This document shows, one piece after another, positions 1 to 64,000 of a stretch of 64,000 nt of DNA; position 1 is the first letter of the stretch; every line of letters starts with the position of its first letter. This stretch comes from Candidatus Krumholzibacteriia bacterium. GTDB taxonomy: Bacteria > Krumholzibacteriota > Krumholzibacteriia > LZORAL124-64-63. Below the pieces are notes generated by a model that saw only the letters and a list, made by a program, of their open reading frames with translations, was not told the DNA's origin and searched no databases. Location: NCBI GenBank assembly GCA_014859985.1, contig JACZKN010000092.1, positions 5,980-69,979 on the forward strand, given 5' to 3'. The position numbers were made by a program, and so were the translations under genes.

Positions 1-126
1 TCCCGATCGACCCTCGACCGGCCGCGGCCTTTGCGGTAGTGTAGCAAGCTGTACGTCACGACATCTGGCCGCGAGGCAGACCGCAGCTCCGATGTCCGGC
101 TTCCTACCCTAAGAGCGTGCTCCAGC

Positions 127-327
127 ATGGCGGCGAGGAAGTACAAGTGTCCGAGTTGCGGTAGTTGGGCGGCCGTTAGGATCGTCTACGGGCTTCCGAC
201 GCCGGAGACCTGGGATCTGTCCGAGGCCGGCGAGATCGCGCTCGGCGGTTGCTGCCAGGAGATCGGCGCCCCCGACCGGAGGTGCAAGAAGTGCCGGTTC
301 GAATGGAATTCGAGGAACCATGAATAG
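127..327 (+). CDS. small zinc-ribbon protein (66 aa)
   Basis: CPSCGS...CKKCRF two CxxC pairs; overlaps start of next gene by 8 nt (translational coupling). Confidence 0.4.
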   Translation: MAARKYKCPSCGSWAAVRIVYGLPTPETWDLSEAGEIALGGCCQEIGAPDRRCKKCRFEWNSRNHE

Positions 328-1132
328 GCTGAGACTGCTCTCCCTACTTGAAGCTGCGGGTGTCGCTATTGACCGTAACAGCTACAAGATCCACCTCGCC
401 ACGGGAGACGATTTCCCGCCCATCGACGCCTTCTACGCTGGCGCCTTCAAGGAATGGCAGGAGAACCAAGCCAACAGGAACTTCGGCCGAGACATGGTAA
501 TCGGCCTGATCCACCTGGGTGCTGACCGCTGGTTGTTCGCCGGGGTGTATCGGGTCTTGGGATTCCAGCCAGCGGGCGAGCGGTTCAAGTACGAGACTGC
601 GCTCCTAGACGGCCAGGAAGACCTCATCGGCCGCTTGATCGTCCAGCACAAGCGCTCAGCCCGCGCCGCCTACCTGGTCGGCCAACCCGACGGCGGCCCT
701 TTTTACGTGGCCGAGTACCGGGCCCAGCCCATGGCCGTCGAGGATTTCCCGGGGTACAACTCCGTCTCCATCTCCTATTCGAAGCTCGCCCTGATCGTCG
801 CCCAGAACCTCGACACCTGGCGCGGGGCGCTCTCCAATATGAAGGGCGTCTACCTGATCACGGATCTCAACACGGGCAAGCTCTACGTCGGCAGCGCCAC
901 GGGCAATGACGGCCTCTGGCAGCGGTTGTGCGCCTACGCCGCGTCCGGACACGGGGGGAACAAGGATCTCAAACGCGTCCTCGGCGAGCATGGCGCTCGA
1001 TACGTCGAGAACTTCCAGTACTCCCTGCTGGAGGTCGCAGACTCGCGGGCGACTGACGAGTACATCCTGGGCCGGGAGTCGTTCTGGAAGTGCGTGGTGG
1101 CGAGTAGGCAATTCGGCTACAACGCGAACTGA
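320..1132 (+). CDS. GIY-YIG nuclease-domain protein with uncharacterised ~170-aa N-terminal domain
   Basis: C-terminal GVYLITDLNTGKLYVGSA...R..H...E matches the GIY-YIG motif; N-terminal part unrecognised. Confidence 0.55.
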   Translation: MNRLRLLSLLEAAGVAIDRNSYKIHLATGDDFPPIDAFYAGAFKEWQENQANRNFGRDMVIGLIHLGADRWLFAGVYRVLGFQPAGERFKYETALLDGQEDLIGRLIVQHKRSARAAYLVGQPDGGPFYVAEYRAQPMAVEDFPGYNSVSISYSKLALIVAQNLDTWRGALSNMKGVYLITDLNTGKLYVGSATGNDGLWQRLCAYAASGHGGNKDLKRVLGEHGARYVENFQYSLLEVADSRATDEYILGRESFWKCVVASRQFGYNAN

Positions 1133-1324
1133 CCGTCTCCAGGCTCCAGACCTACCTGACGAAGATGGGATGGGCGTCGCCGGGACTTTGGTGGGGGCCA
1201 TTCAGTACAACCCCACGGCCCCCGGAGGTGATTCCGCAGTCTGAATTGATTTTCGTTGAGGGAGCTTCAGCTCCGCGCCGTTAGTGCGGGCTTGCGGACG
1301 GGGTTTTGCGTAGGGGCAGGCAGG

Positions 1325-1981
1325 TTACAGAACGCTCACGTATAGTCCCCGGTATCCTGGACCCGCGCTGAGTATTATATAATCGGATTCGACGCGTAGA
1401 TTGGCACCCGCATCGATTGTCGCCATCTTTCTGCGAATCGCCGGGCCGGCTGCCCGGAGTAGTAAGCTGTGTACAGGCATGGTCGCTGGACGCACGATCA
1501 AATACCAGCGGTGAATTGGTCCCATGTCGCGTTGGACCTTCGCCAGTTCGGTGACAGCCGCTTCAGCCGGAAGCTCCTTGCGTATGTGACGAAAGATGGG
1601 CAAATCATCGACGACAAAATATTGTGCACAAGCCCCCTGAGACGAGAATGATTCAATCGCCTTGCTGCCTTGACGCACGAACCGATATAGCTCGAGCGTC
1701 GGAGGGGCAGATGGAGTGTACTTCACTCCAATTGCCACACGATCCGTCTGCCGAATGGTCTCAATCGCCCATTGGTGGAGGGCCGGCCAGGCAGCTACCG
1801 TAGTCGGAGGCAGCGACAGACCTTGTGCGGCACGGGGCAAGCAGTTGAACCGTATCGACCCGTCCGACCCAAGTCCAAGTTCTAAACCCCATGAGCCCTC
1901 AAGGAGCTGAAGATCCTTAGCGATGGCCACGAACTGGGGGTCGGCCCCAATAGAGGCAAGAGCAGCATCTATACAGTTCAT
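1325..1981 (-). CDS. hypothetical protein, translationally coupled (ATGA overlap) to upstream ATP-grasp ligase
   Basis: 218-aa ORF, no recognisable motifs; start overlaps ATP-grasp stop by 4 nt. Confidence 0.45.
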   Translation of the reverse strand: MNCIDAALASIGADPQFVAIAKDLQLLEGSWGLELGLGSDGSIRFNCLPRAAQGLSLPPTTVAAWPALHQWAIETIRQTDRVAIGVKYTPSAPPTLELYRFVRQGSKAIESFSSQGACAQYFVVDDLPIFRHIRKELPAEAAVTELAKVQRDMGPIHRWYLIVRPATMPVHSLLLRAAGPAIRRKMATIDAGANLRVESDYIILSAGPGYRGLYVSVL

Positions 1982-3012
1982 ACATGCACCGGCGGCGACT
2001 GCAAGATTGTGGCGATTGCGCGGCTAATCGGGAGGCCGGCAAGCTTTTCCGTCCATAGCCACTGTCCGTTTGGGTTCAGATCGAGAAATACAAACTTGCC
2101 GGTGGGCGTCACTGCGAAATCGATGCTCGCGAAATACAGCCCGAGGGATCTGACGAACCGGGTGCATGTCGCCTCCACTTCTTCCGGGAGCGCTATCGCC
2201 CTGTGAGAGACCTCGTCGAAGTTGTACCTCCGATAGTCGTGACGCGTGTCTGGATAGTCCTGTGAATGGATTGCGCACGCGAAGACTTGGTCTCCAACCA
2301 CGGTTGCTCTTACTTCGAATGCCTTAGGAATCCTCTCTTGGACAAGGCATGGTGCGGACTTCCACAAATGGTCGAGGACCAAGTCTTCTTCATTCAGGGG
2401 TTGCGAATATACAGCGTGCCTTCCGGTCGGGTAGTCGATCCATTGACTTCGTTGCAGCTTGAAGATCACGTCTCGGTTGTGATCCTCGTAGAACGCTCGT
2501 GCAAGCGTCACCGATGTCGTGACGAGTGTGTCAGGTATGTTGAACCCAAACCGTGCCGCCAGTTGATACTGGTAGCACTTCCGGTCCAGGGGTTCGTACA
2601 CGTCGCGATCGCACAAAACGAAGCCATCAAAGGCGGTGACAAGCGCCCTGAGGAGTTCGTCACGTTCGGAGACGATGATTCTGTGCTCATCTGAGCTCAC
2701 GCCAGCCGTGGCAGTGTCGGGGTCCTGGATTCTTCGGTGCCATATCGACCGCAAAGCCGTTGACGGTATTACTTCCATTCCAATCTGGATGGACCAACTG
2801 GCGTTTCCGGCTATGTGTTGGAAGCAAGGCTCGTGCTCGAATGGGTACTTGTCCGTATCGATTCGAACGAACGGTGTGCCCTCGTCCTCAAGCCACTCGC
2901 ATACGGCGGTTGCGTGTGGGTCGTCCGAGTAGGTTAGGATGAGAACGGTCAAGCGGGTCTCCCAAGCATACCAAGAAGGTGTTGCGCGGGGAGCATCGTA
3001 CCCGCGGGCCAC
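1978..3012 (-). CDS. ATP-grasp peptide ligase (MdnC/MvdD-like graspetide maturase family)
   Basis: N-terminal LTVLILTYSDDPHATAV..FVRIDTD and C-terminal FVFLDLNPNGQWLW..GLPI fit microviridin-type ATP-grasp ligases. GTG start at 3012 taken from the ORF track. Confidence 0.65.
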   Translation of the reverse strand: MARGYDAPRATPSWYAWETRLTVLILTYSDDPHATAVCEWLEDEGTPFVRIDTDKYPFEHEPCFQHIAGNASWSIQIGMEVIPSTALRSIWHRRIQDPDTATAGVSSDEHRIIVSERDELLRALVTAFDGFVLCDRDVYEPLDRKCYQYQLAARFGFNIPDTLVTTSVTLARAFYEDHNRDVIFKLQRSQWIDYPTGRHAVYSQPLNEEDLVLDHLWKSAPCLVQERIPKAFEVRATVVGDQVFACAIHSQDYPDTRHDYRRYNFDEVSHRAIALPEEVEATCTRFVRSLGLYFASIDFAVTPTGKFVFLDLNPNGQWLWTEKLAGLPISRAIATILQSPPVHV

Positions 3013-3033
3013 GACTTGGCCAAGCCTGACTAG

Positions 3034-3213
3034 CTAGTAGTCGTCGGGCACCCAAACACCGCCGATGGTGCTAGCCGAGGGCCACGTGGCGGCCTGCTCG
3101 CTCCTTGGGATGACGACCGGCGTCGCCTTCCGTCCAGCGAGCGTCTGGGCGGTCTGCTGGACGGCGGGCGGACGATCGGTGGAGCGGTTGGGTTGGGTGT
3201 TGGCGGTGTTCAT
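3034..3213 (-). CDS. candidate precursor peptide (59 aa) for the ATP-grasp ligase: MNTANTQPNRSTDRPPAVQQTAQTLAGRKATPVVIPRSEQAATWPSASTIGGVWVPDDY
   Basis: Hand-translated; absent from ORF track (below 60 aa). ATG at 3213 (minus) preceded by GGGGAGAAcg SD; stop 21 nt upstream of the ATP-grasp start; C-terminus rich in Thr/Ser and Asp (ester donor/acceptor residues). Confidence 0.5.
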   Translation of the reverse strand: MNTANTQPNRSTDRPPAVQQTAQTLAGRKATPVVIPRSEQAATWPSASTIGGVWVPDDY

Positions 3214-3701
3214 CGTTCTCCCCCTAAGTATTCACTTGCGATGAGTTCGCTTGAAGCGTGTGACCATGCGAGCGAGGCGAGTCAATTGAGAAATACGAGC
3301 AAGAAACTGTAGTCCAGAATCACTGGCCTGACCTCTCCCTGCGACAAGCGTTAACCCGCCAACGTGGGAGCAAGGCGGCGGACGAGCGATAGTACCTGCG
3401 AGCAATGCTTGCCCGTGCGAACGATACCAGATTCGACGCCTGTTTTCAAGCAACTTGGCGGTAGGACTTGGCGGTAGGATAGCTGGGTGAGGCCGTGCTA
3501 GCCCCAACTTGACCACAGATCTGCCACCGTGAAGGACTAAGGCGTAGTAGCGTAGATAGTTGCAGCGATATCGGCCGACATCTTGTAGGGGCGACTCATC
3601 GGAGCTAAACAACTATATTAGCTTCACAATTTCGCATTATTCACTGTACAAGTCGGGGCGACCGTGATAGCATACCCCCAGCCAAGAGGAGCTGGCGGCC
3701 C

Positions 3702-3917
3702 ATGCATCTGCGCATTTCCACCAGGAAGAAGGACCGTAAGACCTACCAGTACGTCCAGCTCGTCGAGAGCTTCCGGCGTGACGACGGCGTCCCCAGCCGC
3801 CGGACCGTCGCTAACTTGGGCCGGCTGACCGACCGTGAGATCGCCAACCTGCGCGTTGCCCTGCAGGCGTCGAGGTTGGGGATCACGCTTGAGCTTCCCG
3901 AGAGCGCCGACGATTAG
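3702..3917 (+). pseudogene. IS1634-family transposase N-terminal fragment (remnant)
   Basis: MHLRISTRKKDRKTYQYVQLVESFRRDDGVPSRRTVANLGRL matches the conserved N-terminus of IS1634-type transposases; ORF stops after 71 aa with no continuation; lower-GC scar 3240-3700. Confidence 0.5.
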
Positions 3918-3988
3918 GCCGATGGCATTAGCAGCCGCCGCACTGCAGCCTCAGTTCGGAGGCCCCATGCATTCGACCATCACCCACC

Positions 3989-4162
3989 CTACTTCGCCGC
4001 CGCCGTCTTCACTTTCGGCAGCACCTCGCACCCGTAGTAGCAGCACGCGCCCTTCTTCGCCTTGGGCGTCAGGCCGAGATCCTTGATCGCCTTCTTCACT
4101 TTCGTGTCGGGCAGGCCGAGCTCCTTCGCGATCGCACCGGCGGTCAACAAGTCGTCGGGCAT
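3989..4162 (-). CDS. small hypothetical protein (57 aa) with HTH-like N-terminus and CCYYGC motif
   Basis: Internal ATG at 4162 preceded by GAAGGAGGA SD; AIAKELGLPDTKVKKAIKDLGL helix-like. Confidence 0.35.
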   Translation of the reverse strand: MPDDLLTAGAIAKELGLPDTKVKKAIKDLGLTPKAKKGACCYYGCEVLPKVKTAAAK

Positions 4163-4271
4163 TGGTCGGTCCTCCTTCGCTTGCCATGGGCAGTTGGGTC
4201 CGGGGCTCGTGAGTTCAGGAACCTGGGGACGATAGATCGTAGTCATCTCTCAGCCCGTTGCTGAGGCGCGC

Positions 4272-5177
4272 TCATTTCACCAAGACCATCCTCTTCGTCT
4301 CGCTGTAGTCGCCGAACTCAAGGCGATAAAAGTAGACGCCAGCGGCTACGCGACGGCCCGCCGTATCTCGGCCTCGCCATACGGCTTCGTTGCGCCCCTC
4401 ATTAACGGTCTCGTTGCCGAGTATAACATCTACCAATCGTCCCGCCGCGTCGAACACCGAAAGGCAGACAACCCCCTGCTCAGTCACGTAGAATGGGATC
4501 GTCGTAGAGGGATTGAAGGGATTGGGGAAACACGGGCGAAGCAGGTCCTTCCCGGCGACCTCGCCGAGTTCACCCGCACTCGACAAACCAAGACCGTATG
4601 CCGTCCAGGCAAACCCACAGTAACCCCATGTCTCGTCACCTGTACTCACCATACGCACCCCCACCTGATAGTCGGGGTGTTCCTCTACTAGGCCGGCGGG
4701 AATCGTCAGAAGCAGCGTAGCGGTCATGACGCCGGGCGTCAGCGGATTCGCGTCGAATCGGAACTCCGCGTCCGTATTGATGTCATATCTTGTATCGTAT
4801 ATGAATACGATTTCATTCGGCTCAGTACCCCCGTCACTGACAACGCCAGCTCCGGTGAGCGGGAAAAAGTTACCTGGGCCGGCTCCGGCGCCATAGATCC
4901 TCAATCGTATTGCATTCGAGGTAGCTCCCGTTGGAGATTCGAGCGCAAGCGCCACGAGTACCCTATCAAGGCCGCCGCCACAGCTCCCGACGCAATATGT
5001 CGTACTCTCCCTGGACGGTGCAAACGACCAGAGCGAGAAGCCATTCCCGCCAGAACATCCACCCGTTCGGACCCAATAGTCCGCGGCATTGACTGCCGGC
5101 CCAGACCCCAACACGCCCACCAGAAACAACATGGCAATTCCGAGTGGACGCAAAGTACCTCGCACTTGCCGCAACAT
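4272..5177 (-). CDS. secreted protein with C-terminal FlgD-Ig/T9SS-like sorting domain
   Basis: Signal peptide MLRQVRGTLRPLGIAMLFLVGVLGSGPAVNAA from ATG at 5177; C-terminal CFPNPFNPSTTIPFYV...GVYFYRLEFGDYSETKRMVLVK motif. Confidence 0.55.
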   Translation of the reverse strand: MLRQVRGTLRPLGIAMLFLVGVLGSGPAVNAADYWVRTGGCSGGNGFSLWSFAPSRESTTYCVGSCGGGLDRVLVALALESPTGATSNAIRLRIYGAGAGPGNFFPLTGAGVVSDGGTEPNEIVFIYDTRYDINTDAEFRFDANPLTPGVMTATLLLTIPAGLVEEHPDYQVGVRMVSTGDETWGYCGFAWTAYGLGLSSAGELGEVAGKDLLRPCFPNPFNPSTTIPFYVTEQGVVCLSVFDAAGRLVDVILGNETVNEGRNEAVWRGRDTAGRRVAAGVYFYRLEFGDYSETKRMVLVK

Positions 5178-5852
5178 GAAGCACCCCGCGTATTCAGGAA
5201 AGTATGCCCCCCAGTGGACCAGGGGACCCAAAATGGTCTGCCACAGGGAAAAGGCTATCACAGATGGAGACACGATCACAAGTCGACGGGCACTTTCGCG
5301 GCATTCTCAGGCAACGACCATTCGAGCTCCCGGTTGTCCAATCTCGAGCGCGTGCCGCGGGCGCGACGGTATCGGCTTCGTCCCAGACGCCCCAAACCTC
5401 ACATTCATACCCCCAATAAGACCAGGCCAGCGGCCGGTATATCATTTAGGGGGATGATAGATACAAAGTCGCCCCTACAACGCTCTCGCAAGCGATTGCT
5501 GCCCAACGATTACACGTTTGGTGTGGTCGAGATTCTGACAACTGCTGGGTCTGAGCACCGCACAAAAACACAGACACAGACTGGTTCAGACAAAAACCGA
5601 CGGCCGTTCTGTTAACCGCGGGCGATTCAGACAGGCACGGTTCTCGCCTCCCACCCTCGCAAAACCCTTTGCCCCCGCGTCTTATAGCGACAAAAAAAGC
5701 AGGCGCAATGCACCTGCCCTCGTTTCCCTATTTGAAAAACTTGGCTCCCCAAACGTAACAGTTCTCGACACCGCCGCCGGCCCGGATGGGCCAAGCCCGA
5801 GGTCTGGTTCCGGATCGTCCATATCGCCCAGGAAGGCGCGGATAGGGCACCA

Positions 5853-6311
5853 GTGGCCGCCTACCGCGAACAGACGGTGGAAATCGCCCTGGGGCCCAAG
5901 GGGGCGTTCCAGACCGGGATCGTGGGCGCCCTGAAACGACGGGTGGCGCCTGACCAGACCGTCAACGCCCTGTCGGCCAAGGCCCGGAACCGGAAGCCGC
6001 CCAAGCCTCCCCAGACCCCGAAAGTGGTCGAGCTTCTCAGGACGGCCCAGGAGTGGCGGCGACAGCTCGACGCGGGCGAGGTCACGAACCAGGCCGAAAT
6101 CGCCCGTCGAGAAGGGATCACGCGCGCCCGGGTGACCCAGGTCATGAGTCTGGTACGCCTCGCGCCCGATATCCAGGAATACGTCCTGTCCCTCCCCGAA
6201 ACGGTCCGCCGACCGATAATCACCGAACGCGCTCTGCGGCCCATCGCGCTCCTGGAGACGGCGACCGACCAGAAGACCAGGTTTCAGGAACTCATCTCGG
6301 ACATCTCGTAG
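5853..6311 (+). CDS. DNA-binding protein with ParB/KorB-type HTH
   Basis: EVTNQAEIARREGITRARVTQVMSLVRLAPDIQEYVL resembles the ParB-family HTH; no ParB N-terminal nuclease motif. Confidence 0.4.
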   Translation: MAAYREQTVEIALGPKGAFQTGIVGALKRRVAPDQTVNALSAKARNRKPPKPPQTPKVVELLRTAQEWRRQLDAGEVTNQAEIARREGITRARVTQVMSLVRLAPDIQEYVLSLPETVRRPIITERALRPIALLETATDQKTRFQELISDIS

Positions 6312-6381
6312 AACGCACCCGTGATCAACTGGTGTGCTGAACAGGTTGCACCGCGGCAAATCGTGGGCTATTCTCGCCGAC

Positions 6382-7113
6382 ATGCCAAGATTTGACGACT
6401 TCATCGTATTCGTGGACGAGAGTGGGGACCATTGGATGGCCACCCCGGACCCGAATTACCCGATCTTCGTCCTTGCGTTCTGCCTCTTCAAGAAGAGCGA
6501 CTACTCCCATGTCGCCGTGCCAAAGCTGATCGACTTCAAATTCAAGCACTTCGGACACGACCAGATAGTTCTGCACGAGCGCGAGATCAGGAAATCGAAG
6601 GGTGACTTCAGCATACTCCAAATCGAGTCGGTTCGGGAAGCTTTCCAGCGCGACACAAACCAACTGATAGAAGATTCCCCGTTCACGCTAGTTGCCGGAG
6701 TGATCGACAAGGTCCGACTCCAGAACAACTACGCTACCCCGGAGAACCCGTACCACCTCGCAATGACGTTTGGCCTGGAGCGGATCTACCTTCATCTACA
6801 CAACTTTACGCCAGGAACGGTCTGGTTTGTCTTTGAGGAGCGGGGCAAGAAGGAGGATGCCGATCTGGAGCTGCAATTCCGGCGGGTGTGTGAAACAAAC
6901 GCAACGAGGAATGCGCTTCCGTTCAGAATCCGGTTCGCTTCGAAGGCCTCGAATTCGTGTGGGCTCCAGATCGCTGATCTGCTCGCGCGTCCGATCGGCC
7001 GGCACGTGATGAACCCGACCCAACCGAACAGGGCCTATGAGATCATCGAGCCGAAGTTCAGACGGAATCCACAGGGACGGATTGAAGGCTGGGGGCTCAA
7101 GGAGTTCCCGTAA
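6382..7113 (+). CDS. DUF3800-family protein
   Basis: N-terminal FIVFVDESGD and C-terminal GLQIADLLARPIGRH hallmarks; ATG at 6382. Confidence 0.55.
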   Translation: MPRFDDFIVFVDESGDHWMATPDPNYPIFVLAFCLFKKSDYSHVAVPKLIDFKFKHFGHDQIVLHEREIRKSKGDFSILQIESVREAFQRDTNQLIEDSPFTLVAGVIDKVRLQNNYATPENPYHLAMTFGLERIYLHLHNFTPGTVWFVFEERGKKEDADLELQFRRVCETNATRNALPFRIRFASKASNSCGLQIADLLARPIGRHVMNPTQPNRAYEIIEPKFRRNPQGRIEGWGLKEFP

Positions 7114-7221
7114 AAGCGAAGGGCCCCGACTTTCGCCGAGGCCACAACGCCGACCGAGTATTCCCAGTCCATTTTCACACAGGTTAGGGCTGGCCGGCCC
7201 GGGAGTCAATGGGAAATCGAG

Positions 7222-7953
7222 ATGAAATTGCTAACCGTAGATCAAAACGAGATCGCCACACGGCGGGTGAACGAGGCCATTGAGAAGCGCATAGGCCAGC
7301 TCCGGCTGGACTTGAAAGCCCTGAAGGAAGAGCTGAGTAACCGAGGCCTTCAGCTCGACTCGGGCGTTGCGTATCAGGAGTTCGCTCGACTAGCAGGGAC
7401 CACACTGGATGACCTAATTTGGGGTGCTTGGATGGCCCTACGCGACTTTCTAGGGGAAGTCGATCTCATCGCTCCAACCGGACTCGCCCGCGACGTCCAC
7501 GAGTTTCTTCGCCCGCAGACCGATCAACTTGAGCGTGTCGCCTTGGGGGTCGTCTACGAGAACCTCCACACTCTGAAGGAAGGGAATCCGAAGTACCGTA
7601 ATGAACTCGATCTCGCGCTCAAGAAAGCAATAGGCGATCGCAAACGACAGGTCTGGAACCGCGTCTGTACGGATTCCCGGTTGCTTGAAGAGCGACTAAG
7701 GAAGGAACAGCAAGTAGACGATCGAAGGGAACGACGCGCCGACAGGCGAGCACTCACGACCGCGATCTGGACCGTCGTAGCGACGGTGGTGCTAACAACG
7801 CTTGCCGGCCTTCTATTCAGGCCACGCGGTGAACCGGCTGGAGTCGCTCGACCAGAAAGTATCCAGCAGGTCGAAGTGCTACCAGATACGACATCTGCCG
7901 ATACTGTCGTCCGAGCGCCCTTGGACACAGCGACCGTAGACACGACGCGCTAG
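7222..7953 (+). CDS. coiled-coil protein with C-terminal transmembrane anchor, hypothetical
   Basis: 243 aa; charged helical N-terminal part, TM segment ALTTAIWTVVATVVLTTLAGLLF. Confidence 0.4.
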   Translation: MKLLTVDQNEIATRRVNEAIEKRIGQLRLDLKALKEELSNRGLQLDSGVAYQEFARLAGTTLDDLIWGAWMALRDFLGEVDLIAPTGLARDVHEFLRPQTDQLERVALGVVYENLHTLKEGNPKYRNELDLALKKAIGDRKRQVWNRVCTDSRLLEERLRKEQQVDDRRERRADRRALTTAIWTVVATVVLTTLAGLLFRPRGEPAGVARPESIQQVEVLPDTTSADTVVRAPLDTATVDTTR

Positions 7954-8924
7954 TTCTCCAATAAACGCTTGAGCGACCCGCGAACATCACCGATGTACCT
8001 ACCCGCCGCACCAAGAGCCTGCGACACGAGGATATGCCGTTCGTTCTCCAATTCGCCGACGATGTGGTCGACAAACAGCTGAGGCACTCCAAGATGCCTC
8101 GCTATCTCGTTGGTCTGGCGAAGTCCATCGTTGAGGATCGCGAGGATGACGTTGCGATGGATCTCACTAAAGTTCGGCACATATGCCTCGAAGTAGGTCG
8201 ACCAGCCGTAGTTTGTGACTTGGAAGCTGTCGAGGTTTGGCCCCAATGTAGCGTGAACCTCAACGAGCCCATGGTTCTCTAACACGTCGAGTGTGTCCCG
8301 CAATTCAGCCTCCGGAATGGCCAGGTCCCTGAGGACCAGGCCTGGCTCAACAAGGTACTCGCCTGACTCGACCATGAACTCGCACGAGTACTTGAACACT
8401 GCGCTATCCAGAGAGTTGAGGCCGTAGATGTGGGCAGCGTCCGCGGTCACGTATGCCGGGGGCGGCCCCAGTGGAGGCTTTGGCCGGTGATCGTAGACTG
8501 CGGCAACGATACTCTCGATCGCCTGCGTCGGGTCCTCTAGGTCATCAACCCGCTGCCAGACCGTAGATCGGAGTGGCTCCGGCACGTCGCAACCGTCGAG
8601 AACGACGGGGATGATCCTCGCTCCCTTCTGGATACGGCCAACGACAGCGGCGTTGAGTTCCTCCTTCACCCACGGCTTCGAGACGCTGAACTGCGAGAGT
8701 ACAAGGATCACTGCCGATGCGTTTCGGAGGCCTTCGTTGAAGATCTTATCGACAAGCGAATCGCCTGGAAGGATTTCCCAGAAATCGAGCCATACGTCAA
8801 TACCCCGCTCGCGCAGTTGCTCTGCGAGTCGGAACACGAAACGTTCCTTATCCTCGGAGGCGTGACTCAAGAACACTCTCGGGGCGCGGTCTTTGGTTTC
8901 CATGACACGAATGCTCCTTGTCAC
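7950..8924 (-). CDS. TIR-domain protein with tandem winged-helix-like C-terminal domains
   Basis: RVFLSHASEDKERFV...AVILVLSQFSVSKPWVKEEL is a canonical TIR with the catalytic Glu context; C-terminal repeats LRDLAIPEAELRDTL and LRQTNEIARHLGVPQ look like wHTH. Confidence 0.65.
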   Translation of the reverse strand: MTRSIRVMETKDRAPRVFLSHASEDKERFVFRLAEQLRERGIDVWLDFWEILPGDSLVDKIFNEGLRNASAVILVLSQFSVSKPWVKEELNAAVVGRIQKGARIIPVVLDGCDVPEPLRSTVWQRVDDLEDPTQAIESIVAAVYDHRPKPPLGPPPAYVTADAAHIYGLNSLDSAVFKYSCEFMVESGEYLVEPGLVLRDLAIPEAELRDTLDVLENHGLVEVHATLGPNLDSFQVTNYGWSTYFEAYVPNFSEIHRNVILAILNDGLRQTNEIARHLGVPQLFVDHIVGELENERHILVSQALGAAGRYIGDVRGSLKRLLEN

Positions 8925-9197
8925 CGGGCGGGCACGGGTCCTACTTGCCGATCGTGTCGTAGTTGGGAACGGTGCCGTCCCTGCGATGAACTACGACTCC
9001 ACCGTCGCCCTTCCGTCGGGCGATCTTGTTTGCTGACTGGTCGGCCTCGTGCTGAGGTAGGCGACGGTTTTCCCCCTGGGCTCCATTGTGCTTCCCGCGT
9101 CAACCGACTTTGGGATAAGGCATTACTGGCCGATCGTTGGATCTTTCCGCCATGGTCAGCCCCCTAATCTACAAGTACCTCCCACCGGAAGAGGACA

Positions 9198-11279
9198 CTA
9201 TTGACCAATAGCCAGGTCATCGAGGAACTCGGATGATGGTTCAACGCCGGTAACCAGGAGGTGGTCGCGCGCTCGCGTGCAGGCGACATAGAGTAGATGG
9301 CGTTCGGTGTTGTAGACCTCTTCAAGGTCCGCGTCATCCGCCACCGATTCAATTCGCTCCTGTAACGGCAGCACCTCATCGTCGCAGGCCATCACGGCGA
9401 CAGCTCGGAACTCGAGGCCTTTGGCCAGGTGCATCGTACAGATCGACACGCTCCCCGGCCGAGTGTCGAAGCTCTCCCGTAGCTCCAGGGCTTCAAGACC
9501 GGCGCGCTCCACCGCCGCCCTGGCACGGGGAAACTGCGCCGCAGAGCGCACGAAGATCCCGACCTCGCGCGGCTGCAACCCGTCCTTGCGAAGATCGACC
9601 AGCCAATCCGCGACGGACGCGATCTCATCCGATTCATCATCGAATCGTCGCAGCTCAGGGTTGGCTCCGTTGAACACGGACACCGTTCCGCGTCGGTTCT
9701 CCCGGTTCCCATCCACATCGGCCAATTCGGCTGGCAACAATCGATCTGCCTGTTGGCGGATCTGATGGGACGTGCGGTAGTTGACCCGCAAGGTAGAGGA
9801 GCGCCCACGCACGTCGACACCGAGAGACTTCCAGGAAAACGGCGGTTGGAATATTCGCTGTCCAAGATCGCCGGCGAAGAATAGCCCATCTGGACGACCC
9901 GTTGAAAGCGCAGCCAGAAAGCGTAGCTCGGGGACGCCGATATCCTGTGCCTCGTCCACGACAGCGAAGTCATACGGGCAGCTACTAGCGGCGAGGAGCC
10001 GCTTGGAAACCGCGGCAAACATCATGGCCATGGTGATCTCGCCACGTCTTGCTAGCTCTTGCCACACCCGGTCGAATACCGACCACAGGACCTGCCTCTG
10101 CTGCTCACCAAGTCTGGTCTTTCGCCCCAAGCGGGCAACATCCCGGTAAGTCTCCCATGTGTCCAGTTGCCACGCATCGACGACATCGTTCCATTCCGTC
10201 CACAAGAAGTGATCTGTGAATCGGTGGCCGCCAACGTCACGCGAAGCGCTCTTCAGCATGGCGCGCAACTCGGGCTCATGGACCAATTTCGGTTTGGTCA
10301 CCAAAGCGGCGTGCAGCCGCCGCCCGACCTCGCCGATCGCCAGGACCTCGATCCTTTCGAACAGTCTCGCGTCATTTCCGACCAGACGGCGCAGCTTTAC
10401 ACGAAGTGCGTCTGCCAGAGTGCCGGAAAACGTGGTCAGAAGAACGCGCGCGTTCTCATCTCGCTTTGCAAGGAATGCTGCACGGTGAAGTGCAACGACG
10501 GTCTTTCCTGTACCCGCGGAGCCTGCCACGCGCGCGGGGCCGGTGAACGTCCGCTCGACCAAGGTGCGCTGCGCCGGATGTAGGAATACCGTCCACTTTT
10601 CCCACGGGTAGTCCAGAGCCAGGCGCAGTTCATCGACGTTCGCCATGACCCGGAACCGGCGAAGCGCATCGGGATGCTCAAATGGATCGCCTTGCTCAGT
10701 TGCAGCGACAGGGACAGGTGGCATCCCCCCTGTGGCGATCTCGAGCAAAGCCTCGGCCGCCTCAGCTGGAAGACGGTCTGCGAGCTCGAGAATCGTGTCT
10801 TCTGTCGCTGTACGCACATTGGCTAGCCAATCGACCGGCACGCCATACGACAAGAGCGTGTGGTCATCAAGCGCAGCAAACGGGGTCTTCTGCGGCCGTT
10901 CGGGTTCCTGGGCCTCGATGAATTTGGGGATGACGATCTCTTGGTACGTCTCGCGGATCTCGACAATCTGAGCGGCACCCGTTGTCGGGTGTGCTTCCAG
11001 CTTACGCTTTTCCGCCCACCGATAGGCGTCATCGTGATGCCCGGCAAAGCAGAGCACCAGGCTCGCTGCGGTCTTGTGGACAATCAGACGCAGATCCTTG
11101 CTGACCCGTACCGACCAGAAGTTCTTGTCCTTCGCCTTCTCGAGCTTGTGGAACTGCATGCTCGGGTGTGCCGGATTGACCTGGAGGTCGAATGCCGTCG
11201 TCTTGACGGCCTTCTGCTCGTCACCTGAGAGTCGGCCCAGGCTGGTCGTAAAGGTGTCGGCAATTCGAAACGTAATCAT
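9198..11279 (-). CDS. UvrD/Rep-like SF1 helicase with N-terminal RelE/ParE-fold domain
   Basis: Helicase motifs I GSAGTGKT, II VVDEAQD, VI TMHLAKGLEFRAV; first ~100 aa (...LQVNPAHPSMQFHKL..WSVRVSKDLRLIVHKTAASLVLCFAGHHDDAY) follows the RelE/ParE toxin pattern; start overlaps Mod stop (ATGA). Confidence 0.65.
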   Translation of the reverse strand: MITFRIADTFTTSLGRLSGDEQKAVKTTAFDLQVNPAHPSMQFHKLEKAKDKNFWSVRVSKDLRLIVHKTAASLVLCFAGHHDDAYRWAEKRKLEAHPTTGAAQIVEIRETYQEIVIPKFIEAQEPERPQKTPFAALDDHTLLSYGVPVDWLANVRTATEDTILELADRLPAEAAEALLEIATGGMPPVPVAATEQGDPFEHPDALRRFRVMANVDELRLALDYPWEKWTVFLHPAQRTLVERTFTGPARVAGSAGTGKTVVALHRAAFLAKRDENARVLLTTFSGTLADALRVKLRRLVGNDARLFERIEVLAIGEVGRRLHAALVTKPKLVHEPELRAMLKSASRDVGGHRFTDHFLWTEWNDVVDAWQLDTWETYRDVARLGRKTRLGEQQRQVLWSVFDRVWQELARRGEITMAMMFAAVSKRLLAASSCPYDFAVVDEAQDIGVPELRFLAALSTGRPDGLFFAGDLGQRIFQPPFSWKSLGVDVRGRSSTLRVNYRTSHQIRQQADRLLPAELADVDGNRENRRGTVSVFNGANPELRRFDDESDEIASVADWLVDLRKDGLQPREVGIFVRSAAQFPRARAAVERAGLEALELRESFDTRPGSVSICTMHLAKGLEFRAVAVMACDDEVLPLQERIESVADDADLEEVYNTERHLLYVACTRARDHLLVTGVEPSSEFLDDLAIGQ

Positions 11280-14137
11280 TCGACTCTGAACACCTTCATC
11301 ACCTCGTCACCGAGATGGTTGATCACCTTCACTGCGATTCTGCCACCTGCAGGCTTGTCGAATGGACGCGATGTATCGCTATGCAAACTCTCCCAGGCAT
11401 CCTCGTTGATCTCCGCCTTGAGGGTCGTCTTGAGGCTCTTGTATGGGTCACTCGCGCCGAGAAAGTAGGCGTGGCGAACGAAGAAGCTCTCTCCGTTGTA
11501 GTCGGTGTCGATGAACCAGCATGCGATGCCCTCGGCGCCGTCGCTGCGGACCTCGCCTGTATTCGGGTGGAACACGTCCACGCCGTTGATCCGCACTTTG
11601 ATCTGGCTGTCCTCGGCGTCGTCACTATCGACCGGAAGAACGTCGATATCCGGCTCGCCGAAGATCACGAACAGGTTGCCCTTGCCGGTGTTCTTCAGGT
11701 CGTCGGCCATGTGCAGGTCGGCGTTCATCCGGGCCTTGAGCACCGGGACACGGCCGAGCTTGTCGAACTCCGACGAGTGGGCGTCGTAGTTGAAAGCGCA
11801 CGCGATCAACACGTCGAAGCCCGCATCGCCGGCCTCGCGGGCGGCCAGCACCAGATCCTGGCGGCTGACGGTGCCGAATTCCGGGCCGATGAAGATGCCC
11901 GCTCTACGGGTCTCGTTGCCACCCTTTCCGTCGGAGAACATACCCTCGGCGCAGATGAATGTGCCCGGCCAGCCCTTGATGGAGCTGAAGTTGATCTTGT
12001 CTTCCTTGTGCGCCTGCTGCACGCCTGCCGTCTTGAGGTTGTCCAGGATCATCTCGACGAAGCCATCACCATCTGCCACCGGCTGCGGGCCAGCCTGCTG
12101 CGGATCGATCAGCTCGTCGTTTTCATCCACGTCCATCACGCGGTGTGGGCTGAGCGATTCGACGGTGAATGGCCCGGCCACGCGGACTTTGCTGCGATCC
12201 TCGTAGGGTTTGTCGAAGAGGAACTCGAAGTCGGCCTTGGCAGCGATGGAGGCGTCAATCTTCCGCTGGCGCGCGATGCGAGCCTTCCACCAATCGCTGT
12301 GGAGCTTCTTTGTTGTGTCCGGCCATTTCGTGTCAGCCTCGCGTGGAATCTCCCAATCCTCCCACTTGGTCTTCATCGCGGCGTTCAGCGTCTGGCGTTG
12401 TGGCTCGAGCGCCTCCTGCCACTTCTCCCAAATGACGTCGATCTCGGCATTGTTGGCAATCGACTTGAGAGTAATGTGCGGGACACGCTCGTAAACGAAG
12501 CCGTGGCGGATGTTGCCATAAACTCGTTGGGTGCTCGGTGTTGTATGGGTAAGCTCAGCTTCCTTGAGCTGGCCGTCCATGGAGTCAGCGAGTATGTAGT
12601 AAGGATAACGGGCGCCCATGATGCGAGCGCGAGCAAGAGCTAAGGCCACCCGAGAGGTGTCAATCGTTATCCAGCGGCGGCCCCACTGCTCCGCAATCGC
12701 CGCTGTAGTCCCTGCGCCACAAGTTGGATCCAGAACGAGGTCGCCTGGGTCCGTTGCCATAAGGACGCAGCGTTGAATTACCTTCTCATTGGTCTGCACC
12801 ACATACATTTTGCGGTCGCTTGTGAACCCGGCCACGCCCGTATCTGTCCAGACGTTAGTGCGGGGCATTACGGCGAAGTCGTCAAAGTAACGTTTGTATC
12901 TCAAGCTGTTGCCAACGACCAATAATCGATTTGCCTTGCGCAAGCGGTGCATTCCAACTGTGGAAGTGGACCAGTACCGATGACCGCTCCGAAACTCTTT
13001 GCCGAACGCCGAGATCGGCTCCGAGAGACTTTCGTGTGACGACGTGAGGTCGCTAGCCGCAAACACCCGTACGTTGTCGCTGGGGTCTGGGTCAACAAGG
13101 TCACTCAAACTGAGTCGCTTGGTTTGACCGTCTTGGAGCTCGGCATAGTTGTATCCTTTGGAACCCGTCCCCCCGAGTTCTTTCAATTCGACGGAGTTGC
13201 GATACTTCACGCGCTCAGAATCTTTAGCGTACCAGAGAATTGTGTCATTCACTTGGGGCAAGAGTCCTCGACCTTGGGTGCTAGTCGTGACGTAGTGTAT
13301 GGTGGCGCAACAATTCTCATCGCCGAACACTTCATCAAGTAGCGCCCTCACGCGATGCGTGTGCTCATCGCCGATCTGGACGAAGATCGATCCCGTTTCT
13401 GTCAGCAAGTCACGTGCGACAGTCAGGCGGTCACGGAGGTAGGTTAGGTACGAGTGAATACCATCCCGCCAAGTGTCGCGGAAGGCCTTGACCTGTTCTG
13501 GCTCGCGGGTGATGTGCTCGACGTTGCCGTCCTTGACATCGCGGCTGGTGGTGGACCACTGAAAATTGGAGTTGAACTTGATACCGTACGGCGGGTCGAT
13601 GTAGATGCACTGCACCTGCCCGCGTAGACCTTCGCGTTCGGTCAGGGAGGCCATCACCTGGAGCGAATCGCCCAGGATCATGCGGTTGGTCCAGTTGGCG
13701 TCGTGCTGGTAGAACTCAGTGCGAGCGTTCTCGTTGGGAAGACCGTTGAAATCGGCGAACAGATCGGGAAACAGGCTAGGCGCGGCATTCTCGGCTTCCT
13801 CGTGCTCCTGTTGCTGAGTGCGGCGCATCAGGTCATCGATCAGCACCTTGGGGTGGACCTTCTCCTGGATGTACAGCGGCGGTGCGTAGACGATGAGGTC
13901 CGACCAGTCCTGCTCATCCTTGCCCCGCCAAACAAGCTGCGGATCTAGATCGCGGTTGCGCGCAGATTTCTCCTCGTCCAGCCCGCCCGCACCCCGTTCG
14001 TAGGTTACCTCGATGGGTCGAGCGTGGTGCTCCGGCACGACAGACTCGAGCTCGGCGGTAGGGATATTCTTGCGCGACGCTTCCTCGTGAGTCAGCGTTT
14101 CGACCGTCTTCCGCTTCTTGCTTACTCGCTTCGCCAT
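11276..14137 (-). CDS. mod: Type III-like N6-adenine/N4-cytosine DNA methyltransferase (Mod, beta-class) with long N- and C-terminal extensions
   Basis: Motif IV QCIYIDPPYG precedes motif I LDPTCGAGTTAAIA (beta order); 953 aa; SD AAAGGA before ATG. Confidence 0.7.
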   Translation of the reverse strand: MAKRVSKKRKTVETLTHEEASRKNIPTAELESVVPEHHARPIEVTYERGAGGLDEEKSARNRDLDPQLVWRGKDEQDWSDLIVYAPPLYIQEKVHPKVLIDDLMRRTQQQEHEEAENAAPSLFPDLFADFNGLPNENARTEFYQHDANWTNRMILGDSLQVMASLTEREGLRGQVQCIYIDPPYGIKFNSNFQWSTTSRDVKDGNVEHITREPEQVKAFRDTWRDGIHSYLTYLRDRLTVARDLLTETGSIFVQIGDEHTHRVRALLDEVFGDENCCATIHYVTTSTQGRGLLPQVNDTILWYAKDSERVKYRNSVELKELGGTGSKGYNYAELQDGQTKRLSLSDLVDPDPSDNVRVFAASDLTSSHESLSEPISAFGKEFRSGHRYWSTSTVGMHRLRKANRLLVVGNSLRYKRYFDDFAVMPRTNVWTDTGVAGFTSDRKMYVVQTNEKVIQRCVLMATDPGDLVLDPTCGAGTTAAIAEQWGRRWITIDTSRVALALARARIMGARYPYYILADSMDGQLKEAELTHTTPSTQRVYGNIRHGFVYERVPHITLKSIANNAEIDVIWEKWQEALEPQRQTLNAAMKTKWEDWEIPREADTKWPDTTKKLHSDWWKARIARQRKIDASIAAKADFEFLFDKPYEDRSKVRVAGPFTVESLSPHRVMDVDENDELIDPQQAGPQPVADGDGFVEMILDNLKTAGVQQAHKEDKINFSSIKGWPGTFICAEGMFSDGKGGNETRRAGIFIGPEFGTVSRQDLVLAAREAGDAGFDVLIACAFNYDAHSSEFDKLGRVPVLKARMNADLHMADDLKNTGKGNLFVIFGEPDIDVLPVDSDDAEDSQIKVRINGVDVFHPNTGEVRSDGAEGIACWFIDTDYNGESFFVRHAYFLGASDPYKSLKTTLKAEINEDAWESLHSDTSRPFDKPAGGRIAVKVINHLGDEVMKVFRVE

Positions 14138-14148
14138 TATGAAATCCT

Positions 14149-17100
14149 TTAGGCCGTCTGATTGGTTACGGAGTCGATCATCCTGTTGAACTCGGCCTCG
14201 ACTCTGGCCTCGAAATCGCTGCCGATCTGGTAGACGTCAGCGAACTCTGCAAACGCCCATCGGCCGTAGGTGCCAAGGTTATTCACTCCAGGTACCCAGT
14301 AGACGTCCATCGTAGACTTCTTCTCCTTGGCGTCTTCGCCGCGATATCCCTTGATCTCCACGACCAAGTGTAGCGGATCATCTTCTCCGCGTCCGTCGTC
14401 AACCAGGACGATGAAGTCGGGGATGTACGTTCGCATCTGGGAGCCGAAACGATACGGCACTTCCATCCCGAGGTTGTGATTTTTGACGTACGACCGAACG
14501 CAAGGATGCGCCTCCGCCACGCGGCAGAACTCCGCCTCCCAGTCGCTATCCAGAATGACCCAGTTGATGTGGCAACGTCTGGAATCCGTCTGCCACCGGT
14601 CTCTTTTCGATGTGTTGAAGTTCACAAATGAAGTCGAACCCGTCGGGTTATACGGATCAAGCACGGCCTTGATCGGCCGCTCGCCGATGAGCGAGCGGGT
14701 GATACCGGCTGTGATCCGCTCGCAGGCCATGTCTGCCAATTCCTGGTACATCAGTAATGCCGGGTAGGTGTCCCCTTTGCACTCGAGGCAGCTTTCCAGC
14801 CACTGCTTCGTTATGCGCTTTAGCTGCCCGAATAAATGAAGCTTTGGCTCCTCACCAGGATCTCGCCACTTCGTGTAAAGCAGCCGCTTCGTGACGTGGA
14901 ACAGCAACGTTGAGCGGCGCATGTCCCCAAGGTGCTCGAGGCTCAAATCGACGTCTTCGCCAATGATTCCCGCGTTCTTCGTGATCGATGGGCCAACGAT
15001 ATCGGGCGTCAGTACTAGAACCGAATCGTCGTTGAATTCAGCCGACAGCCTCTCTTCCGGCAACTCCACACGATAGCCATCCACTCGGGGAAAGCGGATC
15101 TCCAAGGAGTCGCGCTCTGGCCGTACAGCTTTGACTTGCACGGTTTCCCGCGGGGGCTGAGGCGGCGCTACTACCGGCTTAGCAGTGAAGTCGAACGGTA
15201 CGCCGAGAACGTCGGCATATTCGACGTTGAAGAGATTCTCTTCGTTCAGGTCATAGGATTGCCTGCGAAGAGCACGGCCGATGACCTGCTCACATAGCAA
15301 CTGCGTGCCGAACGCTCGCACACCCAGAACGTGTGTGACGGTGTTGGCGTCCCAACCCTCGGTCAGCATGGAGACCGACACCACGCAGCGGATCGATTCT
15401 CCCAGACGGTCTGGCTTCCCGACCGTGTTCATCACTTCTCGGAGCAGGTCTTGGTCTGTGAGGTTTTCGGCCTGCCGGAGGTCACCTGTTCGCTCGACGA
15501 TCTCTCGACGAAAGCGATCGATCTCGTCTGAGGCGAGATCTCGGAAATTCTTGTCCAGGGCATCCCCAGATTCGAGTTGTTCGCTGTCGATCAGCAAAGT
15601 CCGTGGGCGACCCAGTGGATTGCCATGGTCGTCAAAGTTTCGAAAGAGCTCCAGCCGGCCATTCTCGAGCGTTGTCGAACCGTCCTCGTTCTCTCTCTGG
15701 AAGCCAGAGATATAGTCGTACACCAGCTTCGAGGTCGAAGTGTTGTTGCAGACGACAATGAAGCATGGCGGGACCTTGATGGATGCCTTCTGCCATAGTT
15801 CGTATGTCTTTTCATAGTGGCCATAGAGGGCTTCAAGTGCTGTCTGCAACTCAACAGGGATGCTGAGTGGGTCAAGCGTCTTCCCTTTGCCGCGCCCCTT
15901 CTTTGGCATCCGCTTCCCGATATGCTCCCAAAGGTTCCGGAACTTCGGCATCTCCTCGCCTGGAATGTTGTCGGCGACCGGAACGCGAGGAAGTTTGACG
16001 ATGCCGCATTCGATGGCATCCATGAGCGAGAAGTCGCACATCGTCCAAGGGAAAAGGGTGCCTTCGGCGTAGCCGGAACCTCGCAGGAAGAACGGGGTCG
16101 CCGATAGATCGAAGACCTGGGCGAGGCCAAGCTTCCGGTTAATGGCTTCCAGACCCGAAATCCACACCCTTGCGGCTTCGTTGTTCTTTTCCGCTTCCTT
16201 GCGGTCGTCCCCCTTGAGGTCTCCCTCGTCATCGTTGACCTGCTTCTCGCGATAGCAGTGATGGCCTTCGTCATTGAGCGCCAAGACGTTTTTCATGCCC
16301 ATCAAGTCGGGCATGACTCGCTGAAGCATCTGCCCTTCCGATTCAAGGGTACTCAACTCCTCGCCACGTCCCTGAAGCAGTGAGCGACCGCCCTTCGACA
16401 GATCCAGCCGTTCCCGCAGCTTGAACGAGTGGAAGTTCGTAATGACGATCTTGGCGCGATCGAGATCGGCCAACATGTCGTTGGGTACGAGTTCGCGACT
16501 CTGGTAGTAGCTGTCGGGATCGTTGGGCAACAAGACGCGTAGGCGGTCACGGATCGTGATTCCCGGTGCGACGACAACGAAACCACGCGTGAACTTCTTG
16601 CTGGTTGGCCTCCGCACTGCGTTGATTGTCTGCCAAGCGATGATCATCGCCATGACCGTGGTCTTCCCTGCACCAGTCGCCAGCTTGAGCGCCAACCGTA
16701 ACAGCTCAGGATTGGCCTGTTCGTTCGCAGCCTTAAGATGATCAACGAGCTGGCGCCCTGTCTTGCCAGACTTCGGCGCGACCTCCCAAAGCCAAATAGC
16801 GGTCTCGACGGCTTCCAACTGGCAGAAAAACGGACGAAAGGAGGCGAACTTATGGTGCCGCCAATGTTGGAGGAGCCGAGCTGTCTCCGGCGTCACCTGC
16901 CATTGACTGGAGTTGGGCAGCGCTCTCCAACGATCGACTTCCCTGCGAACAGCATTGATGATCGGTGTCGGGTCATATTGCTGTTCTTGGGTCGAGAGCC
17001 CTTTGCCCTCATTGAAGACGATCTCTTGCTGCGTCTTCTTCTTGTGCTTCCGAGGCTTGGGAATAGGCGTTATCAGCTGGCAAGGCCGACGACGATCGAC

Positions 17101-17202
17101 AACTTTCTGGGTCGGTTGGCCGTTCTCATCAAGCTCCCAATGACGAATGGGGTAGTCGTATGGAGAATTGAGGATTGGATGCTTGAAGAACTCGTGATCC
17201 AT
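14149..17202 (-). CDS. res: Type III-like restriction endonuclease/helicase subunit (Res)
   Basis: MDHEFFKHPILNSPYDYPIRHWELDENGQPT N-terminus, Walker A LATGAGKT, DEGHH box, C-terminal PD-(D/E)xK-like D...EIKGYRGEDAKEKK. Start moved to internal ATG at 17202 because the track ORF upstream overlaps the HTH gene in another frame. Confidence 0.7.
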   Translation of the reverse strand: MDHEFFKHPILNSPYDYPIRHWELDENGQPTQKVVDRRRPCQLITPIPKPRKHKKKTQQEIVFNEGKGLSTQEQQYDPTPIINAVRREVDRWRALPNSSQWQVTPETARLLQHWRHHKFASFRPFFCQLEAVETAIWLWEVAPKSGKTGRQLVDHLKAANEQANPELLRLALKLATGAGKTTVMAMIIAWQTINAVRRPTSKKFTRGFVVVAPGITIRDRLRVLLPNDPDSYYQSRELVPNDMLADLDRAKIVITNFHSFKLRERLDLSKGGRSLLQGRGEELSTLESEGQMLQRVMPDLMGMKNVLALNDEGHHCYREKQVNDDEGDLKGDDRKEAEKNNEAARVWISGLEAINRKLGLAQVFDLSATPFFLRGSGYAEGTLFPWTMCDFSLMDAIECGIVKLPRVPVADNIPGEEMPKFRNLWEHIGKRMPKKGRGKGKTLDPLSIPVELQTALEALYGHYEKTYELWQKASIKVPPCFIVVCNNTSTSKLVYDYISGFQRENEDGSTTLENGRLELFRNFDDHGNPLGRPRTLLIDSEQLESGDALDKNFRDLASDEIDRFRREIVERTGDLRQAENLTDQDLLREVMNTVGKPDRLGESIRCVVSVSMLTEGWDANTVTHVLGVRAFGTQLLCEQVIGRALRRQSYDLNEENLFNVEYADVLGVPFDFTAKPVVAPPQPPRETVQVKAVRPERDSLEIRFPRVDGYRVELPEERLSAEFNDDSVLVLTPDIVGPSITKNAGIIGEDVDLSLEHLGDMRRSTLLFHVTKRLLYTKWRDPGEEPKLHLFGQLKRITKQWLESCLECKGDTYPALLMYQELADMACERITAGITRSLIGERPIKAVLDPYNPTGSTSFVNFNTSKRDRWQTDSRRCHINWVILDSDWEAEFCRVAEAHPCVRSYVKNHNLGMEVPYRFGSQMRTYIPDFIVLVDDGRGEDDPLHLVVEIKGYRGEDAKEKKSTMDVYWVPGVNNLGTYGRWAFAEFADVYQIGSDFEARVEAEFNRMIDSVTNQTA

Positions 17203-17213
17203 TGGGGGCGTCC

Positions 17214-17435
17214 TTAGGCTTTCTGATTGCGATTCTGACTGAGCCACTTGTCGATCGCAGTTTTGTGGAAACGCCAGTGGCGGCCGATCTTCTGACCGGG
17301 TACGTCCCCCCGGCGCGCCAGGTGATAGAGCGTCGATTTCGGTAGCTTCAGGTATTCGGCCAGCTGGTCGATGGTTAGCACCATATCTCGCGGTTCTTTC
17401 ATCAGTAACACCTCGCCGTGCAAGGCGAAGCGCAT
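17214..17435 (-). CDS. excisionase/AlpA-family HTH DNA-binding protein (possible controller of the R-M operon)
   Basis: LTIDQLAEYLKLPKSTLYHLARRGDVPGQKIGRHWRFHKTAIDKWL; stop 11 nt before Res ATG. Confidence 0.55.
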   Translation of the reverse strand: MRFALHGEVLLMKEPRDMVLTIDQLAEYLKLPKSTLYHLARRGDVPGQKIGRHWRFHKTAIDKWLSQNRNQKA

Positions 17436-17681
17436 TGCACAGTCGGAATGAGTGCAGGAGATAGTAGGCGTCGCTGGCAGTTGCTGTCAATTGTTGTTGG
17501 ATATCAGCCAGCAATGGCCACAGCAAGACGATTAACGCGTTTTACGTCACCGCATTAAGTCAGGAAGATGGAGATAGGGAAGCGCAGACAGAAGGTGATG
17601 GAGGGTCTCCTCTACTCCTCCGGCGCTGCCTCAATCATCTCGGTTGCGGCAGAACGCAGCCCAATCGACTTGGGACACTGC

Positions 17682-18083
17682 CTATTTCTTCTGAAATGTG
17701 CTCACCACTCCCGGAAGGATCTTCTCCGCCGATCGTCCGATCACGTACCCACCAAGACCGATCTCGACGATGTCCCAGAGCTTCAGGACCTCAGCCTCGC
17801 CCAGGTTCGGGGCCGACCACCCGAGCCACCGAGCCACGATCAACCCGACGAAGACCAGCATCGTGATCGGCCGCCAGGTCCGCTGGAGCCAACTCTGGCC
17901 CTGCGCCTCGGCCTTGACGACCTCGGCGGCCGCCCGTTCGATCTCCGAAGTCCGCTCCAGGACGGCCGCCTGCAGCGCCTGCTGCAGTTCGATCCGCTTC
18001 AGTTCCTGCTCCGGGTCCGGGAAGATGCGGTCGGCGACTCCGCCGGCGACCTTCCCCAGAATGCCAAGGATCTCTCCAACCAT
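17682..18083 (-). CDS. holin-like membrane protein
   Basis: 133 aa, membrane segments, immediately downstream of endolysin. Confidence 0.45.
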   Translation of the reverse strand: MVGEILGILGKVAGGVADRIFPDPEQELKRIELQQALQAAVLERTSEIERAAAEVVKAEAQGQSWLQRTWRPITMLVFVGLIVARWLGWSAPNLGEAEVLKLWDIVEIGLGGYVIGRSAEKILPGVVSTFQKK

Positions 18084-18095
18084 TGCTCTCTCCTC

Positions 18096-18590
18096 TCAGG
18101 CATAGGCCCGGTTCAGCCACCCGCCCTGGAACACGATCTGATCCGCGCTTCGGGCCACCCGAAGCCGGTATTCACCGGCGGCCTCAGACCTCAGGGCCGC
18201 CATCAATGCCTTCTGGTCGGCTTGCTCCGCCGCCCCGCAGGTCTCGGTACCCAGAAGCCCGTCGATCACGACCCGCAGACCGCAGGCCTGCAAGGCACGC
18301 TGGAGGCAGGTCACCGCCGTCTTGTTGCCGAGGTTGACGGCCAGATCGAACACCTTGACGGCGATCGCCTCGGGCAGGAACTCGTAGCGATGCCCCCGCC
18401 AGTAGCGCTCCCAGTAGACTTCGATCGCCTGCTCTCGGGTGAGGCTCGCCACGTCCAGGTCCGGGTTCCAACGCTTGGCGATCCCGAACTTGGTCGGCCC
18501 GCCCCGATCGACAGGGTTGTCGGTGTAGGTGTCACCCTCGTGCTCGAGGACTACCTCGATCGCCCGATCAAAGAGTTCTCTGCGGTTCAC
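18096..18590 (-). CDS. endolysin, GH108 lysozyme with PG-binding domain
   Basis: LEHEGDTYTDNPVDRGGPTKFGI and FDLAVNLG...LQRAL..DG..G..T match the GH108/PG_binding_3 pattern. Confidence 0.7.
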   Translation of the reverse strand: MNRRELFDRAIEVVLEHEGDTYTDNPVDRGGPTKFGIAKRWNPDLDVASLTREQAIEVYWERYWRGHRYEFLPEAIAVKVFDLAVNLGNKTAVTCLQRALQACGLRVVIDGLLGTETCGAAEQADQKALMAALRSEAAGEYRLRVARSADQIVFQGGWLNRAYA

Positions 18591-18591
18591 G

Positions 18592-18996
18592 TCAGGCCTC
18601 CCTTCGGGCCAGCTCGAGGCGCAGCGCCCCGAGGATGTCGCACAACCGCTGGCTGCGGTCCTTCATGTCCGTCTCGATCTCCTTCTGGGTCTCGTTGAGC
18701 CGCTCCATCCCGCTGCGGATCTGGATCAGGACCTCATGGACGTCGTCCAGCGAGTGCCGTCCAGGGGCCAGCGGGCAGACGACCTTGAGCTCCTCGAAGG
18801 CGACCTTCGTCCCATTGCTCCCATTGCGCCTCCACAGCTGATTTCGGGCGAGGTCGACGGTCTGGATGGCCAGCTTCACGGCCAGCATCGTCGCCATCAG
18901 CCCGAGCCCGCCAAGCCCCAAGCTGCGCGCTACTTCCAACGTCAGTTCCATCGATTGCCTTTCAGGACTCGAAGCGCCAGTCAAACGGGGGGTCAA
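18592..18996 (-). CDS. hypothetical phage membrane protein (lysis-associated?)
   Basis: TM segment GLGGLGLMATMLAVKLAI; adjacent to endolysin. Confidence 0.3.
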   Translation of the reverse strand: MTPRLTGASSPERQSMELTLEVARSLGLGGLGLMATMLAVKLAIQTVDLARNQLWRRNGSNGTKVAFEELKVVCPLAPGRHSLDDVHEVLIQIRSGMERLNETQKEIETDMKDRSQRLCDILGALRLELARREA

Positions 18997-19450
18997 ACTT
19001 GCTCGGCTGGACGTATGAGGCGATCAGCGTGAACCATGGCACGCTCAGCCAAGCTTGGGTCAGGGCCTGGAGTTCGACTTCGGCGCGGTAGGTCTCCCCG
19101 ACCGTAAGGCTAGGCACGTACACACGGTGGTCCGATGCCGTCGTCCACCCGCTCGTCCCGACGACCACCTCGTCGCTGACTCGGATGATCCGCATCCTCG
19201 CTCTGGCCTCAGTCAAGGGGGCGTTGAGGAAGGCGTACAGGTACGAGTTCGTGCCAGCAGCCGTGAAGGTGGATTGCGACGTGAGGACGAGTAGAACGGG
19301 CTCAGAAGCTACAATCCGCGGGGGCAGGATGACGCCTGTCCCATTCGCCCAACCGCCGTTGTGCACTTCTCCGCCGTACTGGGCCCGGGCAGCCATGGGG
19401 GCCACCGCCACCAGCCAAAGGATGATCACGGTGCAAGATCGAATACGCAT
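18962..19450 (-). CDS. secreted hypothetical protein
   Basis: Signal peptide MRIRSCTVIILWLVAVAPMAARA. Confidence 0.35.
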   Translation of the reverse strand: MRIRSCTVIILWLVAVAPMAARAQYGGEVHNGGWANGTGVILPPRIVASEPVLLVLTSQSTFTAAGTNSYLYAFLNAPLTEARARMRIIRVSDEVVVGTSGWTTASDHRVYVPSLTVGETYRAEVELQALTQAWLSVPWFTLIASYVQPSKFDPPFDWRFES

Positions 19451-19456
19451 TGCAGA

Positions 19457-19834
19457 TCACTCCCACATCATGTCTGCACGGCCATCGCCCGAGAGAAAGG
19501 CTGCGTCCGGGGCATTCGGTTCGAAGATGAAGCGCACGGGCAGACCCTCTCTCAGGGTGAAGACCGAGTCTCCGAGGGCTACCTTCGGTTTGAGTCGCGA
19601 CCAGGTATGCGCCGCGTCGTCGAAGACCCAGAACGACATGGTGACCGTCCCCAGGTCGGGCAACGCATACATGTCGAGGATGTGCGCCTTCTTCGATCCC
19701 ACCGGGCCGGTCCCGTAGAAAGGCACCCAGCCGGTGGCTTCGGCAACCGCACCATCCTGCGCAGCCAGGCCCAGCAGAGGAAGCCACATAGCAGCCACGA
19801 CCAGCAGCACCAAGCAGATGATCTTCGTTCTCAC
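19457..19834 (-). CDS. secreted hypothetical protein
   Basis: Signal peptide MRTKIICLVLLVVAAMWLPLLGLAA. Confidence 0.35.
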   Translation of the reverse strand: MRTKIICLVLLVVAAMWLPLLGLAAQDGAVAEATGWVPFYGTGPVGSKKAHILDMYALPDLGTVTMSFWVFDDAAHTWSRLKPKVALGDSVFTLREGLPVRFIFEPNAPDAAFLSGDGRADMMWE

Positions 19835-19892
19835 GTTCCAACCTCTCCATTCCGCCCCTTATCTGGGGCACCCAGCAGGCCTTGTAGCTCAC

Positions 19893-21401
19893 TCAATGAG
19901 TCGCTGACTCCATTTCCTCGTTCTTCTCTTCCTCATCGCCCTCGGAGTCCTTGGGCTGGTCTTCTGCCGGCTCGTCCGTAGCCACCGTTTCCCCCGAGAT
20001 CGACAGTCCGTACTCCTTGGCTAGCGCCTGCTCCCGGGCCAGTTCGGCGAAGACGTCCTCGATGTCCTCGCCCTTCTCAGCCAGGAACCCGGTCCTTGTC
20101 CCCAGACCGTTCTGGATCGACAGTACGGCGGCCTTGGCTTCCTTCTCGGGATCGATCCACTGCCAGCCACGAGGACGATGGCGGACGGACATGTAGCGGG
20201 AGGGATCGCGAGAGGAGAGCTTCAGGCTGCCCGTTAGCAGCGCCATGCCGAGCCAGGCCGAGTACAGCGGCCGCCGCCACATGTCGATGAAGTCCTGCTG
20301 GATGGAGCGCCAGTCGTCCCGTTCGACCAGCGCGAAGCTGCGCATGGTGGAGTAGCTGACGCCCTCGGCGTCGTTGGCCAGCACGTTGTAGAACACGCTG
20401 AACCCCGAGGCGATCTTCCGGAGCATCTGCTTGATGAACGCCGGGAACTGCGCCGTTGGATGGTCCGGCTCCCAGGCCTTGAACTCGTAGCCATCAGGGA
20501 CAATCTCGAACGTCCCCGGGTTGGCCTCCATGGTGGCAGGCCGTGGATCGCTGGCCAGGTCGCCGGCCAGGGAGTCGGCTCGCTTCTCGAACAGCCCCAT
20601 CTTCGAGGCGCCGATCCGTGCAGCGACGGCCTCCGACTCCTCATAGGCGTTGAGCATGTGCGCCGGGACCATGACCGAGTGGACCCACGTGACGCCTCTG
20701 GTCTGGTTCACGCGATCGGGGTCATAGAGGTGGAGCATCTCCGCAGCCGGGATGAAGTACCGCTCCCGCATCAGGTCAGTACCGACGGAGTCCCAGATCC
20801 AGTAGCCCACCGGTCGCCCGATGGCGTCGATCTCTACGCCCATGCGGATCTCGTTCTGGGAGCCGCGGCGGGGACGGTTGAATGTCTCGTCGATCAGGTC
20901 AGCGTCGATCGCTTGCAAGGCCAGGCCATGGGCATTGCCCTCGAATCCACGCCAGAGGCGGACGAAGGCCTCGCCGTCGCAAGCCACGGTCTTGAGGATC
21001 AGCTTCTCGAAGCGGCGCAACGTGAGCCGGCCGTCGACCGTCACCGGGGCGCTGGCCCAGGCATTCCACGCCTCATCGATGGCGGCGTTGGCCTTCGAGT
21101 CGGGCTGGTCCCCGGCCCAGACCTGGGCCTGGAGCTTGATCCCCATCGGTCCGATGACGTTGGTCACCAGCAGGCGGAAGTAGCGTTTGACGTAGCTGTT
21201 GTTGCGGCCGAGCTCGCGGGCGCGGGCCCGCAGCATGCGGATGTCGCCGCGGACTTCCTCGTCCGCGGACCGGGTCTGGGCGATCCAGTCCAGGAGCAGG
21301 CGGTGGACTCCCGCCCCGTCAAACACGCCGCGCTGACCGCGCAACTCCCGCCAGGCTGAACGAAACGCGCGACCGAGGCGCTTGTGCAGCGGTCGCTTCA
21401 T
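19893..21401 (-). CDS. phage portal protein, lambda (gpB) family
   Basis: ~500 aa; C-terminal region aligns by eye with lambda gpB (G.SY..L..M.S.S..R...W pattern); acidic C-terminal tail. Confidence 0.65.
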   Translation of the reverse strand: MKRPLHKRLGRAFRSAWRELRGQRGVFDGAGVHRLLLDWIAQTRSADEEVRGDIRMLRARARELGRNNSYVKRYFRLLVTNVIGPMGIKLQAQVWAGDQPDSKANAAIDEAWNAWASAPVTVDGRLTLRRFEKLILKTVACDGEAFVRLWRGFEGNAHGLALQAIDADLIDETFNRPRRGSQNEIRMGVEIDAIGRPVGYWIWDSVGTDLMRERYFIPAAEMLHLYDPDRVNQTRGVTWVHSVMVPAHMLNAYEESEAVAARIGASKMGLFEKRADSLAGDLASDPRPATMEANPGTFEIVPDGYEFKAWEPDHPTAQFPAFIKQMLRKIASGFSVFYNVLANDAEGVSYSTMRSFALVERDDWRSIQQDFIDMWRRPLYSAWLGMALLTGSLKLSSRDPSRYMSVRHRPRGWQWIDPEKEAKAAVLSIQNGLGTRTGFLAEKGEDIEDVFAELAREQALAKEYGLSISGETVATDEPAEDQPKDSEGDEEEKNEEMESATH

Positions 21402-22003
21402 CGGTCAAACCCAGGCTTGGTGAACGACACGAGCACCGGTCGCGTGAAGGACCCGGGATTCTTGAGACCCGCCAGGCGGGACTCGAGGCTCGCCAGGAGG
21501 CTCATCGCCTCCTTGATCGGCATCTTGGCGACAACGCGCCCGGCGATCTGGTAGCTCTCCATCCCCGCGGGCAGACGACCCTCGATGTGGGCCCGCAGCA
21601 TCGTGATCGCCCGCTCGATCCACTCCTGCTCGCTGCCTTCGGAGGCCTCGGCCAGATTGGGCAGCACCGTGACGGTGCCGCGACCTACCTCGTAGACCTC
21701 GCCGCCGCTGTTCGAGACCCGCTCGACCCACTTGTACAGTCCCGCGACGAATCCACCCTCGGTATCGGGTGCCTCGATGGTGACGAGGAACTCGTCGCCG
21801 TCGGTAGCCGCTGTCTTCGCGAGCACGCTCGCGCCCGCCAGATGGACCCGGAGCGTCCACCCGGCAGAGGCCGGGTAATCGACCAACCGCCTGCGGTAGC
21901 AGACGGTGGTGCCGGCGGCGAACTGATCGGGGAGATTTGCGAGTTCCTGTGCCATGCGCCCACGGTGCCACCGCTCGCGTAACCCCACCAATCTAAATGA
22001 CAT
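21398..22003 (-). CDS. hypothetical phage protein upstream of portal (start uncertain; ATG 22003 lies inside a palindrome, alternative ATG 21955)
   Basis: 201-aa ORF coupled (ATGA) to portal. Confidence 0.35.
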   Translation of the reverse strand: MSFRLVGLRERWHRGRMAQELANLPDQFAAGTTVCYRRRLVDYPASAGWTLRVHLAGASVLAKTAATDGDEFLVTIEAPDTEGGFVAGLYKWVERVSNSGGEVYEVGRGTVTVLPNLAEASEGSEQEWIERAITMLRAHIEGRLPAGMESYQIAGRVVAKMPIKEAMSLLASLESRLAGLKNPGSFTRPVLVSFTKPGFDR

Positions 22004-22012
22004 TTAGATTGG
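21988..22012. repeat. perfect 25-bp palindrome CCAATCTAAATGACATTTAGATTGG between divergent portal-side and capsid-side genes
   Basis: Read directly; both strands begin ORFs with ATG(A/T)CATTTAGATTGG because of the symmetry. Confidence 0.9.
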
Positions 22013-22024
22013 TCCGGTTTTCGC

Positions 22025-22049
22025 GGATGCATCACTACTGGATGCATGA
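22025..22049 (+). promoter_or_regulatory. direct repeats GGATGCAT(C/G)A x2 (each containing palindromic ATGCAT) overlapping the capsid gene start
   Basis: ggatgcatcactactggatgcatga read directly. Confidence 0.4.
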
Positions 22050-24025
22050 ACACGCAAAGCGCCATCAAGACACGCACCGTCAAGGTGCCACGGATCCAGT
22101 ACCGGGACTTCGAGGTCGAGGTCGAGGCCCGCGCCGGAGACGAAGAAGGCCAGATCCGGCTCTACCCCGTGTCCTTCTCCAGCGAGGCTCCCGTCCGCCG
22201 CTACTCCTGGGACAACTGGGAGGAGTACGACGAGGTCCTGTCCCACAAGGCCAGCGACGTCGACCTCAGCAGGGCCAAGAACGGCCTGCCCCTGATCAAG
22301 TCCCACCAGCGCCTTCTGCACTTCGGCTCGGTCAACGATATCGATCTCGACGAGAAACGCGGCCGCCTTCGCGGCAATGCGAGCTTCTCGTCGATCCCGT
22401 TGGGCCAAGAGCAGGAGACGATGCTCCGCGAGGGGCACATCAAGACCGTCTCGGTGGGCTACCAGGTCCTGTCGATGGAAATGGTCACCAAGGACAAGAA
22501 GTCGGGCCTGGCGACCTACCGCTGCCGCTGGATGCCCTACGAGGTCTCCACCGAACCCATTCCCGCCGACCACAAGGTCGGCTTCGGGCGCACGCGAGGC
22601 GCATCCGAGGTCGACCTGGTCGAGTTCACGATCGAAGAGCCCGCCCCAGAAGGAGAACGAACCATGAGTGTCGAAGCAGGAACCCCGCCCGCCGCGGTCG
22701 AACGGCCCGCCACGGGCACCGAGACCCGAGAAGCGCCGGCGGCGTCCGCGCCGGCACCCAAGGTCACCGAGACCCGGGATCGCGGCGCCGAAGCGGCCGA
22801 GATCATGGACATGGCCCAGGCCCACGGCCTGACCGACAAGGCCTCCGGCTGGATCCGGCAGGGATTCACCCCGGACCAGGTCTCACGTGAGATCCTCAAG
22901 TCCGTCCGTACCCACGGTCCCGGCCAGCCGTCGGCTGAAGCGCTGGCAGCAATGCCGGCCAAGGACAGGAAGCGCTACTCTATCCACCGCGCGATCCGCA
23001 TGCAGGCCGAACTGATGGACGGTAAGCGCAGCCGGTACGACGGGCTCGAGGCCGAGGTCCACGAGGAACTCACCAAGCACCGCACCGGCGCGGACCACGG
23101 CGGCGTGCTGGTGCCGTGGCGTCTGAGCGATGACGACCAGCAGCGCGTCCTGGGCACGACCCAGCCCTCGGGCGGCGCGACCGTGGTCGGCCAGCAGATC
23201 ATGCCCGACATGATCGATCTGCTGCGCAACCGTGCTCTCGTGCTGGTCGCGGGTGCCAAGCTCTATCCGGGCCTGCAGGGTGTGGTCTACTTCAACAAGA
23301 AGACCGGCGCTCCGAGCGTGACCTGGATGGAAGAGAACCCGCCCGCCGACGCCCCCCAGTCCGAGCCCGCGTACGGTTACGTGTCGCTCTCGCCCAAGAC
23401 CCTGATTGGCCAGGTGCAGATCCCCCGGCAGCTGCTGGTGATGTCCTCGATCGACGTCGAGGCCGACATCCGCAGCGACCTGGCGACCGGCCACGGCCTG
23501 GCCCTGGATCTCGGCGCGCTGCACGGCAAGGGCACGGACAAGCAGCCGGTGGGCATCTACGGAGCGGCCGACGTGCAGTCCCACGGCGTGGGCGGCGTGC
23601 CCGACCTGACGGACATCACCACGATGCCTGCCCTGGTCGCGGACAAGAACGCCGACCTCGGGGCGCTGTCCTGGATGACCACCCCGCTGATGGCCGGCGT
23701 GCTCAAGCGCACGCCCCTGGTCACCGGCTACCCGGTCTTCCTGTGGGCCGGCACCTACCGCGAGGGCGAGCTCGGCGGCTACCCCGCCCGCACCACGAAC
23801 CAGATCTCCAAGACCCTGGGGGCCGGCAGCAACGAGCACGGCCTCGTCTTCGGCAACTGGAACGACCTGCTGGTGGGCATGTGGGGCAACGACCTCGAGA
23901 TCGTGGTCGACGTCGTAACCAAGGCCGCCCGCGGCCAGATCCTGATCACCAGCTACTCGATGGCCGACACCGCCGTCCGCCGCGGCGAGTCGTTCGTCAA
24001 GGGCACCGGCGCCCTGCTGTCGTAG
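22046..24025 (+). CDS. prohead protease/scaffold-like N-terminal domain fused to HK97-fold major capsid protein
   Basis: 659 aa; C-terminal half (SGGATVVGQQIMPDMIDLLRNRALVLVAGAKLYPG...) typical of HK97-family MCP; N-terminal ~280 aa resembles HK97-type prohead protease. Confidence 0.65.
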   Translation: MNTQSAIKTRTVKVPRIQYRDFEVEVEARAGDEEGQIRLYPVSFSSEAPVRRYSWDNWEEYDEVLSHKASDVDLSRAKNGLPLIKSHQRLLHFGSVNDIDLDEKRGRLRGNASFSSIPLGQEQETMLREGHIKTVSVGYQVLSMEMVTKDKKSGLATYRCRWMPYEVSTEPIPADHKVGFGRTRGASEVDLVEFTIEEPAPEGERTMSVEAGTPPAAVERPATGTETREAPAASAPAPKVTETRDRGAEAAEIMDMAQAHGLTDKASGWIRQGFTPDQVSREILKSVRTHGPGQPSAEALAAMPAKDRKRYSIHRAIRMQAELMDGKRSRYDGLEAEVHEELTKHRTGADHGGVLVPWRLSDDDQQRVLGTTQPSGGATVVGQQIMPDMIDLLRNRALVLVAGAKLYPGLQGVVYFNKKTGAPSVTWMEENPPADAPQSEPAYGYVSLSPKTLIGQVQIPRQLLVMSSIDVEADIRSDLATGHGLALDLGALHGKGTDKQPVGIYGAADVQSHGVGGVPDLTDITTMPALVADKNADLGALSWMTTPLMAGVLKRTPLVTGYPVFLWAGTYREGELGGYPARTTNQISKTLGAGSNEHGLVFGNWNDLLVGMWGNDLEIVVDVVTKAARGQILITSYSMADTAVRRGESFVKGTGALLS

Positions 24026-24048
24026 CCAGGCACGAAGGGATAGATCGC

Positions 24049-24354
24049 ATGACGGAGCAAGGCACGCTCACCATCGAGGTCACCACCGGTCATTGCCTAG
24101 GAGGCGAAGGCAACGACGTCACCCCCGGCCAGATCCTGGTGGCCCCGAAGGACCTGTCGATCGCGGACGCCCGCAAGAAGGTCCGGATGGGCTACGCCCG
24201 CGTCATCCCGTCCGTGCCCGAGGCGGGTCCGGAGGCTCCCGCGGCCTCCGGGCCCGCCACCATCAGCCACCAAGACCCGGCCCCAGAGGATCGGGACCCA
24301 GATACCCAAGCGCAGACAAAGCGCAAAGGCCGGCCACGAGCCGGCGGGAGGTAA
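24049..24354 (+). CDS. small phage hypothetical protein
   Basis: Internal ATG at 24049 in structural operon. Confidence 0.3.
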   Translation: MTEQGTLTIEVTTGHCLGGEGNDVTPGQILVAPKDLSIADARKKVRMGYARVIPSVPEAGPEAPAASGPATISHQDPAPEDRDPDTQAQTKRKGRPRAGGR

Positions 24355-24358
24355 CCGC

Positions 24359-24748
24359 ATGACCCACCTACTGAACGCCCTGGCCCAGGCCGTGAGCGGG
24401 GAACTCGCTCCGGCCGCCCGGCGGACCACGACTCTGACCGGGACCGGGATCGACGTGCTCGAGTACGAGGGTGTAGCCCTGGTCCTGCTGAACGCGTCGG
24501 CCGGCACCGGGACAAGCCCCACCCTGGACGTGAAGCTCCAGCACTCGGACGACGACTCGACCTACGAGGATGTCACCAGCGGCGCGTTCACCCAGGTCAC
24601 AGATGTGGCTGAGACCGCCGGCGTGCGGGTCATGAAACTGAACGTTTCGGACCTGAAGCGCTACCTGCGGGTGGTCGGCACCATCGCCGGCACCACGCCG
24701 TCGTTCGACTTCGGTGTGGAGTTCGTCGGGATCACGAAGGCGGGCTGA
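24359..24748 (+). CDS. phage structural hypothetical protein
   Basis: Position in head module. Confidence 0.4.
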   Translation: MTHLLNALAQAVSGELAPAARRTTTLTGTGIDVLEYEGVALVLLNASAGTGTSPTLDVKLQHSDDDSTYEDVTSGAFTQVTDVAETAGVRVMKLNVSDLKRYLRVVGTIAGTTPSFDFGVEFVGITKAG

Positions 24749-24751
24749 GCC

Positions 24752-25057
24752 ATGACCCTCGGCGGCTTCGACATCGCCGCGATGCTCGCGGACCTGGCAG
24801 AGGCCGGTGGCACGGTCGAGGTCACTCTCGGCGACACCACCGTCTTCGGTCTGATGGACCGCGAGGCCGTCGAGATCCTCGGCGGGGAGATGCCAGCCAT
24901 CGTCGCCGCCGATGAGATCGTCCATGTGCAGAGCGGGGTGTTGCCGGGCTTGCAGTCCGGAGCCGCCATCACCGTGGGCGGTACCGCCTACAACGTCCTG
25001 AAGGTCCTTCCCTACGGGGACGGGGCCATGGTCCGAGTCGCGTTGAGGACGTCATGA
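24752..25057 (+). CDS. putative head-tail connector protein
   Basis: Position and size; overlaps neighbours by 4 nt. Confidence 0.35.
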   Translation: MTLGGFDIAAMLADLAEAGGTVEVTLGDTTVFGLMDREAVEILGGEMPAIVAADEIVHVQSGVLPGLQSGAAITVGGTAYNVLKVLPYGDGAMVRVALRTS

Positions 25058-25524
25058 GCACGATCCGCGAGCAGATCGTCTCGGCTGCAGTCCTGGCGCT
25101 GACCACGGACGCGCCCGTTGGCGTTCCCGCACCCGTGCGGACGCGCCTGGACTCACCTGGCGCAGACCAACTGCCCGCGCTGACGGTCTACCAGGGCACC
25201 GAGACGGTCGATCCGATGCGGGATGCCAAGACGGGCACAGCAAGCCGTGGCCCCATCGTGAGGCGTTCGGTGCTTCTGAGCGTCGAGGTCCTGACCAAGG
25301 CCGCGGCTGGAGACGAGCCCGACAAGGCCGCTGATCCGATGCTCGCCTGGGCTACGGCTTCGCTGGCAGCAGCCGGCACGTTCGGTGGTCTGGCCAACGG
25401 TCCGGCCGACGAGCTCGGCACGAAGTTCGAGTACGAGCAGGCCGAGACGTCGTTCTGCCGGGCCACCCAGACGTTCCGAGTCGATTACCAGTCCCGCGCC
25501 GATGACGCGGAGAACCTGACCTAA
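25054..25524 (+). CDS. putative head-tail joining/tail completion protein
   Basis: Position. Confidence 0.35.
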   Translation: MSTIREQIVSAAVLALTTDAPVGVPAPVRTRLDSPGADQLPALTVYQGTETVDPMRDAKTGTASRGPIVRRSVLLSVEVLTKAAAGDEPDKAADPMLAWATASLAAAGTFGGLANGPADELGTKFEYEQAETSFCRATQTFRVDYQSRADDAENLT

Positions 25525-25537
25525 GAGGGAGGAAGCC

Positions 25538-26305
25538 ATGCCCGAGGTCGTCAACGGCAACAATATCCTGCTCGGCAGGGGCAAGATCTACTTCGACCGT
25601 TTGAACGCGAGCGGCGTACGCACCGGCGAGCTGTTCCTGGGCAATTGCCCCACGTTCGAGGTCACGCCTACGAGCGAGGACATCAAGAAGTACTCGAGCG
25701 CCGATCGGTCGGCCGACCTGATCGCCTCGGACGTGCTGCGCACCACGCTCGCCATCCGCATCGTAGGCGACGAGTTCTCCAAGGAGAACCTGGCCATGGC
25801 CCTGTTCGGCGACACGGCCACGCTGGCTCAGACAGGCTCGACCGTCACCGCCGAGGAAATCGCTGGCGTCCTGCAGGGCCGGTACTACGCGCTGGCCATG
25901 CGCCAGGTGAGCCTGGTCACGGTGACAGGGACGGGCGGCACCCCCACCTACGACGTGGACGATGACTACAAGGTCGATGCCATCACCGGCCGCATCTACA
26001 TCGTCGAGGGCGGTGCGATCACCGACGACACGGACATCGAGGTGGACTACACCTACGGCACCATCGCCCTGCCGACCGTCCGCGGCATGAACCAGACCTC
26101 GATCAAGGGCTACCTGCGGTTCATCGGCGACCCTGCGCGCGGCCCCAAGTACGAGTGCGAGATCTGGCGGGCGTCGATTCGCGCAGACGGAGCCATCGGG
26201 TTCATCTCCGACGAGTACGCGAGCTTCACCCTGACCGGGGACATCGAGTCCGACGCGTCGAACCACCCGAACGAGCCGCATTACCGGCTGATCAGGATCG
26301 CGTGA
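25538..26305 (+). CDS. putative major tail protein
   Basis: 255 aa immediately upstream of chaperone pair and tape measure. Confidence 0.45.
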   Translation: MPEVVNGNNILLGRGKIYFDRLNASGVRTGELFLGNCPTFEVTPTSEDIKKYSSADRSADLIASDVLRTTLAIRIVGDEFSKENLAMALFGDTATLAQTGSTVTAEEIAGVLQGRYYALAMRQVSLVTVTGTGGTPTYDVDDDYKVDAITGRIYIVEGGAITDDTDIEVDYTYGTIALPTVRGMNQTSIKGYLRFIGDPARGPKYECEIWRASIRADGAIGFISDEYASFTLTGDIESDASNHPNEPHYRLIRIA

Positions 26306-26874
26306 TGACCGAGAAACACACGATCGGCGGCCGCACGTTCCTGCCGCTGCGCGAATCAACCGTCGAGCAGGACTTCCGGTTCTTGGCCCTGATCAATCGG
26401 GCCCGGATCGACGAGGTGGTCATGCAGCCCGGCGAGAGCCCCGAGGCCTTCGCCCGGCGGCTGATGGAGGTGACGATCGAAAGCGGCGCGATCCTGGACC
26501 TTCTCGGGTGCCTCCTGATCCCGGAGGACATCGCACCCCAGGACCGGGACCCCGGGGAGGCCTGGACCCCAGAGGTTGGACGCGAAACCGCCCGGTTCCT
26601 TGGGCAGCTACGGGACCCCAAGGACAAGGCGGAGGTGCGAAGTCTGGTCCTGTCGCTGCTGGTCTCTTTTTTCGAGAGCGGGATCGTCTCTTTGTGGACT
26701 TCGACGACATCCTCCACCGAGGCGATCCCGAACCCCAAGACAGGCCAGGCATCCCCGGCCGGTACGGCCCCTGGACCGAGCTCGTCGGAGAGCTTGCCGC
26801 AGGCGACCACGACCGAGCCGAGCGGATCGTCCGCTGGCCGCTCCGGGTCGCCCTCGCCTCCTACCGCCGGGTGA
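26305..26874 (+). CDS. tail assembly chaperone (G-like), with probable -1 frameshift extension to 27017
   Basis: Gene between major tail and tape measure; overlapping ORF 26508..27017 in the -1 frame runs to the TMP start. Confidence 0.45.
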   Translation: MTEKHTIGGRTFLPLRESTVEQDFRFLALINRARIDEVVMQPGESPEAFARRLMEVTIESGAILDLLGCLLIPEDIAPQDRDPGEAWTPEVGRETARFLGQLRDPKDKAEVRSLVLSLLVSFFESGIVSLWTSTTSSTEAIPNPKTGQASPAGTAPGPSSSESLPQATTTEPSGSSAGRSGSPSPPTAG

Positions 26875-27003
26875 TGAAAGAGCAGGCGCTCGAGGACTAC
26901 CGCCACAGGTTCCTCTGCTGGTGCGTCCTGGCACCGCATAGCGCCAAGGGATCGCGACCGCGGCCGCCGGCCGTGCCCGATATCCTGAGAGGAAGGTCCA
27001 CCG

Positions 27004-29562
27004 ATGGCCACCCCTGATGTGCGAGTCCGGCTATCGGCCGAAGGCGTCGCCGAGGTCGTGGCCTCCCTCAAGAAGGTCCAGGCCGAAAGCCAGAATACCT
27101 CGGCCAAACAGGCGCGCGGGTTCTCGGGTCTGAACCGCGTCCTGGGCTCGACTTCATCGCTTCTCGGCGGCCTCGGAGTCGCTCTCGGAGTGCGCCAGTT
27201 CCAGCAGTGGATCCAGTCTTCGGTGAACGCCGCTGACCAGATCCAGAAACTCGGTCAGAAGGTCGGCGCTTCGACCGAAAACCTCTCTGCCTTGCACCTT
27301 CTGGCCCGGACCTCCGCCTCAAGCCTCGGGGAGATGGGTGCGGCCCTCGCCAAGCAGAACAAGTTCATCGGGGATGTGGCTGAGGGTAACCCGAAGGCCG
27401 TCGCCACCTTTCGCGACTTAGGGCTGACTCTCGATGACTTGAAGGGCAAGGACTCGGTCGAGATCTTCGAGCTCCTGGCTCAGCGGATCACCGCTATGCC
27501 CTCGCCGATCCAGAAGACCAAGACCGCCATGGACATCTTCGGGCGGGCCGGGTCGAACCTCATCCCGACCATGAATGCCCTGGCGGACGAGGGCCTTGGT
27601 GGGGTCATCGAACGAGCCCGCGAACTGGGCGTCCTGATCGACACCCGCCTGGCCGAGTCCGCCCGGCAGATGAACGACGACTTCGAGCTCCTGAAGGCCC
27701 AGAGCGAAGGCCTCGGCACCCGGTTGGCCGCGGGTCTCGTGCCGCAGCTGTCCCAGGCCCTGCAGATCATGAGCGGCGACCTGAAGCAGACCACCGAGGC
27801 CTGGGAGAAGTTCGGCCAGGGCATCGGGCTCGTGCTGAAGTTCATCGTCGCGGTCGTCTCGTCCGCGTTCGACGTGGTGGGCACGGCGCTGTCGTTCGTG
27901 ATGATGCGGATCGATTCGAGCGTCAGGGCGGTCTGGGCATTGCTGCACGGCAATCTCGATGAGGCCAAGGCCTATCTCAAGACCGCGGGCGAAGCGATCA
28001 GCGCCGAGCAGAACGAACTGTTCGACCGCCTGAAGGCCCGGTTCGAACTGACGATCACCACCCCGACCGAGCCCACCGCGCGAGAGGAAGCCCCTGCGGA
28101 GGATTACTCCGAGGACCCGGCCGCGTTGGCCGCCAAACGCGCCCAGGCTCTCCAGATGACCCTCGATCGCGAGCTGGCGCTGGTCAGGTCGATGGGAGCC
28201 CTACGCAACGCCGCCGAGAAGCGGTCTTTCGAGCAGGGCCTCAAGGACGTCCGCTCCTACTACGAGGATCGCCGCCGTGCGGCTGAGGAGGAGTACGCCA
28301 AGGAGATCGCCGTCCTCGAGCAGAAGCGTGCTCTTCTTGACAGCGAAGTCGATCCGAGCCGTCGCCTGCAGGAACAGGGGAAGATCGACGCCGAACTGGC
28401 CAAAGCTCGCGCGACACAGGAAGAGCGCATCGCTGCGTTGCTGTACGAGGAGCGCGAGGCGGTCCAGAAGCTCGCCCAAGAGCGCCTTGGGCTCGAGAAG
28501 ACCCTGCTCGAAGCCCAGGGCCGCCGCCACGAAGCCGCGCTCCTGGGAATCGACGAAGAGATCCGGCGGGCCGATCTGCTGCTCAAGAAGCAGGGCGCAG
28601 CGGACGCCGAGCGCGAGGCCACGCTCGCCCGGCTGCGCAGTTCGATGGAATCCGGGGCCAACTTCGACGAGATCAAGCGCCAGGCCGAAGCCGCGCTGGC
28701 CGACCTGGACGCCACGCGCTCCGAGATCGAAGCCCGCGTCTCGGCGGGCCTGCTGTCCCAGGTCGAGGGCGAGCAGCAGATCCTGGACATCGAAGCCGAG
28801 CGCCTGACGGCCCTGCAGGCTCTCGCGGAGGCACTCGAGCAAACGGCCTGGGCTACCGGGGACCCGGAGAAGATCGCCCAGGCCAGAGGCTTCACCGAAG
28901 CGGTCCGCGACCTCGGGTTCGCGGTCGAGGGTGCCCGCGCTTCGTTCGCCGCCTTCGGCAAGACGGCGCTGGATAGTGGTCGCGACGCCCTGACCGAGTT
29001 CTTCGACACCGGGATCACCGGCGCGAAATCCCTCGGCGATGCCTTCCGAAACTTGGCCCTGTCGATCATCGCCGATCTGAAGCGCATGGCCGCCCAGCTT
29101 CTGGCCACCGCCATCATCAAGAAGATCGCCGGGGTGTTCAGCGGTGGCGGTCAGGTCGGGGGGGCGGATAAGAAAGCCACGGGCGGTGTCCTGGGCGGGC
29201 TCGGCACCGGCACGTCGGATTCCAACCTCGCTTGGTTCTCTCGCGGCGAGTACCTCGTGCGCGCCGCGGTGGTCCGCGAGCCGGGCGTCCTGCGCCACCT
29301 CGACGAACTGAACCGCCGCGGATCACAGGCCTTGGTCCCGACTCCTGTCCTTATCGAATCCCCCGTGCCTCGCTTCGCCGAGGGCGGCCTGGTCGATGGG
29401 CCCGCAGCCACGGACCCGCAGGCCTCCAACGACAGTCAACTGCTGATCGGCCTGGAGGATGGGCTGATCCTCCGCCACCTGGAAAGCCCCGCCGGCCAGC
29501 GCATCCTGGTCAAGGCCATGGCCAAGAACCGCCGCGCGATCCGCTCGGCCCTGGGGACGTGA
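27004..29562 (+). CDS. tail tape measure protein
   Basis: 852 aa, Ala/Glu/Arg/Leu-rich coiled coil, canonical position. Confidence 0.75.
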   Translation: MATPDVRVRLSAEGVAEVVASLKKVQAESQNTSAKQARGFSGLNRVLGSTSSLLGGLGVALGVRQFQQWIQSSVNAADQIQKLGQKVGASTENLSALHLLARTSASSLGEMGAALAKQNKFIGDVAEGNPKAVATFRDLGLTLDDLKGKDSVEIFELLAQRITAMPSPIQKTKTAMDIFGRAGSNLIPTMNALADEGLGGVIERARELGVLIDTRLAESARQMNDDFELLKAQSEGLGTRLAAGLVPQLSQALQIMSGDLKQTTEAWEKFGQGIGLVLKFIVAVVSSAFDVVGTALSFVMMRIDSSVRAVWALLHGNLDEAKAYLKTAGEAISAEQNELFDRLKARFELTITTPTEPTAREEAPAEDYSEDPAALAAKRAQALQMTLDRELALVRSMGALRNAAEKRSFEQGLKDVRSYYEDRRRAAEEEYAKEIAVLEQKRALLDSEVDPSRRLQEQGKIDAELAKARATQEERIAALLYEEREAVQKLAQERLGLEKTLLEAQGRRHEAALLGIDEEIRRADLLLKKQGAADAEREATLARLRSSMESGANFDEIKRQAEAALADLDATRSEIEARVSAGLLSQVEGEQQILDIEAERLTALQALAEALEQTAWATGDPEKIAQARGFTEAVRDLGFAVEGARASFAAFGKTALDSGRDALTEFFDTGITGAKSLGDAFRNLALSIIADLKRMAAQLLATAIIKKIAGVFSGGGQVGGADKKATGGVLGGLGTGTSDSNLAWFSRGEYLVRAAVVREPGVLRHLDELNRRGSQALVPTPVLIESPVPRFAEGGLVDGPAATDPQASNDSQLLIGLEDGLILRHLESPAGQRILVKAMAKNRRAIRSALGT

Positions 29563-29565
29563 GCC

Positions 29566-31203
29566 ATGTTCGCCACCGGAACCGCCACCGACTACAACGA
29601 CCTGGCCGAGCGGCTGAACACCTTCCTGACCGCGAAGGGGTCGGCCTTCGGGCTCACCTATGCAGGGACCGGAGACGGAAGCCTGACTGGCTACTCCGGC
29701 GGTGTGTCGTCTGTCGCTGAGACGTTCACCATCACCGCGACTTCCCCTACGTCCTTCGACGTGGTCGGCACGGTGACCGGATCGATCGGCCCTGCCACCG
29801 TCGGCACCCCGTTCGCCCACACCAACCTGGAGTTCCTGATCACGGCTGGAGCGACCCCCTTCGTTGCCGGTGATCAGTTCGTCCTGTCGACCGCCCCCAA
29901 ATGGACCAGCCTGCGCCGGTCGCGCGGCTGCCGGCTCGAGGCCACCCAGGGCAACGAGGGCGCTTACGCCGTCCAGAACCTGGTCGACGGCAAGCTCAAC
30001 ATCTGGCCGTTCAACATCTCCAGCCTGACGAGCCGCTCCTGGAACATCTACACGACGGTAACGCTGCCCCAAGAGGTGGAGATCACCTTCTTCGAGCCGG
30101 TGACGATCGCCGCCTATGAGCTGACGCTCCACGACACCTCAGGCCAGGCCCCCAACTACTGGGAGATGCAGTACTGGGATGGCGGCGCCTGGGTGGCCCT
30201 CGACACCCAGATGGGGATCATCTTCTACAACGGGATTCCGCAGACCTTCACCATCGCATCGCCGGTGTCCGCGACCCGCTACCGGTGGCACATCACCAGC
30301 CTGCGCTACAGCCAGCTGCACATGGGAACCCTGCGCATGTTCAGGCAGGCGGACGGGGTCGACGCCTGCTTCCACGAGTACGCCTGGAAGGCCCCGGGCA
30401 ATGACGGCAACTCGGAGATCTACGTCGGGATCCACGGCTTCGAGCGGCAGGACGCCGACTATTTCGACTGGGAAATCGTCGGCATGGACGGCTGGCTCTC
30501 CGGGTCCAGCTTCTACCAGCAGGCCGGAATTCAGGGGAACCTCTACCTGCCGCTCTGGAACGCCGCCATCCCCTACTGGTTCGTCTGCGACGGCCGCCAC
30601 GCCGTGGTGATCGCCAAGATCTCCACCCAGTACGAGATCGCGGTCTTCGGCCTGCTCGACCCCTACTACTCCCCGGGCCAGTGGCCCTATCCGCTGGTCC
30701 TGGGCGGATCAATGTCCCACGGGGAGTTCTCCAGCTGGGACGACACCGACTACAGGTGGTCGGTGACGGACAATCGCCACCGTATCCCGACGCATGCCGA
30801 CACGGGCAACGCTCCGGTGGGCAGCGGTGAGCGCGACCCCTGGGACACCCAGCTGCGCGTCCGGAACCTCGATGGCGGCTGGAAGGCCGTCGAGGGAGCG
30901 CAACTCGACGCCATCACCTCCACACCGCAGATCTACCAACACATCATCTGGCCGACGCGGTGCGGCCTGTCCCAGCTCGACCCCGGTCCCGGGGCCACCT
31001 ATGACCTGTGGCCCGTGATGCTCATGCTCGGAGACCTCGGCAACGGCTACAACACGCCGGGCCAGTTGCCGGGCCTGGCCCTGGTCACCGGGCAGGACCT
31101 GAGCGCCGAGACCCTGATCCGCCAGGGCGCGGTCGACTGGATCGTCATCCCCAACGTCTTCCGCAACGACCGCGACGACTTCTGCGCCGTGAGGTTGGAC
31201 TAA
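29566..31203 (+). CDS. tail protein (distal tail/fibre-like)
   Basis: 545 aa after TMP. Confidence 0.45.
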   Translation: MFATGTATDYNDLAERLNTFLTAKGSAFGLTYAGTGDGSLTGYSGGVSSVAETFTITATSPTSFDVVGTVTGSIGPATVGTPFAHTNLEFLITAGATPFVAGDQFVLSTAPKWTSLRRSRGCRLEATQGNEGAYAVQNLVDGKLNIWPFNISSLTSRSWNIYTTVTLPQEVEITFFEPVTIAAYELTLHDTSGQAPNYWEMQYWDGGAWVALDTQMGIIFYNGIPQTFTIASPVSATRYRWHITSLRYSQLHMGTLRMFRQADGVDACFHEYAWKAPGNDGNSEIYVGIHGFERQDADYFDWEIVGMDGWLSGSSFYQQAGIQGNLYLPLWNAAIPYWFVCDGRHAVVIAKISTQYEIAVFGLLDPYYSPGQWPYPLVLGGSMSHGEFSSWDDTDYRWSVTDNRHRIPTHADTGNAPVGSGERDPWDTQLRVRNLDGGWKAVEGAQLDAITSTPQIYQHIIWPTRCGLSQLDPGPGATYDLWPVMLMLGDLGNGYNTPGQLPGLALVTGQDLSAETLIRQGAVDWIVIPNVFRNDRDDFCAVRLD

Positions 31204-32276
31204 TGGCCGCTTCCTACCAGACCGGAATCAGCAGCTCGCCCACGAACCTCCTGCAGACGCTGGTGGCCTGGCTCTCTGCCCAAGGCTGGACCGTGAACCA
31301 GTCCGAACAGGAAGGCACCGGTTGGCGGTCCCACCTGGTGAAGTCCGGCAGCCTGAACCTGAACCTCCGCGCCGCGGAGGACGAACGGCTCTGGACCAGA
31401 GGCATCAGCAGCTACCACGACCTGGGCGATGGCGGCTACGGGATCGGCCTGTACCTGGGAACCGGCTGGGACGGGGAGGAATTCTGGGACGCCCAACCGG
31501 GTGGCCCCATGCGGCCCTACGATCTGACCACGTCCGGCTGCGGCATGAACCTGCCCCAAGGACAGATCTCGGCCTACCACTTCTTCGACGACGGCAACGA
31601 CCACATCACCGTCGTCGTGGAGCGCGCGGCGGGGATCTTCTGCCACATGGGGTGGGGCCCGTCCCTTGAGCGGGCGACCTTGCCCGAACCGTTCCCCTAC
31701 TTCTACGCGAGCTCGAGCACGAAGCTCAACACCGCCGAAACCTCGGATCTGCTCTCCGGTAACCGGCACGGGATCGATCTGACCGCCTTTCCGCCCATGT
31801 CCCACACGGACGAGGACTACTCGACCATGGGCGGGTCGACGGCGCTGACCCATTGCACGGCATTCGTTCGCGTGGACGCCGCGTCCTTCTCTGGCCGCTG
31901 GGTCGGCGACTGCAAGGATGAGAACGAGGGTTACGGCTGGACCGGCCGCCGCATGCGCGACGCCCTGAACAAGTGTCTGGCCGCCCAGGGCGGCATGGAA
32001 GAGGACGAGTACGTCAACTACCAGTACCTGTGGGACGACGGCTCGGGCGGACCCGGGGAGAGGACGCTGCAGAGCGCATTCGGCGGTGCGCTGATGCTCC
32101 CCTTGCACTGCTTCGTGGAGACCGTTCCTCAGGGTCGCTGGGCCCCGATCGGCTATCCGCCCACTGTGTTCTGGACCGAAGCCGTAGGCCACGGCTACAG
32201 CGCTGGCGACATCTACCAGTTGGGCGGCCAGGACTACATGCTGTTCCCGTTCTTCGCCGTCAGGAAGGCCGCCTGA
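31203..32276 (+). CDS. tail protein, paralogue of the C-terminal region of the preceding gene
   Basis: Shared H..VV...A.I..HMGWG / PYWFVCDGRHAVVIAK-type segments; TAATG overlap. Confidence 0.4.
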   Translation: MAASYQTGISSSPTNLLQTLVAWLSAQGWTVNQSEQEGTGWRSHLVKSGSLNLNLRAAEDERLWTRGISSYHDLGDGGYGIGLYLGTGWDGEEFWDAQPGGPMRPYDLTTSGCGMNLPQGQISAYHFFDDGNDHITVVVERAAGIFCHMGWGPSLERATLPEPFPYFYASSSTKLNTAETSDLLSGNRHGIDLTAFPPMSHTDEDYSTMGGSTALTHCTAFVRVDAASFSGRWVGDCKDENEGYGWTGRRMRDALNKCLAAQGGMEEDEYVNYQYLWDDGSGGPGERTLQSAFGGALMLPLHCFVETVPQGRWAPIGYPPTVFWTEAVGHGYSAGDIYQLGGQDYMLFPFFAVRKAA

Positions 32277-33352
32277 TGGCCACCGCGGTCGTTATCCCTG
32301 GTCCGTTGAACCTCATCTCTGGGACCGACTATTCGGTCGATCTGGCGACAGCCGTCCTCGATCCTGTAAGCACGCGTCCTCTGCATGTCGTCGGCATGAA
32401 CGCCGGCGTTCGCACGGTGCTGGCCGATCCGCGCCCTGCGGCATTCCAAAAGGACGGCGGCGTCGCCCCGGTCCATGGCCTCGCGGTGCTCGGCCGCGTC
32501 CATGTGATCCCACGCAGGTTCGACCTCGGCGCGGTGGTATCAGAGCAGGAAGCCGAAGTCGAGGTCTGGAACGCCGACATCTATCGTGCCCAGGTCCTTG
32601 AGGAGATCACCGTTGACGGCCCCACCGGGATCGAGGTCGAGGACCCCATCGGCCTGCCGGCCCACTTCCCCGCCTCCGATTCCCAGGTCTACATGGTCAG
32701 GGCGCTGACCGACGGCGATGCCCTGATCGACAACCTCGTCACCTGGGAGTTCACAGGGCTAGACCCGTTGGGGACCAACCTCCGGGTGCTGGGGTTCCGG
32801 CTGATCCCATTCCCGTTCCCGCCGAACTGGGCGCAGCCCGTGACCGAGACGTTCGGGTTCATGACCGACATCATCGTCTCTTACCGGGGCATGGAGCAGC
32901 GCATCCAGTTGCGCACGGTCCCCGTGGGCACGATCCGCTACGCGACGCTGCTGGATGACCTGCGGGATGCCCAGATGGCTGGCGCGATCCTCTTCGGCAA
33001 CCAAGCTCGGGCGTTTGGTGTCGGCCGTTGGCAATTCCAGACCCGACTGCTGCAGAACGCCAGCGCGGACGACCACGAGGTCTTCTGCGACACGTCCGAC
33101 ATCCCGTTCGAGCCCGGCGGCATGGTCCTGCTGTGGACCGACCCCTACCACTGGGAAGTCCAGACCATCGAGAGCGTTCTTTCGGACCGCGTGGTTCTCA
33201 GCTTCGGGCTCATCCAATCCTGGGCTGCAGGTCCTACCATCGTCCTGCCGATCGTGGTCGGCCGGTTGTCGGCCGAAGAGGGCTTCACCTGGGATTCCCT
33301 GTCGATCGCGTCCACTTCGCTCACCTTCGACGTCGACGGGTTCCGGCCATGA
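32276..33352 (+). CDS. minor tail protein
   Basis: Position; TGATG overlap. Confidence 0.4.
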   Translation: MATAVVIPGPLNLISGTDYSVDLATAVLDPVSTRPLHVVGMNAGVRTVLADPRPAAFQKDGGVAPVHGLAVLGRVHVIPRRFDLGAVVSEQEAEVEVWNADIYRAQVLEEITVDGPTGIEVEDPIGLPAHFPASDSQVYMVRALTDGDALIDNLVTWEFTGLDPLGTNLRVLGFRLIPFPFPPNWAQPVTETFGFMTDIIVSYRGMEQRIQLRTVPVGTIRYATLLDDLRDAQMAGAILFGNQARAFGVGRWQFQTRLLQNASADDHEVFCDTSDIPFEPGGMVLLWTDPYHWEVQTIESVLSDRVVLSFGLIQSWAAGPTIVLPIVVGRLSAEEGFTWDSLSIASTSLTFDVDGFRP

Positions 33353-33969
33353 GTTACCTCGGCTACGACGTCCTCGAGCTCAACTACAACCGCATCGGCG
33401 CGTTCGAGGAGCGGCTGCACCGGAAGTTCACGCTCCTAAACTCGAAGACCGGCCGGCGCGTCGCCGACGAACAGGCACCAGCCCCCGCGGCTTCGCGACC
33501 GTTCACCTGGACCGCCTTTGGCCGTGACGAGATCACAGCTATGCGCACTTTCCTCGACGCCCGCCGAGGCCGCGCGGTGCCGTTCTGGCTGCCCAGCTTC
33601 CAGTGGGACCTCGCCCTGTCCGAGGATGTCTCCCAGAACCAGTCCAGCGCCACCATCTGGTGGATCAGGTACAAGCAGCAGATGTGGGGCACGACCGCGG
33701 CCCGGCGTCACCTGGCGATCTGGTCCCTGGGTGACGGCACCATGGACTACTGCAGGATCGTCGATGCTGTCGATGTGGCGAACTATCAGACCGAAACGCT
33801 CACGCTCGACTCGGTGGCCCAGCGTGAATACTCGCGCACCAAGACGGTGCTGTCGTTCCTGAAGTTCTGCCGCCTGGACGAGGATCGCATCGAGATCTCC
33901 TACCCGAGCCCTCAGGTGGCCGAGGCCACGATCCGGGTCCGTGAACTCCCCCTGGAGGCCCCGCTGTGA
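33349..33969 (+). CDS. minor tail protein
   Basis: ATGA overlap both sides. Confidence 0.4.
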   Translation: MSYLGYDVLELNYNRIGAFEERLHRKFTLLNSKTGRRVADEQAPAPAASRPFTWTAFGRDEITAMRTFLDARRGRAVPFWLPSFQWDLALSEDVSQNQSSATIWWIRYKQQMWGTTAARRHLAIWSLGDGTMDYCRIVDAVDVANYQTETLTLDSVAQREYSRTKTVLSFLKFCRLDEDRIEISYPSPQVAEATIRVRELPLEAPL

Positions 33970-34766
33970 CCTACGACGTCCGCGAAAAGAGCCGGTACCT
34001 GGGCCAGCCCGTCGAGGGCTTCCGGTTCGCCCAAGGCAGCAACCTGTGGCTCTATACGTCGGCGGATCGGGCGATTACGCTGCCCGCTGGAGTGTTCGCG
34101 CCGGAAGCCATCACGCGCAGCGAGCTCGACTTCTCCCAGGAGGACACCGGCGAGACGATCGACCTGACGCTGCCGCGTCCGAGCCCGGTGGCCGCGCTGT
34201 TCATCGGAGACCTGCCATCCACTCCGGTCTGGGTGACGGTCTACCGCGCCCACCGCGGCGAAGAGTCGCTTGCCGTGACGATCTTCAGCGGCAAGGTGAT
34301 CCGCGCCCGCTTCGAGGAATCCGAAGCCATCCTCACCGGGGCGAGCCTGATGGCCATGCTATCCCGCACGGTGCCGATCCTGGCCATGCAGACCCCGTGC
34401 AACCACGTCCTCTACTCGGGAGCGTGCGGCGCTGACCCGGGCGTTTACCGTGATCAGGTTTCCGCCACGTCGGTGACCGGCGCGACCGTCGTCTCCAACG
34501 GGTTCGCTCTGCGCCCTGATCAGTGGTTCCGTGGGGGCCGTCTCGAATCCTCCACCGGCGAGACCCGCTTCATCGTCGACCACCAAGGCGACACCGTCAC
34601 GCTGATCTCCCCGATCCCAGGGCTGTCCTCTCTGGACCAGGTCTGGGCCTACTGGGGCTGCGACCATCTCGAGGCCACCTGCCGCGACAAGTTCAGCAAC
34701 CTGATCAACCACCTGGGCTGGTCGCGCCTGCCGGGCCGGAACCCATTCTCCGGGAGGATCGACTGA
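33966..34766 (+). CDS. gpL-like tail tip protein with C-terminal Cys motif (CNHVLYSGACG...C...C)
   Basis: Four Cys cluster then NLINHLGWSRLPGRNPF tail; immediately before the gpJ-like gene. Confidence 0.45.
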   Translation: MTYDVREKSRYLGQPVEGFRFAQGSNLWLYTSADRAITLPAGVFAPEAITRSELDFSQEDTGETIDLTLPRPSPVAALFIGDLPSTPVWVTVYRAHRGEESLAVTIFSGKVIRARFEESEAILTGASLMAMLSRTVPILAMQTPCNHVLYSGACGADPGVYRDQVSATSVTGATVVSNGFALRPDQWFRGGRLESSTGETRFIVDHQGDTVTLISPIPGLSSLDQVWAYWGCDHLEATCRDKFSNLINHLGWSRLPGRNPFSGRID

Positions 34767-37216
34767 TGGCCTTCTGGATCATGGCCCTGGTCTACATCGT
34801 CGGCACGGTGCTCTACGAAGTCCTTCGCCCCAAGCCGAAGTTCGACGCTCCGACACCGTCGAGCCTGGGCGACTTCCAGTTCCCGACGATCGGCGAGGGC
34901 CGGACCATTCCCGTCGTCTGGGGGACCTGCAAGCTCTCCGGACCCATGGTGACCTGGTACGGCGATCTGCGCATCCAGGCCATCAAGGAGAAGGTCAAGA
35001 CCGGGCTGTTCTCCTCAAAGGAAATCACCACCGGCTACAAGTACTACCTCGGCATCCAGCTGGTACTATGCAGTGGTGAGATCGACGAGGTCCTGCAGAT
35101 CCGGTTCGACGACAGGCGGCCTTCTGCAGGCTACGCCCACGTTCCGGATCTCACCCAGATCAGCATCAACGCCCCTGGCTTCTTCGGCGGCGAGGACTCC
35201 GAAGGCGGCGTCAAAGGCAGCGTCTACGTCTACCGCGGGACTCCCACCCAGCCGGCGGACTCCTACCTCGAGGCCCGTATCGGGGAGAGCCTGCCCGCCT
35301 GGCGAAGGGTCTGCTACGCCGTATTCCGGCGCGTCTACGTGGGGACGAGCCCCTACATCAAGGCCGTCTCGTTCGTCGTCCGGCGCTGCCCCAATGGCCT
35401 CGGTCTCACCGGCGGAGCCCACAACATCGATGGCGACGCCAATCCCGCAGCCATGATCTACGACATCCTGATCTCGCCGTCTTCGGAGAACGGTCTCGGG
35501 TTGCCGGTGGGGTTTCTGGATGTTGCCGCGTTTCGCTCGGTTGGACAGACGCTGGCCGACGAAGGCCTCGGACTTTCCATGCTCCAGGATCGCGGCACAA
35601 CAGCGAAGGACCTCGTCCTTGAGATCCTGCGCCACGTCGACGGCGTCATGTACGTGGAACCGGCGTCCGGCCTTCTGACGATCCGCCTGGTCCGGTACGA
35701 CTACGATCCCGAGGCGATCCCGGTGCTCGATGCGGACTCGTGCACGGTAAAGTCGTTTGCCCGGCCGTCGTGGGGTGACCTCAAGAACACCGTGCGAATC
35801 GGCTACGTCAGCCGTGACGCCGGGTTCATCGAGAAGACCGCCCAGGCCCAGGACCTCGCTGGGATCGAGGTGCAAGGCGGCGAGGTCTCACTCCAGGATC
35901 TCACCCTTCGTGGGCTCTCGAATGCGACGTCTGCCCAGCAGGCCGCAGCCCGTGCCCTGGCGGCTCTGGCCTATCCGCTGGCTACGATCACCATCGAGGC
36001 TGACCGCTCGGCTTGGGCGTTCCGGCCCGGGGCGGTATTCAAACTCGTCTGGGACCCGCTGGGGATTGCCGGTATGGCTTGCCGGGTGGTCCGTGTGGGG
36101 ACTGGCCGCCTCGACTCCGGGAAGATCGAGATCGAAGCCATGGAGGATATCTTCGCCGTGGACTGGACTGGCTACTCGACTCCGCCAGCGTCCGGTTGGG
36201 AAGACCCTTCCGGTGACGTCCCGGCACTGACCGACCAAGTTGCCCTGGCCGCACCCTATGAGGCGGTGAAGGATTACGGAAGCCTAGGTGCCGATGTGCA
36301 ACTGGCCATCACGCTCGCCGCTGCTGGGGTGACCGGGGTCTCCCTCGGATACCGGGCCTATGTGGCTGACGGCGCGGGCGGCTGGGCGCCACCGGTCGAT
36401 ATCCCGTTCTTCACTCCATCAGGGGTTCTCAGCACTGCGATCGACGAACTCACGAGCGAGATCGTCGTCGCCTCGGGTCTGGACACCGACCTCGTCGAGT
36501 CGGTCAGCGCGCCCGACTTTTCCCTCGGGGTGAGCGTCGCATGGGTGGCCCATGAGGGGGTGGAGGAGTTCATCGCGTTCCAGAACGTAGTGCAGGGCGA
36601 GAGCAACATCACGCTTCAGGTCATCGCGCGGGGGTGCCTCGATACTGCGCCGACTGCATTCTCGGCCGGGACGCGGGTGTGGTTCATCTCCTACGGCAAC
36701 CAGATCGTGAACATCCGCGGGCCGGTGCCTCCGACCATCAACGTCTACAACGACATCCGATTTCAGGCCTACAACAACCAGAGCGAGTTTCCGTTCACGT
36801 CGTGCCCGACATCGCAAGTCGTGGCGACCACGCCAGCGCGGTCAGTAAAGGTCTATTGCCCTACCGACCTGCGCTTCAACGGAGAGAGCTACCCGGCGTC
36901 CATCACGGGCGAACTGACAGTATCCTGGTCGCACCGGAATCGGCTCGGGACCTGGAGCTATGTCGACTCCGGCAAGACGACGTCATCCGAGCCGGGCACA
37001 GAATACGACGTCCTGGTCTACGGGGAGCTCGGCACGCTGGTTCACACCGAGTCGGGATTGACGGGCACGTCCTGGACCTACCTCGAGGCGACGGAGATCG
37101 CGGAGTCGGGGCTCGCGCGACTCAACGACCATCTGCGGGTGATCATTCGGACATACGGGGCGGGACGGACTCATGAGGCGATTCGCGAGATCGAGTGGAA
37201 TGTTGAACGTAACTGA
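34766..37216 (+). CDS. tail tip/host-specificity protein (gpJ-like)
   Basis: 897 aa, last gene of tail module. Confidence 0.55.
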   Translation: MAFWIMALVYIVGTVLYEVLRPKPKFDAPTPSSLGDFQFPTIGEGRTIPVVWGTCKLSGPMVTWYGDLRIQAIKEKVKTGLFSSKEITTGYKYYLGIQLVLCSGEIDEVLQIRFDDRRPSAGYAHVPDLTQISINAPGFFGGEDSEGGVKGSVYVYRGTPTQPADSYLEARIGESLPAWRRVCYAVFRRVYVGTSPYIKAVSFVVRRCPNGLGLTGGAHNIDGDANPAAMIYDILISPSSENGLGLPVGFLDVAAFRSVGQTLADEGLGLSMLQDRGTTAKDLVLEILRHVDGVMYVEPASGLLTIRLVRYDYDPEAIPVLDADSCTVKSFARPSWGDLKNTVRIGYVSRDAGFIEKTAQAQDLAGIEVQGGEVSLQDLTLRGLSNATSAQQAAARALAALAYPLATITIEADRSAWAFRPGAVFKLVWDPLGIAGMACRVVRVGTGRLDSGKIEIEAMEDIFAVDWTGYSTPPASGWEDPSGDVPALTDQVALAAPYEAVKDYGSLGADVQLAITLAAAGVTGVSLGYRAYVADGAGGWAPPVDIPFFTPSGVLSTAIDELTSEIVVASGLDTDLVESVSAPDFSLGVSVAWVAHEGVEEFIAFQNVVQGESNITLQVIARGCLDTAPTAFSAGTRVWFISYGNQIVNIRGPVPPTINVYNDIRFQAYNNQSEFPFTSCPTSQVVATTPARSVKVYCPTDLRFNGESYPASITGELTVSWSHRNRLGTWSYVDSGKTTSSEPGTEYDVLVYGELGTLVHTESGLTGTSWTYLEATEIAESGLARLNDHLRVIIRTYGAGRTHEAIREIEWNVERN

Positions 37217-37315
37217 TCAATGGAGATTGGGAACTAATATTGCCCGGCGATGTCCAAGCGGCCGTAACTGTTCGGAAAGACGAGCTTGCGAATTATAAGA
37301 CAGAAGGTATCTTGA

Positions 37316-37666
37316 TTGCCTATGGGCATTATGAAAACAGTTCTGATTGCGACTCTCTGGTCGCTCCTCCTGGCGCCGACGGCATGCCTTGCCGGCGCTC
37401 TGGACCATTTCTGCCCTTCCTGTCCAGAGACACCCTGCGAACACGAAGTTCATTGTTCGAGTGACCCCTGCAACATCACCGTGGTCCCCCTGCCCGACAG
37501 CCGGTGCAAAGGTGATTTGTCTTTGGACATAGATGCCAGCGTCCACGCTCTCGTCGAATTCGGCGGAATCGCCTCGACGCCTGGTGACGCTGCGCCCTTT
37601 GTGGCTGACCCGTGCGTCTCGCTTCCGCTGCCCCTGCCCTCCGGCTTTCCGCCTCTCCGCTGCTAG
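37316..37666 (+). CDS. small Cys/His-rich secreted protein (possible periplasmic metal-binding)
   Basis: Signal peptide MKTVLIATLWSLLLAPTACLAGA; CPSCPETPCEHEVHCSSDPC; TTG start in track, ATG at 37322/37331 also possible. Confidence 0.4.
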   Translation: MPMGIMKTVLIATLWSLLLAPTACLAGALDHFCPSCPETPCEHEVHCSSDPCNITVVPLPDSRCKGDLSLDIDASVHALVEFGGIASTPGDAAPFVADPCVSLPLPLPSGFPPLRC

Positions 37667-37759
37667 CCTCACCGCTGAAGACAACCCTGGATGATTCGTC
37701 GGGCCGATTCGTCGTGCCACGTCTTTAGGCTGCGCTGATCTCGGAAAAGGATTCAAACC

Positions 37760-39094
37760 ATGAAACTGCTTGGGCGCTTTCGCCTCGGGCAAGCGTTGGC
37801 GATCGTGACATTGCTGGTCACGCCGGTGTTCGCCGATGCCTCGCCACCCGACACCACCGCCATTCACCCTGTCCCCGTCCCGGAGATTACGGACGGCGAG
37901 GATATCACCGCGGTTCAGGCCGGTGCGCTGGCCTTGACCCGTAGCCCTCGCCTGGCGGTTTACGATTTCGAACGCAGGATTCGGGATGCGCGCACTCTCC
38001 AGGCCGCCTTGCGCCCCAACCCGGAACTCGCTTTCGAAGTGGAGAACTTCGCGGGATCCGGTGACCTGTCGGGCTTCGGCGGTTCCGAACTCACCCTTTC
38101 GGTGGCCCAGCTGTTCGAGCTTGGCGGCAAGAGGTCCAATCGTCGAGAAGTCGCCCGCTTCGAACGCAAACTGGCGACCTGGGACTACGAAGCTGTCCGT
38201 CTTGAGGTCCTCAGCGATGTGTCACGGGCCTTCGTCGAGGTAGTCGCCGCTCAACTGCGGATCGCGCTCGCGGATGACCTGATCGAGACTGCCAAGCAGG
38301 ACCTCGTCGCCGTCGGCCGGCGTGTCGAGGCCGGAGCAGCTTCGCCGATCGAACGGACGCGTGCCCGGATCGCCCTGGCCACCGCGGAAATGGACCGCGA
38401 AACCGTGGCACTCGCACTGACTGCCGCCCGGGTCCGGTTGGCGACGACATGGGGTTCCGACCAGCCGAAATACGGCCGCGCCGTGGGCGACCTCGAACAG
38501 GTCGCACCGCCCCCGACGGCGTCAATGTTGGAGCAACGCCTGACAACGAACCCCGACATCGCACGCTGGGCGACCGAGCAATCCCTGCGCGAGGCATCCC
38601 TGAATCTGGAGCGTTCCCTGGGGAAGATCGACCTCGTCGCCTCTGGCGGATTCAGGCGTCTTGAGGAATCCGGAGACAACGCCTTCGTGGCCGGAATCGC
38701 GATTCCGCTGCCGGTTGCCAACCGGAATCAGGGGAACGTCCAGGCCGCCGCTCTCGAACTGGCCAAGGTCGAGAAGGAACGTCTGGCAGCAACCAGTACC
38801 GCGCAGGCGGCGCTGGCATCGGCGTACGCTGACCTCTCTGCCGCCTTCAAGGCCGCAACCACGCTCAGAGAAGAAATCCTACCGGCCGCCGAGGAAGCCA
38901 TGGCGACCGCCGAGAGTGCCTACCTGAAAGGCCTCTTCAACTTCACCGATGTTTTAGCTGTCCGCACGACCTATCTCGATCTGCGGGAGCGTCATATCGC
39001 GTCCCTCGCCAGCTACCACATTGCCCTCGCCGAGCTCGAGCGCGTCGTCGCCGGGCCTCTGAGTCAGGTCGAGAACAACCAGGAGCGTCCGTAA
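37760..39094 (+). CDS. czcC: outer-membrane efflux protein (CzcC/TolC family)
   Basis: Signal peptide; OMF-family repeats; first gene of HME-RND operon. Confidence 0.7.
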   Translation: MKLLGRFRLGQALAIVTLLVTPVFADASPPDTTAIHPVPVPEITDGEDITAVQAGALALTRSPRLAVYDFERRIRDARTLQAALRPNPELAFEVENFAGSGDLSGFGGSELTLSVAQLFELGGKRSNRREVARFERKLATWDYEAVRLEVLSDVSRAFVEVVAAQLRIALADDLIETAKQDLVAVGRRVEAGAASPIERTRARIALATAEMDRETVALALTAARVRLATTWGSDQPKYGRAVGDLEQVAPPPTASMLEQRLTTNPDIARWATEQSLREASLNLERSLGKIDLVASGGFRRLEESGDNAFVAGIAIPLPVANRNQGNVQAAALELAKVEKERLAATSTAQAALASAYADLSAAFKAATTLREEILPAAEEAMATAESAYLKGLFNFTDVLAVRTTYLDLRERHIASLASYHIALAELERVVAGPLSQVENNQERP

Positions 39095-39095
39095 C

Positions 39096-40082
39096 ATGAA
39101 ACCGACGAGCTTTCCCATCCTAGAACGCAGGTTCGTGAATCAGGCCGCACTTGTTCTGCTGGCCCTCTCCCTGGCGATGCCGCAACTGTCCGCTCTGGCG
39201 CAGGAACCGGGTCACGAGGCCCACGGCGACGAACAGGGGCACGACGAAGAAGGACACGAGGAGATCGTGAGTCTCAGCGCCGAAGAGATGCGTGAATTCG
39301 GCATCGTCGTCGCCGAAGCCGGCTACGCCACCCTCACGAGCAGCGTCGACCTACCCGGTGAGATCCAGACCAACGACAACATGCTCGCCCACATCGTCCC
39401 ACGCTTTTCCGGCATCGTGACCGACGTGCGTGCTCAAATCGGCGACAAAGTCGCGGCTGGTCAGGTTCTCGCCGTAATCGAAAGCGACGAGAGTCTGTCT
39501 CCCTACGAGGTCAAGACCCTCATCGCCGGCACGGTCATCGCCAAGCACATTACGCTTGGCGAGGCGATCTCGCGGGAGCATGCCGCCTTCGTCGTCGCTG
39601 ATCTCAGCTCCGTCTGGGCGGACATCACGGTCTATCAGCGGGACATCAGCACAGTGGCAGTCGGCCAGGATGTCCAGATCTCCGGGGGACACGCCCACCC
39701 GGCCGTGACCGGCGCGATCTCCTATGTCGCTCCTGTCATCGACGAGGAAACCAGAACCGCCTTGGCGAGGGTCATTCTGCCCAATCCGGGAGGCACCTGG
39801 CGTCCCGGCACGTTCATCACGGCCCGAATCCTCCTCGAAAGCTTCGTCGTGCCCGTCGCCATCCCGCGGACGGCGCTACAGCACTTCGAAGATCAGGACG
39901 TCGTCTTCGTTCAGACCCCGGAAGGCTTCATGCCCAGACCCGTGACCGTCGGACGGTCGGATGAGAACACGCTCGAGATCGTCTCGGGCCTCGCAGCCGG
40001 TGAAAACTACGTATCCCAGGGTGGGTTCACGCTCAAGGCGGAACTCGGCAAGGGATCCTTCGGCGGCGGTCACGCGCACTGA
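39096..40082 (+). CDS. czcB: RND periplasmic adaptor (CzcB/HlyD family) with His-rich N-terminus
   Basis: EPGHEAHGDEQGHDEEGHEE metal-binding stretch; MFP fold segments. Confidence 0.7.
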   Translation: MKPTSFPILERRFVNQAALVLLALSLAMPQLSALAQEPGHEAHGDEQGHDEEGHEEIVSLSAEEMREFGIVVAEAGYATLTSSVDLPGEIQTNDNMLAHIVPRFSGIVTDVRAQIGDKVAAGQVLAVIESDESLSPYEVKTLIAGTVIAKHITLGEAISREHAAFVVADLSSVWADITVYQRDISTVAVGQDVQISGGHAHPAVTGAISYVAPVIDEETRTALARVILPNPGGTWRPGTFITARILLESFVVPVAIPRTALQHFEDQDVVFVQTPEGFMPRPVTVGRSDENTLEIVSGLAAGENYVSQGGFTLKAELGKGSFGGGHAH

Positions 40083-40096
40083 TTGGAGATGACGCC

Positions 40097-43000
40097 ATGC
40101 TCGAACGAATGATCGAATTCGGCCTGAAGAACCGCCTGTTGGTGCTCATCATCGCACTGATAGTGATGGGTGCCGGCTATGCCGGCTACACGCGCCTGCC
40201 GGTCGACGCCTTCCCGGACGTCTCGCCCAATCTCGTCCAGGTCTTCACGGTGACCGAGGGCCTCGCGCCCGAGGAGATCGAGAAGTACGTCACCTTCCCC
40301 GTCGAAGCCGCCATGACAGGTCTGCCGGGCACCGCCAAGGTCCGGTCGGTGTCCAACTTCGGATTGTCCGTGGTCAACGTCTACTTCCGCGACGATGTGA
40401 ACATCTACTTCGCCCGGCAGCTCGTCGGCGAACGCCTGCAGGAAGCCCGAGAACAGATCCCCGAAGGATTCGGCGACCCCCAGATGGGCCCGATCTCCAC
40501 CGGCATGGGGCTCGTCCTCTTCTACTACCTGGAGGATACTACCGGCGAGTACTCGCTTGAGGATCTGCGCACGATCCAGGATTGGCTGATCAAGTTCCAC
40601 CTGCAGACCGTGCCCGGGGTCACCGAGGTTCTCGGCATCGGGGGCTTCGAGAAACAGTACCAGATCAGGATCCGACCCGAGCAGCTCCTGCGCTACGACG
40701 TCACCCTGGACGATGTGATCGCTTGCGTGCGCTCCAACAACCTCAACGTCGGCGCGCAGTTCATCGAGAAGAACTCCGAAGAGTTCATCGTCCGTTCCGT
40801 CGGGCTGGCGACCGGCATGGAGGATCTCAGCTCGATCGTCGTCAAGACCGTCGACGGGACCCCCATCTTCCTGTCCGATCTAGCGGAGATCGGATCCGGC
40901 GGCGCGATTCGTCGCGGACTGCAGACCCGCAACGGCACCGGAGAGGTGGTTTCCGGACAGGTGGTCAAGCTCTTCGGCGCCAACTCGTCCACCGTGATCG
41001 GCCGTGTCGAGTCCAAGCTCGAGGAGATCAACAAGATCCTGCCCGATGGGGTACGCATCGTTCCCTACTACGAGCAGAAATCGCTCGTCGAGGCCGCCGT
41101 CAAGACCGTGATCAACGCGCTATTGCAGGGTGTCGTTTTGGTGACGATCGTCCTGCTTGTCTTCATGGGCGGTCTGCGCCCGAGCATCGTGGTCGCCCTC
41201 TCGCTGCCGTTCTCGGTGCTCTTCGCGTTCCTGCTGATGGAACGCTTCGGCGTCTCGGCCAACCTCATGTCGCTCGGCGGCCTGGCGATCGCAATCGGGA
41301 TGATGGTCGACGGTACCATCGTCATGGTGGAGAACATCGACCGCCGGTTGCGGATCGCACCGCCGGACATGACCCGTCTGCGGACCATCTCGCTCGCCTG
41401 CGCGGAGGTCGGCCGTCCCATCCTGTTCGCTATCACCATCATCATTCTCGTCTTCGTGCCCCTGTTCACGCTCCAGGGCGTCGAGGGGAAAACCTTCCGG
41501 CCGCTGGCCTACACCGTGACCATGGCCATGCTGGGATCGCTCATCTTCGCCCTGCTTCTGGCGCCGACCCTGAGCAGCCTCCTGATGCGGGTCCGCCGGC
41601 GCGATGACTCCGACGGTGACGGTGAAGCCCTGGTGGTACGCTGGCTCTTGAAACCGTATCGGCCCGTCGTCCAGTTCTTCGTCCGGCGTAGCTGGGCGGC
41701 CATCGCAATCGCGGTGGTTCTGATGGTGGCCGGCGCAGCGGTGGTTCCTCGCCTCGGTTCGGAGTTCACGCCCAAGCTGCGCGAGGGGACCATCGTCGCC
41801 CGTCTGACGATGGCGCCCTCGATCTCGCTGACCGAGAGCCAGCGGACGGCGCAGATCGTCGAGCGGCGCCTGATGGCGATTCCCGAGGTCCGGGAGGTCG
41901 TTACCCGCATCGGCCGCGGTGAGGTCGGGGCACACACCGATCCCATCAACAGCGCCGAGATGTACGTGATCCTCCGTCCTGAATCCGAGTGGCGCGTCGC
42001 CGGAGGCCAGGAAGCCATCGAGGACGTCATCCGCGACGAGGTCGGCAACGTGCCCGGCGTCCTGGTCAACCTGACCCAGCCCATCGAGATGACGGTGGAT
42101 GAACTCCTGGAGGGCGTCCGCGCCGAGCTCGCCGTGAAGATCTTCGGCGACGATCTCGACGTCCTCAAGGAACGCGCGGCGGAGATCGCGGCCGTCGTCG
42201 GCTCCGTTCCCGGCGCCGCCGACGTCCAGGTCGACCAGGTCAGCGGCGCTCCCCAGCTGCTCCTGCGTATCGACCGGAAGGCGATCGCCCGCTACGGGAT
42301 CAACGTCGACGAGGTCCAGGGAGTCATCCGGGCCGCGGTGGGCGGCGAGGTCGCCGGACAGATCTACGAGGGGATCCGTCGCTTCGACATCCTGGTCCGT
42401 TTCGTCCCCGAGGCTCGCCAGACCGCCGAGAGCATCGGCCACATCCTCATCACCGCCCCGGACGGGGCCCGGGTGCCGCTGGACCAACTGGCCTCCATCG
42501 AGGAGATCGTCGGACCCCGGCAGATCACCCGCGAGGACAACCAGCGGTTCATCTCCGTGCAGTGCAACGTCGTCGATCGCGACATCGGCTCGTTCGTCGC
42601 CGACGCACAGGACGCGATCGATGCCTCGGTCGAACTGCCGCCGGGTTACCTCGTGACCTGGGGCGGACAGTTCCGCCTGCAGCAGGAAGCGAACCGCCGC
42701 TTCGCCGTGGTTATTCCGGCGACGCTGTTGCTGGTCTTCCTCCTGCTGTTCGGCAACTTCGGTTCGATCCGCAACTCCATCCTGATCCTGCTGAACATCC
42801 CGCTGGCCCTGGTCGGCGGCGTGGTCGCGCTGTGGCTGACGGGCCAAAACCTTTCGGTCCCGGCATCAGTAGGCTTCATCGCCCTGTTCGGCATCGCCCT
42901 GGAGAACGGCATGGTGCTGGTGACCTACCTCAACCAGCTGCTGCGCGACGGGCTACCCGTCGCCGAGGCCTCCATCCAGGGCGCGTGCCAGCGCCTGCGC

Positions 43001-43195
43001 CCGGTCCTGATGACCGCGATCACCACGGCGCTCGGTCTGTTTCCGCTGCTCTTCTCGCACGGAACCGGCAGCGAGGTCCAGCGTCCGCTGGCCACCGTTG
43101 TCGTCGGAGGCCTGGTAACATCCACGATTCTCACCCTGCTCGTGATCCCGGCCTTCTACAAGTGGTTTGCGGTCAAGGTTGAGCACGAGGTCTAA
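40097..43195 (+). CDS. czcA: heavy-metal efflux RND permease (CzcA/CusA family)
   Basis: 1032 aa, 12-TM RND architecture, HME-type sequence throughout. Confidence 0.8.
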   Translation: MLERMIEFGLKNRLLVLIIALIVMGAGYAGYTRLPVDAFPDVSPNLVQVFTVTEGLAPEEIEKYVTFPVEAAMTGLPGTAKVRSVSNFGLSVVNVYFRDDVNIYFARQLVGERLQEAREQIPEGFGDPQMGPISTGMGLVLFYYLEDTTGEYSLEDLRTIQDWLIKFHLQTVPGVTEVLGIGGFEKQYQIRIRPEQLLRYDVTLDDVIACVRSNNLNVGAQFIEKNSEEFIVRSVGLATGMEDLSSIVVKTVDGTPIFLSDLAEIGSGGAIRRGLQTRNGTGEVVSGQVVKLFGANSSTVIGRVESKLEEINKILPDGVRIVPYYEQKSLVEAAVKTVINALLQGVVLVTIVLLVFMGGLRPSIVVALSLPFSVLFAFLLMERFGVSANLMSLGGLAIAIGMMVDGTIVMVENIDRRLRIAPPDMTRLRTISLACAEVGRPILFAITIIILVFVPLFTLQGVEGKTFRPLAYTVTMAMLGSLIFALLLAPTLSSLLMRVRRRDDSDGDGEALVVRWLLKPYRPVVQFFVRRSWAAIAIAVVLMVAGAAVVPRLGSEFTPKLREGTIVARLTMAPSISLTESQRTAQIVERRLMAIPEVREVVTRIGRGEVGAHTDPINSAEMYVILRPESEWRVAGGQEAIEDVIRDEVGNVPGVLVNLTQPIEMTVDELLEGVRAELAVKIFGDDLDVLKERAAEIAAVVGSVPGAADVQVDQVSGAPQLLLRIDRKAIARYGINVDEVQGVIRAAVGGEVAGQIYEGIRRFDILVRFVPEARQTAESIGHILITAPDGARVPLDQLASIEEIVGPRQITREDNQRFISVQCNVVDRDIGSFVADAQDAIDASVELPPGYLVTWGGQFRLQQEANRRFAVVIPATLLLVFLLLFGNFGSIRNSILILLNIPLALVGGVVALWLTGQNLSVPASVGFIALFGIALENGMVLVTYLNQLLRDGLPVAEASIQGACQRLRPVLMTAITTALGLFPLLFSHGTGSEVQRPLATVVVGGLVTSTILTLLVIPAFYKWFAVKVEHEV

Positions 43196-43214
43196 GCCAT
43201 GAAGGAGAGCAGTC

Positions 43215-43553
43215 ATGAAGGAGATCAAAGCCTACATCCAGACGCACAAGCTGGCGGACGTCACCTCGGCGCTCCATCGCATCGAGGGGGTGACGGGGAT
43301 GAGCATCGTGGACTGCCGCGGCTTTGGTGCGGGCTGGGCCGGCACGGAACACGCGTCCGACTCCGAAACGTTCAGCTATCGAAAAGGCGTGAAGATCGAG
43401 GTATTCTGCCGGGATGACCTCGCCGCGGACATCATGGCAGCAATCGAGCAGGCGGCACACACCGGTTTGAAGGGGGATGGGAAGATTTACGTCGCGGACA
43501 TTTCGCACGCGGTTCGTATCAGCACCGGCGAGACCGGTGAAGCTGCCGTGTGA
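43215..43553 (+). CDS. P-II (GlnB)-like small regulatory protein associated with metal efflux operons
   Basis: MKEIKAYIQTHKLADVTSALHRIEGVTGMSIVDCRGFG, PII-like fold signature. Confidence 0.55.
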   Translation: MKEIKAYIQTHKLADVTSALHRIEGVTGMSIVDCRGFGAGWAGTEHASDSETFSYRKGVKIEVFCRDDLAADIMAAIEQAAHTGLKGDGKIYVADISHAVRISTGETGEAAV

Positions 43554-43583
43554 GACCGTCCGCGACGAGAAAGGGCCGCCACC

Positions 43584-44489
43584 ATGGGACACGGACATTC
43601 GCATCACCCGGACCCTGAACAGACCGGAGACCGTCGACTGCTTGCCGCCATCGTTGTCAACGTCCTGCTGACCGGCGCTCAGGTGGTCGGCGGGGTCATC
43701 TCGGGCAGCCTGTCCCTGGTGGCGGACGCCTTGCACAACCTGAACGACGCCGCGTCTCTTGGTATCGCCCTGATTGCGCGTCGAATTGCGCGTCGGCCGG
43801 CAGACAAGGTTCGCACCTTCGGCTACCGGAAAGCCGAGGTGATCGGTGCCCTGATCAACACGACGACGCTGATCATTGTCGGCCTTTACCTCGTCTATGA
43901 AGCGGTCGCCCGCTTCCTGCAGCCCGAGCCCATCGACGGGTGGATCGTTGTCATCGTCGCGAGCTTCGCTCTTGTCGTGGATCTCGCCACTGCCCTGATG
44001 ACCTTCTCGATGGCCAAAGAGAACATCAACATCAAGGCCGCCTTCGTCCACAACGTCGCGGACGCCCTCGGATCGCTCGTCGTCATCTGCGTCGGCATCG
44101 TGGTCCTGGCGTTTCAATGGTACGTCGCCGATCTCATCGCGACCCTCCTCCTGGCCGGCTACATCCTGTTTCAGGGATATCGGCTGATGGCGGAGTCGGT
44201 CCGCATCCTGATGGACAGCGTCCCGGCCGACCTGGATCGCGATGGCATCGCAGCCCGGATGGCGGCCGTTCCCGGGGTCCACGACGTGCATCATGTCCAC
44301 ATCTGGCAGATCGATGAGCACCACCGCGCGCTCGAGGCCCACATCGTTGCCCAGGCAGGTCCCGAGGATGCCGAGGCGATCAAGCGAGCGCTGAAGGAAC
44401 TGCTTCGCCAGGAATTCGCGATCGCTCACACCACTCTCGAGTTTGAGTCGCGTGGGGTATGCGACAACGAAAGTGGACCATGCGCCTGA
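43584..44489 (+). CDS. czcD: cation diffusion facilitator (CzcD-like)
   Basis: N-terminal His-rich MGHGHSHHPD, six TM, CDF signature SLVADALHNLNDA. Confidence 0.75.
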   Translation: MGHGHSHHPDPEQTGDRRLLAAIVVNVLLTGAQVVGGVISGSLSLVADALHNLNDAASLGIALIARRIARRPADKVRTFGYRKAEVIGALINTTTLIIVGLYLVYEAVARFLQPEPIDGWIVVIVASFALVVDLATALMTFSMAKENINIKAAFVHNVADALGSLVVICVGIVVLAFQWYVADLIATLLLAGYILFQGYRLMAESVRILMDSVPADLDRDGIAARMAAVPGVHDVHHVHIWQIDEHHRALEAHIVAQAGPEDAEAIKRALKELLRQEFAIAHTTLEFESRGVCDNESGPCA

Positions 44490-44774
44490 GGGTCCACGTC
44501 GGTCCCGCCGCCCATCGTCTCCGCAAGACTACCTTCTGAGCTGGACCTGACCGGCACGCTCTGCCCGCACGGATCGTCGTTGTACTCAACAATTTGTCGT
44601 TGCCTGACTGCGATGTCCCCAAAATCCGTGGTCACCCCCCCTTTTACCAGCAGGAGCCCACGTGGTCGGCGACGTATCGACGTGCCGGGCGAGATCCGAC
44701 ACATCTGCTTGCCGCGGGGTAGGTAACCGAGAGAGGCAGGCCCGCCCACGCGCGGCCACAGGTTAGGCGCAGGA

Positions 44775-45083
44775 GTGACGATGTTCCGCAACGAGGCGCT
44801 TGAACGAGGCAGGTTCAAGCGCGTCCCCGATCGCTGGCAGACCGAGTTCGGCCGCTGGGTGGCCGACTTCGGTGTGCCCCGCATCGTCGCTGGCCTGGCC
44901 CAAGACCCTGACCTCCGCGTCACCAACCAGGCTGTCTACGAGTGGCTCCAGGGCCACGCCCCTCACCCGGCCCGCGCCATGGCCCTCGTCGAGATGTCCC
45001 GGGGGCGCCTCACCCTCGAGGTCATCTACGAGCACAGCCGACAGGTCAAGCAGTCCGAAGGCGAAACCGGAGGACCGCGATGA
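44775..45083 (+). CDS. hypothetical protein, possible HTH regulator
   Basis: 102 aa; PRIVAGLAQDPDLRVTNQAVYEWL helix-turn-helix-like. Confidence 0.3.
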   Translation: MTMFRNEALERGRFKRVPDRWQTEFGRWVADFGVPRIVAGLAQDPDLRVTNQAVYEWLQGHAPHPARAMALVEMSRGRLTLEVIYEHSRQVKQSEGETGGPR

Positions 45084-45745
45084 GGATCGACCTGAAGATC
45101 GACTCCGCCCCGCTGGTCTTGCGCCTGCAGAACGGCCAGCGCCGCCTGGCCTACGCCGTCGTCAACGCCATCAACAACACGGCGAAACGCATCCAGGCCG
45201 TCGAACGTCGGCGCGTCGAGGAAGAGTTCACGATCCGCAAGAAGGAGTTCATCCGGCGCCAGGCCGCCGTCATCAAGCCATTTGCCAACGTGAAGCAAGG
45301 TCGGCCCTACGCCGAGATCGGGGTGGGCCAGAAGCCCCGCCTCCTTCTCTCCGCCTTCGAGCGCGGAGCCGAACGCAAGCCGTTCACGCAGGGTGCTCGG
45401 CGCGTGGCCGAGCCCGTGGTCGGCGGGCCCGCGCGTCCGCGGTTCACGCAGCCCGTCCCACCCGAACTGCGGATCAGGAAGCTGCGCTTCGACCGCACCA
45501 AGACGGGCCGTCGCCGCGTCGGTGTCACCCGCACCAAGACCTACCTCGTCCCCGAGGTCGGGATCTTCCAGCGCATCGGTCCCGCAGCCACGCGCCTCGT
45601 CTACGCCTTCACCCGTGGCAAGAAGCTCGAGCCCCGTCTGCGGTTCGTCGCCACGGCCAAGAAGGAGTCCGACCGCTGGTTCCGCGAGGAGATGGAGCAG
45701 GAAGTCCTGGGCGCCATCGCCCGGGCGAAGGGACGGGGCCTGTGA
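45080..45745 (+). CDS. hypothetical phage protein
   Basis: 221 aa, basic; ATGA overlap. Confidence 0.35.
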   Translation: MRIDLKIDSAPLVLRLQNGQRRLAYAVVNAINNTAKRIQAVERRRVEEEFTIRKKEFIRRQAAVIKPFANVKQGRPYAEIGVGQKPRLLLSAFERGAERKPFTQGARRVAEPVVGGPARPRFTQPVPPELRIRKLRFDRTKTGRRRVGVTRTKTYLVPEVGIFQRIGPAATRLVYAFTRGKKLEPRLRFVATAKKESDRWFREEMEQEVLGAIARAKGRGL

Positions 45746-45873
45746 ACCCGAGAAGCCAGCACGCTCTGCTACGTCGGCGGAGCGCCACAACCATAACTGA
45801 CGATGCCATAGGTACTTCCGGCGCTATCCACCGCGGGTGCCGGCGACCTCGGCCCTCGTAGCGTGGGAGAGTC

Positions 45874-47370
45874 ATGAAACGAGTTTCCACCGATACCAAG
45901 TGTTCCAGTTCCGCCGAGTCCAAGAAGGCCGCAAACGCGCCAGAAACGGCCTCTACGGGCGATTCCGCGCGTTCCGAGTCTCCTGTGATCCTGCCCGGAA
46001 AACTGGAACACTGGAACATCGACCGGCTCCGCCCCTACGAGCGGAACCCGCGCACGCACAGCCCCGAGCAGATCACCAAGATCGCCGCCAGCCTCCTCGA
46101 GTTCGGCTGGACCAACCCGATCCTGGTCGACGGCGAGGCGGGCATCATCGCGGGTCATGGCCGGCTCCTGGCCGCCCGCGAGCTGGACATGACCACGGTC
46201 CCGGTGATTGAACTCACCCACCTGACCGAGGCCCAGAAGCGAGCCTACGTCATCGCCGACAATCGGCTTGCCCTGGACGCCGGCTGGGACGAGGACCTGC
46301 TGGCCGAGGAACTGAAGGCCCTCGAGGACCTCGACTTCAACCTCGAGCTGACCGGCTTTGATCTGGACGAGCTGCACGACCTCCTGGACGACGAGACCGT
46401 CGAGGATGCCCCGGCCCCGGAGCCTCCCGAGGAACCCACCAGCCGGCAGGGCGACCTGTGGGTCCTGGGCAACCACCGCCTGTTGTGCGGCGACAGCTGC
46501 GATCCCGCGTCGGTCGACCGTCTGCTCGGTGGCCAGAAGATCCACCTCGTGAACACCGACCCGCCGTACAACGTGAAGGTCGAACCGCGATCCAACAACG
46601 CCATCGCCGCCGGCTTGTCCAGCTTCCCGCCGTCCACCAAAAGCGCCGTCGAGGCCTCCGATTCCCGCGGCATGCACCATCAGGGATTCGACCTCGCCCG
46701 GCACAAGACCAAATCCAAACCGACCGGCAAGATGCGCCCCAAGGACCGCCCTCTGGCCAACGACTTCGTCTCGGACGAGGCCTTCGACGAGATGCTCCTG
46801 GCCTGGTTCGGGAACATCGCCCGCGTGCTGCAGCCGGGGTGCTCGTTCTACATCTGGGGCGGCTACGCCAACTGCGCCAACTATCCCCCGGTCCTGAAGG
46901 CCTGCGGTCTGTACTTCAGCCAGGCGGTCATTTGGGTGAAAGAGCACCCCGTGCTCACCCGCAAGGACTACATGGGCAACCACGAGTGGGCGTTCTATGG
47001 CTGGCGTGAAGGGGCAGGGCACAAGTTCTACGGGCCGACCAATGCCGTCGATGTCTGGGCGGTCAAGAAGGTCAACCCCCAGAGCATGGTCCACCTGACC
47101 GAGAAGCCGGTCGAACTGGCCGTACGCGCTATCCAGTACTCGTCGAAGCCCGGTCAGAACGTGCTCGACCTGTTCGGCGGCAGCGGTTCGACCCTGATCG
47201 GTGCCGAGCAGACCGGCCGGCATGCGTTCCTCATGGAACTCGATCCCGCCTACACCGACGTGATCGTGATGCGCTGGCAGGAGGCCACCGGCCAGAAGGC
47301 CACGCTCGACGGCGACGGCCGGACGTTTGACGAGATCGCTGCCGACCGCAGGGCCGACCGGGATGAGTAG
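45874..47370 (+). CDS. ParB-like nuclease domain fused to DNA methyltransferase
   Basis: N-terminal ParB-N (ILVDGEAGIIAGHGRLLAAREL); C-terminal MTase motifs VNTDPPYN and LDLFGGSGST. Confidence 0.7.
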   Translation: MKRVSTDTKCSSSAESKKAANAPETASTGDSARSESPVILPGKLEHWNIDRLRPYERNPRTHSPEQITKIAASLLEFGWTNPILVDGEAGIIAGHGRLLAARELDMTTVPVIELTHLTEAQKRAYVIADNRLALDAGWDEDLLAEELKALEDLDFNLELTGFDLDELHDLLDDETVEDAPAPEPPEEPTSRQGDLWVLGNHRLLCGDSCDPASVDRLLGGQKIHLVNTDPPYNVKVEPRSNNAIAAGLSSFPPSTKSAVEASDSRGMHHQGFDLARHKTKSKPTGKMRPKDRPLANDFVSDEAFDEMLLAWFGNIARVLQPGCSFYIWGGYANCANYPPVLKACGLYFSQAVIWVKEHPVLTRKDYMGNHEWAFYGWREGAGHKFYGPTNAVDVWAVKKVNPQSMVHLTEKPVELAVRAIQYSSKPGQNVLDLFGGSGSTLIGAEQTGRHAFLMELDPAYTDVIVMRWQEATGQKATLDGDGRTFDEIAADRRADRDE

Positions 47371-47373
47371 GCG

Positions 47374-47937
47374 GTGGCCAGGGGAGCAAAGAAGGAGCTG
47401 ATCTCGCAGCGCGAGTACGCCCGCAGGCGCGGCTTGACCCACGTCGCGGTTCAGCGTGCCGTGAAGGCAGGCCGGATCTCGACCGTGAATGGGAAGATCG
47501 ACCCTGCGCTCGCCGACCAGCAGTGGCAGGAGAACACCGACCAGAGCAAGCCCCGCAATCGGATCACCGGTAACCCCAAGCAGACCAAGGCACCAGGTGA
47601 ACCATCTGAACCCATGGACATGGGCGGAGCCGATGAAATCGTCGGAGGCTCGTCGACGGCCACCGGATATGCCAAGGCCCGCGCCGCTCGCGAGCTCTAC
47701 CAGGCGCAGCTGGCGAAGCTCGAGTTGGACCGCAAGCGCGGCACCCTCGTGCGCGCCGACGAGGTGCGTCTCGGCGCATTCAACATGGCCCGCAAGGCCC
47801 GCGATCAGTTGATCGCCTTGCCCGAGCGCCTGGCCTCCGTCCTAGCTGCTACAGAGGAGCCCGCCGAGGTCCAGCGCATCCTCGAGGAAGAGATCGAGCG
47901 GATCTGCCAGGAGATCGCGGATGCAGAACGGCCGTGA
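47374..47937 (+). CDS. terminase small subunit
   Basis: HTH ISQREYARRRGLTHVAVQRAVKAGRI; precedes TerL. Confidence 0.55.
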   Translation: MARGAKKELISQREYARRRGLTHVAVQRAVKAGRISTVNGKIDPALADQQWQENTDQSKPRNRITGNPKQTKAPGEPSEPMDMGGADEIVGGSSTATGYAKARAARELYQAQLAKLELDRKRGTLVRADEVRLGAFNMARKARDQLIALPERLASVLAATEEPAEVQRILEEEIERICQEIADAERP

Positions 47938-49771
47938 CACGTATGAGACCGCCTACCGGGCGGGCTGGCGGCCGGAGCCGCGGCTGACGGTCAGCGAGTG
48001 GGCCGACGAGCACCGCGTGCTGGGCAACCGCTCGGGCCATGCCGCGGTGCACTGGCACACCGACACGACGCCGTACCTGCGCGAGATCATGGACGCTCTG
48101 GGCCCACGGTCTCCGGCCCGCCGGGTCGTGTTCATGAAGGGTTCGCAGCTTGGCGGCACCGAGGCGGGCAACAACTGGCTCGGGTACGTGATGCACCACG
48201 CGCCCGGGCCGATCCTCGTCTTGCGCCCCACCGTGGACGAGGCCCGGCGGTTCAGCCGGCAGCGCCTCGATCCCATGATCGCCACCACGCCCGTGCTCCA
48301 CGAGCTGGTCCGCGAGGCGCGGTCCCGCGACGGCGGCAACAGCCTCCTGATCAAGGAGTTCCCCGGCGGGGTCCTATTCCTGACCGGCTCGAACTCCGCG
48401 ACCGGCGTCAAGTCGATGCCGATCCGCTGGCTCTTCTGCGACGAGATCGACGAGTACCCAGGCGATGTCGACGGGCAGGGCGACCCGATCTCGCTAGCTG
48501 AGAAGCGCACCACCGGCCCCCTCTACTCGCGCCGCAAGGTGTTCCTGGTCTCGACGCCCACGGTCAAGGGCATCTCACGGATCGAGCGGGAGTTCCTCGC
48601 GTCGGACCAGCGGCGGTACTTCGTCCCCTGCCCCGAGTGCGGCCACTTCGACTGGATGCGGTGGGAGAACATCCGATGGCGTGACGACGACCCCAAGACC
48701 GCCGCCATGGCCTGCGTCCACTGCGGCGTCCTGATCGAGGAGCGCTTCAAGCCCCAGATGCTCAATCAGGGGCAATGGCGCCCCACCGCGAAGGGCAACG
48801 GCGAGACGATCGGGTTCCATCTGTCCAGCCTCTACTCGCCGCTGGGCTGGCTGCCATGGTCGGCCACCGTCGCTGAATTCGTGGAGTCCAAAGAGAACCC
48901 ACTCCGGCTGAAGAACTGGGTCAACAGCGTGTTGGGCGAGACCTGGGAAGAACGCGGCGAGACCGTCGACCCGGACAGTCTGCTGGCCCGGGCGGAGCGG
49001 TACGAGGCCGAGGTGTCCACTGGCGTGGGTGTGCTCGTGGCCGCGGTCGACGTGCAGGGTGACCGCCTCGAGTGCGCCGTGAAGGGGTACGGCGCCGCTG
49101 AGGAGTCCTGGCTTGTCGCCTTCTCCCAGTTCCACGGCGATCCGGGGCGCGACCAGGTCTGGCTCGACCTCGACCGCTTCTTGCGAACCGAGTTTGCCCA
49201 CGAGAGCGGCCAGAAGGTCCCGATCTCCTGCGTCGCCGTCGACAGCGGCGGTCATCACTCCGAGCAGGTCTACCGGTTCTGCCGCGCCCGGATCGACCGG
49301 CGAGTGTTCGCCGTTCGTGGTGGCTCCGAACGGGGCAAGCCGCTCGTGGGCCGCCCGTCCGATCACAACCGCTACCGGGCGAAGCTGTTCACCCTCTGCG
49401 TCGACACCGGCAAAGAGATCGTCTACTCGCGGCTGCGCATCGGGTCACCCGGACCCGGCTACTGCCACCTGCCCGAGTGGATCGACGAGGAGTACATCGC
49501 CCAGCTTACCGCCGAGAAGGCCATCCGCAAATGGATCAAGAACCGCGGCACGGTGCGCGAGTGGGTCAAGACCCGCGATCGCAACGAGGCCCTCGACCTC
49601 GAGGTCTACTGCCTGGCCGCCCTCCACATCCTGGGACCCGCCTTCGTGAAGTCCTTGCCCGAGCGCGCAGCGGCCCTGGCCAATCTGCGCGAGGTGCCTG
49701 TCGCGGCCGAGCCGGAGCCGAGCATGCCTTTGCGGCGCCCCCGGGGGTGGATCGATGGCTGGCGAGGGTAG
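47921..49771 (+). CDS. terminase large subunit, lambda gpA family
   Basis: 616 aa; GpA-type N-terminal ATPase (LTVSEWADEHRVL...TPYLREIMDAL) and C-terminal nuclease. Confidence 0.7.
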   Translation: MQNGRDTYETAYRAGWRPEPRLTVSEWADEHRVLGNRSGHAAVHWHTDTTPYLREIMDALGPRSPARRVVFMKGSQLGGTEAGNNWLGYVMHHAPGPILVLRPTVDEARRFSRQRLDPMIATTPVLHELVREARSRDGGNSLLIKEFPGGVLFLTGSNSATGVKSMPIRWLFCDEIDEYPGDVDGQGDPISLAEKRTTGPLYSRRKVFLVSTPTVKGISRIEREFLASDQRRYFVPCPECGHFDWMRWENIRWRDDDPKTAAMACVHCGVLIEERFKPQMLNQGQWRPTAKGNGETIGFHLSSLYSPLGWLPWSATVAEFVESKENPLRLKNWVNSVLGETWEERGETVDPDSLLARAERYEAEVSTGVGVLVAAVDVQGDRLECAVKGYGAAEESWLVAFSQFHGDPGRDQVWLDLDRFLRTEFAHESGQKVPISCVAVDSGGHHSEQVYRFCRARIDRRVFAVRGGSERGKPLVGRPSDHNRYRAKLFTLCVDTGKEIVYSRLRIGSPGPGYCHLPEWIDEEYIAQLTAEKAIRKWIKNRGTVREWVKTRDRNEALDLEVYCLAALHILGPAFVKSLPERAAALANLREVPVAAEPEPSMPLRRPRGWIDGWRG

Positions 49772-49848
49772 CCGGGGCCGATCCCGGCCGGGAGGTGGCC
49801 TTCAGAAACGCCAGATTCTGGCCCCATTCCGCCAATCCGCGCGCGGCC

Positions 49849-49872
49849 ATAATGCACTGCGAATAATGCACT
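49849..49872 (+). repeat. direct repeat ATAATGCACT x2 (14-bp period) in AT-rich patch after terminase
   Basis: cataatgcactgcgaataatgcactt read directly. Confidence 0.5.
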
Positions 49873-49963
49873 TAACGGTCGATTCGCCTTCCCATTCGGC
49901 CGCGAAAGCTCGTCACTGTCAGTGCGACGGGCACGGGGCCCGGCGCCCCGAAAGGAGCTCATC

Positions 49964-50230
49964 ATGACGGTCAACGAGATGATCGAACGCCTGCAGGAGG
50001 CCGCCGACGACGGGTTCGGCGAGTGCGAGGTGCGCCTCGCCTTCCAGCCCAGTTGGCCCCTGCAATTCACCGTCGCCGGGATCGCCACGCCGGACGACGA
50101 GTCCCGCGCCCAAGGCAAACCCGACGAAGAACCCGATGACGCCGCCTCGGTGGTCTACCTCGTCGAAGGCGGCCACCCCGATGACGACTCCCCCTACGCG
50201 CCGGCCTGGGCCTTCGCCGCGGCACAGTGA
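49964..50230 (+). CDS. small hypothetical protein
   Basis: AAAGGAG SD before ATG. Confidence 0.4.
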   Translation: MTVNEMIERLQEAADDGFGECEVRLAFQPSWPLQFTVAGIATPDDESRAQGKPDEEPDDAASVVYLVEGGHPDDDSPYAPAWAFAAAQ

Positions 50231-50243
50231 GGAGGTCGGCCCC

Positions 50244-50456
50244 ATGGCACCCAAAAACGATCGACCCGCCCGGCTCCGCTTCAGCGACGGGATGGAATTC
50301 GACCTCAGCGGCGACCTGCGGGTCGTCCACCGGCGCGACGGCTGGTACGTCGTCGGCCGGGGGATGCTCATCCCCGTCGCCGATCGCGAAGAAGGTAATC
50401 GCACGGTCGCGCAGATGACGAACGAAGGAGGCAGCGACGATGCGCTACGGACCTGA
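50244..50456 (+). CDS. small hypothetical protein
   Basis: GAGGAGG SD. Confidence 0.4.
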   Translation: MAPKNDRPARLRFSDGMEFDLSGDLRVVHRRDGWYVVGRGMLIPVADREEGNRTVAQMTNEGGSDDALRT

Positions 50457-50766
50457 TGACAAGTTCTGGGTCGTGGTCGACCCGAAGCCCCACAGCACGC
50501 TCGAGGACCTCGTGTTCGAGGCCTCGTTGCGCGACCTCGATCTGCAATTCAAAGGCGGACTGCAGATCGACGAGAACCCGACCCTGTTCACCGACCGGCA
50601 GGAGGCGCGCCTCGAGGCCTACGGACGGCTGACCGCCATGCGGGCCAGCCAGGCCATCCTGCGCGCCGGCCGCGAGAACCCGAACACCAGGATCGACCGC
50701 GTCGAGGTCTACGGCGCGGACGGAGAGTTGGTGTTCGCGGCGGACATTCCGCGGGAGGTCGACTGA
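50440..50766 (+). CDS. hypothetical protein
   Basis: GAAGGAGG SD. Confidence 0.4.
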   Translation: MRYGPDDKFWVVVDPKPHSTLEDLVFEASLRDLDLQFKGGLQIDENPTLFTDRQEARLEAYGRLTAMRASQAILRAGRENPNTRIDRVEVYGADGELVFAADIPREVD

Positions 50767-50767
50767 C

Positions 50768-51019
50768 ATGGCAAAGACCGCGACACCCCGGTTCGGCCTG
50801 AAGGCCCATCAAGTGTTCTGGAACGAGCGGGGCAGCATCGTCTGCGCCTGCTGCCACATCCCGTACCCCGGGTCCGACACCTGGATCTGGGAGCGGTGGG
50901 AAGAGATCACGCCCGCTGACATGGCGGAGATCGACCGCCAGGGCGGGCGCGTGGCGTGCGAGGGCTGCGGCAAGGAGCCCAGCCGGATCGTGCGTCTGGA
51001 CCCGAGCGAGAGGAACTGA
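50768..51019 (+). CDS. small Cys-rich (zinc-finger-like) protein
   Basis: CACC...C..C and CEGCG motifs. Confidence 0.4.
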   Translation: MAKTATPRFGLKAHQVFWNERGSIVCACCHIPYPGSDTWIWERWEEITPADMAEIDRQGGRVACEGCGKEPSRIVRLDPSERN

Positions 51020-51022
51020 ACC

Positions 51023-51283
51023 ATGGCCAAGACCACCAAGAAGACCACCCGGGCCCGCAAGCCCGCCGCCGAGAAGCCGGCCGCCGAGGCCAAGACCAAG
51101 GCCCCGCGCGAAGAGCTCTGCGTGTTCGCGTTCCGGCTGACCGAGGCCGAGCGCGACGCCATCCACAAGGCCGCCGGGCCGGCGAAGGCCTCGAAGTTTG
51201 CACGCAGCCTGCTGGTGGCCGCCGCGACGAAGGACGAGGCGGCGGTTCGGGCGATCATGAAGGAGGTCGTATCCGAAGCCTAG
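51023..51283 (+). CDS. small ribbon-helix-helix-like DNA-binding protein
   Basis: Basic N-tail then CVFAFRLTEAERDAIHKAA strand-helix pattern. Confidence 0.35.
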   Translation: MAKTTKKTTRARKPAAEKPAAEAKTKAPREELCVFAFRLTEAERDAIHKAAGPAKASKFARSLLVAAATKDEAAVRAIMKEVVSEA

Positions 51284-51311
51284 CTCGCTGGAACCCGTTC
51301 TGAACCGACGA

Positions 51312-51331
51312 CCTCTCGGCGAGCCGAGGGG
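51312..51331. terminator. hairpin CCTCTCGGC-GA-GCCGAGGGG between convergent gene sets (bidirectional terminator candidate)
   Basis: 9-bp stem with one mismatch, followed by TCTTCGG. Confidence 0.4.
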
Positions 51332-51341
51332 TCTTCGGCAT

Positions 51342-51659
51342 TCATGTCGACTCCTCCGCCGACTTGCCCCCACTCTCATGCTCCCCGTTCACGAGCGCAC
51401 GGATCTGCCCGAGGATCGCTGCCTCAAACTGCCCGGCAGTCTCACGATCGATCGGGTGATGCAGCGGGTGAGGTCGGCCATTGGTCGCGAGCTTTCGCGG
51501 GTAGGTCAGGAACAGGTGGCCGGTCGGGTCGCGGCGGATGGCGATGTCATTGAGCAGGACGCCGCCGTAGCGGCAGGAGGCGAAGGCGACCAGGCCGCTG
51601 GTAGCGTCGGGGGCCAGGCGGATCCGGACTTCGGCGATCAAGTTCTCGGCGCTCTTCAT
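51342..51659 (-). CDS. spoVG: SpoVG-family nucleic-acid-binding protein
   Basis: EVRIRL..LVAFASCRYGGVLLNDIAIRRDPTGHLFLTYPRK....HPLHHPIDRETAGQFEAAIL matches the SpoVG pattern (DVRLR..AFASIT.D..FVVHDIRVIEG.NGLFVAMPSR...HPIN..TR..I). Confidence 0.65.
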   Translation of the reverse strand: MKSAENLIAEVRIRLAPDATSGLVAFASCRYGGVLLNDIAIRRDPTGHLFLTYPRKLATNGRPHPLHHPIDRETAGQFEAAILGQIRALVNGEHESGGKSAEEST

Positions 51660-51842
51660 GACGTGACGACCTCCGGGTCAGTGACCTGAATGAGCGGATC
51701 CTCGGATTGGCTGCGTCGGTCCCGCCAGGCTCGGGCCCGGCATGCGTCCGAACAGAACCTCTTCGGTTGTCCGCGTCGCGTGTTCTGGGGTTCGAACTCC
51801 CGCCCGCACAGGCCGCAGAACGAAATCAGAGGCCCCGGCATT
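51656..51842 (-). CDS. small zinc-ribbon protein (CGLCG...FCSDACRARAWRDRR)
   Basis: Internal ATG at 51842; the longer track ORF runs through the iteron repeats and is unlikely to be coding. Confidence 0.4.
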
Positions 51843-52023
51843 CCGTTCGTTTCGGTTTCAGGTGCCTGGATACCTCCTGGCCTCTCCGCTTCGCTCAGAG
51901 CGCCTCCTGGACAGCCGTCCTCGTGCAGCGACTGTACCGCCAGAGAATCGCCGCCGGCGTGGCCGGAACTACCTTCACCCCGCCTATACGCGCGCACGCT
52001 GAAAACGGGGGGTATTTCCGTGA

Positions 52024-52195
52024 GGGGGGAAGATGGGGAAGGAAGGGAAGGAAGTAGAAGAGAGTGTGTCTTATAACGAGTTACATACCGAGCATTCTTC
52101 ACCTTCGTTCACCTTCCTTCACCCCGAAATCGACCTTCGAAGAGGCTTCCTTCACCTTCGTTCACCTTTCTTCACTGCTTCCTTCACCCTTCCCC
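52024..52195. repeat. iteron-like repeat field: (GGAAG)n tract then >=7 copies of TTCAC(C/T) in two 27-bp units TTCACCTTCGTTCACCTT(C/T)CTTCAC; candidate phage replication origin
   Basis: Read directly; located at the 3' end/downstream of the primase gene. Confidence 0.55.
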
Positions 52196-54379
52196 CTTCG
52201 CCGAGCCTGACGATGATCCAGCCAGACGGTAGATCCGACCTGTCCGGCCGGAAGTCGCCTGTACCTGGACGACGATGTCGCCTCGCTGCTCGAGCGTGGT
52301 CACCAGACCGGAGAAGCTCTTGGCGTCGGTCTTCATCCGCTTCAGCAACACGCCATGGGGCAGCGCCCGGTCCGGAGCGGCACGCAGCTTCTGAAGGAAC
52401 CGCAGGCACTCGGCATGGAACGGATTGTCCGCGACATGGGATTGGGCCATGAACAACATCCGCTTGGTCTGGTGCAGGATGAGGCGGCTGGCCCAGGACG
52501 CGGCCGTCTTGCCGATCTCGGGTCGCTCGTGGTTCTCGCTCACGGCGTAGATCAGCGCGAGTTTGCGGGCGTGCTCGCTGACTCTGCCCCAGACGGTCGT
52601 CCCTACGCTGTCGTCGGCCGCCTCCGCCCTGGCATACTCAGCCTCGGCTTCGAGCCTGGTCTCGACCAGGACGTCCGTCGCCTCGTCGGTGTGCGGAACG
52701 ACACGCGGCACGGGATGCCAGTTCTCGAGGTTTCCGGTGCCGGCCCTGAAGTCCGCCCACCACTGCGCCGTCTCGAGCACGCGCTCCGGCATCGGAAGCA
52801 GCCGCGGTTCCCGCCCGGTCGAGCGGCTGCCGCACTCCAGAACGATCATCCGGGCGAAGAATCCGTTCGTCAGCATCCGCTCCGACAGCGCCTCGTAGTA
52901 GTGGTTCGGTATCGCCGTGCCGAAGACCACCAAGCAGGGCTGGTCGATGGCCCCAGGCGCGTCTCGGCCTGCCTTGCGGCGCATCGGGAAGATCGAGTTG
53001 GCCGACGAGTACATGGTCAGGAGCGTTTCCATGATGCTCTCGTACCGGGCGTCGCGCGCCTTGTTGATCGACTGGAGCATGCCGTCGATCTCGTCGGTCT
53101 GGAAAAGCATGGCCGGCTCGGTGAACAGCGCATCCTGCAGGCCCTCGCCCGAGGCGAACCGCCCGCCGATCTGACCGGACATGCCGAGCGTGTGCAGGAT
53201 CTCGGCGTTGATCTTGCGCGGGCGGTCCTTACCCGCAGACGAGTGGGCAAGGCCGAGGATGTAGACGTTCGTCCTGTTGTCGCCGGGGTCACGCACCTTG
53301 CGCCCTGCGAGCGTGGCCAGCAGCGCCAGCGCGCCGGCGAAGGCCATGGAGCTGTTCGGATACGGAGCCGTCTCCAGGCAGTAGTCCATGACCTCGGAGA
53401 CGAAGCCGGGGATACGGAGGAGTTCGACCGGCAGCGGGCCGGGATCTGGCATCTCGGGCACGCTATCCTCGGGCTCGGTCGCCCCGGGATTGTCCTGCCG
53501 CCAGTGGTCTTCCACCACGGCGACGGCGACCTGGTCGGGCTCGTACCGGGCGATGCTGGTCGCGATCCGCTGGACCTCCCGGTCCTTCAGCGGCGGGCTG
53601 CAGCGGTCGAGATTGGCCCGGACCAGGGCGGCCAGGATCTCCTCCTGGCTCATCCCCACCCGGCGCATGGCCCCGCCCAGTCGCGCCAGCGTGGCGTTCC
53701 GGTGCCCGGCTGGTATATCGTTGCCACCGGCGGCCGCCGGTGCGCACGGGGGCGCCGCGGGCGCGCCCTGGGCCGCAACCGGCCGTTCCTCAGCGGGCCC
53801 GCCTGGCTCCTTGGCAAAGAGGTCCGCGCCACCTTCGACCCGGGATCCAAGCCACGCGGGGGCTTTGGGCTGATCGGCCAGTCCCACCTCGAGCGCCCGG
53901 ACCCACTGATACGGCTTGCCGCCCACCACCGAGGGCGGCAGGACGATGTAGCCGCCGTTGGCCCTGGTGTCGACTTTCGGAGCGAGCCGACCGGCGGTGC
54001 TGCTCCAGCTCTTGCCCGCCGGCTGCCGGAAGATGTAGTGCCGGCCGCCGCGAGGCGTCATGGAGAGCGGGCAGTCCCCGAGGCCTTCCAGGTCGTCGCC
54101 GGGCCACGGATTGTCCGCCCCGTCGACGTCCACGACCAAGAGGCCGGCGGTCGGCATGCCGATGTTCGCATCCGGTCGAGCCGTCCACCAGGCCTCGATC
54201 TGGCCGGCGTCCGTGGTGGCGTCAAGGAACCCGTGCGGCGTCGCGGGGGCCTTCCCGCCCGGCACGCACGGAAAGACCGGGTACCCGAGTTCCGCATACC
54301 TCAACGCTGCCTGCAGTAATGTCGTCCCGGTCTCGGTCATAGACACCCGATCGCGGTCAGAAGGGTAGGTCATCGTCAT
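52184..54379 (-). CDS. bifunctional DNA primase/polymerase (PrimPol domain) with large C-terminal region
   Basis: LGYPVFPCVPGGKAPATPHGFLDATTD...LVVDVD prim-pol N-terminal signature. Confidence 0.65.
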   Translation of the reverse strand: MTMTYPSDRDRVSMTETGTTLLQAALRYAELGYPVFPCVPGGKAPATPHGFLDATTDAGQIEAWWTARPDANIGMPTAGLLVVDVDGADNPWPGDDLEGLGDCPLSMTPRGGRHYIFRQPAGKSWSSTAGRLAPKVDTRANGGYIVLPPSVVGGKPYQWVRALEVGLADQPKAPAWLGSRVEGGADLFAKEPGGPAEERPVAAQGAPAAPPCAPAAAGGNDIPAGHRNATLARLGGAMRRVGMSQEEILAALVRANLDRCSPPLKDREVQRIATSIARYEPDQVAVAVVEDHWRQDNPGATEPEDSVPEMPDPGPLPVELLRIPGFVSEVMDYCLETAPYPNSSMAFAGALALLATLAGRKVRDPGDNRTNVYILGLAHSSAGKDRPRKINAEILHTLGMSGQIGGRFASGEGLQDALFTEPAMLFQTDEIDGMLQSINKARDARYESIMETLLTMYSSANSIFPMRRKAGRDAPGAIDQPCLVVFGTAIPNHYYEALSERMLTNGFFARMIVLECGSRSTGREPRLLPMPERVLETAQWWADFRAGTGNLENWHPVPRVVPHTDEATDVLVETRLEAEAEYARAEAADDSVGTTVWGRVSEHARKLALIYAVSENHERPEIGKTAASWASRLILHQTKRMLFMAQSHVADNPFHAECLRFLQKLRAAPDRALPHGVLLKRMKTDAKSFSGLVTTLEQRGDIVVQVQATSGRTGRIYRLAGSSSGSAKGEG

Positions 54380-56078
54380 CGTGCGGGTTGTATGCCCGCA
54401 CGCCGCCCTCGATCATCGCGCCCACCGGCTCGAGGTCATCGTCCATCCCGGGCTCCCGCCATGGCGGACGATCGCCCAGCTCGTAGCCCACGATCTGCGG
54501 GAACTGCTCCCCGACCACCGTTCGCACGGTGATGGTGCCGGTCTCGCAGAGGGCTCCGTCCTGGGCCAGGGCCGCGGCCTCGGCCGCCGTCGGCGGCACC
54601 GGAGCGTTCGACCGCTTCCGCCACCACGACTCGGCCTTGTGGCGAGCCCAGCCGCCGTGCTCGAAGCAGATCCATTCGCTGTAGTACTGGTGGAACCCAA
54701 CCTCGTACTCGACCCGCAGCGTCTTGGGCGCATCCTCCGGCGCGCCCTTCTTCGTGTGGACGCTGAAGAACACCTCGCGGACCTCGTGGACCGACGTCGT
54801 GACCTCACCCGACAGGATGCCCTCGGTGGACGCTGTGGCGTCGTGCTGTTGCCGTTCCGGCGGTGGGAACTCGTAGCCGCAGTCAGGGCACACCGTATAG
54901 CCGGTGGCGATCAAGCTCCTGCACACGGGGCACTGCTTGGCCGGCGCCTCGCCGCCCATGCGGTGGTGGACCTCCCGGACCCGGATGGCGTCGACCGGCC
55001 CGTGCCGCAGCACGTTGCCGCCGAAGTCCAGGACCAGACAGTTCTCCTTCCCCTCGCACAGACGGAAGCCCCGGCCGACCATCTGGTAGTAGAGGCCCGG
55101 GGACAGCGTCGGCCGCATCATGGCCACGCAGTCGATGTTCGGGGCGTCGAACCCCGTGGTGAGAACGTTGACGTTGACCAGGTACTTGATCCGGCCCTCT
55201 TTGAACTGAGCCAGGACCCGGTCGCGCTCCTCGCTCGCCGTCTCGCCGAACACCGTGGCCACGGGCTCGCTCGTCATCCGGCCCAGCACCGCGGCGACGT
55301 GCTCCGCGTGCCGGATACCGGAGGTGAACACGAGCACCGACCGGCGCACCTGCGCCTGCTCGACGATCTCCCGACAGGCCGACTCCACGAGCTCGTCGGT
55401 GTCCATCAGATCCTCGGCCTCACTGGCGATGAACTCGCCCGCGCGCACGTGCAGACTCGAGGTGTCCAGCGGCTGCGCCGCGCCCTTGGTCACCAGGGGG
55501 CAGAGGTAGCCCTGGACGATCAGCTCCTTCACACCGATCTCGTAGCAGACCTCGTTCAGGACGTTGCCCGGCTCACAGATCATCCCGCTCTTCATCCGGA
55601 ACGGCGTCGCGGTCAGGCCGATCACCCGCAAGTGCGGGTTCACCTTCCTGGCGTCGTCGAGGAACGTCCGGTACATCCCATCCCCATCGGGCGGGATCAT
55701 GTGGGCCTCGTCGATGATCACCAGGTCGAACGCGTCGAGCTCGCAGGCCCGCTTGTACACCGACTGGATGCCCGCGATGATAATCGGGTGCTCGGTGTCG
55801 CGGCTCTTCAGGCCGGCCGAGTAGATCCCCGTCTTCATCCACATCTCGGGCGCCACGACCTGGATCTTCTCCAGCGCCTGCTCGAGTAACTCCTTCACGT
55901 GAGCCAGGATCAAGACTCGGCCGTTCCACCGGCCCACCGCGTCCCGGCAGACCGTGGCCATGACCGGCGTCTTGCCCCCGCCGGTGGGGATCACCACGCA
56001 GGGATTGTCTTCCCGGTCCCGCAGATGCTGATAGATCGCGTCCACCGCCTCCTGCTGATAGGGCCTCAGTTCAAGCAT
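54357..56078 (-). CDS. SF2 DEAD/DEAH-box DNA helicase with zinc ribbon
   Basis: VIPTGGGKT, DLVIIDEAH, GLTATP, QMVGRGFR; CPVCR..CPDCG. Confidence 0.65.
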   Translation of the reverse strand: MLELRPYQQEAVDAIYQHLRDREDNPCVVIPTGGGKTPVMATVCRDAVGRWNGRVLILAHVKELLEQALEKIQVVAPEMWMKTGIYSAGLKSRDTEHPIIIAGIQSVYKRACELDAFDLVIIDEAHMIPPDGDGMYRTFLDDARKVNPHLRVIGLTATPFRMKSGMICEPGNVLNEVCYEIGVKELIVQGYLCPLVTKGAAQPLDTSSLHVRAGEFIASEAEDLMDTDELVESACREIVEQAQVRRSVLVFTSGIRHAEHVAAVLGRMTSEPVATVFGETASEERDRVLAQFKEGRIKYLVNVNVLTTGFDAPNIDCVAMMRPTLSPGLYYQMVGRGFRLCEGKENCLVLDFGGNVLRHGPVDAIRVREVHHRMGGEAPAKQCPVCRSLIATGYTVCPDCGYEFPPPERQQHDATASTEGILSGEVTTSVHEVREVFFSVHTKKGAPEDAPKTLRVEYEVGFHQYYSEWICFEHGGWARHKAESWWRKRSNAPVPPTAAEAAALAQDGALCETGTITVRTVVGEQFPQIVGYELGDRPPWREPGMDDDLEPVGAMIEGGVRAYNPHDDDDLPF

Positions 56079-56424
56079 CGACGATCTCCTCCAGGCGCAC
56101 GAGGGTGCGGCCGCCGCGGACCGACCCGCGCATCTCGATGTTCAGTTTCTTGATCTGGCTGTCGTCCGTGTACAGGCCGCCGTGCTGCAGAGCGTCTAGG
56201 AGCGCCTTCTGCACGTTGTCGATGTCCCTGCGCTGCCGGTCCGGCGGATAGACCTCGATCTCCAGATGCAGGGGCCCGTCCAGGCTCCCGATCCCGAGGC
56301 CGGCGAGGATGGCGCAGACCCGCTCGCGGAACCTGCGCCCCTCGCGGCTGATGAGCGTCCGGGGCCCGACCCGCCGGTAGTAGTGGTTCACCGACGGAGG
56401 GAACGGGAGCTCGACCTCGATCAT
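56071..56424 (-). CDS. rusA: RusA-family Holliday junction resolvase
   Basis: MIEVELPFPPSVNHYY start; ATGA coupling to upstream gene. Confidence 0.6.
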   Translation of the reverse strand: MIEVELPFPPSVNHYYRRVGPRTLISREGRRFRERVCAILAGLGIGSLDGPLHLEIEVYPPDRQRRDIDNVQKALLDALQHGGLYTDDSQIKKLNIEMRGSVRGGRTLVRLEEIVDA

Positions 56425-56876
56425 CGCCGGGCCCAGGGCGGCGTGCTCGAGGTCTCCTGCTGAGGCACACCCGCGGCGGCGTCTTTGCGCGCGTAGCCGC
56501 GGATCTCGTTGACCACGTCGCCCGTGTCGTCGCGCTTCTTGCACTTGACCGTGATCTGCAGGGGCAGGTTGTGCAGTTCGACCGAGTCCTTGGGCTGCAG
56601 CACGCCGACCGCCCGGCAGATCGCCGACAGTTCGCCCTGGGCGATCTGGACCGCCTGGCGGTTCGGGTTGTCCAGGTTGAGCCGCGCCCAGAGCATCCGG
56701 TTCTTGAACTCGCCGTCAATCACCTGGAACGTCAGCTCGAGGAAGTGGCCCGTGCCGCTCTTGGTCGGCTTCATCTGCGATTCGGTGATGACGGTGAGGT
56801 ACTTGCCCGCGGGCAGCGGCTCGAAATCGGTCGCGGGGTCGACGGTCGCGGCATCGAAGCCGTTGAGGTTCGCCAT
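56421..56876 (-). CDS. DUF669-family phage protein
   Basis: MANLNGFDAATVDPATDFEPLPAGKYLTVITESQMKPTKSG..FLELTFQVIDGEFKNR; start taken from internal ATG at 56876. Confidence 0.5.
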   Translation of the reverse strand: MANLNGFDAATVDPATDFEPLPAGKYLTVITESQMKPTKSGTGHFLELTFQVIDGEFKNRMLWARLNLDNPNRQAVQIAQGELSAICRAVGVLQPKDSVELHNLPLQITVKCKKRDDTGDVVNEIRGYARKDAAAGVPQQETSSTPPWARR

Positions 56877-56878
56877 GG

Positions 56879-57679
56879 TTACTTCGCTCCTTTGGTCTTG
56901 CCGCCCTGGGGCGCGCTCACAGGTTCGGGGTGGATGTGCTGGGCGTAGACGTTCCAGTCCAGCGGCATCTCTTCGGGAAGGGCGAGGCGGTTTTTGGCCA
57001 CGTGGGCGGGGCGCTCGACCGTGCGCAGCACGCGCTCGCCGGTGCCGATGCCCTGGTTGCGCTTGCGGTCGAAGCCCTCGTCGGTCTGCTTGGTGAAGAC
57101 CTTGAACGTGGCGAACATGACCTCGTCGCACCACTCCTGCAGAACCTGGGAAGCCAGGCGGTGCAGGCGCGGCACGTAGCGGTCGTAGGACTCGGTCTCG
57201 GGGTTCTCGAAGCGTTCGATGCGGGCGTGGGCGATCAGGATCGTCGTCATGCCCTTCTCGCTGCGCAGCGCCGACAGGCCCTCGATGAACTCGCGCCACT
57301 GCGTCAGGGCGAACACGTAGCCCTTGGCGTAGCCGATGTCCTCGATGCTCTCGACGTTGCGCCGACGGCACACGTCGGCCCAGATGAGCCGCTCCAACCA
57401 GTCCAGCGAGTCGATCACGACAGTTCGATAGGAGTGCTCGTCGGTGTAGAGCTCCGACAGGGCCTGCATGGCCTGATCGAACGTCGTGGTGACGGGGAAC
57501 TTGGCGCAGTCGATCTCGCCAAGGCCGTCCTCGGTCTGGATGAACACCGGGTTGGGCGCGTAGCTGGCGAAGGTCGACTTCCCAATGCCGTGGGTGCCGT
57601 AGAGCATCACCCGCCTGGGCGCCGGACTTCGTCCGCTGATGACTTGCTGCAAGAGTTTCACGGTAGTCTCTCCTTCCAT
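56879..57679 (-). CDS. Sak4-like RecA-family ATPase (AAA_24)
   Basis: Walker A MLYGTHGIGKST, VVIDSLDWLERL, ILIAHA. Confidence 0.6.
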   Translation of the reverse strand: MEGETTVKLLQQVISGRSPAPRRVMLYGTHGIGKSTFASYAPNPVFIQTEDGLGEIDCAKFPVTTTFDQAMQALSELYTDEHSYRTVVIDSLDWLERLIWADVCRRRNVESIEDIGYAKGYVFALTQWREFIEGLSALRSEKGMTTILIAHARIERFENPETESYDRYVPRLHRLASQVLQEWCDEVMFATFKVFTKQTDEGFDRKRNQGIGTGERVLRTVERPAHVAKNRLALPEEMPLDWNVYAQHIHPEPVSAPQGGKTKGAK

Positions 57680-57769
57680 TGCAGGTTGGTGGGGAAGCGG
57701 GCGGACCTAGGGAGTCCCGACGCGCTCGGGCGACAGCGCGTCACGCCATTCCGCCCGATTCCGCCTGTG

Positions 57770-58618
57770 TCAGATCAGATCGAAAGTCCGGATTTCCTCG
57801 TAGCCGCTGAGCCACTCGTCCTTCTCGCGGCACGCGATCAGGCGCGCGATGCTCTCCTCGTTCTCCTTCTCGGCGAGGCCGAGGACCTCCTCGCTCATGC
57901 GCCAGACGCCGGTGCGCAGCGGCTCGCGCTTCTCGACGGCGATCATGTAGACGGGGAGCCGCTCGCCGGTGAGAGCGGCGGCCAGAGACCGGTAGAAGGC
58001 GAGCTGGTAGACGTAGCCGTAGCTGCGCGCGTCCATCTGGAGCCAGTCGAGGTTGTCGCAGGTCTTCAGGTCGACGATGCCGCGCTCGGGGTTCAGCCAG
58101 TCCAGACGCGACTGGCACGGCACGCCGCAGTACTCGGCGCGGATTACGCCCTCGGCGACGCCGTCGGCCAGCAACGCCGCGGCATGTTGGTGGGCTCGCA
58201 CCGACGCGTTCAGGCTCTCGATCAGGGCCGCCTGATCGTCGTCGAGCACGGGCTTGCCCTTCGCCTCCGCCCAATCCTGGAAGGCCTTTGTGCGGCTACC
58301 GAACGACTGGCCGGTCTTGGGGTTGATCGGGCCGCCAAACGCGTAGGCCTGCTCGTAGGCCTCGCGGCCCTCGAGGATCAGGACGTGGGCGGCGCGGCCG
58401 AGGACGTACGCCGGGCGGTCCTCGTCCAGGACCAGTCCGAGCTCCTTCTTGTGGAAGAGCAGCGCATTGCGCCGGAACTCGGCTAGCAGATGGCTGGAGA
58501 GGTACTTGCCGGCCTGGGCGTGGTACACCCCTGCCGGCTCGCGGATCAGGAAGCCCAGGTCTTCGACGAGTGCGTCCCCGTCCTTCCGGCGCTTACGAAA
58601 CACATCCGGGATGCTCAT
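57770..58618 (-). CDS. PD-(D/E)xK family nuclease (RecB/Cas4-like exonuclease)
   Basis: RGIVDLKTCDN...YGYVYQLAFY core. Confidence 0.5.
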   Translation of the reverse strand: MSIPDVFRKRRKDGDALVEDLGFLIREPAGVYHAQAGKYLSSHLLAEFRRNALLFHKKELGLVLDEDRPAYVLGRAAHVLILEGREAYEQAYAFGGPINPKTGQSFGSRTKAFQDWAEAKGKPVLDDDQAALIESLNASVRAHQHAAALLADGVAEGVIRAEYCGVPCQSRLDWLNPERGIVDLKTCDNLDWLQMDARSYGYVYQLAFYRSLAAALTGERLPVYMIAVEKREPLRTGVWRMSEEVLGLAEKENEESIARLIACREKDEWLSGYEEIRTFDLI

Positions 58619-58809
58619 GCGTTGGACTCCTTCACTGGCGCCGCAGCACCTGCGGTTGGGCGTTTGCGCGTTTCGATCCGACCTGGACCGGGATCACGTT
58701 TGAGGTAGCTGACGATCAAGTCCGCGACGGCATGGACCACGGCGTCGGTGTCCTTCTCAGATAGCTCGCGGCAGTGCCGGCGGATCTCGAATCGCGTGGA
58801 GGGCGCCAC
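58615..58809 (-). CDS. small hypothetical protein
   Basis: 64-aa ORF coupled to the nuclease gene. Confidence 0.3.
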   Translation of the reverse strand: MAPSTRFEIRRHCRELSEKDTDAVVHAVADLIVSYLKRDPGPGRIETRKRPTAGAAAPVKESNA

Positions 58810-58811
58810 GG

Positions 58812-59078
58812 CTACGCCCTCCTCAGCGACAGCAGGAAGTCCTCGATCGCCGGGTGCGGTTTGAGATTCCGTCGCTGCACGACTGACGCGGACTCTTCAT
58901 CGAGCTCGCGGTCATCGAGGCGGCGGAGGAACTTCCCGCGGAGCACGTCGAGGCTCTTCACCAGTCGCCACACCAGGTCGTCGTCGACCTTGTGGACCGC
59001 GACGAGACCGCCGATGAGCAGGGCTTCTTCCTCGAACAGGTCCGTGATCAGTTCACGGGCTTCGGCTTTGGTGATCAT
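58812..59078 (-). CDS. hypothetical protein downstream of sigma factor
   Basis: ATG at 59078 with GAGGAG SD. Confidence 0.35.
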   Translation of the reverse strand: MITKAEARELITDLFEEEALLIGGLVAVHKVDDDLVWRLVKSLDVLRGKFLRRLDDRELDEESASVVQRRNLKPHPAIEDFLLSLRRA

Positions 59079-59170
59079 GGGCTCCTCGCTTCCCGGGACC
59101 CGATGTTCCATGCGTCCCTGATGGACAAAGGGGGGGCGAGGCCCGGAAGTGGGGACATGCCGCGGCGGTG

Positions 59171-59935
59171 TCACGGCATCTCCTTCTCATGGCTTCGGAT
59201 AGCTGCCTCGGCCCTTTGCCGGCGCTTCTTCGCGGCCTCGGTCTTGAGCCCCGCATCGCGCGCGTACTCCGAGATCGACTGACCGTAGAGGCGAGTGCCG
59301 ACCAGGAGGAGGAAGTCGGCCTCAGTGATTCGGCCGGCGTCGAGATGCGCCTGGAGTCGCGCCAACTCCCGCCGGTGCATGTCGCGGAGATCAACCCAGT
59401 CGGGATCAACTCCATCGATGGTCCCGGCCAGGTTCGACAATTCTTCCGGGTCGGTTGCGATCTCCCTCTCAGCGTGGATCCAGTCACGCCGGTAGTCATC
59501 GTGCAGGCGATGGATCGTAGTGTTGTAGATCCATTGCACGAGGCGGTCGCGCCTGCGCGCGAGATCAATCCGGCACACCGATTGGTGAAAGGCCCAGTAG
59601 ATCCGTTGCCAGAGTTCGTCCGGCTCGTCCATGTCCCAGGGCCGCTTCCTGAAGTGTATCGAGCCAAGCCCTGGCCAAAACACTGCGAGGAGGATCGCCC
59701 GCCATCGGGGATCTCCGTCCGCTTCATGGGCCGCAAGAATCGGCCGCAGGGCCTCGTCCTTGCTCGGATCATCAGATGTTCCTTGGCGCATGAACGCCAG
59801 CACATCCGCCCACGTGGTGAACTGCTGCAGGAACGGCGCGTGATCCTGGAGATTGATGAGAAGATTCTTGTACTCTTCGGTTTCGAGTTGCCGTGCGAGT
59901 CGCGCACGATCCCGATTTCTCGAGACGCTTACCAT
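59171..59935 (-). CDS. sigma-70 family (ECF-like) sigma factor
   Basis: Region-2-like DELWQRIYWAFHQSV...VQWIYNTTIHRLHDDYRR and region-4-like HTH GQSISEYARDAGLKTEAAKKRRQRA. Confidence 0.5.
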   Translation of the reverse strand: MVSVSRNRDRARLARQLETEEYKNLLINLQDHAPFLQQFTTWADVLAFMRQGTSDDPSKDEALRPILAAHEADGDPRWRAILLAVFWPGLGSIHFRKRPWDMDEPDELWQRIYWAFHQSVCRIDLARRRDRLVQWIYNTTIHRLHDDYRRDWIHAEREIATDPEELSNLAGTIDGVDPDWVDLRDMHRRELARLQAHLDAGRITEADFLLLVGTRLYGQSISEYARDAGLKTEAAKKRRQRAEAAIRSHEKEMP

Positions 59936-60041
59936 GACGCCTGGCCTTACTGGCCGGGCGTCTGGCGCCTCCTATTGGCCGATCAGGGCGTCGTGCGCCT
60001 CGATGACAAATGGATCTACTCGCGACGTTTGCAGCGTCGCT

Positions 60042-60257
60042 CTACGGAGTCGTGCTCTTTCTACCTTGATCGTGTCGCTCGTTTAATGTGCGGCAGTTCC
60101 GACACACGCACGCTACCGGGAGACCAACGAGATACTCGTGGCCGCGAGCGAAGCGGATGTGCAACCGATCACCCCGCGATACAGCGAGGAGTCTTCCGCA
60201 GTTCGCGCATCGCCAATCGTCTGAGCCGGCGTCGCCCGCTCGGCATTTCGCGGCCAT
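60042..60257 (-). CDS. small zinc-finger protein (Com-like)
   Basis: CANCGRLLA...HIRF...CVCRNCRTLN; start at internal ATG 60257. Confidence 0.3.
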   Translation of the reverse strand: MAAKCRAGDAGSDDWRCANCGRLLAVSRGDRLHIRFARGHEYLVGLPVACVCRNCRTLNERHDQGRKSTTP

Positions 60258-60502
60258 CACTGCTGATCCCCCGCGCTCTGGGTCTCGTTGTCGGCCCTCC
60301 TGATGTTGTCTGGGCATTGAGTGGCATACCTGACGAAGCGCCCACAGCGCCGGCACGTCACTCGGATGTGGCGAGTGTTGTTGGCAAACGTCTGCCAAGT
60401 CATGAGGAGGCTCTGACTGCAGCACTGGGGACAGGTGATGGGCTTTGACTCAGTTGACGGCGTCGCGCTGCGCGGCCGCTGAAGGGGCCTGAAGTTGGGC
60501 AT
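60257..60502 (-). CDS. small Cys4 zinc-ribbon protein
   Basis: CPQCCS...CRRCGRFVRYA. Confidence 0.35.
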   Translation of the reverse strand: MPNFRPLQRPRSATPSTESKPITCPQCCSQSLLMTWQTFANNTRHIRVTCRRCGRFVRYATQCPDNIRRADNETQSAGDQQ

Positions 60503-60652
60503 CGGGTGCTCCTTGCTCGTGAGTATCCTGAGGAGCAGCCCGTGGCCCTATGTCCGCGATGGAGACCCAATGGAAACGCCCCCGGTTCTCGGGGGCGCGT
60601 CGACTGGCATCTGCCGGTACGCTGCGCCCTCTACAGAGCAGGCGCGACGCAC

Positions 60653-60682
60653 CGCGTAGCAGGTGCTACTTTTCGCGTAGCA
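60653..60682. promoter_or_regulatory. operator-like site: CGCGTAGCA direct repeat (21-bp spacing) with inverted repeat TAGCAGGTGCTA
   Basis: Read directly in the intergenic region between the QueC-like gene and the Zn-finger genes; TTGACT hexamer just downstream. Confidence 0.4.
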
Positions 60683-60695
60683 ATTGTTGACTACC

Positions 60696-62729
60696 TCAAA
60701 TTATCCACTCCACTCGCTCGCGCGGCTCATAGCACGGCTTCCAGCCGCAGTTTAGCGTCGGACGCGTCAGGTGTTCTGCGAGTCGCTTGTCGTACTTCCC
60801 GATCTCGGTGCGGGTGCGGCGAATGGCTGCCAGCACCGCCTTCCGGACCCGATCTCGGTCATCGGATTGTTTTCGTAGTCGCCCATGGAGCCCCTGGTCC
60901 CGCTTGATGTGCTCCATCAGGTCTTCCATCTCGACTCGAATTTGCTCCTCGGCATCCGAATCCTGCCGCTCCGCGGCGTCCTCCGACTGGTCTCTGAGCT
61001 GCTCGTAGCGAGCACGATAGGCCGCCATCGCCTGTTCGTCCGAGCCCTCGCCCGCGTCCCCGAGTAGGTATTCCTGCGATCTCCGTGCGACTCGCGCAGC
61101 GAGGTCCTCAACCGATATGCCTGTCCCTTGATTCTCTAGAAGCACATGTATGTAGGCGGCACCTTTACTTGGCAGCAGGATGAACTCCTGCCCACCTGCG
61201 TACCGCACCTCCCATACCTGGCCTTTCCTTCGGAAGGTGAATTCGGGGCACTCCTTGTCGCTCGCAGCTGCCCCCCCAGCACCTGCACCGGCCTCGCTTC
61301 CAGCCGCTCCCGAATCGCACACTAAGCGAAGCAAGCAAGACGCGGGCAGGGTTCGTTCTCGAATCTCCTTCGCATGCTTCGCGATCGCGCTGTCCACAAC
61401 GCTTGTGACCTGCTGTGCATGCTTCCTGTACAACTCATAGATCTTCACAGCGGTCGCGTCGGCCGAACCGTCGATGTGTCGTAACACGCGACTGATCTCC
61501 CCGAAGCGCGAGAAGAAGTCCAGTGGAACCATCCGCCCAACATCGTTCGCAGTTTCCACGTAGGAGCCCAGAAGTGTGCGCGTCTCGTCTTCGTCTCGAC
61601 CATCGACCAACAGCTTGACCTTGTATCCTTCCTCCGGATCTAGTGCTTCGGCACCTGCCGCGAGCACAGCAAAGCGACGGTCGATGCACTGGGAACACGC
61701 TCCGCAGTGTGGATGCAGGTTTGTCATCTCCCAGGTGTGAGTACAACTCGTCGAGAACCGGATCATATCTCCACAGCCAGCGGAGACTATCCCTCCGACG
61801 ACTTCCGCCTTGGTCTTCCATAGAAACGGATTCTCGACATCGAACCTTCGATCAGCCACCAGCGAGAGGATCTCTGCGTATCCGTTCATCACCTGCGGAT
61901 GCGTGGTTCTTGTCGCTCTTGCCCCTACAATTTGGGCCGATGGCGGGAAGTTGAAACTGATGACCCCGTTCTCATAGAATCGAATCCGAGCAAGCCCCAG
62001 CATCTGCGCAACGGTAGCGCCGAGGGCCATGTACAAGAACGACCGACTTCGCTGCGTGTACTCCCTGCCAAGCACCTTGCTCTTGTTGATGGTCACAGGG
62101 ACGAACATCGGGTCCAATGCGGACCGCTCAGTTAGCTCCCTGGTGAGCTTCCTGTATCGCCGAACGAGTTTCTTGCTTGGCTGGTGGGTGATAAGAGCGA
62201 TTCGACGTTTGTCTACCACGCCCTCCTGAACCGCACCGCCCAGTGAATCGAGTCCTCCTGAGAAGAGTACGACCTCCTCGACCCGATCGGGTCCGTCGTT
62301 CTGCCCGGTGAAGAGGTACTCCTGGACCGGCGGACCATCGGTCAGTTTCATGAATTCGAACTCGTATTCGTCTTCGGAGAGGAAACCCAGCGTGGTTAGA
62401 AGTGCCGTCCTGACCTTCTTACTGGACCACAGGTCCGGTTCTCGAACCGGAATCCTGAAGAACAGCCGCCGCCGCCAATCTGCACCAAGGTTGTTCACGC
62501 CGTCACCGCCCCGAGTGACAGCCTGATCTGCGCAGTACACGTAGGTGGCGATCTCCAAGAGATCCACGAAGGCAGATGGAACATTGTCCATCATGGCCTT
62601 GCTGATCGCGCCAATCTCGAGCTTTACGTTCGCATGTCGACCCCAGAGGCGGAGGCGCAGCGGTTTCCCAGCAACCGGGAGTGCCTTATCGGAGACGCTA
62701 CCGCAGATGATGGCTCTCTCATTTGCCAT
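60696..62729 (-). CDS. multidomain QueC-like PP-loop ATPase (N-terminal unknown domain, QueC-like core, Ala/Gly linker, C-terminal wHTH-like plus acidic coiled-coil)
   Basis: VLFSGGLDS PP-loop; SCTHTW...HPHCGACSQCIDRR aligns with the QueC zinc site TCYNG...GCGECPAC; start could be 62756 or 62729 (MANER). Confidence 0.6.
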   Translation of the reverse strand: MANERAIICGSVSDKALPVAGKPLRLRLWGRHANVKLEIGAISKAMMDNVPSAFVDLLEIATYVYCADQAVTRGGDGVNNLGADWRRRLFFRIPVREPDLWSSKKVRTALLTTLGFLSEDEYEFEFMKLTDGPPVQEYLFTGQNDGPDRVEEVVLFSGGLDSLGGAVQEGVVDKRRIALITHQPSKKLVRRYRKLTRELTERSALDPMFVPVTINKSKVLGREYTQRSRSFLYMALGATVAQMLGLARIRFYENGVISFNFPPSAQIVGARATRTTHPQVMNGYAEILSLVADRRFDVENPFLWKTKAEVVGGIVSAGCGDMIRFSTSCTHTWEMTNLHPHCGACSQCIDRRFAVLAAGAEALDPEEGYKVKLLVDGRDEDETRTLLGSYVETANDVGRMVPLDFFSRFGEISRVLRHIDGSADATAVKIYELYRKHAQQVTSVVDSAIAKHAKEIRERTLPASCLLRLVCDSGAAGSEAGAGAGGAAASDKECPEFTFRRKGQVWEVRYAGGQEFILLPSKGAAYIHVLLENQGTGISVEDLAARVARRSQEYLLGDAGEGSDEQAMAAYRARYEQLRDQSEDAAERQDSDAEEQIRVEMEDLMEHIKRDQGLHGRLRKQSDDRDRVRKAVLAAIRRTRTEIGKYDKRLAEHLTRPTLNCGWKPCYEPRERVEWII

Positions 62730-63504
62730 CGGGCCGCGCCCCCTCTTTGAGTTCATCGGAGAGCTTCTTCATCGCGACGTGCGCGAACCCAGATGCATCC
62801 TTCCGCGAGATCCCTTTCTTTTCCCAGTTGGTCTTCGAGAACCAGCCGCCGGAAAAGTCTTCGACGATCTTAGATGCTTCCTGGCAATGGCGTCCGAGCG
62901 CTTTCGAGAATCCGGCTTGCTGAGCCAGGGTTGCGAAGCGCCTGTCTTCGCCAACATGGAGGGTCATTGCTCGACTGAGGAAGTAGTCGAGGTACCTCTC
63001 AGTCAGGCGTGCGAAGAATTGGCGGGCGAAGACGCTGAACTGGCGGTTGGTCCCCAACTGCCGAAGCTCACGCTGAACATCGGCTGCGGTCGTTCCGAAG
63101 AGGCTCTGAGTCCTCTCACCGAGTACCCGGGTCAGCGTCTCGGTCGCAGACATCTCTGCCATTTCACCGAGGTCCGTACGACCACCGTTCTTAGAGAGAC
63201 GACGGTCCACCGCATCGGCGAAAGCACCGACCAGCTCCATTAAAGTCGGGGCATCGCGGACGTCGATCCCCGCCGCACGGAGTGATCCGGCGTAGTCATC
63301 TGATCGCGCCGCGAGTGGAAGCTGGGTCAGGAGCCAGATCGTCTCAACCAGGCCTTTATCGTCACTGGCGAGTTTCAGACCTCGCTCGGCCGCCGAGATT
63401 GTGGCGTTGGCGACCTGCGCGGTGCCTGCGCCTCCTTCGATAAGCCCAACAACCTGCTGCCACCGTCTCGTGCGCGGAAGCTCACCGAGGCGCAAGTGCC
63501 CCAT
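62719..63504 (-). CDS. hypothetical partner protein beginning Met-Gly, coupled to the QueC-like gene
   Basis: GAGG SD 7 nt before ATG at 63504; overlaps downstream gene by 11-38 nt. Confidence 0.5.
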   Translation of the reverse strand: MGHLRLGELPRTRRWQQVVGLIEGGAGTAQVANATISAAERGLKLASDDKGLVETIWLLTQLPLAARSDDYAGSLRAAGIDVRDAPTLMELVGAFADAVDRRLSKNGGRTDLGEMAEMSATETLTRVLGERTQSLFGTTAADVQRELRQLGTNRQFSVFARQFFARLTERYLDYFLSRAMTLHVGEDRRFATLAQQAGFSKALGRHCQEASKIVEDFSGGWFSKTNWEKKGISRKDASGFAHVAMKKLSDELKEGARPDGK

Positions 63505-63771
63505 GCTCTTACCTCACATCGTCAGAACGGAGTTGTGGCTTCGCCAATTATCGGCTGGGACCGGCTCCACCTGAAGCGGAAATGCCCTCGCCCGGTCCCG
63601 CTCAATTCCACGGAGATGTCCCCACGGGCCGTACTCGCCCCCCCTTTCTCTTTCGAGGAGGCGCGTGTCGGAGTCCGCGTGATTGCCTTGATGCAGGGGG
63701 CGTTCAGAGGTAGGACTGAATGTGGCCGTGTCTCCCCAACTCACATGATCACAGGAGGTTGCGTTCACCAC

Positions 63772-64000
63772 ATGCCTGCAAAACGAGAATCCCTAACCCG
63801 GGTCGCCTTCTACACCCGGATCTCCACAGACGAGGACCACCAGAAGTACTCGCTCGGTGCCCAATCCGAGCGCCTCGAGGCCTTTTGCAAGGCCCAGTGG
63901 GGCGACGACTGGCGGCTCCACAAGGTCTACCGCGACACCGAGAGCGGAACCCACATGAACCGCCCCGGCCTCGAGGAGATGCTCTTTGATGCCGAGTCGG
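63772..64000 (+). CDS. serine recombinase (probable prophage integrase), 5' part only
   Basis: RVAFYTRISTDEDHQ...RPGLEEML catalytic-domain signature; truncated by window end. Confidence 0.65.
   Translation, partial: MPAKRESLTRVAFYTRISTDEDHQKYSLGAQSERLEAFCKAQWGDDWRLHKVYRDTESGTHMNRPGLEEMLFDAES

What the first reader, a model, noticed from the sequence alone, without database searches (positions are those of the whole stretch)
60696..63504. Candidate novel two-gene system: Met-Gly partner protein plus giant three-part QueC-like enzyme next to the integrase
The 686-aa protein has a PP-loop (VLFSGGLDS) and a Cys4 zinc site that aligns with QueC (SCTHTW...HPHCGACSQC vs TCYNG...GCGECPAC). Around that core it adds an unknown ~185-aa N-terminal domain, an Ala/Gly linker, and a C-terminal wHTH-like plus acidic coiled-coil region. 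It is translationally coupled to an upstream 261-aa protein with a good SD. That protein starts Met-Gly, so Met removal would expose an N-terminal Gly. The pairing is reminiscent of QueC-like enzymes that attach 7-deazaguanine derivatives to partner-protein N-termini (QatB/QatC; Cap9 in type IV CBASS). There is no QatA ATPase, no QatD TatD nuclease, no CD-NTase and no TGT/DpdA here, and the domain fusions are not the described ones. This points to an uncharacterised protein-conjugation or nucleotide-modification module carried by the prophage, with a defence, anti-defence or regulatory role.
Basis: partly seen in the sequence, partly recalled or inferred. Interest (0 to 1): 0.8.

Follow-up and report, generated by a model that had tools for sequence, protein, structure and literature searches.

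The report
Prophage QatBC-like pair with DNA-binding domain
Two overlapping prophage genes encode a divergent, stand-alone version of the QatB/QatC anti-phage pair, in which the enzyme is fused to a transcription-factor-type DNA-binding domain; this undescribed variant occurs in hundreds of species and may link protein modification to control of phage early genes.

The parts
62719..63504 (-). Partner/substrate protein, 261 aa, all-helical, with a flexible N-terminal tail MGHLRLGELPRTRRW. It is a functional analogue of QatB.
   Evidence: ORF. SD and ATG-GGG start. 710 homologues at 67-96% identity, lengths 260-264 aa. 1,557 50%-cluster representatives. G2 is the only invariant column. AF2 model pLDDT 77: 12 helices, residues 1-13 and 19-27 disordered. 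No match to QatB HMMs; hhalign prob 0.4-3.6%.
61365..62729 (-). QatC-family catalytic part of the 677-aa enzyme (residues 1 to about 455): QatC N-extension, QueC-like PP-loop Rossmann core, Zn-Cys4 site and QatC C-extension.
   Evidence: PADLOC QatC 1.7e-46. NCBIfam QatC 1.7e-51, 175 bits against a cut-off of 280. PDB QatC 9vlk_A 1e-25 and 9zee_B 3e-22. tblastn with Delftia QatC residues 61-453 matches window 62567-61377. Start at M10 supported by homologues.
62244..62261 (-). PP-loop SGGLDS (S157-S162 in 677-aa numbering), the ATP pyrophosphate-binding motif.
   Evidence: Read directly from the sequence. Invariant S157, G159, D161, S162. Aligned to the SGGLDS/SGGMDS of solved QatC chains.
61686..61745 (-). 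Zn-binding Cys4 site C329...C342-G-x-C345-x-x-C348-x-D-R-R.
   Evidence: All four Cys invariant. Aligned to HCGRCVPCLIRR of QatC. Matches the QatC variant motif CGxCxxRR given in PMC13329287.
61245..61364 (-). Conserved LPxSCLLRLV junction followed by a poorly conserved Ala/Gly-rich linker (residues about 456-495).
   Evidence: Per-position conservation profile. C-terminal variants of the clade diverge after this junction motif.
60696..61244 (-). C-terminal add-on (residues about 496-677, plus the stop codon): an OmpR/PhoB/SARP-type winged-helix DNA-binding domain with an acidic coiled-coil hairpin inserted between helices 2 and 3.
60590..60689 (-). Tandem repeat element directly 3' of the enzyme's stop codon. 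It has two TGCTACGCG copies 21 nt apart (60674-60682 and 60653-60661), the first forming the palindrome GCTACGCGAAAAGTAGC, followed by a stem-loop region.
   Evidence: unique in the window. 91% identical in close relatives. Present in 80 of 135 related loci directly downstream. Tandem heptamers in 60 of 69 loci with adequate flanks, against 5 hits in 231 kb of control DNA. Pairing 85% against 33-46% for slid controls.
60567..60607 (-). GC-rich hairpin CGCGCCCCCG-AGAAC-CGGGGGCG followed by TTTCC: a terminator-like structure between the pair and the next gene (81-aa ORF 60257-60502).
   Evidence: Inverted repeat I1. The stem is kept while the loop changes in L170.
63505..63771 (.). Divergent intergenic region between the partner gene and the serine recombinase gene; presumed promoters for both.
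   Evidence: No small LexA-like wHTH gene lies here, unlike 82 of 143 related loci. No sigma-70 consensus promoter was found.
63772..64000 (+). N-terminus of a serine recombinase (integrase), cut off by the window end.
   Evidence: Pfam Resolvase 1.2e-11. A 480-525-aa divergent gene occupies the same position in L170 and L172.

Best explanation
The two genes form a stand-alone, DNA-binding variant of the QatB-QatC core.

Shown:
- The 677-aa protein is a complete QatC-family PP-loop enzyme with every catalytic and zinc motif intact.
- It is fused through an Ala/Gly linker to an OmpR/SARP-type winged-helix DNA-binding domain that carries an acidic coiled-coil insertion.
- The 261-aa protein is encoded just upstream, overlaps the enzyme gene by 11 nt, is all-helical and has a flexible N-terminal tail.
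- Its Gly2 is the only invariant residue across the family.
- The pair travels as a unit in the integrase-proximal region of prophages and other integrative elements, and QatA or QatD never lies within 6-10 kb of it.

Inferred by analogy with QatB-QatC and Cap9-CdnD:
- After removal of Met1, the Gly2 amine enters the QatC active site.
- It is then acylated in an ATP-dependent reaction, giving a 7-deazaguanine-type adduct.

Inferred from comparative genomics:
- The fused DNA-binding domain targets a tandem GCTACGC...GTAGC repeat.
- That repeat nearly always accompanies the pair. It sits at the boundary between the lysogeny genes and the element's early/replication operon.
- The module would therefore couple N-terminal protein modification to gating of early-gene transcription, that is, prophage immunity or superinfection exclusion. 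It would not work through a KAP ATPase and a TatD nuclease.
For: - QatC membership of the core.
- Conserved D56 (equivalent to D63), SGGLDS, RxRxF, TRTTHP and Cys4: compared with motifs in PMC13279940 and PMC13329287.
- Partner adjacency in 151 of 154 loci, usually with the ATGnnnnTGA overlap.
- Gly2 invariance and the MGH tail.
- Disordered tail in the model.
- QatB Gly2 is essential and an NDG-modified GTSKAY peptide was detected in the canonical system: PMC13279940 and PMC13639016.
- Fold of the DNA-binding domain. Trans_reg_C sits at the same position in a sister variant.
- Integrase association in 41 of 43 loci and absence of QatA/B/D in all 43.
- The element is present in 60 of 69 loci with adequate flanks, against 5 hits in 231 kb of control DNA.
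- In 'group C' prophages the element is not next to the pair. It sits about 4 kb away on the other strand, in the gap before the first early gene.
- The genes after the element differ between lineages, so the pair plus the element is the constant.
- Sister phages without the pair have other palindromes there.
- Clade members with other C-terminal DNA-binding domains have different repeats right after their stop codons.
- Between the integrase and the early genes the window holds no protein-coding gene except this pair.
Against: - No biochemistry was done. The chemistry of even canonical QatC is unsettled: CDG did not stimulate it in vitro (PMC13376578) and modification was seen only at low level.
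- The partner is not detectably a QatB homologue and its tail is much shorter (about 13-27 aa against 30-90).
- The link between the DNA-binding domain and the repeat is correlative. Groups with rather different recognition-helix sequences share the same element.
- At least 6 of 54 viral contigs carry the exact 20-mer without the pair within 5-12 kb.
- The element also has RNA-type covariation and a U-tract in some lineages. It could be a terminator or antiterminator RNA unrelated to the protein.
- The pair's GC3 (0.68) is lower than that of neighbouring phage genes (0.87-0.92), and sister phages carry other cargo in the same slot. Both fit accessory defence cargo.
Confidence: 0.45

Rival explanations
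1. Plain accessory anti-phage defence cargo. This would be a minimal QatBC-type system, abortive or exclusion type, carried in a prophage hotspot. The fused winged helix would only autoregulate the operon or sense foreign DNA. The GCTAC element would be the cassette's terminator or an unrelated early-operon leader.
For: - QatBC alone protects against lambda-vir (PMC13279940).
- The slot between the integrase module and the early genes is variable: 12 of 13 sister phages carry other cargo, including a CapP-like M78 peptidase.
- The pair occurs with both serine and tyrosine integrases and next to CRISPR-Cas in L020.
- Its GC3 is lower than that of the flanking genes.
- A clade member carries a metallophosphoesterase in place of the wHTH, as an effector swap would.
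- The P3/P4 stem with a U-tract looks like a terminator.
Against: - In group C the element stays with the early operon, not with the pair. It is therefore not simply the cassette's terminator.
- Presence of the element tracks presence of the pair across phyla and integrase types.
- No recognisable effector (nuclease, pore, NADase) accompanies the pair.
Confidence: 0.3
2. An anti-defence or host-takeover enzyme. The QatC-like ligase would modify a host or competitor protein, or sequester a 7-deazaguanine precursor, for the phage's benefit. The partner would be a chaperone or adaptor rather than the substrate.
For: The PHROG match falls in the category 'moron, auxiliary metabolic gene and host takeover'. 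The pair lies at the head of the early region and reads in the same direction.
Against: The invariant Gly2 and the conserved tail of the partner point to the partner itself as substrate. The DNA-binding fusion is not explained. The pair sits on the lysogeny side of a terminator-like element.
Confidence: 0.08
3. An incomplete canonical QatABCD system whose QatA and QatD are encoded elsewhere or have been lost (a decayed system).
For: QatC profile matches. Only about 34% of QatC-cluster genes have qatA or qatD neighbours (PMC13329287).
Against: None of 43 loci with at least 6 kb on both sides has QatA, QatB or QatD. Strong purifying selection, fixed length and a distinct partner family of about 1,557 clusters argue for an independent functional lineage. 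No QatA/B/D was found in the 64-kb window.
Confidence: 0.04
4. An ordinary QueC for preQ0/queuosine synthesis or 7-deazaguanine DNA modification by the phage.
For: Public records annotate homologues as 7-cyano-7-deazaguanine synthase. Pfam QueC matches at 9.7e-6 over 70 residues.
Against: TIGR00364 scores 19.9 bits against a cut-off of 150. The best match by far is QatC. The substrate-site TRTTHP is of the QatC type (PMC13279940). Canonical QatC does not complement a queC deletion (PMC13329287). No DpdA/TGT/QueD/QueE/FolE family appeared among the scanned window ORFs or in annotated neighbourhoods.
Confidence: 0.02

Closest known systems
QatB-QatC core of the QatABCD anti-phage system (Gao et al. 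2020; structures 9y01/9y02, 9vlk, 9zee; PMC13279940, PMC13376578, PMC13639016)
   Same: - QatC-family enzyme with N-extension, PP-loop core, TRTTHP motif, Zn-Cys4 and C-extension.
- The partner gene lies immediately upstream and overlaps the enzyme gene.
- The partner is about 260 aa, all-helical, with a flexible N-terminal tail starting Met-Gly.
- A two-gene unit is sufficient in the canonical system.
   Different: - Only 28-32% identity to canonical QatC; 175 bits, below the NCBIfam equivalog cut-off of 280.
- An extra C-terminal module of about 220 aa (linker plus winged-helix DNA-binding domain with a coiled coil).
- The partner shows no detectable homology to QatB, and its tail motif is MGHxRLGxLPRTRKW rather than MGTS...P16/W18, and much shorter.
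- No QatA or QatD ever lies nearby.
- Fixed position in the integrase-proximal lysogeny region, with a cognate-looking DNA repeat.
Cap9-CdnD of type IV CBASS (deazaguanylation; bioRxiv 10.1101/2025.04.06.647259)
   Same: A QueC-family ligase acts on the Gly2 amine of a partner protein after Met removal. The N-terminal glycine is essential.
   Different: Cap9 is minimal (about 185 aa) and keeps the canonical QueC substrate motifs. Its partner is a CD-NTase. Cap10 (TGT-like) and an effector are present. None of these is found here.
OmpR/PhoB/SARP-family winged-helix transcription regulators (BaeR, ToxR, CadC, AfsR)
   Different: - There is no receiver or BTAD domain; the DNA-binding domain is attached to an enzyme.
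- A coiled-coil hairpin of about 70 aa replaces the helix 2-helix 3 'transactivation' loop.
- Pfam Trans_reg_C does not detect the window's own domain.
Lambda immunity region cI-rexA-rexB (analogy only, from my own knowledge)
   Same: Genes expressed from the lysogeny side, next to operators and a terminator that separate them from the early lytic operon. Repression and exclusion functions are combined in one region.
   Different: No sequence or fold relationship. Here the DNA-binding domain and the enzyme are one polypeptide.

Membership tests
QatABCD defence system | QatC: QueC-like PP-loop protein with QatC-specific N- and C-extensions and motifs (D63, SGGxDS, RxRxxxF/Y, HP, P(x)4TK, CGxCxxRR) | tested here: met
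   PADLOC QatC 1.7e-46. NCBIfam NF041925 1.7e-51, but 175 bits is below the 280 cut-off. PDB QatC 1e-25. The motifs are present and invariant. It is therefore a divergent member, not an equivalog.
QatABCD defence system | QatB protein (PF28083 / NCBIfam QatB) encoded upstream of QatC | tested here: inconclusive
QatABCD defence system | QatA KAP-family NTPase in the operon | tested here: not met
   tblastn of two QatA proteins against the window gives nothing below E 0.1. Found in 0 of 43 related loci with at least 6 kb on both sides.
QatABCD defence system | QatD TatD-family nuclease in the operon | tested here: not met
   tblastn gives nothing. Found in 0 of 43 loci. No TatD Pfam family in annotated neighbourhoods.
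QatBC minimal core (enzyme-substrate pair) | Partner N-terminus Met-Gly with a conserved flexible tail; Gly2 essential | tested here: met
   118 of 120 and 120 of 123 start MG or VG, and G2 is the only invariant column. The tail is disordered in the model. The motif differs: MGH..., not MGTS. Essentiality cannot be tested here.
QatBC minimal core (enzyme-substrate pair) | Stable 1:1 complex with the partner's N-terminus in the QatC active site; N-terminal modification; anti-phage activity | not testable with these tools
   Needs co-expression, pull-down, MS and plaque assays.
Canonical QueC (TIGR00364 / PF06508 cluster 1) | Full-length match above the curated cut-off | tested here: not met
   TIGR00364 scores 19.9 bits against a cut-off of 150.3, covering only the Zn-site region. 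Pfam QueC scores 25.7 bits over residues 293-363 only. I did not check the cluster-1 motifs YxQxHxxE, VPxRN and YPDC individually.
Type IV CBASS (Cap9/Cap10/CD-NTase) | Adjacent CD-NTase with an MGGS N-terminus and a TGT-like Cap10 | tested here: not met
   No CD-NTase or TGT Pfam family in six annotated neighbourhoods or among 30 scanned window ORFs.
7-deazaguanine DNA modification (Dpd) / phage preQ0 pathway | DpdA/TGT and FolE/QueD/QueE genes nearby | tested here: not met
   None in annotated neighbourhoods or among scanned window ORFs. Small window ORFs were not all scanned.
OmpR/PhoB-type winged-helix DNA-binding domain (Trans_reg_C) | N-terminal beta-sheet, three helices and a C-terminal beta-hairpin wing; Pfam PF00486 | tested here: inconclusive

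The most novel reading that the evidence does not exclude
The QatC-winged-helix protein and its Met-Gly-His partner are the master lysis-lysogeny (immunity) switch of a cosmopolitan family of temperate phages and integrative elements. The enzyme-repressor would sit on tandem GCTACGC operators at the head of the early operon. An ATP-dependent nucleobase-type conjugation on the partner's N-terminal glycine would be the signal that sets or releases repression. A prophage decision would then be governed by QueC-family protein modification rather than by RecA-type cleavage.
Probability: 0.2. Interest if true: 0.85.

Novelty: new variant of a known kind. Interest (0 to 1): 0.62.

Why it matters
QatBC is known to be the core of a widespread defence system, but what it senses and how a modified QatB stops phage are open questions (PMC13279940, PMC13376578). 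This clade is large and is not named by current tools:
- It falls below the NCBIfam cut-off.
- It has no QatA or QatD, which the four-gene system definition expects.
- It occurs in at least 571 species-level genomes across more than 8 phyla and in 177 IMG/VR contigs.

Here the same enzyme-substrate logic is hard-wired to a DNA-binding domain and to a defined, conserved DNA/RNA element. That gives experimental handles the canonical system lacks: a candidate binding site, a transcriptional read-out, and cultured hosts such as Caldimonas manganoxidans ATCC BAA-369, Desulfobulbus rhabdoformis DSM 8777, Comamonas phosphati and Mizugakiibacter sediminis.

If the regulatory reading is right, QueC-family protein modification extends from immunity signalling to control of mobile-element gene expression. 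If it is not, the finding still defines a new QatBC subtype with swappable C-terminal modules (winged helix, metallophosphoesterase, others).

Tried and rejected
- **Partner against QatB by sequence.** PADLOC, NCBIfam, Pfam and PDB sequence searches found nothing.
- **Partner against QatB by profile.** hhalign with two partner alignments reached prob 3.6% at best. Both runs aligned the same central region, GGRTDLGEMAQ against PPGGxVDExIARQ. I treat this as inconclusive.
- **Isolated phages.** tblastn of the enzyme against 50,697 phage records gave only two Listeria records at 28% identity over the core. The family is known only from prophages and metagenomes.
- **C-terminal domain.** The afdb50 fold library was unavailable. 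A profile search against PDB sequences gave only coiled-coil noise.
- **Promoters and terminators.** The sigma-70/terminator consensus scan of 59.8-64 kb was uninformative.
- **Rfam.** No family matched 59-64 kb.
- **Recognition helix against element.** I tested whether the GCTAC element tracks the recognition-helix sequence. It does not cleanly: groups B and C share a helix type and the element, but group A has a different helix with the same element.
- **Element as the pair's own terminator.** Rejected, because in group C the element lies about 4 kb away at the head of the early operon.
- **Exclusivity of the element.** Rejected: at least 6 viral contigs carry the exact 20-mer without the pair nearby.
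- **Window 254-aa ORF as the sigma-like early protein of other loci.** No similarity.
Full report
**1. The observation**

- The sequence shows the PP-loop FSGGLDS and the cysteine cluster SCTHTW...HCGACSQC. The partner starts ATG-GGG behind a GAGGT ribosome-binding site.
- All 120 close homologues of the enzyme begin M[APS]NERAI[LI]CG. The true start is therefore the ATG at 62729, giving 677 aa. That start overlaps the partner's stop in ATGGCAAATGA and sits behind an AGAGGGGG ribosome-binding site.
- A serine recombinase gene starts at 63772 on the plus strand, diverges from the pair and leaves the window.

**2. The enzyme**

- Residues 61-373 match the PADLOC QatC model (1.7e-46). Residues 61-381 match the NCBIfam QatC model (1.7e-51, 175 bits against a naming cut-off of 280).
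- Solved QatC chains 9vlk_A and 9zee_B match at 1e-25 and 3e-22.
- Delftia QatC residues 61-453 align with window residues about 55-451 at 28% identity.
- The 'unknown N-terminal domain' is thus the QatC-specific N-extension, and the QatC C-extension that binds QatB is present too (PMC13279940).
- All of the following are present and invariant in 43 homologues (motifs):
  - the catalytic Asp (D56, equivalent to D63);
  - SGGLDS;
  - RSRSF;
  - the QatC-type substrate motif TRTTHP;
  - P-x4-TK;
  - the CGxCxxCxDRR zinc site.
- Canonical QueC models match only weakly and locally.

**3. What is added**

- After a conserved LPxSCLLRLV junction and a variable Ala/Gly linker comes a conserved module of about 180 aa.
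- Modelled on its own it is confident (pLDDT 86, pTM 0.82). It has three strands, two helices, a long helical hairpin, a long helix and terminal strands.
- The hairpin therefore lies between helices 2 and 3 of a winged helix.
- Pfam does not detect this split domain.
- Other members of the same QatC clade carry different modules after the same junction:
  - a Pfam Trans_reg_C domain (L161, 9.6e-11);
  - other OmpR-like sequences;
  - an unknown domain of about 190 aa;
  - in P0346, a calcineurin-like phosphoesterase (2e-14).

**4. The partner**

- It has 710 homologues at 67-96% identity, almost all 260-264 aa.
- A profile of the family finds 1,557 cluster representatives in the 50%-identity library.
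- 118 of 120 close and 120 of 123 diverse full-length members start MG or VG, with consensus MGHxRLGxLPRTRKW. In a 61-sequence alignment at a mean column identity of 43%, Gly2 is the only invariant column.
- The model (pLDDT 77) is all-helical, with residues 1-13 and 19-27 disordered.
- It is not a detectable QatB homologue:
  - no HMM match;
  - hhalign prob 0.4% and 3.6% against a 57-sequence QatB alignment;
  - Foldseek gives QatB chains the highest probabilities in the list, but at E 0.1 and TM 0.3-0.38;
- I call it a QatB analogue. Remote homology remains open.

**5. Distribution and context**

- The 677-aa architecture is found at 52-95% identity and full coverage in at least 120 proteins. 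At least 571 species-level genomes encode a relative of the enzyme. The best 80 loci include Planctomycetota, Acidobacteriota, Desulfobacterota, Bacteroidales, several Pseudomonadota and Verrucomicrobiota MAGs, and several cultured strains. 177 IMG/VR contigs also encode a relative.
- No isolated phage genome has it.
- Counts over 164 loci:
  - the partner is directly upstream in 151 of 154;
  - a small LexA-like winged-helix gene precedes it in 82 of 143 (not in the window);
  - a large serine recombinase, with DUF2924 and a protein of about 144 aa, lies within 6.5 kb upstream in 77 of 94.
- Of 43 loci with at least 6 kb on both sides, 35 have the serine recombinase, 6 have only a tyrosine integrase and 2 have neither. 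None has QatA, QatB or QatD.
- The window has no QatA, QatB or QatD either.
- In the window and in most lineages the pair reads towards the element's early/replication genes: PDDEXK, AAA_24, ERCC4, helicase and primase.
- Sister phages whose sigma-like early protein is 77-81% identical lack the pair. They hold other genes in that slot: a wHTH-M78 peptidase with a CapP match, plus two unknown proteins, one with HTH_3.

**6. A conserved cis-element**

- Directly after the enzyme's stop codon the window has two TGCTACGCG copies 21 nt apart. The first forms the palindrome GCTACGCGAAAAGTAGC. A stem-loop and a GC-rich hairpin follow.
- Close relatives keep this region at 91% identity.
- A relaxed match is present directly downstream in 80 of 135 loci, in 39 distinct versions that include a 45%-GC genome.
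- On a 31-sequence alignment, a structure of one hairpin plus a two-part stem is 85% paired against 33-46% for slid controls. It has 10 pairs with double changes, and no shuffle reached its covariation score.
- An alternative second hairpin is 87% paired. In several lineages a U-run follows the long stem.
- In 'group C' prophages (Comamonadaceae, Lysobacteraceae and others) the pair diverges from the integrase operon. There the same tandem element is not next to the pair. It lies about 4 kb away on the other strand, in the 160-bp gap between the last integrase-operon gene and the first early gene.
- Tandem heptamers (at most 1 mismatch each, 19-23 nt apart) occur in 60 of 69 non-identical loci with adequate flanks, against 5 hits in 231 kb of control DNA. 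Several of the 9 'lacking' loci have visibly degenerate or more distant copies.
- The genes that follow the element differ between lineages. The constant is the pair plus the element.
- Clade members with other C-terminal DNA-binding domains have different repeats right after their stop codons, for example TTTCAGCG three times at 11-nt spacing behind the Trans_reg_C variant.
- Against a simple protein-site relationship:
  - the recognition helix differs between groups that share the element;
  - the exact 20-mer occurs in 54 viral contigs, of which at least 6 show no pair within 5-12 kb.

**7. Mechanism**

- Shown: an intact QatC-family enzyme fused to a DNA-binding fold; an obligately adjacent partner with an invariant Gly2 on a flexible tail; carriage next to integrases without QatA or QatD; and a co-occurring repeat element at the lysogeny/early boundary.
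- Inferred from the canonical systems: Met removal exposes Gly2, which enters the PP-loop active site and is acylated with ATP.
  - QatB Gly2 is essential, QatB's tail lies in the QatC active site, and an NDG-modified GTSKAY peptide has been seen.
  - The acyl donor of QatC is still disputed.
- Inferred from comparative genomics: the winged helix binds the tandem repeats. The module thereby gates transcription from the lysogeny side into the early operon, or marks and guards that region against homologous superinfecting DNA.
- I put this composite at 0.45. The enzymatic step alone I put at about 0.75.
- The main rival, plain defence cargo with an unrelated terminator or leader, is at 0.3.
- Metabolic QueC, a decayed QatABCD system and anti-defence are unlikely, for the reasons given in the rival entries.

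**8. Comparison and novelty**

- The core is a divergent member of the QatC family and works like QatBC or Cap9-CdnD.
- As a system it fails the QatABCD membership test on QatA and QatD, and is inconclusive on QatB.
- The QatC and QueC-family papers I could read do not describe the C-terminal DNA-binding fusion, the MGH partner family, the lysogeny-module context or the element. The QueC-family survey only notes that about two thirds of QatC-cluster genes lack qatA/qatD neighbours.
- It is a new variant of a known kind.

Noticed in passing
window 60590-60689 (-), and L001-L173 downstream of the QatC-long gene or about 4 kb upstream on the other strand: A conserved tandem GCTACGC...GTAGC repeat (21-nt period) plus a two-part stem-loop, with a U-run in some lineages. 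It has no Rfam family. It always lies at the boundary between lysogeny genes and the early operon. It could be a pair of operators, a terminator/antiterminator RNA, or both.
   Followed up: partly
L190, L217, L220, L223, L198, L231 (IMG/VR contigs): The exact 20-mer GCTACGCCGGATGTAGCGCC, mostly in the tandem form (single copy in L231), occurs in viral contigs that show no QatC-long or partner within 5-12 kb. By my rough ORF calls some copies seem to lie inside long ORFs. What these copies do is unexplained.
   Followed up: partly
P0346 (1079 aa, from the representative library); L143/L145/L087; L150/L152/L157/L158/L162; L161: The same QatC clade carries swappable C-terminal modules: a calcineurin-like phosphoesterase (in a protein that also appears fused to the partner and starts MHP, not MGH), an unknown domain of about 190 aa, and several other OmpR-like winged helices. 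Each comes with its own repeats after the stop codon.
   Followed up: partly
window 7950-17526 (-): A defence-like cluster far from the finding: a TIR-domain protein (PADLOC PDC-S66/bSEFIR, Pfam TIR_2 3e-28), a UvrD/GajB-like helicase, a 953-aa type III methyltransferase (1390 bits) and a 1125-aa ResIII/endonuclease protein. A DUF3800 protein and an MvdD-type ATP-grasp protein lie nearby (1978-7113).
   Followed up: partly
window 37760-44489 (+): An RND efflux operon (outer-membrane factor, HlyD-type adaptor, AcrB-type pump) and a CzcD-type cation efflux gene. They sit between phage tail genes (up to 37216) and a ParB-methylase/terminase block (45874-49771). This could be cargo inside the prophage or a junction between two elements.
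   Followed up: no
L176 2080-5296, L182 2236-5178 (sister phages without the pair): The slot that holds the QatBC-like pair elsewhere holds here a wHTH-M78 peptidase (CapP-like, 9e-22) followed by two overlapping genes of about 390 and 312-344 aa with no family match (one has a weak HTH_3). Different palindromes lie upstream of the early genes. This may be an alternative immunity or defence module.
   Followed up: partly
window 60696-63504 compared with 52184-58618: The pair has GC3 of 0.68-0.69 and about 58-60% GC, against GC3 of 0.87-0.92 in the adjacent replication genes. This suggests the pair was acquired separately from the rest of this prophage.
   Followed up: no
L173 11931-15039: In one relative (71% identical enzyme) the pair is followed not by replication genes but by contractile-injection/baseplate-type genes (T4_baseplate, PhageMin_Tail, CIS_tube). 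The partner ORF there is called as only 77 aa, so it may be disrupted.
   Followed up: no
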